From: Sminthopsis crassicaudata
Taxonomy: Eukaryota
Assembly (NCBI RefSeq): GCF_048593235.1
Contig: NC_133620.1
Span: 294,019,765-294,083,764 of the forward strand
Length of the DNA stretch: 64,000 nucleotides
Direction of reading: 5' to 3'
The notes under the pieces were generated by a model. The model was not told the DNA's origin, did not search any database, and worked only from the letters and a program-made list of their open reading frames with translations. Shown here one piece after another: positions 1-64,000 of this stretch (position 1 is its first letter; the number at the start of each line of letters is the position of its first letter). Made by a program: the position numbers and the translations under genes.

Positions 1-440
1 TGATGGCCAAACAGGATCCATGCTGACCTCCAGCCATCTGAATAAGACTCATCTCAAAGCATTCAGGAGAGAGGGATTCCAGAGACTCTTTTAGGGTTTC
101 AACTATCAAGGAAACAAAGGCAAGGTGGGGGGCAGAACACTGGTGAGTGGGAACTCCAGGAAAGACCATAACTTCAGTTCTGACAGGTTGGGGGTAAGGA
201 AGGATGGATCATAAATTCTGATAAGTTGGGAGTAAAGAAGCTAGAAGCCAGGAAGTCTGAAGTCTTGTGACTCTTTGGAATGCCAGAGTGGCCAGGGTTC
301 TGTAGCCCTAATTATCTCAGTCCTTAATGCCCAGGAAGGGGGGGTTGCCACTAGGGAAACAAGCAGAACAATTCAGGGAAACAGGCATAATAAGAGTGGG
401 ATAACAATACAAGTCCAAGGTCCCCAAGTGGCATGATATT
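1..440. mobile_element. LTR-like element, copy A (partial, runs off window start)
   Basis: Shares long diverged blocks with 1230-1690 (ggaaacaaaggcaa..gaacactgg, gaaagaccataact..tctgacaggttg, tgtgactc..ggaatg). No coding capacity. Family not identified. Confidence 0.4.
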
Positions 441-1229
441 AGATTAGATATGGAGATCAGATACAATTGCAGAGCACCTGAGACAAAGTCTTTCCATGTA
501 GAGACATTAAGAATCCTGCTTGCCGGAGTTATGACAACATGGAATGAAAATGCCTTGGAGAGATTCGAGCATGGATCTAACCTGATTCTAACGGGTTCTA
601 ATCAATTAACCACATTGGTTGGGCTTTTAAAAAATGGTTGCATAGGCACTGGAGACATCTCAAAAAAGGTGAGTCAGCCTTTCTAGCCATTTGTTCATCA
701 CCTAAATACTCTAGGGATCTTGTTAATTTCTTTATTCAAATGTTTAGTGGTAAAGGATAATGTTTTAAGGAGAGAAGCTTTAGGGACGGCTTCCTCTCAA
801 AAACCTCAGCACTTTTTTTTTTTGTTTGGTTTTATTTTTTTCCCAGTTTTAGGTGAAAGAAATTGGATCCTCCAACCTCATAAGTTTCAGGAGGTCAGAA
901 AAGAGTTCCAGAGTCTGGATTTTGTAGCTATCTCAGCTAGAATGTCTCAAGAAGCAAGAAATGATTTTCTAGGCCTAGACCTATGATGAGGAACTATTCA
1001 ATAGTCATACTATATCTGGACATAAATTTGGTGACAACAATGTCAGCTAGGAACTATGAGGATATCCCCCAAGGTTTTGGGGAGAAATATTCATACTTTG
1101 TTCTTATTACATCTTCCAACTAAATTAACTTTTTAAATAAAAGCATTTTTAGGAAACCTTAGTTCTAATAACACAGCTAATCAAAAAGGGCTTCTCCTAA
1201 CAGGGATTATCAAACTGGAACTGATTATA

Positions 1230-1690
1230 GTGCAATGCTGGAGAAACTGAGGCAAGACAGAGATTAGGTTTTTAATATTTTAATAGTGGAGAATTTAGGC
1301 TAGCCAGTTGGACAGGACTCTTGCCCTAAAGATATCCAATCAATAGCAATTAAAACATAGACCTTTTATAGGACTCCAACATAGTTTCCAAAAGGGAAAC
1401 AAAGGCAAAGAGGGGAGAACACTGGATAAATTATAATTTCAGAAAGGACCATAACTTTTTAATTCTAACAGGTTGAGGGTCAAGAAGGTCGAGAACAAGA
1501 GACAGAGAATCTGGGGCAAGAGATAGTGAGCACTACCCAGGCATTTGAGATAAGCCATCTGGAGTTTTATGACTCACTGGAATGTGAAAGTGACCAGAGT
1601 TTAATGGGGTAAGAAAAAGGGGAAGGGTTGGCCCTAATGTTTTATTAAGGACATAGCATAATTTAGGGAAACTGAGGTATTACAATAGAA
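1230..1690. mobile_element. LTR-like element, copy B
   Basis: Begins tgattatagtgcaatgctggagaaactgaggcaagacagagattag, which resembles marsupial ERV LTR termini as I recall them. Paralogous to 1-440. Confidence 0.45.
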
Positions 1691-2337
1691 TGTCCCCTAG
1701 TGTTCTCTTCAAACCATTCGTATTCCATGTCAACACAACACTCCTCTGCACCTCTCCCCAGGCATTCTGTCCATGAGCCAGCCCCTTATTACACTGCTAA
1801 TTAGGCACATTATTTAATGCTGTAATTCCAGATGATTTTGGCTTTTTCCTTTGGCTGTGATTAGTCTCCTAATGCAGTTCATGAATGTATCAGAAGTGAG
1901 TCTTTGGGATCAGCATCCTTTCCATCATTGCCCCTCACTTTGACAATGTAGTATCCAGCAGCCTTCATAGTTTGGTGCTAATGATTATGAGGAGCTGGAA
2001 AAAGTGATCTGTTGTTTTTTATCTATACTTATTGTGGTTCTGATTATACATGATTTCTGAGAAAAGTGGAACTTTGTTTTTACTCAATTCAGTAACCAAT
2101 TGCAATTTCCTTTAGAATGATCATTTGATCAGAAAATTGTCAAATACTTTTTATGAGAATTTAGAGGATTCTTAACTTTATCAGAGGCTGTGGGAAGCAG
2201 AAAAGTTGAAATTGAAACAAGTAGCTTTCTTCTACCTTTTCCTTTCCCCCTTCTGTACTCTTCTCTCTCCTTCCCTCCTGATCCTACCACTTCTTTCCAC
2301 CTTTCTTTTTTCTTTCCTCCCTTCCTCAGACTAGCTG

Positions 2338-2488
2338 GTAGAGGACAGCCAAGGAAGCCACAGAACATTCCAAGGCAGACATCACAGGACTGTGCCTGGA
2401 CATGTTCTCCAAAATCCCTACATATTTGACAGGTGAACTAACAGCTATCAATGAAGACTATAAACTTCTGGAAAAAATGAACAAACTG
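2338..2488 (+). pseudogene. BLOC1S2: BLOC1S2 (BLOC-1 subunit 2) retrocopy fragment
   Basis: 2345-2488 translates TAKEATEHSKADITGLCLDMFSKIPTYLTGELTAINEDYKLLEKMNKL, versus human BLOC1S2 (recalled) TAEEAKEPAEADITELCRDMFSKMATYLTGELTATSEDYKLLENMNKL. There is a +1 frameshift after VE at ~2344. No start codon, and it is 3'-truncated. Confidence 0.85.
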
Positions 2489-2559
2489 TTTAGTTTTGAT
2501 GTAGAGCAGGAACTTTAATCAGTCCAATCTGCTTCCATGGAGAGAACTTCAATCACCCA

Positions 2560-2880
2560 TCCTGTTCCCATAGTCATACACAAAGGTAGGCCAATCCCTT
2601 GTTTGTGTATCTAAAAGGCACATCCTACTTCCTCCAGTTTCACCACATCAGGCATACATGTGAGTTTGTACTTGTCTAGGACCCAGCCAAACTCCCCCTA
2701 ACTTTGCCTAAACTCAACTCCCTAGGCTCCTTAATCCCTTCCCCTTTTCTTTATGACTTTAAAAAGCCATCTTCCCTAAAGCACCTTGCTTAATCTTTGC
2801 TAATTTAGTCCATGATGCTTTCACATTAATAAAGTGCATCCTTTGTGACTTCTTATAAATGTCTCCCATGAATTCTTCAC
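2560..2880 (+). mobile_element. solo LTR-like element
   Basis: Begins near tgttccc, has a TATA-like tttaaaaag (~2757) and AATAAA (~2828), and ends ...ttcttcaca. No TSD found. Confidence 0.35.
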
Positions 2881-2984
2881 ATTGCAAACTCCTCTCCCAC
2901 TACCTAGTACCTGGATATTTTAGGTACCTGATACGTCATCAGCTTGATCTAGAAATGAAAAAAAATATATATTTTTTTCAGTTC

Positions 2985-3506
2985 TTTTTTAAAAATTAAT
3001 TTTATAATTATAACATTTTTTGACAGTACATATGCATAGGTAATTTTTTACAACATTATCCCTTGTACTCCCTTCTGTTCCGAATTTTCCCCTCTTTCCT
3101 TCTACCCCCTCCCCTAGATGGTAGGCATTCCCATACATATTAAATATCTTATAGTATATCCTAGATACAATATATGTGTGCAGAAGCGAATTTTGTTGTT
3201 ATTGTTGTTACAAAGGAAGAATTGGATTCGGAAGGTAAAAATAACCTGGGGGGAAAAACAAAAAATGCTAACAGTTTACACTCATTTCCCATTATTCCTT
3301 TTCTGGATGTTGCTGATTCTGTCCATCATTAATCAATTGGAATTGGATTAGCTCTTCTCTATATTGAAGATATCCACTTCTATCAGAATACATCCTCACA
3401 CAGTATCATTGTTGAAGTGTATAATGATCTCCTAGTTCTGCTCATTTCACTCAGCATCAGTTGTTGTAAGTCTCTCCAAGCCTCTCTGTATTCATCCTGT
3501 TGGTCA
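2985..3506 (-). mobile_element. LINE-1 3' end (5'-truncated)
   Basis: Reverse complement matches the L1 3' UTR also seen at 4700-5150 and 59696-60200. A/T-rich tail at ~2985-3010. Confidence 0.85.
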
Positions 3507-4278
3507 AGAAATGAAAAATATTGAACTAAACTTAAGTAGAAACCTAAAGTACTTAAATTAGAAATATGAAGTACTTCAATCTTACCTGGATAAGATCACT
3601 TTAATTGCGAAGCAACTAGCAGCTCTGGAGCACTCTACAAGTTGGATACATATTCAAAGAAACTAAAACAAACCACAGGGAGTCAGTGAAAGAATTCTTT
3701 AGCAAACAAACCTGAACGTAATAGAAAATTTGACATATAAATTCAACATCAAAGACAGATTTCAAGGGACAAACTTTATAGTTTATACATGGATTTATGG
3801 TTTATGCATAAACCACATGTCCAACATTATCATTAGTAATTGGGTAGTCCAAAAGAAAGACTGGGGTAGATCTGTGTATAAGTTTCTAAAAAGTAGAACC
3901 ATGTAGGAAAAGGTAAAAACAGTAATTATATTATATGAATGAGATGCAAGAGCAAGAATTAGCACAGAATAATTAGACAGTAGAAGTAAAGTAGAAAATT
4001 AGCAGGAATAGTGAATAAAGGGCCCCAAAGCTCTAAAACTCCTTGAAGAAGAAAATCTTCAACTCTGCCTCAGTGAGGTACCCCAGCCCAGGGGAAACAA
4101 GACAGTTTTATTCTGTTATCTAGGTGGGGTTGACTCAGTCCTGAGCAAAACATTTCCAACCCTATTGAATTAAAGATACTCATTCAATTCTATTCAAATT
4201 CCCACTTAAGCTGAAACCCAGCTTATAGATGAGCCAACTTGGGTTGTCCCAGCCCCAATTAAGACCCAATATAATACA

Positions 4279-5150
4279 AATCACTATTGATCAGAGAAAT
4301 GCAAATTAAGACAACTCTGAGGTATCATTACACACCTGTCAGATTGGCTAAGATGACAGGAACAAATAACGATGAATGTTGGAGGAGATGTGGGAAAACT
4401 GGGACACTGATGGATTGTAGGTGGAATTGTGAAAGAATCCAACCATTCTGGAGAGCAATCTGGAATTATGCCCAAAAAGTTATCAAAATGTGCATACCCT
4501 TTGACCCAGCCATACTACTACTGGGCTTATACCCCAAGGAACTACTAAAGAAGGGAAAGGGTCCTGTATGTGCCAAAATGTTTGTGGCAGCCCTTTTCAT
4601 AGTGGCTAGAAGCTGGAAGATGAATGGATGTCCATCAATTGGAGAATGGTTGGGTAAACTATGGTATATGAATGTTATGGAATATTATTGTTCTATAAGA
4701 AATGACCAACAGGAGAAATACAGAGAGGCTTGGAGAGACTTACATCAACTGATGCTGAGTGAAACGAGCAGAACCAGAAGATCATTATACACTTCAACAA
4801 TGATACTGTACGAGGATGTATGCTGATGGAAGTGGATTTCTTCAACATAGAGAAGAGCTAATCCAATTCCAATTGATTAATGATGGACAGAACCAGCTAC
4901 ATCCAGAAAAGGAACACTGGGAAATGAATGTAAACTGTTATTTTTACCTTCTGAATCCAATTCTTCCTGTGCAACAAAAAATTCGGTTCTACACACATAT
5001 ATTGTATCTAGAATATACTGTAATATATTTAACATATATAAGACTGCTTGCCATCAGGGGGAGGGGGTTGGGGGAGGAAGGGAAAAAATCTGAATAGAAG
5101 TAAGTGCAAGGGATAATGTTGTAAAAAATTACCCATGCATATGTACTGCC
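4279..5150 (+). mobile_element. LINE-1 3' fragment (ORF2 C-terminal CCHC region + 3' UTR)
   Basis: ORF 4287-4826 (REMQIKTTLRYHYTPVRLAK...CWRRCG..GTLMDC.W..IQPFW..IWNY...PFDPAILLLGLYP...GCPSIGEWLGKLWY) is the typical L1 ORF2 tail. Confidence 0.93.
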
Positions 5151-5619
5151 AATATAATAGCTTCCTTCAAAGAAGGTCTTTTGCAGATGGACCTTGGCAG
5201 CTCCCTTTGCTGCCAGGATCTTCTATCCACTGAAACTGCATTCTCTCAGTGCAAAATCTCATTTTCCATAGATCTGTACTATAGAAGTCAGTCTCTTGGT
5301 AAACTGATTTCTATCTAACAATAAACTTTCATTTTGCAACTAATAATTCGGGAGTGAGTAAATTCTTTTATTCCTAAAACCTGTGGCTGATTTAAAGGGG
5401 ATTCTTAACAACTCTCTTATAGCCACTAATCTAGAGCACTCAAAAATAGGAAACAAATAATCACAAACACCAAAACAATGATTAGGAGTAGAATTTATTA
5501 GGAAAAAAAAAAAGGTAGAGGTCATAATCATTGATCTCAGAAAAGTCAAAGTTTAAAAAAAGTCAATCAAAAGAGAGATCTACATTTTATATCAGCCATA
5601 TTAATATTGTTTTAGATGC

Positions 5620-5651
5620 ATGAGTATGTATATGGATGCATATGGATGTAC

Positions 5652-5684
<33 letters not shown>

Positions 5685-5707
5685 AATATATATATATATA
5701 TATATAG

Positions 5708-5739
<32 letters not shown>

Positions 5740-5740
5740 C
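5620..5740. repeat. (TA)n/(CA)n compound microsatellite
   Basis: Direct reading: tatatatata...cacaca...tatatata. Confidence 0.95.
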
Positions 5741-5889
5741 ACTTCCCCAAAAAACAACAAAGGAAACCTCCAAGGAAGCAAAGAAAAGCTGGACAGTCGG
5801 AATAAAATCTACCTTGACAGAGAACCAACTTGATTCTTTCAATTCTATTCCTGGGACCTTGACTGATCCTCATCAATATACTAAAAAAT

Positions 5890-6050
5890 ATTAATAAGCT
5901 AGAAATTGATCAATACTTATTTTAAAAAAGGCCCAAATTAAGAAAGATCATTTCCCAATATCAGCAAAAAAAAAAAGGTGTTTTTTTTTTAAAACAAATC
6001 ATGAGTAAACTTTCAAAGAAAAATATTTTAAGGTGAATTATGGCAAACAT

Positions 6051-6083
<33 letters not shown>

Positions 6084-6600
6084 AGGCTGGGGTTAAGTGA
6101 CTTGCCCAGGATCACTTGCTAGGAAGTGTTAAGTGTCTGAGACCAGTTAAACTCGGATCCTCCTGAATTCAAGGCTGGTGCTCTATCCACTGTGCCACCT
6201 AGCTGCCCCTATGGCAAACATTGAAAGAACAATTAATTTGAAAAGGAAAGCTCTTTCCATTTTCTTTCTAATGATACAAAGCTGGTTTTTGATACATAAA
6301 GAGAAACAAAACAGAGGGAAAATTATAGAGTAAAATGAACATTGACACAAAAATTTTATTTAAAATAACATATTAGTAAGATTATGTGTTATGAAAATGT
6401 TGGATTTATACCACGAATGTAGATTTTGCTTCAATATAAGGAAGATGACACAATTACAAACCATATTAATAACATAGTACTTAAAAAATACATGTTTAAA
6501 TCTTAGTGAAGTCTTTTGATAAAATACAATACCATTTCTGTTACAAAAACCTCAGACACTATAATGCCTAGGAATAAATGGATTTTTCCTCAATATAATA
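5890..6600 (+). mobile_element. old, highly decayed LINE-1 ORF2 (RT region), interrupted by a SINE
   Basis: Degenerate nucleotide matches to ENYRPISLMNIDAKIL / [15 protein letters not shown] / AFDKIQHPFL (aacattgacacaaaaattt, ggatttatacca, ttttgataaaatacaataccatttct). Confidence 0.6.
6052..6209 (-). mobile_element. WSINE1-type CORE-SINE, full length, 13-bp TSD
   Basis: Reverse complement begins ggggcagctaggtggcacagtggatagagcaccagcc and ends in poly(A). TSD tatggcaaacatt at 6039-6051 and 6210-6222. Confidence 0.92.
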
Positions 6601-6607
6601 ACATTAT

Positions 6608-7116
6608 TGATGAGAGATGAGAGTACTGATAAAGAGGTTAGGCAGGAATGGGTGGGGTTCTGTTGGGCCCTGAAACCTTCTACGCCACCTGTTTTCCATG
6701 ACCCCTATAATATAATGCCTTGGCTAACAGTACAAACTAGAATTGGGTTGAGGCACCCAGGAGTGTATCCTGCTGACAGGTGTGCACTAGGTATTCCAGC
6801 AAGAGAAGTAAGTCACAGTCATGCATCAAGTACATGCTAAGAATAGGGCAAGCACTCCCCTCCATTGGAAGGACTGTTGCCAAGGCATGTGATCTGGGGG
6901 AAACAGGGTGGTTGGGGGGGAAGATATAAGGGACAAGAGACAAGGGAGAAGTAGAGACATCCTGGGAGACATCACAAGCTGTACCAAATAAAGTGTGCCA
7001 GCTGCAACCTTCACTGGATGTGGTGACTATCTCCTCTCCTATATCTGGAGACATCGGAAGAGTAGTTGAGGTGACTAGGTAAGGAAAGGTACCGCCCAGT
7101 TAGGAGTAGCCTAACA
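6608..7116 (+). mobile_element. solo LTR-like element
   Basis: TG...CA termini (tgatgaga...cctaaca), TATA-like tataatataat (~6707) and AATAAA (~6988). No TSD confirmed. Confidence 0.4.
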
Positions 7117-8541
7117 GGGTTCTGTTCTCCAAGGCATAGTTGGGATGAAGGAATTCACTAAACCCAAAGGCTATGGTAAAAGAAACCAAATTTGCCAATA
7201 TGGAAAGAAAAGATGGGACTTCCAGCCAAGAATTGCCAGAGGGATGCATTCATACAAAGAGAACATTTTTCCCCCAGCTGATTTTCTGTCCTCAAAGTCA
7301 TCATAATTAAATATTTAAATTCTGAAGAGCTATTTCCCTCAAGGTGTTGTCATTTAATCAGGCCCCAATTTTTGATTAGTGTTTTGTGATTAGTGGTTTG
7401 AGGCATTTTTCATATGGTTATAATGGGGGGTGAACCCTAAAACTGAATGTTCCCTTTGGTCTGTAAAAGAAGGGAGATTCCGGGTTTCAGGCTTTTCCCT
7501 TGGGAAAAGCATACCTTCCCAGACAAGCCCTTCCCAAGTTAAATGGCTTCATTCAATCAGAGATCTTGGTCGAATCACCCTCCATTGGAACCGAGATCTT
7601 TTAGGGGTGGCCCAGATCCCCTTCAGGGAGTTCCCAGACTCTGGGAAAAGTCTTCAAACTCCCAGTTAAGTGATTTTATTCAATTGGAGATCTCTGCCTG
7701 ATGGTCCTCTCGATTAGCCCTAACAGCTCCCAGTCCCAGGTGCTCTATCCACTGCGCCACCTAGCTGCCCCCTTAAATATGTTAAAGTATAATGTCCAGT
7801 TATTTTGCTATACAAAAAGAATGGGAGTTTGAAATAACGTAAATTTAGCCTGTAAAGGAAATAAAAAATGCAGGCTGACAAAAATAGAGGGATTCTTTGC
7901 CAAATTCCTAATGAGGAATTTTGCCCACTAAAAGAATTCCTTCTTAGTGAACAATAAACTTCCCTTTTCTGCCACTCAGACTTTTTGGGTTTGTGAATTC
8001 TTTTGCATTGGACCCCGGGCCAGAGGGGATTCCCCACCTCAATTCTCCCACCTCTCTTCTACCACTAGCACTGAATCAGTTGTAATGGATTTCATCCTTT
8101 GAAAACTGTCTATTCATATTCCTTGATCACTTATTTAATGAGAGATGAGCTTTTAATTTTGAATCAATTCACTACATAGTTGGATATGACTTTTATTAGG
8201 GAAACTTGCTGCAAAGATCTTTTCCCCTCACTTATGTTTCACTCCTAATTTTAACTGCATTGGTTTTAGTTTTGTTTGTGCAAAACTCTTTTAATGTTAT
8301 ATAATCATAAATGATCTTTTTAATTTTTGTGACCCCCCCCCTGCCCTGCTTTGATCACGACTCTTCCCCTATCTAAAGTTCTGAAAGTTCTCCCTTGCTT
8401 TTCTAATTGGGTCAGTTTATTCTTTATGTCCAGTCAGATGCCCATTTATGTAAAACTTAAAAGGTTTGCAAAACGCTTTACAAATACCATTGTATCCCCT
8501 AATACTCCTGGGAGGCATTTTTACGTATGAAAAAGCTGAGG

Positions 8542-8687
8542 GGGGCAGCTAGGTGGCGCAGTGGATAGAGCACCAGCCTTGAATTCAGGAGGACCCGAGT
8601 TCAAATATGATCTCAGACACTTAACACTTCCTAGTGTGTGACCCTGGCCAAGTCACTTAACCCCAGCTTCAGGGGAAAAAAAAAAAA
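8542..8687 (+). mobile_element. WSINE1-type CORE-SINE, full length, 12-bp TSD
   Basis: gggggcagctaggtggcgcagtggatagagcaccagccttgaattcaggagg...poly(A). TSD aaaaagctgagg at 8530-8541 and 8688-8699. Confidence 0.93.
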
Positions 8688-9387
8688 AAAAAGCTGAGGC
8701 AGGGATTCTCACATACTCCCGCTAAGGCTGGGGCTCCCAGACCCCCTGCCAAGCGCGGTGCATTGTGCCCGCCCAGCAGCTTCAGAGAATAATTGTGTCT
8801 TTATTTTATAACCCGAGGCATTCATTTACATTTTATTCTTTAGCGTTTTCTAAGTAAATCACCACGTCAGTAAGCAGGGATCATTTTTTCTTTTCGCAGA
8901 TACCCCCTTCCCTAGCGCGGTATTACACCTCGGATTCGGAAGGCAGAACACCGGGAGTTCCGGGTTTGGTGCGCAGCAGTTCAGGGCCCAGACTGCAGCT
9001 CAGAGGGCTTTCTTTTCTCCCGGGTCAGCTGTGGCCACCTGGGGCCACTCGGGGAGAGGGCGGGGCGCGCAGTTATCTCTACCCCAAAGTACCGGGAACG
9101 AGGCGCACTCTTCCCTTAAGAAAGCGACGATGTTCCCTCGGAATTCTCCCCACAAATTGCTGTTTCCCACCAGCGCGGCCTCTGGCTTCCTCCGACCGTT
9201 CCTTTTGCCCAAGGTCAGGAACTAGGATGGCCAAGCAGAAGGAAGAGGCCAGAGTCTGGGCGCCACAGAGAAAAGAAGGGATCGCGCGCCTCGGCCCCAA
9301 AGGCACTGCGCATGCGTTTTGCGTCGCCAATCCTCTACGGAAGCTGGGAGAGCCGGGAGTCCGCGGAGGCTGGCTGATGCGAGCAAG

Positions 9388-12233
<2,846 letters not shown>

Positions 12234-12746
12234 AAGGGGACAACCCTTTCCTCAAAATAAGTGAGGGCAGAGGACTGTGATCTGCTTCACTGAGGAAAAA
12301 TTTTGTCCCCAGAAGCAGGGAAGTGGCTTATTTCCCCTTTAGAGAAGCCCTTAAGCCTGCATAGCTTCCTTCCACACAAATTGTTAATAATAAATGGGGA
12401 ATAGTTCCCCCTCCCACGATTTTGTCCTTTCTGTTAAAAGGAGTTAGGTTTAAGAGTCTTTATATATAAGCTCTAATTAATGTTAAGGATGCCACCAGAA
12501 GATTTGAAGAGATTTGGTTCATTTGAAAGCCTGGAGAACTAACCATAATTGGTTGTGCTGGTATTCTCTCCTCCCCCTAAGAAAATTTTAGTATTTTTGC
12601 AAAAGTTCAGGAAACACTTTATTAGCAATGCAAATATGTAACATATATATTGTAGCAGTTTTAAACTTTTCCTCTGCCCTAGGCAGAGGCTTTCTCTACA
12701 TTCAAGCATTAGGCTTTAAAAAATGCTGTTTAAATATTGCCCAAGG

Positions 12747-21839
<9,093 letters not shown>

Positions 21840-22289
21840 AGCTGCAGAAAGCAGGGGACGGGGTAGTGGTGTCCGGAACGGGACTAGCGGATCTGCAGCA
21901 ACACGTAGGCGAGGTTCTTGGAAGGGAAAAAAGGTAAAAAGTGGAGCTACGCAAATTCGGGGCAAGCAACCGAAATTGGCGCGAAACGTCCCAGTCGACG
22001 TGCCTGGCGGCTCCTCGTCAGAGCCAATAGGGAAAAGAGCGTTTGCCGCCGCGACCGAAGTTCCCGCCCCGAGGGTGCGGCTTGGCCTAAGACCCCACCC
22101 AAGGGAGAACTGTAAGCGTCACCCTTTCCCTCTTCTCCCTCCGCTAGTCTGCCAAACTTCAGCCAATCAGGGGACAAAGTGGGATGTTATGATTAGAAAG
22201 GAGGGACTTAAGTGAGGAAGCAGGTCTTTCTACTAGAAAGCGTTATCCTGGAGAGTCAGCGTCTTCTCTAGGCCAGCAACCTAGGAGCC
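21840..22289. promoter_or_regulatory. MCM7/AP4M1 bidirectional CpG-island promoter
   Basis: Start codons are 450 bp apart, head-to-head. E2F site ttggcgcgaaa at 21976-21986; CCAAT boxes at 22024-22028 and 22163-22167. Confidence 0.85.
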
Positions 22290-25200
22290 ATGATCTCCCA
22301 GCTCTTCATTTTGTCCTCCAAAGGGGACCCTCTCATCTACAAGGACTATATCCTCCCACCCGTGAGCCGTGACAGCGGAGGGTAAAGGAAGCAGGAGAAG
22401 CAGGGAAGGCAGCCAGCGAGGGTCCAAGGACGGTGGGCAGCAGTAGCATGATAGGGCCCGGGGGAGCTGGGTCAGAAAAGGGCGAGAAACTGATTGGCGG
22501 CTTAGCCTTGGTTTCCCTTAACCTCCGTTCCTTCAGTTCGTGGAGACTGTGGAGGGAGTGATGTAGCCGAAATCTTCTACCGGAAGGTGACAGAGCTGCC
22601 GGGGGATCAGCCTCCTGTGGTGATGGTAACAACCTTTCTAGGCACTGGGTGGGATATGAAACTAGGAATCGATGCTGTTTTAGTCCCTTCTGAGGTCGTT
22701 TATACTGGGGTTTTAGGAGATGGGATTTGGTTTCCCAAAGGTTTTGTTTTTGTTTTTTGTTAATGCTAGAATGCCCTCCCCAAACTTCCATTCCCATAAT
22801 TTTGACCTTTATCCTTTTTAATTTAGTTCCTGTTCATTCCTCCACTTTTCCCAACTTCCCACCCCCACATTGTCTCATCCCTCACATCCCTCTCCCAGCA
22901 CCACAAGGGTCACCACTTTGTCCACATCCGACACTTCAGTCTCTACCTTGTGGTCACCACTGCAGGCTGTGTTTCCCCCTTCATCCTCCTGGAGCTGCTG
23001 TCAAGGTGAGGAAAGTGGAAGTGAAAGGGGATGGGGAATTTGAGCTCAGAAGACTCATTACTTCCTCCCTTCCCCAGGCTGGTCACCCTCCTAAATGATT
23101 ACTGTGGCTCCATCAGTGAGAAGACACTCTCTCTTAATGTAGCCCTTGTCTATGAACTCTTGGATGAAGTGCTGGTAAGGAACCCTATCTCTTATTTCAG
23201 AGATATGCTCCCTTTTTATTAAAAGACCTAGGTACCTTTCATCTCCATTTCCACCTACCTCTAAGTCAGCTTTAGAAACATACTTCTTCTACTGTAGGAC
23301 TACGGCTACATCCAGACTACATCTACCGAGATGCTGAGGAACTTCATTCAAACTGAGGCTGTGGTCAGCAAGCCCTTCAACCTATTTGAGCTCAGCAGTG
23401 TTGGTTTGGTTAGTGAAGAAAAGGATGGAGGAGGTTTGGGAAGATGAGTTGAGCTAGGATTAGCTAGTGGACTTACTATTTGTGGACTTTTACAGTTTGG
23501 TGCTGAAACACAGCAGAGCAAAGTGGCCCCAAGCAGTGCAGCCAGTCGTCCAGTCACAACTATTCGCTCGGACCAGGTGAGGAAGTATATCTGTGTTTTC
23601 AAACATCCAGGCATTTTAGGATCCAAACTCATATATCTAATTTTTTTTATTAGTTTTGCTATTCTCTTTAAAATTTTTTTTTTCTTATAGCTTTTTATTT
23701 ACCAGATATATGCATGGGTTATTTTCAGCATTGATAATTGCAAAACCTTTTGTTCCAATTTTTCCCTCTGTCCCCCCCCCCCAGATGGCATGTTGACCAA
23801 TACCTGTAAAATATATTAAAGCATAAGTTACATACAACACATGTATACATACTGTTATTTTTAGTTTTGCTATTCTCTATTCCAGCAATTCAGTCTTCCA
23901 GATTCTTATAATTAATCCCGTGTTTCTTGGGACCCAGATATCCATTATCCAAGTCTCTTCTACCTCCAGTCTTTAAGACCAAGAATCAATTTATTCCAGA
24001 TTTCTTTTCTTTTTCAGAGTCACAAGAACGAGGTTTTCTTGGATGTAGTAGAAAGGCTCTCGGTGCTTATTGGATCCAATGTAAGTTTGAGTCTTCAAAC
24101 CCAATTTGGTTTAAAAAAAATTTAGTATCTGTTATATTCAAACACTAAATTCAGAGGTGGGAGCAACTACATAGTGCAGTGGATATAGTACTGGCCTTGA
24201 ATTCAGGAGGATCTCAGTTCAAAGCTGACCTCAGACACTTAATACTTCCTCATTGTGTGACACTGGGTAAATCATTTACCCCCAATTGCCTCCAAAACAA
24301 ACCTATCCAGAGACAGTATGGTACAAGGCATATACAAGTGGCCTTAGAGCCGGAAGACCCTGCCCTCTAATTCAAACTGGCTTTGTTACCCTGGACAAGT
24401 TATTTAACCTCTTGGTGCCTCAGAAAACTCTTCAAAACTTTAATTGGAGGGATAGTTGCTAAATTGAATTGGAATCAATCAAGGTTTTATTAAGCACTTA
24501 CAGTGTCAACCACTAGGGGAAGAAGTTTCCTCACCAGGAGTTTCCTGTACTAATTAAATCACAGTACTGAACCAAAAAAAATAAAAAAAATAAAAACAGA
24601 ACTCTGAATAACTAGGGAGATTATATAATGAAGACAATCTGTCCCATTCCAACCCTGGAATGGGATCATATCACAAAGGGATATAGGGAAACTAGAGTTG
24701 TAACTACCCTGGAACATTACTCCCAGTGGTGACACATGGGTCCTAGATAAAAAGTTCATCCTGTGTACTTCCCCTCAATTTGATTATGAGGGAGTGAATA
24801 AGATGTCAAGTAACATCCCAATATCTGTGTTCACAAAATCTTTGAAGTGAAAGAAGCTTCAGAGGCCATCTGAATCCTGAGCTATATAAGAATCCGTTCT
24901 TATCCATAACACTTGATTGTCTAGCTTTCATTTAGTATCTCTAATGTTAGGGAGCTACCTTCTTTCTAAGGAGCCTGTCCCATTTTGGGATAGTTCTTTT
25001 ATTCCATTCTTTCATTCATTTAATAAATATTAGTGCTTATTATATGAAAAATACTGTCAGATGCTGGAGATCTGAAAATGAAATTAAAAAGAATTTTTGT
25101 CTTCAGGAAGCTCAGAGCACTAAATAGGGGGATTAGGAAAGACTTATAGAAGATAACATTCGACTTGAATATTGAGGGAAGATAAAGATGCTAAGAGAAC

Positions 25201-28075
25201 AGTGAGGAAGGAATATATTTCAGGCTTGGAGGGTAGTCTGCATAGGTCCTTGGAGGTGAGAAATGGAATCTGGAGAAATAGTTAATTGAGCCAATTTAAC
25301 TGGAAGAAAGCATGGAACCCTCTGGAAGCAAAAGTTTACATTGTTTCTTGACACTGAACTAGTTGTGTGAACATAATCAAAGTCACTTCATTTCCTTGAG
25401 CCTCAGTTTCCTTCTCTGTAAAATACAAAGGCTGAATTAGCTGGCGTCTATGGACTATCCAGTTGTAGATTCTCTGAGCCTGTAACTGTAGTGTACATGA
25501 AAAGGAGTAGTGTGAAGTGTTAGAAAATTTTTGTTTTATTTTCTGGTAAATTTATTTTTAATACACATTACTTTATAAATTATGTTAGGAGAGAAAAACC
25601 CGAGCAAAAGGGAAAAACCGTGGGAGAGAAAAACAAAACAAAACAGAAAAAAGAAGTGAACATAGCATATGCTGATTTACATTTAGTCTCCTTAGTGCTT
25701 TTTCTGGATGCAGATGTCATTTTCTGTCCAAAGTCTTTCCCCTCCTTTAAGATTTCCTTGGGATATAAAACTAGTGATGGCACTGCTGGATCAAAGGTAT
25801 ACATAGTTTTATAGCCCTTTGGGCTAGTTCCAAATTGCTCCAAATTGGATCATTTTACAATTCCACTAACAATGCATTAAATGTCCCAGTTTTTCCATAT
25901 TTCCTTTAACATTTATCATCTTTTCCTGATCTGAGAGGTATGAGGTGGTACTTCAGAGTTGTTTTTAATTTGCATTTCTATAATCAATAGTGATTTAGAG
26001 CATTTTTTTCATATAACCATAGATGACTTTAATTTTTTCATTTGAAAATTGTTCATATCCTTTGACCAGTTATCACTTGGGGAATGACTTATAGTCTTTT
26101 TTTTTTTTTTTCCCTGAGGCTGGGGTTAAGTGACTTGCCCAGGGTCACACAGCTAGGAAGTGTTAAGTGTCTGGGACCAGATTTGAACTTCGGGTCCTCC
26201 TGAATTCAGGGCTGGTGCTCTATCCACTGTGCCACCTAGCTGCCCCCAAATAACTTATATTCTTGACACAGTTCTTTATGTATTTTAGAAATGAGACCTT
26301 TTATCAGAAACACTAGCTATAAAGATTTTTTTCCTAGCTTTGTACTTACCTTTTAATCTTGTTTCTATTGGTTTTGTTTGTGCAAAAACTTTTTAATGTA
26401 ATGTAATCAAAGTTGTCCATTTTGTCTTTCCTAATGTTCTAGTTCTTTTTTGGTTATAAATTCTTCCTTTCTCCAAAGATCTGATAGGTCAAATTATCCC
26501 TTGCCCACCTAATTTGTTTGTGATATCATTCTTTATACTAAATCACGTACCTGAACATTTTTCTTTACATTGAATTTATATCTGCCTTTCTACAGATTCC
26601 ATCTTTTATCCTCTGGGACCACGCCAAAAAAAAAAAAAAAAAAAAAAAAAGCCTAATCTATAGACACCCCTTCAGATACTAATGATCATGTACTCTAAAA
26701 TTTTCAAGTTAAGCATCCTCATTTTTCTTAACTCCCTCCATTTTCCAGCTCCCTCATTACCATGTTGCCCTTTGATTAATCTCCAGCTTGTCAGTATCAC
26801 TCAGTAGTCCAACTACTGTGAATCTAATCAGGGATGCATGCAAGCCTGCTAAGATCTTCTTTGATCTTGACTTTGTCATCCAGCATATTAATTGGATGAA
26901 TTTGATTAAGTATTGATAAGTATCAATATTTTATCCAGCTTATAAATATTTTAAACATAGAGCCAAGGACAAATGCTTGGAGCATTTGTTAGATACTCCC
27001 TCCAAAATGGCATCATTTCTATCCTTTGAAAGATTGGCAAGTCTTTCAACCATTTTTACATCTACCAACTATTATCTAGTCCATATCTTTGCATCTCATC
27101 CATAAAGATAACATGAGAGACTTATCAGATACTTTACTGTTGCTAGCATTCCTCTCAAGTAATAACAAATAAGGAAATAGAGGTTAGTTTTGTATAACCT
27201 GTTCTTTGATAAGCTGTGTTGATTATTTGTGACCAAAGCTTTCTTCTAAACATCCACAAACTGTCCTTTTAATAGTGTGTTTTAAGAGTTATGCTAAACT
27301 CACATGGCTTTAATAGTTTATATGTAATCCTATATGTAAACTTCTCCTCACTCCTTCCTCTTCTTCTCAAAGGACTTGTCTTTTTCAGATCTGCAGAATT
27401 TTCCATTATTCCACAATGTGGAAAAGAGTTCTTACTTAGATTAGAGAGAGAGATCAACCTGAGACCTGATATTAACTGTGTCAACCTGGAGCAAGTAATT
27501 TAAAATCTTAGAATCTGTTTCCTCTTTAAAATAGAGAACAACAATACCAATCTCATAGCAATTGTTTTTGTTTTGTTTTGTTTTTCTGTGATCTTTTCCC
27601 TGTAGAGAGCTAAGGAAACTTACCTACAACTTCTTTCATGAGAAAAAGCTTGGGATCACTAGATGTATTGCTCCCTTGAACCTATACATCCACATTATTC
27701 AGTGCTAGCAAAGGTATAGGACCAGGTAACTCCGTGGTACAAATGATAACTTAATTCTCCATCTCTTCCACTTCTTCCTGTATTGTTCTCCTCAGGGTTC
27801 CATTTGTGTCCTTTCTTGCCTTTCTGACAAACCAAATAGTCCTAGCTTCTTATTGCACGTGGGTCTCAGAACAGTGCAGTATTATCTGTCTCTGCCTTTA
27901 TGTACTACACATAAAGTACAACACATCCTCTATATGCAGGAGAAGCCTTGGAAGTCTTAAGTGAATAAAAAGTAGATGTCCTTGGATTCTGTTTCTCATG
28001 ACTGGATCTATCTGTTATTTTTCCATGACCATTATTTTCTGTTTTCTAGTTTAAAGCCCTTTCAGATGTGTAGTG

Positions 28076-28114
<39 letters not shown>

Positions 28115-31100
28115 AAATATATAATTTAGTAGTCTTTGTTAGGTACATGCTGTCTCATTAGCATACCCTTATTCTTATTTCAAGCTGTATTTCAGATCTC
28201 CTACTCCATCTTAATTTTTATCGTTTAACTTCCCAAATTTCCTTCTCTTCTGAAGTGCTTGCTCTCATTCTTCACTAGTGATTAAAAAAAACAAACACAT
28301 AACTAAATACCTGAACCCCTAAAATCTTCGTTGTTACTAGAAACTTCATTAACTCTAGATATGCTTTTTAGATTCCTTCTGATGGTATTATTTATTCCTC
28401 ATATGAATAATAAATAGTAGCAAGGTTTGATAAGTCTTGAGAGGCTCAACAAGAAAAGGGTAAACCTCTATTTTTAATGTCAGGTAGATATATCTCTTAT
28501 GTCCAAAAAGTTTCAGTGCAGCTTTAAGCTGTAATAATCGTCTATCATTAGCTCCATGGTCATATTATTTCAAACATAACAAGAATTAATGCCTACTCTG
28601 TGATAGGCTTTAAGGATATACAAAGACAAAAGTAAAATATGACTTAAACAATTTATATTCTGTTGCAAAAAAACAACATATAAATATGTATATATGGCAT
28701 GTGACAGTATATATGACAAATTCTAGGAGGGGTCACTAGAAAAACAGATCTAAAAAGACCTCATGTAGGAGGTAGTTCTTGAACTGAGATTTGAAGAATA
28801 CTAGCATAGTGGGAGATTGATGAGAAGTAGCAAATAACCCAATTTTTTAGGAAAAGTTTCTGTTAATTCCATGTTCACTAGCTCTTTCACTCCATATTAT
28901 CACCTATATTTCAATTATGGGATATAGATCCAAAATTCCTTCTTAAATCCTGAAACTTTTCATTTTCCTTAATCAGCTTAAAATCTTAAGCTGAAGGCTT
29001 TCCTTTAGCTCCTCTTGAAAAACAAATCTGCATTTCCACATATCCATTAGTTATAACGGAAAGGCAAATATAGGACACGTTATGTCATTGCAAATTTTTT
29101 TTCTAAATTCTGTAAGCAAGAACTTTAATCTTTGTTCTTTGTGATTTTTATGGTCATTTCCTATGGGTCATCCATGCTTTTTTGCCCAGATTGCTTAATC
29201 ATATCTATAATTGTCCCATTTGGTAATATCTACTGTTGATCCATTTCCAGAGCACCACTACACTTTTATCTCCTCAGGCTGACATCTGGGACCTCCTTGT
29301 GGTTGAATCATAAAATGGAAAAGAAATCTGTGTTCTGCCATTTAACTGATCACCTAGTAGTTGTCACTTGATATTGATGGAGAGGGGAATAACCTCCCCC
29401 TATATTTTTATGTGTTCTGCATTTCTATTGTTCCATTAGCAGCATAAAATTTCTACTTGGGACCCTAGGGAGAAAATAGTTCTGTAGCTAAGGACCTGAA
29501 AACTATTATGAACATTTTAATTTTTCATCTCCCTTCCCTTAAACTCTTAGGGCTCTCTGCTGAAGGTGGATGTGCAAGGTGAAATCCGACTCAAAAGCTT
29601 TCTTCCCAGCTGCTCTGGTGAGAAGTGAGGAGGCTAGGGGATATAGAAAACGGAGTAAAGTATGTTAGAGGAACCAGGTACTTAAAGAGTTGGAGGGGAT
29701 GTTGATGTCATTACTAATATGCCTTTCTTTGACAGAAATGAGAATTGGCTTGACTGAGGAGTTTTGTGTGGGCAAATCAGAATTGAGAGGTGAGGCACTA
29801 AAAATCTTCCATATACATTTGAACTAATAGTTATAATAGGGAGGTAGTAATGGAGTATCTATTAGAATTTGTCCAGAACAGGGATTTTGATTGAAGATCA
29901 AAAGGCATAGGCATGGTAGAAGAGTTTTCTTTCAATGTAATGTATTAAGCATGCTGTTTATTATTTGGGGGGGGTGTGTCTTTTCTTACAGGGTATGGGC
30001 CAGGGGTACGGGTAGACGAAGTTTCATTTCATGGTTCTATTCGACTGGATGAGTTTGAATCCCATCGTATTCTTAGGCTGCAGCCATCTCAAGGCGAGGT
30101 CAGACTGAGGGGCATTTGTTCCACAATAAGGAAGAGTGGGAAGGTTTGAGGAATATGAGAAAGACCAGGCTGACATTGTTTTTGTGTTTACAGTTGACTA
30201 TAATGCGGTATCAACTTTCTGATGATCTTCCCTCCCCTCTCCCCTTCCGGCTCTTTCCCTCTGTGCAGTGGGATCATGGTTTAGGCAGGTAAGATACTGA
30301 TGCTGTTTCAGAACTACATAGCTTTCTCCCCATTCATGATACAAAACTCACCCTGAATACAAAAAGAGAAGGGAAAGATGACACTTCTGCCTTTATTCCT
30401 TATCCAAGGCTACAGGTTTACCTGAAACTCCGGTGTGATCTACCTCCAAAGAGGTGAGAACTGTGATAGTAAAACAGTGCTTCCTTTGAGGATATGCTGC
30501 TACTTTGAAACTTCTTTTCCCTCATATACTTCCTATTGCCTTCTTTCAATATATTCAGTTTCATTGTATAAGGGTAGGGGCAATCTTGGTCAATCCTTTC
30601 AGTGGGGGCCTTGAGTAAGGAGGGATAGGGAAATGAGGAATAGAACTAATGGGACTTTGTTCATTTATGATTGTTCCAGTCAGGCTCTTCATGTCAAGCT
30701 CCACCTCCCTCTTCCCCGAGGAGTGGCCAGGTCAGTTGTGGGGAACAGGACAAATTGATATCTTATCAAACTTCTCTAGGGAAATAGGGTAAAGGATGAA
30801 ACTGGATAGTGGGCAGTGGGTTATTCAGTAATAGCTTTTGCTTAGGAGTAACAAGGTCTTATCTACCCTTTCATATTTCTTTAATTCCTAGTTTATCTCA
30901 GGACTTGAGCAGCCCAGAGCAGAAAGCAGAGCTGGGTGAAGGAGTGCTTCTATGGGACCTTCCTCGGGTACAAGGTGGTTCCCAACTCTGTGGTCTCTTC
31001 CAGGTAACAACCACCAAACACCATCCCCCCCCCCACTCCGATTTCCATAAGCTAATCCTCAGTTCCTTTGATTTCTTCAGTGTGTATCCACTGTCCCCTC

Positions 31101-31352
31101 CAATACACTTTACCTCCACCCATGTTTTCTTCTTCCTAGATGGATGTCCCTGGACTTCCTGATCCCCCAAGCCCAGCCCCTCCTCTGGGCTTAGGTCCTG
31201 CAAGCCTTTCATTTGAGTTGCCACGGTACACTTGTTCAGGGCTCCAGGTTCGATTTCTTCGGCTTACAGCTCCTGGCACTCCTGATAACACTGTCCCAAA
31301 TACATGGGTGAGACACTTAAGCCACAGTGATACTTATGTCATCCGGATCTGA
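22290..31352 (+). CDS. AP4M1: AP-4 complex subunit mu-1 (15 exons, 449 aa)
   Basis: Exons 22290-22347, 22537-22625, 22899-23005, 23078-23174, 23298-23408, 23496-23576, 24018-24080, 29551-29617, 29736-29789, 29992-30098, 30194-30288, 30409-30453, 30680-30730, 30892-31003, 31140-31352; total 1350 nt. [23 protein letters not shown]...[21 protein letters not shown]...[13 protein letters not shown]...[15 protein letters not shown]. Intron 1 is AT-AG; the rest are GT-AG. Confidence 0.95.
22348..22536 (+). other. U12-type (minor spliceosome) intron with AT-AG termini
   Basis: 5' end ATATCCTCC (consensus RTATCCTT). Branch site tcccttaac at 22514-22522 (consensus TTCCTTRAC), 15 nt before the terminal AG at 22535-22536. 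Only this junction restores KD-F-RGD in frame. Confidence 0.85.
25540..26550 (-). mobile_element. decayed LINE-1 3' fragments in AP4M1 intron 7
   Basis: Antisense L1 motifs (gaggtggtacttcagagttgtttttaatttgcattt, ttgttcatatcctttgacca, ttttatcagaaacact). Confidence 0.7.
26097..26246 (-). mobile_element. WSINE1-type SINE nested in L1
   Basis: Full antisense copy (...ctctatccactgtgccacctagctgcccc). Imperfect TSD aatgacttatagtc / aataacttatattc. Confidence 0.88.
26690..27330 (-). mobile_element. ancient CR1/L3-like LINE fragment
   Basis: Degenerate antisense RT-region text (tttgtcatccagcatatt, agagccaaggacaaatgcttggagc, gttagttttgtataacctgttctttgataagc) typical of L3/CR1. Confidence 0.5.
28076..28110. 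repeat. (TG)n microsatellite
   Basis: Direct reading of the tgtgtg... run. Confidence 0.9.
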
Positions 31353-31671
31353 GACCCAAATGAGAGTGCTATGTCAACCTTGTTTCTGGAAAGGAATAGC
31401 GACGGTATATTCCTTCCACCATTGCTGGCAGGGTAATAAGATTCTGACTATAGTCCTTTTTCTTGACTTAAGAACTCAGGTAGATAAAACTGAACTGTTT
31501 TATTTAGGGGGAGGAATCTGTACAATGGGATATATATCTGAAGTTTGCTGATGGGGAGAGGTGAGGTTTGTGGGAGTAATGCTCCTTATCCCAAACCAAA
31601 ATGTAATAATGAATGAAAATTTGTATTTGAGTGTGAGAATATTATTTTGTAGGAGCCTTTCTCTGAAGCCT

Positions 31672-38077
<6,406 letters not shown>

Positions 38078-38499
38078 CTACAAAAGAGATGGATAAATTG
38101 AGATTAGAAAGAGAAGACAGGGCAGGGGGCCAGAAAAAAAAATAATAACCTCAGAGTGTTGGGAACTGAACCAAAGAATAGGAAAGACCCAAAGAATCAA
38201 AAAAGGACACTAGGTGCTAAGGTAAAATATTTTCCAAAAGCTCTATCTAGGGCTAAAGATAATGGCAAATACAATTTTCATTACTTATTAAACATTTCCT
38301 ATGTGCAAGGCTTGGTGCCAGAGATACAAAGATGACTCCTTCCTACCTTCAAGGAACTTATCTGTAGTGGATCAAAAAGATTATACATGTATATAAATTT
38401 ACTTGCTAATCCATTAAACTACTTGTTAGGATGGAGAAAGATTGGCCTTCTAAAGTGATTTCACACTTTATCACCTTAGTTAAGACAATGAGACTTGTT

Positions 38500-41200
38500 C
38501 TTGAAGAAAAGTAACCTGTGTTCTACACAATAAACACTTGCTGATTGCCTCCACAATCCATAAATGAAATTTCTCTTACCTCAAATTCCAGTGCTTCCAT
38601 CCTTGCCTGCTTATCCTCATACTCCTCCCTTTAAAATTTGACCACACTGTTAATATCCTTAGCCTTTGAATCACCTACCTTCAATGTTCTATTGTTGCTC
38701 AACTATTTCCAATATCTCTCAAAGAGTTTACAAAATTCCAATATATCCATCCCTAACTCTTACCCATGTTTGGACTGGGTCATCCAGGTATTTAAATAAT
38801 TTTAACCAAGCTGTTATTGCATCAGTACTTTGTGATTTTCTAGTGAATTCCTCAGTGTCTGTTTCAAACCTTTTCTCAGCACACTAGCAAACCCTAAATC
38901 CTAACCTCTAATCGAAGGACCTCAAATCATATTTCACTTACCAAAAAAATGAGACTTTCCATCTTGTGCTTCTATTTCTCAGATTTAATAATCTTAACAT
39001 TCTTTTGCTCCACTCTTAAGATTGAGGGGGTCCTTTTCCTTACCAATGTCTATCATTCCTTTCTCCAATATTTATTGGCTCCTTTCCTATTACCTAAAAA
39101 TTACCATAAAAATTTTTACTTGACCCCCGTCCATCACTTTAAGCTATCATCCCAAATCTCTCCTTTCACAACTAAACTAGAAATAGCTAAGAAACTTTAC
39201 CTTGCCACCAAGGAAGTCAGTTTATCTATTCATGCATAGCAAAAGCTAACTTCCTAATGCCAATAATAAACTTTTTTTTTAACCAGTCTAAAAAAACCCC
39301 AAAATCTAGAAATAGCTAGTCATCAGTCTTTTGACTCCATTTCCTCATCTCCCATTTGGATTTTAATCCCCTGTTGGCAGGTTTCTGACTCCACTGTTAA
39401 CTGCTCAGGACAAGATTAGCAATGTTTTCAACAAGCTTCTTTTCAATCTTTATGGTGCCTTTTTTTTACCTTCCCACAATTTTTATATTACTAACCATTT
39501 CACTCTTAGAAATTCTCCTCTCTGGATTTTTCTGACACTTCTCTATATCATTCCTCTTCTCAATAATCTTCAGTCTACTTTGCAGGTCCATCATCTATAT
39601 CCTACTAAATCCTAGTACACAGGGTATTTTCCCAAGAATGTGCTCATTACTTACTGTTAACATAATCTCAACTGAGCTCTAAATGCTTCTAGATAGTACT
39701 TGTTGAAAAAATAGCAGGAAGAGTTGGTTTACTGGAAAAAATTATTTTTTTTTTTTTGGAAATGCTGAATTTAGAGATTCCTATGGGACATTATCTAGGT
39801 GGAGATAGCCAGCAGACAGTTGAAGGTGTCATAATAAAAGGTGAGAGAAGAGAGAGGCTAAATGTGAAGATTTGAGAGTCATGAATAAAGATGTGAATCT
39901 GATGACACCAGTCTCATAGCTATTCTGTGAACAAGATGCTCTATCTTTCCCAATTAATGATCTCCCTGGCTTCCTTTAAGTCTCAACTAAAATACCACCT
40001 TGTACCGAAAGCTTTTCCCAATCTTTTAATTCTATTGTCTTCTGTTAATTTCCTATTTATCCTGTATATAACTCATATTGTACATATTTGTTTGCATGTT
40101 GCCTCCCCCATTAGATTATAGGCTCTTGGAGGACAAGGACTGTCTTTTGCCTCTTTTTTTATCTCCTATGCTTAGCACATAGTAGGCATTTAATATTTAT
40201 TAATTGATTAATAGGAAACCATTGAATTTTATTGAGTAGGGGAGGAGGTGACATGATTAGATTTGTACTTTATCAGCTGAGTGAAGAATGGGCTAGAATG
40301 GGGAGAGACTTATGGCTGGCAGACCAATCAGTTTTGCAATATTCTGTGTGTAAGGAGATAAGGGTCTGCAGTAGAGTGGGTGATAGTGTCAGATGAGAAA
40401 GAAATAAGTGGAAGATGTTACTAGGGTAAAAGCAAGAGGCTTTGGCAACAGACTGGATTTGATGAAGTGAGAGAGAATGAGGAGTTGAAGATACTCAGAT
40501 TGTGAGCCAGAGTGACTGAGAGGATGATGATGTCCTCGGTAGTAAGAGAAAATCTGGAAGAGAAGCTTTTTGGAGGAAGGATAAGTAGTTTAGTTTTGGA
40601 CATCCAATTCAAGATTTAAATAATTGGAGACATTAAACTCGAGGTCAGCAGTTAGGGCTGGATAAGTAGATTTGAGAATCATCAGCATAGAGATGATAAC
40701 TGAATCCATGGGAACTGTTATCACCAAGTGAAATAATGTAGAAGTGCAAAAGGTCCAAGACAGTTCTGTCATGTCCCACAGTTAATGGACTTAGACTAGG
40801 ACAAAAATCAAGTGAAGGATACAAAGGAGTGGTAAGATAGGAGGAGGACCATAAGAATCGTGTCTCCAAAATCTGTATCAGCTATGACTATGTAAAAGGC
40901 TGCAAGGTGTCAAAAAGAATGAGAACTGGGAAAAGAATTTGGCAATTAAAAGATGATTGATAGCCTTCCTCTCACATTACAACCACCCTAGTTCAGGTCT
41001 TCTCCATTATATATAAAAATATAAAAGAATTTACTAAGCTGACAAAACAAAAATTGCCTCATCTCCCAACATCCATTCTCTCTTTTCCAAACCATCTTCC
41101 ACATCATTGCCAAACTGACATTCCTAAAGCATAGGTATAACCCATGGCTCTCATGCTCAGTAAACTTCAGTAACTTCCTATGGCCTATAGGATCGAATAC
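38500..41200. mobile_element. patchwork of old L2-like LINE and MIR/Mar fragments in TAF6 intron 1
   Basis: L2-like 3' ends (gcctccccattagattataggctcttgga..cttagcacatagtaggcatttaat at ~40100-40200) and antisense L2 body (gagtgactgagaggatgatg..., ctcatgctcagtaaacttcag). Confidence 0.5.
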
Positions 41201-43499
41201 ACAAACTCTTCTATTTGAAATTTAAACCATTTCACAGTCAAGCAGCAATTTATAACATGATACTGCAGAGTACACTCACACTCTACAAGCATTCCAATCA
41301 AAATGTAATGAATTAGTCTGTCTTTCCACTCTTCCTCTCCAAATTGTTGTTATTTTGTATAGATTTGGTATTAAAGTATGTATATAGAGTATGTATTTAT
41401 GTTGTACGCCCCATAAAACTAAACTCACAGCTAACAGGGGCATTCTCATGTTTATATTTCTGTTCTTAGCACCTAGCACAGTGCTTGTCATGGTTTCTTG
41501 CAGTTAAGTCAATTTTTCCTTGTCTGATTTTTTGTGACTTGTTAAGGACCATGCCTAAGTAAAAGGGAAGGTCAATTCTCTGAGAACCTCCAAAGCTGTG
41601 GATCATAACACTTGAAAGAGTTGCAAAGTAGCCTTCGAAGATGTTCCTTATGGATTGGAAGTGAAATAAATTGGAGACAAGAGGGAAGAGGAGAAAGGTC
41701 AGACAACACAGCAGCCTCTAAGAAGAGAGGTCAGAACAGCAACTGCCTTTCTCCTTGTATCATTATCATCCTCTCACTTGAAGAGATCCATTCTACAGGT
41801 CTGAGTTAGACCTCCCACAGCCACTTGCAGATGGCTCCCGTATCACTACAGTGACTCTGTTTGGGGTTTTCTTTTGGGGGGGGGGGGGGTTAGGGGGAAG
41901 GGAAATCAAGGTGAAATGACTGGTCCAGGTTCATAAATCAGTGTCAAATGTCTGAAGCCAGATTTGAACTCCATGTCCTCCTGATTCCAGGACTGGTTTT
42001 CTATCTAGTTTATTACTTAGCTGCTCACCATTTGGGGGCAAAGATCTTGAAAAAGATACTCCAGCTCATTTTACAGATGAGGAATTGGGACAAACAGGGT
42101 TAAGTGATACTACCATGACACCTCAGAGTGAGAAAAGTGGGCCCAGAGAATAGACAAAATTTATGGAGAGCTAGTAGCAAGCAGATCTCCTAAAAAGCTA
42201 TGCAGGGGGTAACATACTCTCTGTGCAACTGTGGATTGATTTGCAGCAGGCTCATCACTCTTCCGCAACCAAAGTAGACAGTAGGATTTTTTGATATATT
42301 AAATCAAACAAATGCTGCTAGCACAAAGATGTAATAAATCTGGAAGTCACCTATGTGAACATTTAAGCACTAGGAAAACATCTTTTAGATAAATTCAAAA
42401 TAACTTTGGTGATGAATGCATGGAATGGGAACAAGGCACCACAAATTAGAAAATTTATAATGTTGCAGTATACAAATTGTTATTGCTAGCTATTGTTTAA
42501 TATTAACGTGTAGCCAGAATGTAACAGTGGAATATACATCGTGTAGCTTAGAGACATCTGGTGTTATCGTAAGGATAGCATAAACCCTGGCTGTCAGATC
42601 AATAAACTGACTTCATTAATTGAAGTACCCACCTATTTGTCACCTTCTCCTCAAGGAGGCCATTAAGCTGGTCTCAACAATTCATGTTTCAGTACAGCTA
42701 AGTACCTGGGCCCTTTCACTACTCTACTCTTTGCTGGGTTTGGCAGCCGAACTGGAAAGGCCATTCCAACCCTACCTTGAATTTGCTATTCACTGGGAAC
42801 AGAAAATTCCCCAATGAGCACCTCTTGTCTCTTACCACCTAATTTAGCTGAACACAGCAGCAATTCAAAATAAGTATAAAGATCTGCACTTTTTCAGGAA
42901 AATTCCAAATCCTTACCCTAAGCTTCTCAGAAGCTTTCCCAGGTGTGCCATTTGGGGATCTCTTCTCTGACACTACCTCCCAGACTGAAGAAGAGGGAAC
43001 AGGATCATTTCAACAAACTAAAAGCCTAGCCTTCCAACTAGGAAAGGGCTGAGTCCCCCTTAGCCAGACTTAACACCAACTTGTGGTGACTATCCCATAT
43101 ATTTCCCAAGTGTTCTCTGCAGTCCAGACAATAAGCATTCTTGCCCAATAATCAACAACCAGGCTCTACAATTCCTTAGTTTTTAAATTTCTTCGGTACA
43201 AAAAAAAAAGCCATGTAGTTTCACATCCTTTAGGGAGGACAGATGAGCACAATTGTATGTTCTTTCCACAGTACAAAATGGTCAACTCCAAATATGTAAA
43301 AAGCTCACGCTTTCTTTTTTAGAATGCTACGTGATTAGAGTGACCAAAACTGATCCAAAGAAGAAACGAGAAAATTCACCCCCCTCTCTTACAGGGGTGA
43401 GGGACAAAAAGGTGATCGAGGGGAAGAGAAGAAAGTCATTCTAGTTGAGACAGTTACATCTCACGTCTGGTTTGAGGGCTTCATTTAGGAGTTCACGGT

Positions 43500-44700
43500 A
43501 CTCGGAACTCTCAGTACCAAAGCCAGGACTTTCACGACACCTATCGTGCTATAAAGTTACCGAGGGCCCAAGAGGTGAAACTTGCCGGGTGTCTCAGAGG
43601 CAGCGCTGACTGCTGGTCTTTCTGCTTCTCTAGCCACAGTGCCAGCAAGCAATTTTGCCAAAGCCGAGGCCTACATGTATTTTCTCTGAAAACGACTCCC
43701 GAGAGTCCCCACTCTCCTCGCACAGGCCACGAGGCATTCCCACTCTCCCCGCTGCTCCAAAAGGACCGCTCTCCCCCTTACCTCCTGGGCAAAGAAAAAT
43801 AAATACCCCAGCTTTTCCCTACCCACGCACGCGTAGAGTCCCGGCACTCATCGAGTACCCTGAGGGGAGCCCCCAGTAAGTTTTGGGGACCACCGTACCT
43901 ATTCGTCACTTGCCTATCGAGCCCCTGGAGACGTATCTCTAGCCGTCCGGAACTTCACAGTGTGTTCTCTCAGGTTCTTCACCAGCTTCCAACATCAGCT
44001 GACGAGGCGGGAAGCAGGATTTCAAGACTGCCTCCTTCGCTGGTCCTCGCGAAGCCTTACCCTTCCTCACGAGTCCTGGCAGGGTCAAGGGAAATTCCCT
44101 GAGCCTACCTCCTCAACCTGGAAAAATCCTCCTCCACCGAAAGCTCCCACATAAATGTCTCTTCCACATCCCCTCGAACAAAAGGAATTCTTTTCGCTAC
44201 CTACTTTAGTCGTTTTCCCGTTTTGTCCTTTTTCGCCACAGCCAGGACCTGGGCAGTAGTAAACAGCCTCTGCGCCTGCGCTGCAGGTGAGCCTGCGGCT
44301 AGCTCCGGCGCTTTTACTCTCGGAGTCTGCGCGGCCCCTCCCCGTCTGGTTCTAATAGGTCAAACTCGCTTCTTGCCTGGTTGGGTTTAAAGGGCCAGCT
44401 CCCTGATAAACCAGCTTTTAAAGAATCCTTCCCTTGCCGTGACTGTCTGAGATCGGGCTTGGCAGCTCAGTATGGGACAGTGGCGGGGGCAGGGGCGGCG
44501 GCGGCGGCTCCTGCTCTTTTGCTTCTTCTTGCTTGTATGGCGGAGCTGTTTTGGGGCTCAGAAGGATAAAGAAGAGGAGGAGGAGCACCAGCCCAGCAAA
44601 TGCGAAGGTATCCTTGCACCCCGCGGAGTGCGCTAACCCTGCACATCTGGGACAGGCTAGAAGGGAGTCTATGATGGGGGCGGGAGGGCTGGAAAGGGAA
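43500..44700. promoter_or_regulatory. TAF6/CNPY4 bidirectional CpG-island promoter with candidate TAF6 non-coding first exon(s)
   Basis: CpG-rich. Minus-strand donors AG|gtacgg (intron starts 43898) and GG|gtaagg (44060) could end 5'UTR exons that splice to 38077. CNPY4 ATG at 44472. Confidence 0.65.
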
Positions 44701-47700
44701 AAGGAAAGGCGGTGGAAACAGACTGACACTCTCTGTGTGACAGCAGATAAATCACATAACTTCTCTGAGCCTGTTTACCCATCTGTAAAATGGGCACAGA
44801 ATGTGTCCCACCTATGGATTTAGTTCAGTTGCTGTCATTCCCCTTCCGTCACTGCTGTCGCCCTCGCCAGGACTCTGGGTTTTAGGGGAATTGGACCCAG
44901 GTGTAAATTCAAGTTCTGTCCCTCACTGACAAATCCCCTTAAAGCCTTCGTTTCCTTTTCTGCGAAGTGGTGACGATAATGGTTCTCAGGGCTAGTGAGG
45001 GAGGCTCTAGCAGACGTAAACTTTGTCTATTAAAGTCCTAAATAAATACTGGTCATCGCTCGCCGTAGTTCAGTCCTGTCTGACTGAGAGGGCCGCCTTT
45101 TCCTTCTCCAATCCATTTTGCAATTGGAAAATTGAAGGCAAACAGAATTAAATGACCCGCGCAGGGGTCACACAGCTGCTAAATGTCTGAGGCTGGATTT
45201 AAGTTCAGAACTTCCCGACTCCAGGCCCACTGGCTAGTGCTCCTAGAGTTTTTTTTAAGGGTCCTTTGGTCCATCCAAAAGGAAATTCACTGCTCTTGTG
45301 AGCTCCCCACCCCCACCAACGCCAATTCTGGTGCCTTACTGTGGCAGAGATGATGGTTCTGCATGCTATGCAGATGGGATGTAAGATGTAGGAAGCCCCG
45401 CCAAACAAGAACGGTTTCAAGTACGCGTTCAGCAAAGAACTCTAACTTTTCGTCAAATGACCAGCTTCACTAACTCAGAAATTTATGACCAGCTTGGTCC
45501 AATAACAAATTTTTCCAACTCATAAGAGGACAAAATCACAATTCCTTTTAAGTGTAAAATTCTAATGCTTCTGAACTCTTGTCTTAGAATTGGTGAAAAC
45601 TGTAATTCTGATCTATCTACTAAGTTGAAGGTAGGGTTTGAAGAAGCATGTTAGAATTGAAAAAGATCTTTCTAAAAGGTGCCTCTTTTTAGTCCACATG
45701 GAAACAATTATGAATGCCTTGTCCTTTCCCACCCTAGCTTGGAAGCTTTCAAATTAAAAGAAGCCTTTTGATTTATTGGAGAGGAGGTGATTCAGCTGCT
45801 CCTTGATGCCCATAAACCAAAGAGGAAGACTAGGGTAGTTGTCACATTGCCCAGCTGGGAGGTGCCAAATGGTATCCCCAAACAGTTTTGGCCTGTGCAG
45901 AAGTTGTGGACAGTATGGACTTTACCCCAACACTGATTTGCCAGTGACTACACAGCTAGTGTCTTTTCCCTGGTAAACTTAGTGTTACTGATGTAATTCT
46001 TTGTTTCAGAAGATTTGGCCCTTCACTTAATGCAGAAAGCAACACCCCTCCCCCCACTCCCACAATTCCTTTCATAAATGGTCTTTATAAGAAGTTATAA
46101 TGGAGGAAAAAAAGCATCTCCTAATAGTCAACATTATGATGATAACCTGTTCCCATTTAGATTGGTTCTTTGGTAAAAAATTTATATAATCTGTTACCAA
46201 AGCTGTACTTTACAGCATTATTTATCTTAAATAGCCCAGAAACACTTCAAAATATGATGACATTAACATGAATAATAATTAGTAGCATTTATATAATGTT
46301 TTAGTCTCATTTTATCTTTATAACAGATTTGGGAGGGACTTGAACTAGGTCACATAGACAGTAAAAATCTGAAGCTGAATTTGAACATGGTTCTGTTTTG
46401 ACTTCATGTTTTGTGTTCTACCCACTGTGTTAGCCAGCTACCCATATAACATAAGTAGAATGAAAACAGTACAAAAACCAAAACATTTCTTTTGCCTATA
46501 TCATATGTTCAAGTGAGATAATATTTGTAAAGCACTTAGCACAGTATTTGGCACCTATTAGGCAGTATATAAATGTTTATTCCTTTCTCTTCCCCTTATA
46601 ATACACATTTCAGGCATACAGAACAGAATCAGCAAAGGCATAAAATCATATACTGCCTATTTTTCATTTTTTGTATAGATTGTACTATTCCCCTCTCCCC
46701 CACTTTAACTCTTAGAGAATTCTGACCCAAAGCAATTCTCTTTATTCTCTATCTTCAATCCCCAGTTGTTAGTGCCTTCCTCCACCTAAGTTTTTACTTT
46801 ACTTTATATATTTATTTTTCTGTTACTTTTTATAAGTTTCTTAAGGACAGAGACTGTTTTCCTTTTTATTTCCAATATCTAGCATAGTTTCTGGTAGACC
46901 CTTAATAATGCTAAATAGTGGGGTAGAGAGGTAGCTAAGTAGCACAGTGGATAGAGCACCAGTCCTGAAGTCAGGAAGAACTGAGTTCAAATCTGGTCTC
47001 AGATACTTAACTCATCCTAGCTGTGTGACCCTGGGCAAGTCACTTAACCTCAATTGCTTCAGCAAAAATACAATAAAATAAAAATAATAATGTTAAATAG
47101 TGATGGTCAGAGTTCTGTAGTTGTAAGGAGAATATTACAGTAGTCCAAAGAGAAAGAATGTGTGGTATCAGTAAGTATAGAATAGATGAGCTGGATTAAG
47201 GAGATGTTGCAGAGGTAGGAATTAAAGGATTTGGTACCTGATTGGATGGCTTAAGAGGAAAGGAAAGAACTTTGAGATTAAGAAGGAAGAGAAAATTTGA
47301 GGAGAAAAATAATCAGTTTTTGCTGAAACATAATTTATATGGGGATAGGGTAGGAGGAAGAGGAGAGGTCTCAAGTATTAGTATATAATAATATGTGAAT
47401 GTACTCCAAAACAGGGTGAATATCTTTTTCACAATGAAGAAAGGAGATGTTCAGTTGGTGTGTAATAACTGACTCCTCTGTTCTTCTCCACTCTTCTACC
47501 TTCTAATTTACACAAACCACTCTCAGGAACTGATACATTTTTGAAGTGGCCCGAACTTTAGGAAACCTCTTCCCAATTTTCCTATTTCATTGGAAAGCCT
47601 AAGTCCAAGGAAGTAAAATGATTTGCTCAAGGTCACATGACTAATTAGTAATGTTAATAATCATGACTAATGTTTTATAGAATACTTTAAAGTTTGAAGT

Positions 47701-49319
47701 AGATGCTACAGATAATACTAGCTCCAGTTTGCAGATGAGGAAACCGAGACTGAGAGGTTAACTGATTTGCCCAGTCAGGTAGCTGGTGTGCAAGATGGAA
47801 TTTGAACTTATATTTTCCTTACTACCAGGTCAGCACATTGTCTATCACACCAGGCTACCTAGAATTAAAACCTGGGTCTCTTGCCCACAAATGCACTATG
47901 CTATGTATCTTTTTAAAGATATATATTTCTGGCTATTGTTTTTTTCCACATAGTCTGTAAAATACTGAGCGTGGAGCTTCAGGGGGAGCTGAATCGGAGC
48001 AGCCGGTCTCGGGAATTGCTAGAACTAGGGCAAGTGCTAGACACTGGCAAGAGGAAGAGACAGATCCCCTACAGCACTTCGTGAGTCTCCCCTGACTTTC
48101 CTACTTTAATGGTACCTCTAAAGCTTCATTCTTAGCATAACCTTATAATCATTCCTTAACTTTCTTCATTCCCATAGTTCCCAATGAATAATCTATTTCT
48201 TTTCCATTGTCTCCTTTCTCTATCTCCCTCAGGGAAATTCGATTACAGGAGGCCCTGGAGAACCTGTGTGAACAGATTCTGGACTATAGCATCCATGCCG
48301 AACATAAGGGATCCTTAAGATATGCCAAGGTAAAATGAATCTTCTCCATGAGGGTCCCACTGCTCAGAGGTGCCATTTTTTGTTCTTCCTCTTCTTAGAA
48401 TCCTCTGCTAAGACCTCTGCCCTTGGGATATCCCATGCTCTCTTCCATTCTGTCTCATCCTTTGATTTACTTGGGTACTCAATCCCCACCCCCAAGTTCA
48501 ATGAAAAGATCCTATTATAGTGGGGATAGGAAGGGAGGAGGAGAAAGAAATTGAAACAAAGGAGCTTGACCTGCCATTCTTCTCACCTCTTCCCCTCACC
48601 ACAGGGTCAGAGTGAGACTATGGCAACTCTGAAAGGCTTGGTACAGAAGGGTGTGAAGGTGGATCTGGGAATCCCTTTGGAAATGTGGGATGAACCTAGC
48701 GTGGAGGTTTCATTCCTTAAGAAGCAGGTAAGAAAATGTTACATTCCAGAAAGATGAAATGAGCTGGGACAGAGAAGGATATGGACTTGAGAAATAGAAT
48801 AAGACAATAAGTGACGATCATGGGAGTGACCAGGGACTGGGGCACAGACAAGACTGGACCCCTTTCTTAGAAGAGATTATTGGGGAGAGGGATAAGGTAG
48901 AGACAGGTGATGAAAGGGAATGGATTTGAATTTCTGAGAATTCTTCACTAAGAAACAGAAATTATATTCACCCCCTTCCTTCCCCTTCTCTACTCTTCTC
49001 TCCCTGTCAGTGTGAGCTGATGTTGGAGAAGTTTGAAGATGTCATTGAAGACTGGTACTTTCATCACCAGGAGTTGCCACTTCAGCAATTCCTCTGTGAG
49101 GAGCATGTGCTTGCAAAGGAGGAGAAGGGTGAGTTGCTCAGGAGCAAACTGAGCCTTTGGGGGGTAGGAAAACAGATATCTACTTGTATATTTACTGTCT
49201 GTCTTTTCATTAATTCAGATTGTCTTCAGGAAACCTGGACTGAGGAATGGAGAGAACAGAATGAGAAGGGTTTGAAAGAGAGCCTAGGGCACCACTCCCA
49301 TGATAGTGTAGATCTCTGA
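44472..49319 (+). CDS. CNPY4: protein canopy homolog 4 (6 exons, 233 aa)
   Basis: Exons 44472-44607, 47954-48080, 48233-48329, 48605-48727, 49011-49128, 49219-49319; total 702 nt. Signal peptide, then PSKCEVCKIL, EALENLCEQILDY, GQSETMATLKGLVQKGVKVDLGIPLEMWDEPSVEV, DWYFHHQ..LQQFLCE (saposin-like canopy fold). Confidence 0.94.
46926..47065 (+). mobile_element. WSINE1/Mar-type SINE (older copy)
   Basis: aggtagctaagtagcacagtggatagagcaccagtcctgaagtcaggaagaactgagttcaaatctggtctcagatact... Confidence 0.8.
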
Positions 49320-49788
49320 TCATTTCCTATTTTTCGAGATCATTACATATATATATATATATATATTTTCTAAGTATGAAGGTGATGTCATCTTTACAAC
49401 TGTACCTTTAGCCTAGCCACATTTGGAAATTTTGTCCACTAAATGTGGCTACTAGCTATGGGAGAACCTAAGGTTGGAGACAGAAGAAATGAGTGGAACT
49501 TCCAAGATATTTTTAGATTTGCATTTGTGACACTTCCTACGCTACACCTGTTTTTCATAGGGAAGTTTACAAGGCTGGGGTACCCTCTTAGCAGATAAAT
49601 ACATAAAGGTCAATAGATATTAATGCCTTTTCTGGGTGCTTCATAATCATAAGGTGATGGGAAGGGGTGGAGAGGGGAGGACAAGTGGCCCATAGAAGGG
49701 GGAAATGACCAAAATGCCTAGAGGACCCAGGAAGCCTCTTTGTATGTACAAGTGCAGATTATTAAAGCCAGTGAGCTTTGTTCTAAAT

Positions 49789-49973
49789 CAGAGGTGCTTA
49801 ACTTAGGATCTACAAATTTTTTCTTAATATTTTGACAATTTTAATTTTTAATATAATTAGTATTTTGCAATAATATGTGTTTTTAAATGAATTTTTAAAA
49901 TATTCTGAAACGGGATCCATAAACTTTAAAATCTGCCAAAGAGATTGTTGACAAAAATAGTTACCAACCCTTG
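49789..49973. mobile_element. hAT-like MITE (third copy)
   Basis: Degenerate TIRs cagaggtgcttaac ... ttaccaacccttg. Interior homologous to the other two copies. Confidence 0.6.
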
Positions 49974-51945
49974 TCCTAGCAGGTAAGAGGGAAAAGTGGA
50001 TTGAAGACTGAAGGGGAGAGATAGGAGTGTTAAAGATCCCATCTTATTGCAGAAAGAATAAATTAAATGGGGATAGGAGAGGACCCTATAAAGGGCTGGA
50101 GTTGAGTTGATCAGAACGAGTGGCAGAGTTTTATAAATAGCCAATAATCTATATGGCTTTTTCTCTTTTCTCCCTTCTGACAAGCACAAGAAGGCCTCAT
50201 GGTGATTGGCATCCTTGCAATGGGCAGGTGCCCTGAGCACTCAGAGCTCTCTGATCATTATACCTATAGCCCCTGTTACTACTACCTGATCAGAACTTCT
50301 GAACTGAGGAGAAACTTTTATATCAATATTGTTACACCCTTTTCTCTAGTTCCCCAAACTAGTCTGAGGAATGATATAATAGTGAGAGCAGAGGTTCTTA
50401 AAAACCTCCCTAAGACCCACTTTACTTTCCTCTCATATTAAATGGGAACAATAATTTCTGCTTTCTTCACTGAGAGGATCAAGTAAAAGATATGATCTCA
50501 TTTGTAGTAAAAACTACTATGTCTTGTGTGATCCTTACTTCTTAGTATTTGATTTACTTTCTGGATGCTTCTAGACCTTTAAATATGGGGAGCTCTGGAT
50601 ACTGGATGACATTCCTTAGACTTTTCCTTTTGGGGTTTCTTTCAGGAGGTGAAAATTGGAAATTTCTATTTCTATTTTCACTTTGTCTTCCAATTCTAAG
50701 AGACTTGGACAATTTTCATTCATTAACTGCCTGTTATTTGCCAAGGATCAAATAGTGTCAGAGTAAATAGCCTTGTTTTATTTCTATTTTTATTGTGACA
50801 CCTTGTTTCTGTATTTTATATAATATCATCTCATCATTTCAAATAAATATATTTTTTATCATTTTAAGGAAAATCTTACTATTCTGAGACATTTTAATAT
50901 TTTCAACTTGAGTTGACATATTTGTCAAGTCCTTAATATATATTGGTTAATAATTATTAATGATTAATTATTGGTTGATTTACTTATTAATATAGTTTGC
51001 TATTTTCATTGCTTTCCAAATCTTGAGGCATCCTTTATGGCCTATAAATTTTCCTTGTTTATAAAATAAAAATTTTCTGATACATTGTATTTATTTTGTG
51101 GAATTCTATTTAACATTTTTACATTAATACTCATTAATACTTTATCCTTCCTACATCCAAATAGTCAAAACCTTATTTATTTCATAAAAGCACTACTTCA
51201 CATAAAAGCAATCTATTAATAGAGCACTGTCTTTCTCTAATCTTGAAATCAACATATGTGTGTATTTGTGTGTGTGTGTTTAGGTAATACTACATGTGTG
51301 GGTATGAATATATATATAAATGTTGCTCAGATGAGAATCACAGGTTTATCAGAAGAAGGTGTAAAATAAAAAAATACAAATTTCATATTATAAGGGAAAA
51401 TATCCAAAAATTCTTAATAAAGATAAATAGTACAGATCTATTGACGATAAAGATTGCAATAAGAAAAACAAACACCACTCTTAGAATTTTTAAGAATTCA
51501 TTAACACATTACAAGCCATCAAATGTGAAGAAACACCAAATAATCTATGATTACTATACAATTATGAAAAATGAGAGAAGAGAATGGACTAAAGTCAGGC
51601 ATTTAAAGAACCCAAAATAACATTCTAATCAATTTTTGAAATCAATGTTCAAAAAAATAAAATGAGATATTTCTGCTTCTCAAAAAGAAGCAGCAACAAG
51701 CAGTATATGTGACTAGTAAGCACTGCAAATTAGCTAAAGAAAAGTCCAATCATTAAAGGAAAAAAAATCAAATTCTCTCATATTTATAGGCTATTGCATT
51801 AGGTCAAGAAATTGACCTAAGAGGTAAAAGAATAAAGAGGAGTTCTTAAAGAATGATAATGACTTAAGGGGCTAAAGATTAATAGATAATTTAAAGATTC
51901 AGGTGAAGGAACTGAGAAAGAGTTGAATTAATATTCCAGGAACAG

Positions 51946-52090
51946 GGGCAGCTAGTTAGTGCAGAGGATAGAGCACCAGCCCTGAAGTCAGGAGAACCTG
52001 AATTCAAATTTGACCTCAGACTCTTTAACACTTCCTAACTGTGTGGCCCTGGGTAAGTCACTTAACCCTAATTGACTCAGAAAAAAAAAA
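51946..52090 (+). mobile_element. WSINE1-type SINE
   Basis: ggggcagctagttagtgcagaggatagagcaccagccctgaagtcagg...poly(A). Confidence 0.82.
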
Positions 52091-52539
52091 AAAATTTTCG
52101 AGGAACAAAATTCCTGGAATTATCAATTGGTAAGCTTTTTTATAGGAGGAATAATTCAAAGGGAAAGTATATGAATATAGAAAGAGGAAATAAAGTAGAA
52201 ATGAGCTAGAACTGGACCATCTACTAAGTTCATATGTGAACAATGAAATCCTCTTAGCATAGGTATTGCAGCCAGGGGACAGAATTAGAATCCTAAAGGA
52301 ACTGGGGTAATACTATCAGCTGTTTGTGTTCTCTAGACTGGGACTTTATACTGAGAAACAACTAAGGTAACCAACACTGCTCTAGTTCAGAACTAGAGTT
52401 AATTGCTGATGTAGTGGTTTAATGCATTAATTTCACTTTCCTGAATCTCCTTTTCTTCACCAATATATATTCTGCCTCTCCCACTATGAGGATCAAATGA
52501 GATAAAAGATGAACAAGTGTTGGAAAAGTATTGTTGAAA

Positions 52540-54041
52540 TAACTTGGGAATTAAAATCAACCAACCAGAAGGCCGAATGAGTGTTACTGGAAGCTACACA
52601 AGAAGCTCGGGACAGCAACCTCTGTGTCTGCAGGAGCAAAGCTCCACTTTACAAGTCACAAAATGAGCTGGGGGGGGAGGGGAAGAAGAGGAGAAAGAAA
52701 GGAAGGAAAGAAGAAAGAAAGAAAAAAAGAAAATGAGCAAGAAACAAAAAAGAACTTTGATCATGGAAAATAACTTGAGTGATAGGGACGACCAAAATAC
52801 CAACTCTGAAGAGGACAAAATATTCACATCTGAAACCTCAAAAAGGAATGTGAATTGATCTCAAACCTAAAGAACCTTCTTAGAAAAGTTCATAAATTTT
52901 TTTGAAAAAGTTAAATAAAAGAGGCAGAAGAAAAAATGGAAAAATGAGAAGTATGCAAGAGTCAGCAGCTTAGAAAAGAAAAACAATTCCTTAAAAAATA
53001 CAATTGAAGAAGTGCAAAAAAAAAAAAAAATCCCCTGAAGAAAACAGCACCTTTAAAAATAGAATTAACTAAATGGAAAAGGAGATATAAAAGCTAACTG
53101 AATAAAATCATACACTAAAAACTAGAACTGAGCAAATGAAGTCAAAGTCAAAAAGTCAAACTTTAAAAGAATGAAAAAAAAAAAAAATAGAAACAAGTGT
53201 AAAATACCTCACTGGAACTGACCTGAAAAATAGATCCAGGAGAGACAGATTTAAAATTATTGGACTACTAGGAAACTATAACCAAGAAAAAAGCCTGGAT
53301 AGCATTCTTCAAGAAATCATAGAGAAAAACTGCTCTGATATCAAAGAACCCAAAGACAAAATAATCATTGAAAAAAATGCATTGATCACCTCCTCAAAGA
53401 GCTCCCACAAAGAAAACTCCAAGAAATATGGTTGCAAAACTCCATAATTATAAGGTCAAGGAAAAAATACTACAGGCTGCCAGAAAACAAAACAAAACAA
53501 AGCAAAGCAAACAAACAAAAAAACAACCCAGTTCCAGTATTGAGGAGCCACAGTCAGGATTACTTAGGATTTAGCAGTTTCTAAAATAAAAGATTGGAGG
53601 GCTTGGAATACTATATTCTAGAAAGATGGATTACAATAAAAAAATCAACTACCTAATGAGACTGAGCTTCATCTTTCAGGGAAGGAGATGGAACTTTGAT
53701 AAAGTAAGGGACTTCTGCTAATTTCTATTAAAAAGACCAGAATTAAACAAAAAATTTAATCTACAAATATGAGACTTAAGAGAAGCACAAATATGTAAAC
53801 AGAAAAGAAAAGAAAAGAAAAAAATAATATTATTTAAAGGTTAAACTGTTTATATCCCTATATGGGAAGATGATACTTGTAACTCTGGAGAATTGTATCT
53901 TTTATTAGGGCAGTTAGAAGAGGTATAAATAAACAGAGGGTGTGGGTATAAATTGACTTTGATGTGTTGACATTTAAAAGACAGAGGCAGAAAAAGGATT
54001 GTACTGGAAAAAGAAGAAACAGTAGATAAATGGGGTACAAT
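52540..54041 (+). mobile_element. LINE-1 5' part (5'UTR/ORF1, decayed), left flank of the provirus
   Basis: Degenerate ORF1 text (gacctgaaaaatagatccaggagagacagatttaaaattattggac, aaggtcaaggaaaaaatactacaggctgccagaaa, atctttcaggg). Confidence 0.75.
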
Positions 54042-54342
54042 TGCTGGAACTCTATATTTCCAGAAATCAGCAGGAGTCAGGATCACTAAATGTCTTTATT
54101 CTAGATCTTTACCGTCACCTCCAACGCCAGGTCACGAGTGCAAGTGAGCGTGAGTTCCACCACCCAAGTTTCTCTTGCTCCTCCCACACAAGTCACTTCC
54201 CTCTCTTTGTCTCACCAATCAAGTCAGCACAGAACAGCTGGGGAGGGTCAACCTTAAACAAGTTAATAGGGAACCGTCCAATTGGCAATTAGTCTCACGT
54301 GCTTCATCATCCAAATGCATTGCTCAGTTCTAGCCCTTTACA
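54042..54342 (-). mobile_element. 3' LTR (301 bp) of the provirus
   Basis: Minus strand begins tgtaaagggctagaac and ends ...gttccagca. AATAAA on minus at 54095-54100. Preceded on the minus strand by a polypurine tract aaaagaaagcgggaga (54343-54358). Confidence 0.9.
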
Positions 54343-54370
54343 TCTCCCGCTTTCTTTTGTTTTAGACCAC

Positions 54371-54530
54371 AGGAGGTCGCGCCATCCCTGACTTTTCAGG
54401 GAGATGAGAACCCCAAAAAGGAGGTGATCACGCCCCCCCTGACTTCTCAGGAGGGGAGATGAAAGCACTAAAAAGGAGATAATCACACCCTCCCTGACAT
54501 CTCAGGAAAGGAGATGAGAAGCACCAAAGA
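54371..54530. repeat. 3 x ~51-55 bp tandem repeat adjacent to the PPT
   Basis: ccctgac recurs at 54386, 54437 and 54492. Each unit contains CCTGA-N4-TCAGG. Confidence 0.85.
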
Positions 54531-54773
54531 GAAGTGGGGATTTGCTAGCGGGTTTCTGGATTGAAGGGCCTTATTAGAGACAAGTATGCACAAACCCATC
54601 AGCATGGGAGGTATTACACAAGCACATAGCAATAACGCAGAGGCTATTAGTGGTGACTCTCCCCACAGTCAGTGCAGACTCGATGTGGTGTAACAAACAG
54701 GAATTGTACATGCAAGTAGTGATATAACAAACAATATAAATCAACATGGTATTGTAAGAGATTTCCAGAAGTC

Positions 54774-54863
54774 CTAGAAGGAGGGTATGTAAACACCAGA
54801 CACACATACCCTTTCTTCAGTAACCAAGAGATAGTCCAAAACCAATCTATTGTCCATTGCTTC
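54774..54863 (-). pseudogene. env: env TM relic with immunosuppressive-domain-like motif
   Basis: Translates EAMDNRLVLDYLLVTEERVCVSGVYIPSF*, similar to the (L/Y)QNRL(A/G)LDYLLAAEGGVC ISD consensus. Confidence 0.6.
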
Positions 54864-54865
54864 AC

Positions 54866-55143
54866 TGTTAGGGAATCCAATGATCCCCACAAGTTTTTGA
54901 AATCCCACATCAGTCTTTTTATATGTTAGGGAATCCAATGATCCCCACAAGTTTTTGAAATCCCACATCAGTCTTATGATGCCTCAGAGAATCCAATGAT
55001 TCCTGAGGACTTTCAGTCCTACAATAGTCTTATGATATCTCAGAGAATCCAATGATTCCTGAGGACTTTCAGTCCTACAATAGTCTTATGATGTCTCAGA
55101 GAATCCAATGATTCCTGAGGATTTCAGTCCTACAATAGTTTTT
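54866..55143. repeat. minisatellite, 5 units of 56-58 bp (2 type A + 3 type B)
   Basis: Type A units start at 54866 and 54924 (58 bp). Type B units start at 54976, 55032 and 55088 (56 bp). Shared core gaatccaatgat. Confidence 0.92.
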
Positions 55144-55181
55144 GATGTCCATGGGTCAAACGCCATAACTGCCAGGTTCTT

Positions 55182-55505
55182 TCAGTGGTGGGCACAGTCA
55201 GCAACGGAACCACCCGATGTTTCTTGGGCCTTCTCCTTCGTTTCAAGGGTCTGCTCTGTCTCTCTCCAATGGACAAGGCGAATACGGCTCGTTGGCACCC
55301 ATCTGATTCCTTCTCCATCTGTAGAGATAGAAGCAAACCCTCTCCCCCAAGCAGTTAACCTATCTGGTCCCTTCCATTCACCACTTTCTGGGTCTCTCCA
55401 CATCACTTAGCGATTATCTAAAGACAGTGGAGCTGCTCGCACTGGACACTGCCCTTCCGGTGAGTTATAAAACCTGTCTGCTGGAGCCAGTGCATCTTTG
55501 TCAAA
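55182..55505 (-). pseudogene. pol: integrase C-terminal fragment
   Basis: FDKDALAPADRFYNSPEGQCPVRAAPLSLDNR*VMWRDPESGEWKGPDRLTAWGRGFA...RWVP matches the betaretroviral IN C-terminal domain (W.DP....W.GPD.L..WGRG.A). One in-frame TAA at 55409-55407. Confidence 0.85.
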
Positions 55506-56235
55506 AGATGCTATCAAAGCATGGGCTTCTCTCCCCAGTAAAAACTACAAGGGTGAGACCTACACAAAAATTGTACAGGGACCAAATGAACCTTTTGCTG
55601 ATTTTGTGGCACGTTTGCAGACAGCTGTCACACAGGCTAATGGTGAAAATGAAGTAACAGACACTTTGGTGAGGCAACTTGCTAGAGACAATGCCAATGA
55701 GGTTTGTAGAAGGATTATACTAGGACTACATAAGGATGCTCCTTTAGAGGAGATCATAAGACGCTGTGCCACAATGGGCACAAATACCTTTTATAGCCAG
55801 GCTATGGTGCAGACTTCCCAAGATCCCAACATGGGGAGACAGGATCCCTTTTGGCAAGGGGTTTCCAGAGAGACTCGTCAATGCTTTCAATGCGGTAAAG
55901 TAGGCCATTTGAAAGCTCAATGTTGGCACAGAGACAGAGTGAGAAGACAGGCTGGGAGAACAAGACCCAAAACCCCATGTCCAAAATGCAACAGAGGACT
56001 CCATTGGGCCTCAGAGTGTAGACTGATTCAGGGAAACGGGATGAGCGGCCCAGCTCCAGGGCCCCAAGCAAAAAACACTTGGGGCATGATGGCAGCCGAT
56101 CCCACACCCAGAGAGTGCCTCCAAGTACAATACCCAGACATGACCAATCAGCCAGGAAGCCATCTGAGGGGAGAAAGGGATTACACAATCAGTCAGCCAG
56201 GAAGCAACATGATGGGAGAAAGGGACTACAATTAG
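55498..56235 (+). CDS. gag: gag fragment (CA C-terminal/MHR + NC with two CCHC knuckles), 5'-truncated
   Basis: MHR IVQGPNEPFADFVARL; knuckles CFQCGKVGHLKAQC and CPKCNRGLHWASEC. Open frame, but MA and the N-terminal part of CA are missing. Confidence 0.92.
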   Translation: MSKDAIKAWASLPSKNYKGETYTKIVQGPNEPFADFVARLQTAVTQANGENEVTDTLVRQLARDNANEVCRRIILGLHKDAPLEEIIRRCATMGTNTFYSQAMVQTSQDPNMGRQDPFWQGVSRETRQCFQCGKVGHLKAQCWHRDRVRRQAGRTRPKTPCPKCNRGLHWASECRLIQGNGMSGPAPGPQAKNTWGMMAADPTPRECLQVQYPDMTNQPGSHLRGERDYTISQPGSNMMGERDYN

Positions 56236-56900
56236 GGAGGATAGAGTTGTATGCAGCTGGGACAATTGAGATACCCCCTGGAGAGGTGAAATCTGTTCCT
56301 CTCCAACCTATGGATCCCTTGCCTCCAGGCACAGTAGGCTTGACCATTTCACCTCCTGAGAGTACTTACAAAACAGTGTTCATTCATACACTGATGTGGG
56401 AAACTGGGGAATGTGTAGATAATATCCCAGTCACTAACACAGGGAGACAATGTGTGACTTATCAACCAGGGGAAGTAGTAGCATCAGGTTTATTGATACA
56501 GACTCCTAATAAGCAACCTGGTGACAGTCACCCATGTTCGGACTCCAAGCAGAAAAACCCAGGAATATACTGGACAACAGCTGTGACAGCTGACCGACCT
56601 ATGCTCACCATCTATATAAATGGCATAGCATTAGAAGGACTGGTGGACACAGGTGCAGATCGCACAGTCATTAGAGGTGCCAACTGGCCCAGTCACTGGT
56701 CAAAGACTAAGGCAGACACCTACATGTCTGGGGTAGGAGGATCAATAGCAGCTGAAGTTAGTGCTACCCCTTTAAGATGGGTATTTGAAGGTGAAACAGG
56801 AGTTTTTACTCCTTTTATAGTTGAAAAAATCCCCATCAATCTGTGGGGAAGAGACATTTTACAACAATTAGGGTTAAAAATGAGTACTTCGGTTTTTTAG
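56031..56900 (+). CDS. pro: pro: degenerate dUTPase-like domain + aspartic protease
   Basis: In the -1 frame from gag and open from the slippery GGGAAAC at 56031-56037. Active site LVDTGADRTVI and NLWGRDIL. No G-patch. Confidence 0.9.
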   Translation, partial: GKRDERPSSRAPSKKHLGHDGSRSHTQRVPPSTIPRHDQSARKPSEGRKGLHNQSARKQHDGRKGLQLGRIELYAAGTIEIPPGEVKSVPLQPMDPLPPGTVGLTISPPESTYKTVFIHTLMWETGECVDNIPVTNTGRQCVTYQPGEVVASGLLIQTPNKQPGDSHPCSDSKQKNPGIYWTTAVTADRPMLTIYINGIALEGLVDTGADRTVIRGANWPSHWSKTKADTYMSGVGGSIAAEVSATPLRWVFEGETGVFTPFIVEKIPINLWGRDILQQLGLKMSTSVF

Positions 56901-58198
56901 GCAGGGCTGCTGTTGAAGGCCTGCCAACACTTTCACCTGTTCCTATCCAGTGGAAAACTGATACACCAGTGTGGATAGAACAGTGGCCCTTAGGTAGCGA
57001 TAAAATTCAGGCCTTACTAGATATAGTACAGGAACAACTTGATCAAGGACACTTACAACCTTCTCTAAGTCCTTGGAATTCCCCAGTATTTGTTGTAAAA
57101 AAGAAATCTGGAAAATGGAGGATGTTGACTGATTTAAGAAAGGTAAATGAACAGATGGAAACTATGGGAACTCTTCAACCTGGACTTCCATCTCCTACTC
57201 AGTTGCCTAGAGAATGGCCTCTGTGGGTTATAGACATTAAGGATTGTTTCTATTCTATCCCTCTAGATAAGGAGGATATGAAAAGATTTGCTTTTTCAGT
57301 GCCCAGCGTTAACTTAGCTGAGCCTTATAAAAGATATGAATGGACAGTTTTGCCACAGGGAATGAAAAACAGCCCTACTATGTGTCAAATGTATGTTGCT
57401 GCTGCTCTTAGTCCAGTAAGAAAAGCATTTCCAAAAGTAATGTTATTACATTACATGGATGATATATTGGGATGTGCACCTGAGGAACAAATGTTAGAAG
57501 CATGTCTACAAAAAACCATAGAAACACTAAGGAATTATAAATTGCACATAGCTTCAGAAAAGATTCAAAGACATGCTCCTTTTCAATATTTAGGATATGA
57601 AGTATATCCTAAGGTGCTTACAGTACAAAAACTCTCCTTAAGAACAGAGAAGCTAAACACCTTAAATGACTTCCAGAAATTGATAGGAGATATCCAATGG
57701 ATGCGTCCCGTGCTAGGCTTGACTACCTGTCAATTGCAACCATTATATGACATTTTAAGGGGAGACAGTGCTTTAAATTCACCACGCCAGCTTACAAAAG
57801 AAGCTCAAGAGGCTTTGAGACAAGTTGAACTGGCTTTATTTAATGTGGTTGAAAGAGTCACTCAAAAACCCTTGGAAATATCAGTTTTTGCTACACAAGA
57901 GGCCCCCACAGCAGTCCTTCATCAAGGAGACAGTGTGATCGAGTGGGTGAACCTCCCAGCACAACCAGAACAAAGCCTTATTCCTTACCCAGTGCTTGTG
58001 GCTAGAATTTTATTAAAGGCCATTAAACGAGCAGTACAATTATCTGGGACAAGACCTGACAAGATATATACCTTTTATACTAATGCACAAGTTAATGTGT
58101 GCTGCGAAACCATCCCAGAGTGGCAAATTTTATTAACCATGGCTCCAAATTTTGCACACGGGTCTCCATTAAAGATAACCAGACTGCTACATAATTGG
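56843..58198 (+). CDS. pol: pol fragment: reverse transcriptase + connection, truncated before RNase H/IN
   Basis: In the -1 frame from pro. PVWIEQWPL, SPWNSPVFVVKKKSGKWRMLTDLRKVN, IDIKDCFYSIPL, VLPQGMKNSPTMCQ, HYMDDIL, LNDFQKLIGDIQW. The ORF runs on into LTR sequence and stops at 58246. Confidence 0.95.
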
Positions 58199-58255
58199 CA
58201 ATTAGTCTCACGTGCTTCATCATCCAAGTGCATTGCTCAGTTCTAGCCCTTTACA
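58193..58255 (-). mobile_element. 5' LTR stub (first 63 bp of U3)
   Basis: Identical to 54280-54342 except for one base (ccaagtgc vs ccaaatgc). Confidence 0.92.
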
Positions 58256-59620
58256 TACAATGATGAGGTACAAAAGATGGAATGCAGGGCTGGTTCAATA
58301 TAAGGAAAACTATTGGCATAATTAACCATATCAATAATAAAACTAACAGAAATCATATGATAATGTCAATTGATGCAGAAAGATTTTGACAAAATACAGC
58401 ATCTATTCTTATTAAAAACATTAGAGAGCATAGGAATAAAATTAGTGTCTATCTAAGACCATTTGTAAGCATTATTTGGAATAGGGAGAACCTTAGAAGC
58501 ATTCCCAGTAAGATCTGGGGTGAAACAAGACTGTCCATTATCACTACTATTATCAGTATTGTACTAGAACTGAAATAGAAGGAATTAGAGTAAATAATGA
58601 GGAAATAAAATCATCACTCTTTATAGATAATATAATGGTATATTTAGAGAATACTTAAAAATACTTGAAATAATTAACAGTTTTAGTAAAGTTGCAGGAT
58701 GTAAAATAAACCCACATTTATTATTAAATAAATCAGCATTTCTACATATTACAAAGCCTAGTAGCAAGAGATAGAAAGATAAATTCCATTTAAAATAACT
58801 GTACACAAAATAAAATATTTGGGACTCTACCTACCAAGCTAAAGCCAAGAACTATGTGAACATAATTTAAAAAACACTTTTCACACAAATAAAGTCAGAG
58901 ATAAACAATTGGAAAAATATCAATTGCTCATGGATAGGCTGAGCTAATAAAATAAAATTGACAGTTCTACTTAAATTAATCTACTTATTCAGTGCCATAC
59001 CAATCAAAATACCCAAAGTGATTTTATAGAGCTCAAAAATTAATAACAAAATTCATCTGGAAGAACAGAAGGTCAAAAAGATCAAGGGAACTAATTGGAA
59101 AAAAATTTTTTCAAAGGAAGGTGGCCTACCTGTAGCTGATGTAAAACAATATTATAAAATGGCAGTCATCAAAACCATTTGGTATTGGCTTAAGAAATAG
59201 AGTAGTGGATCAGTGAAATAGATTAGGTATACAAGACACAATAGTCAATGACTATATTAATTTACTATTTGATAAACCCAAAGACATTAACTTCTGAGAT
59301 AAAAATTTGACAGAAATTACTGGGAAAACTAGAAAATGGTATGCCAGAAATTAGGTATAGATCAATGTCTTGTATCCAAATAAGGTAAAAATGGGTTCAT
59401 GATTTAGACATAAAGAGTGATACTATAGCAAATCAAGAGAGCAAAGGATAGTTCATTTGTAAGATCTCTAGAGAAGAGAGGAATATATGTCCAAACAAGA
59501 ATTAGAAAACATTAAGAAATGCAAAATGAATAATTTTGAATACATTAAAAAGGCTTTGCACAAACAAAAGATGAAAAGGAAGCAGAAAGCTGAGATACAC
59601 TTTTTATAGCCAATGTTTCT
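58256..59620 (+). mobile_element. LINE-1 ORF2 (RT region, decayed), right flank of the provirus
   Basis: ggaatgcagggctggttcaatataaggaaa ([10 protein letters not shown]), atatgataatgtcaattgatgcagaaagattttgacaaaatacagc, ggggtgaaacaagactgtccattatcac (GVKQ.CPLS). Confidence 0.85.
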
Positions 59621-59695
59621 GGTAAACCTCATCACTATCACTATTTTTTTTTAGAGATGGATAGGACCTCCATCCATTCCTCCTCATTAAAAAAA

Positions 59696-61045
59696 AAAAA
59701 TTAATTAATTTTATAATTATAACATTTTTTGACAGTACATATGCATAAGTAATTTTTTACATTATCTCTTGTACTCCCTTCTGTTCTGAATTTTCCCCTC
59801 CTTCCCTCCACCCCCTCCCCTAGATGGCAGGTATTCCCATACATATTAAATATCTTATAGTATATCCTAGATACAATATATATGTGCAGAACCGAATTTT
59901 TGTTGTTGTTGTTGCACAGGAAGAATTGCATTCAGAAGGTAAAAATAACCTGGGAAGAAAAACCAAAAATGCAAACAGTTTACACTCATTTCCCACTGTT
60001 CCTTCTCTGGATGTAGCTGATTCTGTCCATCATTGATCAGTTGGAACTGAATTAGATCTTCTCTATGTTGAAGAAATCCATTTCCATCAGAATACATCCT
60101 CCTACAGTACCATTGTTGAAGTGTATAATGATCTCCTAGTTCTGCTCATCTCACTCAGCAACAGTTGATTTAAGTCTCTCCAGGCCTCTCTGTATTCCTC
60201 CTGCTGGTCATTTCTTACAGAACAATAATATTCCATAACCTTCATATACCATAATTTACCCAACCATTCTCCAATTGATGGGCATCCATTCATTTTCCAG
60301 TTTTTAGCCGCTACGAAAAGGGCTGCCACAAACATTTTGGCACATACAGATCCTTTCCCTTCTTTAGTATTTCCTTGGGATATAAGCCCAGTAGTAGTAT
60401 GGCTGGGTCAAAGGTTATGCACAATTTGATAACTTTTGGGGCATAATTCCAGATTGCTCTCCAGAATGGTTGGATTCTTTCACAACTCCACCCACCATGC
60501 ATCAGTGTCCCAGTTTTCCAACATTCATCGTTATTTGTTCCTGTCATCTTAGCCAATCTGACAGGTGTGTAGTGGTATCTCAGAGTTGTCTTAATTTGCA
60601 TTTCCTGATCAATAGTGATTTGGAACACTTTCATATGAGTGGAAATAGTTTCAATTTCATCATTTGAAAATTGTCTGTTCATATCCTTTGACCATTTATC
60701 AATTGGAGAATGGCTTGATTTCTTATAAATTAGAGTCAATTCTCTGTATATTTTCGAGATGAGGCCTTTATCAGAACCTTTAACTGTAAAATATTTTCCC
60801 AATTTGTTACTTCCCTTCTAATCTTGTTTGCATTAGTTTTGTTTGTACAAAAGCTTTTAAATTTGATGTCATCCAAATGTTCTATTTTGTGATCAATAAT
60901 GCTCTCTAGTTCTCGTTTGGTCACAAACTCCTTCCTCCTCCACAAGTCTGAGAGGTAAATCATCCCATGTTCCTCCAATTTATTTATGATCTCATTCTTT
61001 ATGCCTAAATCATGGACCCATTTTGATCTTATCTTAGTATGTATC
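59696..61045 (-). mobile_element. LINE-1 3' end, ~1.35 kb, 5'-truncated, frameshifted
   Basis: Antisense ORFs 60311-60802 and 60102-60335 are the L1 ORF2 C-terminus. The 3' UTR matches 2985-3506. Confidence 0.92.
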
Positions 61046-61399
61046 ACCACCTTTATTAAAGGTATCAGAGAAAGTGGAGAGGTACCAGGTTTCCTATTTC
61101 CAAATTCAGATAATCTTATCATAATTACACCGTCTCTAATGCAACTGCTGGCAAGCCGAGGCCTCTGGGAGGGATGGGTGCCTGGCGCCCTGGAGGCTGT
61201 TGAAAGACATTAGTTCAAAGTCACTTTTAACCTCTGCCTCAATTTTTTTGGTATGCAAAATGGGGATAAGACCATGCACTTCCTGGGATAAATGAAGTTA
61301 ATATATTATAGTCCTCCGAAAATTTTACTCCCTTTATGGAAAGGGCTTAAGTGTTTCCACAGTAAAGAGTTAACACTTTACATTAAGCAGCCTACAACC

Positions 61400-61950
61400 G
61401 TCCAACAATCTCTGGTAGTTCTAAAACTCCCGCCCCGATTTCCTCCCTATGCTTCCCCTCCCTCCCCACCCCGCCGCCAATCATTCACTTCGTGGGTGGG
61501 GTCATACCCGGGATAGTAACTGGGATAGGCTGAGTTTCGAGTGACGTCGCAATTGCCCAATCAATGATTAGCGTGACTGTGGCGTCCCTACGGAAAGGAA
61601 TGGTGGAGTGTGGGGAAGTCACGTCCCAGCACGTGATATAGGTGACAACCCGGAAGCAACGCCACTTTTTGCAAGCTTTCTCCGCACCTACGGCTTGAAA
61701 TGGTGAGAAAGCGGTGGCGCATGCGCATTATTCTTTCCCTTTTCCTTTTTTCTCTTCTTTTCCTTTTCTCCTCCTCCCCACGGTTCAGCTCCCCATGCCC
61801 CCTTCCCCCACAACCATGGTTCAAAGAGATAGTCCGGGGGTGTCGGGCCTAGGGGAAGTGGAGGCTGGGAGGGCCTGGATGTGTGTGTCTTTGTGTCCGA
61901 GGGTATAGGTGGGGGTGGGGATGGGGTGGTCGGGTCTGGTCGTATCTTGG
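61400..61950. promoter_or_regulatory. LAMTOR4 CpG-island promoter
   Basis: CpG-rich. TGACGT at 61542-61547, CCAAT at 61557-61561, E-box CACGTG at 61630-61635, ETS-type ccggaag at ~61651, NRF1-type GCGCATGCGC at 61717-61726. Confidence 0.75.
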
Positions 61951-63319
61951 AGGGAAAAAAAGAGGTCTCGGAGGGGTAGTCTCCTGGATGTGGGGGACGG
62001 GGGAGAAAGGGGAGGAAAGTTCGTGGGAAAGTGATGTTTTCTCTGGAGCAATGGAAGGGGATGATCTTTTTAAAGGGAGGAGGCCTAGATAGAAAGGCCC
62101 TGTAAGGATTTCAGGCTCTATTGGGTTTCTCCTCAGAAAAATAGAAGCTCTTTGAAAACAGGTATTAGGGCATTTTTCCCCCTTTAGTGTCTGCCACATA
62201 ATCACAGCCTAATAGTAAATGCTGTTTGATGTGGAGCCTGGGGTGGGGGTGGAGAAAGAAGTCTGTTTTTATCTGGATAGTTTCTGCCCCTCATCTGCAC
62301 CCTTTCCTTGAGGACTGTCTTGTTTCTGTTTAGTCTTTGCTAGTACTGTGCCTCAGTTTATCAACTAGCATCTTCTCCAACTGCTGCGAAAAACTAAACA
62401 GGTCCCTCTCCCAAGGAAATGACGTTCTTTAGGAGGACAAGGTGACATGTGCGTAGCAAATTAAATGTAATATGTAAGTAATTTCTAAAAGGGAAGACCC
62501 TAGCAACTGGGGCAAATAAAATAGGCTTTCCCTAGGAAATAGTGCTCGGAATTGAGTTTTGAAGATAGGGAGACCTTGTGGTGCTGGGTAATGAATGCTG
62601 GATTTAGAGATTTAGACTTGGTTCAGACTCTCTGTGAAACCGTACCTTAACTTTTGTGGGCTTCATGTTCATCATTTAAATGATGGGGATTGGACTGGGG
62701 GCTTCCATAATCCCAGAGTACTTTCTAAGTATGGGAATTCTCTATTCAAGTGCAAATTTTGTTGTGGTTAAAGAAGATTTAGGATTGTGTGTTTAAAAAC
62801 CAGGGATCTGAGAGAACATGAAGGAGAGATATAAATAAGGCAAGGTACTTGGGCACTGAGTACAAAGAGTGTATTTAGTGTCATGGCTTCCTGAAAAGAG
62901 AGCTGGATTGAAAATCAGAAGGGACTTTCATATTCCACCTGTGACATTGAATTAGACGCTTAACTTTTCTTGAATCTATTATTTTTAAATGGACATAATA
63001 ATTAATCTGTTGCAATTACTTCCAACTGGGTTGTGAGGATCAGGTGCTTGTCTTATATAAATAACACTTGCCTTGGCATGGTGGGGAGACATGTAAGGAA
63101 AATAGGGCAATTGGAAAGATGTTAGTTAGCATCAGCAGGAGGCACTGTGGTTTCCAAGTGTGTAAGAAAGAGCTCAAGCCAGCTCTTTTTCTTCTTTCTT
63201 TCTGATTTCCTTCTCATCATCTGCTCTGCTTCTTCTAGACATCTGCATTGACCCAGGGGCTGGAGCGTATCCCTGACCAGCTGGGCTACTTGGTGCTAAG
63301 TGAAGGAGCCGTGCTGGCG
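61700..63319 (+). CDS. LAMTOR4: Ragulator complex subunit LAMTOR4, exons 1-2 (partial; the gene continues beyond the window)
   Basis: Exon 1 contributes only ATG (61700-61702, then gtgaga). Exon 2 (63239-63319) translates [27 protein letters not shown]|gtaagt, identical to the human N-terminus as recalled. Confidence 0.9.
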
Positions 63320-64000
63320 GTAAGTCTTAGGGTGAAGAGTAGAAAGAAGTTGATCTGATCCTTGGTAGCCCTACCCGATTTATGACCCTTCTAATTATAT
63401 CTTCCTTCCTCCAGTTTCTCCCACTTTGAAATGAGCATTATAGTTTGATCCACAAAGCATGCATAATCCTTATCCTTAAACCTCCATGGATTTAACTTAT
63501 CTTTGTGTAAATGACTCCTAAATCTATGTACCTCTTTTTTGTATTACAGTCTCTCATCACAAACTTCCTGCCAGAAATCCCCACTTCTTTATTCCATAGA
63601 GATCTCAAATTCAACAAGGCCAAAACAAAAGTCACTATCTTTCTCCTTAAAACCCCCATCTCTTCCCAACTTCCCTGTTTTTGTCAGTTCTTTCATCTCT
63701 CCCAGGTAAAATACCCAGGAGACATCTGTGGAGCTATATTTATTGTCACCTACCATATCCATGCAGTTGCCAAGTCTTGTCAATTCTTTGTCTTAAATAT
63801 CAAATCAATTCCCTTCTCTCTACTTATCCCATTAACCACTATGGTTCAGTTCACATCACCTCTCCCCCTGGCTATTGCAGGTACCTCCTAATGAATATCC
63901 TTGAATCAAGTCTCTTCCTTCTCTAGTCCCATCTCCTGTATAGCTGCCAAATTGATATTTCTCAAATGAAGATCTGTGTTTTTATCCTGCTCAAGAAGCT

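What the first reader, a model, noticed from the sequence alone, without database searches (positions are those of the whole stretch)
54036..58261. Integrase-inserted provirus whose gag-pro-pol core is flipped inside its own LTRs
Read on the viral (minus) strand, the element is: 63 bp of 5' U3, then the reverse complement of gag(CA)-pro-pol(RT), then the IN tail, env relic, PPT and a complete 3' LTR. The outer ends are intact with a 6-bp TSD (typical of betaretroviruses). Both inversion breakpoints carry deletions: rest of the 5' LTR, PBS and MA/CA-N on one side, RNase H and most of IN on the other. Lacking R-U5 and the PBS, this form could not have replicated, so the flip happened during reverse transcription (inter-strand template switch) or after integration. 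The inverted ORFs are stop-free over ~2.7 kb and the LTR overlap differs at 1 of 63 bases, so the element looks young. Any transcription ending in the 3' LTR would be antisense to gag-pol, a potential source of antisense/piRNA/dsRNA against active family members.
Basis: partly seen in the sequence, partly recalled or inferred. Interest (0 to 1): 0.7.

Follow-up and report, generated by a model that had tools for sequence, protein, structure and literature searches.

The report
Flipped, doubly deleted dead provirus
One copy of a young, very abundant retrovirus-like element in a marsupial genome has its middle 2.7 kb turned back to front with a chunk lost at each joint, most likely a scar of ordinary host DNA repair after it inserted, and several other copies of the family carry inversions too.

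Summary
Against colinear family copies the element (54042-58255, 6-bp TSD) reads: 63 nt of 5' U3, gag-pro-pol inverted (55509-58202), IN tail, full 3' LTR. About 1.46 kb and 1.02 kb are lost at the joints. Each junction occurs once in the genome, among at least 683 gag-bearing copies. One joint has a 10-nt microhomology; the other has a 2-nt insertion completing an 8-bp snap-back hairpin (chance about 0.004). It is not alone: 8 of 197 scored copies carry inversions, and L089 has the same layout with other breakpoints. Inversions occur in 0 of 108 young and 8 of 89 older copies (p=0.0014), which favours damage after integration (0.55) over a reverse-transcription error (0.37). No reads across the joints were examined. 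The antisense/piRNA idea has no support. Inverted proviruses are a known defect class in HIV-1, and DEL-INV-DEL a known genomic class. The family fits MEBrv 3 by description only. The scan had not noted this layout elsewhere; it noted a different LTR-fusion accident in this genome.

The parts
54036..54041 (.). Target-site duplication TACAAT, left copy, in an old L1 (about 75% identical to its best relatives)
54042..54342 (-). Complete 3' LTR, 301 bp, TG...CA, AATAAA at 54095-54100
54343..54360 (-). Polypurine tract
   Evidence: seen in the sequence; same in family copies
54361..54865 (-). Non-coding post-pol region; possible env relic with an ISD-like motif at 54804-54851 (by eye, recalled motif)
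   Evidence: searches gave no database hit; longest stop-free stretch 92 aa in 6 of 6 copies
54866..55149 (-). Tandem 56-58-nt repeats, variable in number across the family
55150..55506 (-). Integrase tail (IN_DBD_C at about 55278-55406) with an in-frame stop just upstream of the domain that none of 59 covering copies share
55492..55511 (+). Junction B: IN match ends at 55506, 2 extra nt (55507-8), gag match starts at 55509; together an 8-bp hairpin with a 4-nt loop and a 3-nt microhomology
55509..58202 (+). Inverted block, 2,694 nt: CA C-terminal domain, NC, protease, RT through the connection region
58193..58202 (.). Junction A: 10-nt microhomology shared by pol (plus) and U3 nt 54-63 (minus)
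58193..58255 (-). 5' U3 remnant, 63 nt, with the integrase end intact
58256..58261 (.). Target-site duplication TACAAT, right copy

Best explanation
This is a single dead copy of a high-copy beta-like endogenous retrovirus whose gag-pro-pol block is inverted between two deletions, most likely because host microhomology-mediated repair or replication template switching rearranged it after it had integrated. Shown: integrase-type ends with a 6-bp TSD, one inverted 2,694-nt block, two losses, a 10-nt microhomology at one joint, a hairpin-completing 2-nt insertion plus 3-nt microhomology at the other, and one sub-lineage for core and outer parts. Inferred: a colinear provirus inserted first; breaks or fork stalls in U3, CA, the RT connection region and IN followed; the IN end folded back on a 3-nt primer repeat, was extended 5 nt and annealed to gag, as in snap-back SD-MMEJ; the U3 end annealed to pol on the opposite strand. 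Lacking R-U5, PBS and the 5' promoter, it would not be transcribed or copied as a virus and likely has no function.
For: Inversions rise with age: 0 of 108 copies under 1.5% nearest-neighbour divergence against 8 of 89 above, Fisher p=0.0014; internal deletions do the same, 7 of 108 against 30 of 89. An error made at reverse transcription should not depend on age. In L063 and L101 an inverted viral piece is joined straight to host repeat DNA, which integrase ends cannot give. Junction B has the reported commonest SD-MMEJ geometry, primer repeats of 3-4 nt under 10 bp apart (PMC5728401, passages); an 8-bp stem arose in 0.4% of 20,000 simulated joins. L098 has 3- and 5-nt insertions at its joints. 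DEL-INV-DEL with short microhomology is described in human germline rearrangements (PMC6258378, passages). Both junctions are single-copy.
Against: Among the 118 copies with an LTR pair the trend is weak: 0 of 67 against 2 of 51. The window copy is itself young (0.8%), in the class where no sampled copy is inverted. 0 of 108 still allows a birth rate up to 2.7%, which overlaps HIV-1 figures (2 inversion-bearing among 88 sequenced, PMC9278108; 6% of 531, PMC6235535; passages). Solo-LTR formation could remove old colinear copies and so enrich odd ones with age (inference). Nearest-neighbour divergence overstates age in thinly sampled old lineages. All four breakpoints lie inside the element with both ends spared, and L089 repeats the layout. 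Reverse transcriptase can also self-prime on hairpins (recalled).
Confidence: 0.55

Rival explanations
1. The inversion was made during reverse transcription and integrated as such. Minus-strand DNA stalled in IN and folded back; plus-strand DNA primed at the PPT left U3 after 63 nt, annealed by 10 nt to pol on the genomic RNA, copied back to CA, and the two nascent 3' ends joined by 3 nt and filled in. This would give a linear DNA with both integrase ends and no PBS jump.
For: Needs only two switches, onto templates present in a reverse-transcription complex (inference). U3 nt 54-63 is complementary to pol in 4 of 4 copies checked. Both ends and the TSD are precise. L089 independently shows U3 remnant (218 of 341 nt), inverted core and full 3' LTR with a 5-of-6 TSD. 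Inversions and asymmetric LTRs are known HIV-1 defect classes attributed to reverse transcription (PMC9278108, PMC6235535, passages). The IN breakpoints of the window and L098 lie about 10 nt apart, next to a T-rich tract.
Against: 0 of 108 young copies inverted. The 10-mer is one of several 10-13-nt inverted matches between LTR and interior and was used once, so it is no hot spot. Two U3 breakpoints among 9 inversions is not far from chance, and the window was picked for this layout.
Confidence: 0.37
2. The layout is an assembly artefact (a fold-back or chimeric read in a repeat).
For: No read spanning either joint was examined. Run shares of at most 0.86 hardly exceed the 0.81 of 31-mers supplied by 60 other family copies.
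Against: Misassembly among repeats joins at long homology, not at 10 and 3 nt with a templated insertion (inference). Both joints lose over 1 kb. The TSD matches and the L1 reads on across it. Private substitutions are spread over core and outer parts alike (8 of 2,681 and 8 of 1,178, p=0.11). Similar events occur in other copies.
Confidence: 0.05
3. The plus-strand block is a separate nested insertion or came from another provirus as an ectopic template.
For: Nested and adjacent opposite-strand insertions exist in this family (L007/L008, L150, L167).
Against: The block has no LTR ends and no TSD of its own; it maps exactly to the interval missing from the outer element. Copies that share the window's 6 core variants also share its 9 outer variants (rho 0.89, n=53).
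Confidence: 0.03

Closest known systems
MEBrv 3, env-less beta-like ERV of dasyurid marsupials (PMC11334065; passages and section 10 read; supplement searched for 3 terms)
   Same: Beta-like pol, no env ORF, an ISD-like relic after pol, many copies with identical LTRs, very high copy number.
   Different: Reported about 7.3 kb with a 469-nt LTR in the representative; here 6.6-7.0 kb with 301-nt LTRs (341 in L089). No sequence comparison was possible. The word 'inversion' does not occur in that paper's main text.
HIV-1 proviruses with inversions or asymmetric LTRs (PMC9278108, PMC6235535; passages)
   Same: Integrated provirus with an internal inversion plus deletion; one LTR partly deleted.
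   Different: Somatic and recent, so attributable to reverse transcription; there the 3' LTR is the one usually cut. Here the copy is germline, the 5' LTR is cut, and inversions rise with age.
DEL-INV-DEL complex structural variants and snap-back SD-MMEJ joints (PMC6258378, PMC5728401; passages)
   Same: An inverted segment between two deletions; short microhomology; an insertion templated by a nearby inverted repeat.
   Different: Here the event is only about 5 kb and wholly inside one provirus; the repair pathway is inferred from two joints, not tested.

Membership tests
Class II (beta-like) ERV provirus | Beta-like gag/pro/pol | tested here: met
   RVT_thumb, zf-CCHC_5, IN_DBD_C; best PDB match 7sr6_A at 411 bits against at most 183 for HIV RT (its identity as HERV-K RT is recalled)
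Class II (beta-like) ERV provirus | TG...CA ends with a 6-bp TSD | tested here: met
MEBrv 3 | No env ORF | tested here: met
   longest stop-free stretch after IN is 92 aa in 6 of 6 copies
MEBrv 3 | Class I-type ISD relic beyond pol | tested here: inconclusive
   motif seen by eye at 54804-54851; no Pfam or PDB hit
MEBrv 3 | Recent amplification with identical LTRs | tested here: met
   39 of 118 LTR pairs differ by under 0.35%; at least 683 gag and 2,279 LTR matches
MEBrv 3 | About 7.3 kb, LTR 469 nt (representative) | tested here: not met
   6.6-7.0 kb and 301 nt here; the representative may be from another species, so membership is left open
MEBrv 3 | RT clusters with MEBrv 3 representatives | not testable with these tools
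   no representative sequence was obtained; 'MEBrv' has 0 hits in the supplement text
DEL-INV-DEL rearrangement | One inverted block with a loss at each joint, no duplication | tested here: met
Snap-back SD-MMEJ joint | Primer repeat + insertion + microhomology form an inverted repeat across the joint | tested here: met
   8-bp stem, 0.4% in simulation
Snap-back SD-MMEJ joint | Made by a host repair polymerase | not testable with these tools
   reverse transcriptase self-priming would leave the same sequence
Reverse-transcription-born inverted provirus | Frequency independent of insertion age | tested here: inconclusive
   not met over all copies (0 of 108 against 8 of 89); too few among copies with an LTR pair (0 of 67 against 2 of 51)
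Reverse-transcription-born inverted provirus | No colinear allele at the same site | not tested
   needs population long reads

The most novel reading that the evidence does not exclude
The window copy and L089 are two independent products of a recurring reverse-transcription shortcut: unfinished plus-strand U3 DNA primes on the genomic RNA, copies gag-pol backwards and joins a stalled minus strand, giving an integration-ready DNA without the PBS jump. Such copies, protected from solo-LTR loss by their short 5' remnant, would accumulate as built-in antisense templates against an active ERV family.
Probability: 0.2. Interest if true: 0.6.

Novelty: new member of a known kind. Interest (0 to 1): 0.3.

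Why it matters
As a single locus it matters little: a dead copy among hundreds. The family-level count is more useful. In a young ERV family with hundreds of near-identical copies, inversions and deletions can be sorted by insertion age, which makes testable how much proviral damage comes from reverse transcription and how much from host repair. The sample here points to repair after integration. If the U3-remnant layout proved to be age-independent, it would show a strand-transfer route that I did not find described in the searches.

Tried and rejected
Contigs of 4 runs laid on the left flank and 3' LTR: three runs had depth on part of the flank, none of the listed pieces bridged the LTR-flank joint, and 12,502 pieces were not shown; inconclusive for presence or polymorphism. 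Run shares were not used as evidence, because family copies alone give 0.81 of the words. KERV as the family was my first guess; KERV papers gave no link, PMC3126163 was not held, and it was dropped. Env relic: no Pfam or PDB hit. Amplified inverted sub-family: rejected, each joint occurs once at up to 1 mismatch. Selection on the inverted ORFs: not indicated; of 14 rare or private core substitutions most are nonsynonymous. Autointegration: rejected, neither joint uses an LTR end. False TSD from L1 sequence: considered, but a small older deletion in the L1 plus a true 6-bp duplication fits 5 L1 relatives better. Of 11 non-window loci with opposite-strand pieces, L007, L150 and L167 were dropped as separate insertions before counting. 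Literature searches found nothing on the mechanism; (search listing only) nothing on inverted-core ERVs as piRNA sources; 10.64898/2026.10.12.758617 (passages) concerns deletions, not inversions.

Full report
Observation. The element spans 54042-58255 between two copies of TACAAT, inside an old L1. A full 301-bp LTR with poly(A) signal and PPT lies on the minus strand at 54042-54360, and 63 nt of the same U3 end recur at 58193-58255 with one mismatch. Plus-strand frames give Gag_p24_C, zinc knuckles, protease, RT and thumb; the minus strand gives the integrase C-terminal domain. The window is G000:C4:294019765-294083764 in a 3.24-Gb, 8-contig genome. The label 'dunnart' comes from earlier AI notes and was not checked.

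Comparison with the family. An exact 26-mer of gag occurs 683 times and one of the LTR 2,279 times. In 19 of the first 20 copies fetched the order is 5' LTR, leader, the block matching 55509-58202, about 1 kb of RNase H and IN, then the part matching 55506-54042 in reverse; the 20th is truncated. So the window copy is an inversion of 2,694 nt with 1,451-1,473 nt lost on the 5' side and 1,019-1,021 nt on the pol side (6 copies). Patterns across the two joints each match once in the genome at up to one mismatch: the form never spread.

The joints. Junction A is a 10-nt microhomology between pol and the opposite strand of U3 nt 54-63. It is one of several 10-13-nt inverted matches between LTR and interior. 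At junction B the IN match ends at 55506, two extra bases follow, and gag starts at 55509. These bases complete an 8-bp hairpin (55492-55511) whose last 3 nt are shared with gag. A stem this long arose in 0.4% of 20,000 simulated joins. The geometry matches snap-back SD-MMEJ as described in PMC5728401 (passages), but self-priming by reverse transcriptase would leave the same letters (recalled).

One origin. Six variants in the core and nine in the outer parts are shared with the same minority of copies (rho 0.89, 53 of 60 loci with enough cover). Core and outer parts therefore come from one sub-lineage, against a nested or ectopic donor. Private changes number 8 of 2,681 and 8 of 1,178 against 60 loci (p=0.11). 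The core is 0.8% from its nearest sampled relative, and 29% of copies are closer to theirs. I did not convert this to years. Open frames are the family norm: 34 of 43 same-length cores are stop-free.

How common are inversions? I fetched 200 loci: 120 from the lists (contigs C1 and C2), and 80 of the 95 matches of a sub-lineage pattern (13 were already held, one is the window, one was left out). Eleven had opposite-strand pieces; three were separate insertions, leaving 8. Of 197 scorable copies, 0 of 108 with nearest-neighbour divergence under 1.5% and 8 of 89 above it are inverted (p=0.0014); internal deletions run 7 of 108 against 30 of 89. Two inversions are joined to host repeats. Against this: among 118 copies with an LTR pair the count is 0 of 67 against 2 of 51, and 0 of 108 allows a birth rate up to 2.7%. 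L089 repeats the window's layout with different breakpoints.

Mechanism. Shown: the layout, the joints, the single origin, the age trend. Inferred, 0.55: a colinear provirus was rearranged after integration by microhomology-mediated repair or fork template switching, giving a small DEL-INV-DEL of the kind described in PMC6258378 (passages). Inferred, 0.37: it arose in reverse transcription, with unfinished U3 plus-strand DNA priming on pol RNA, copying back to CA and joining a minus strand stalled in IN. Inversions are a known HIV-1 defect class: two inversion-bearing proviruses among 88 sequenced in PMC9278108 and 6% of 531 in PMC6235535 (passages). Topology alone cannot separate the two routes. 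Misassembly (0.05) is unlikely on internal grounds, but no read across a joint was examined; the lay on the left end was inconclusive and run shares are explained by family sequence.

Function. None is indicated. R-U5, the PBS and the 5' promoter are gone. No long inverted repeat exists in 50000-64000, so no hairpin RNA in cis. The nearest upstream coding exons are CNPY-like on the plus strand and end near 49.3 kb; read-through from there would be sense, not antisense, to gag-pol. The family already lies on both strands (333 and 350), so antisense RNA would not depend on this copy (inference).

Known or new. The family matches MEBrv 3 of PMC11334065 in being beta-like, env-less and recently amplified (passages and section 10), but LTR and element lengths differ from the representative and no sequence test was possible, so membership is open. 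The rearrangement is a new instance of known kinds. Searches found no description of a U3-remnant inverted-core class in ERVs; the library lacks most subscription journals, and figures in supplements could not be seen. The scan's own notes hold no like finding by words. Interest 0.3; the novel reading has probability 0.2 and would merit 0.6.

Noticed in passing
L089 (G000:C1:213510200-213518699), 528-5944 in gag orientation: Same layout as the window in an older sub-lineage: reversed 341-nt 3' LTR, forward leader-gag-pol-IN with an internal deletion, reversed 218-nt U3 remnant (92.2% to the 3' LTR), TSD 5 of 6, short microhomologies at both joints.
   Followed up: yes
L098 (G000:C1:272604800-272613299), 992-5824 in gag orientation: Small DEL-INV-DEL: 90 nt of IN inverted, both LTRs (98%) and a 6-bp TSD kept, 3- and 5-nt insertions at the joints; one breakpoint about 10 nt from the window's IN breakpoint.
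   Followed up: partly
L063, L073, L097, L101, L126, L177: Other inverted pieces in older copies; L073 and L126 are inverted duplications, and L063 and L101 join the inverted piece to host repeats.
   Followed up: partly
L007/L008 (G000:C1:236377000-236396999): Two young proviruses about 1.1 kb apart, tail to tail, 99% alike to the ruler copy: a long inverted repeat in cis and a better dsRNA candidate than the window copy.
   Followed up: no
window 58278-58279: The host L1 jumps from its inter-ORF region to mid-ORF2 (over 1.4 kb missing) 17 nt right of the TSD; age relative to the insertion unknown.
   Followed up: partly
window 9453-49319: Host genes: JAB-domain gene (+, weak hit), MCM (-), TAF (-), DUF3456/CNPY-like exons (+, 47953-49106). 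The provirus lies about 4.7 kb beyond the CNPY-like coding end; gene names beyond the Pfam labels are recalled.
   Followed up: partly
L150, L167: Family members inserted into or beside older family members in the opposite orientation.
   Followed up: no
window 54866-55149: The 56-58-nt tandem array after IN varies widely in unit number between young copies.
   Followed up: no
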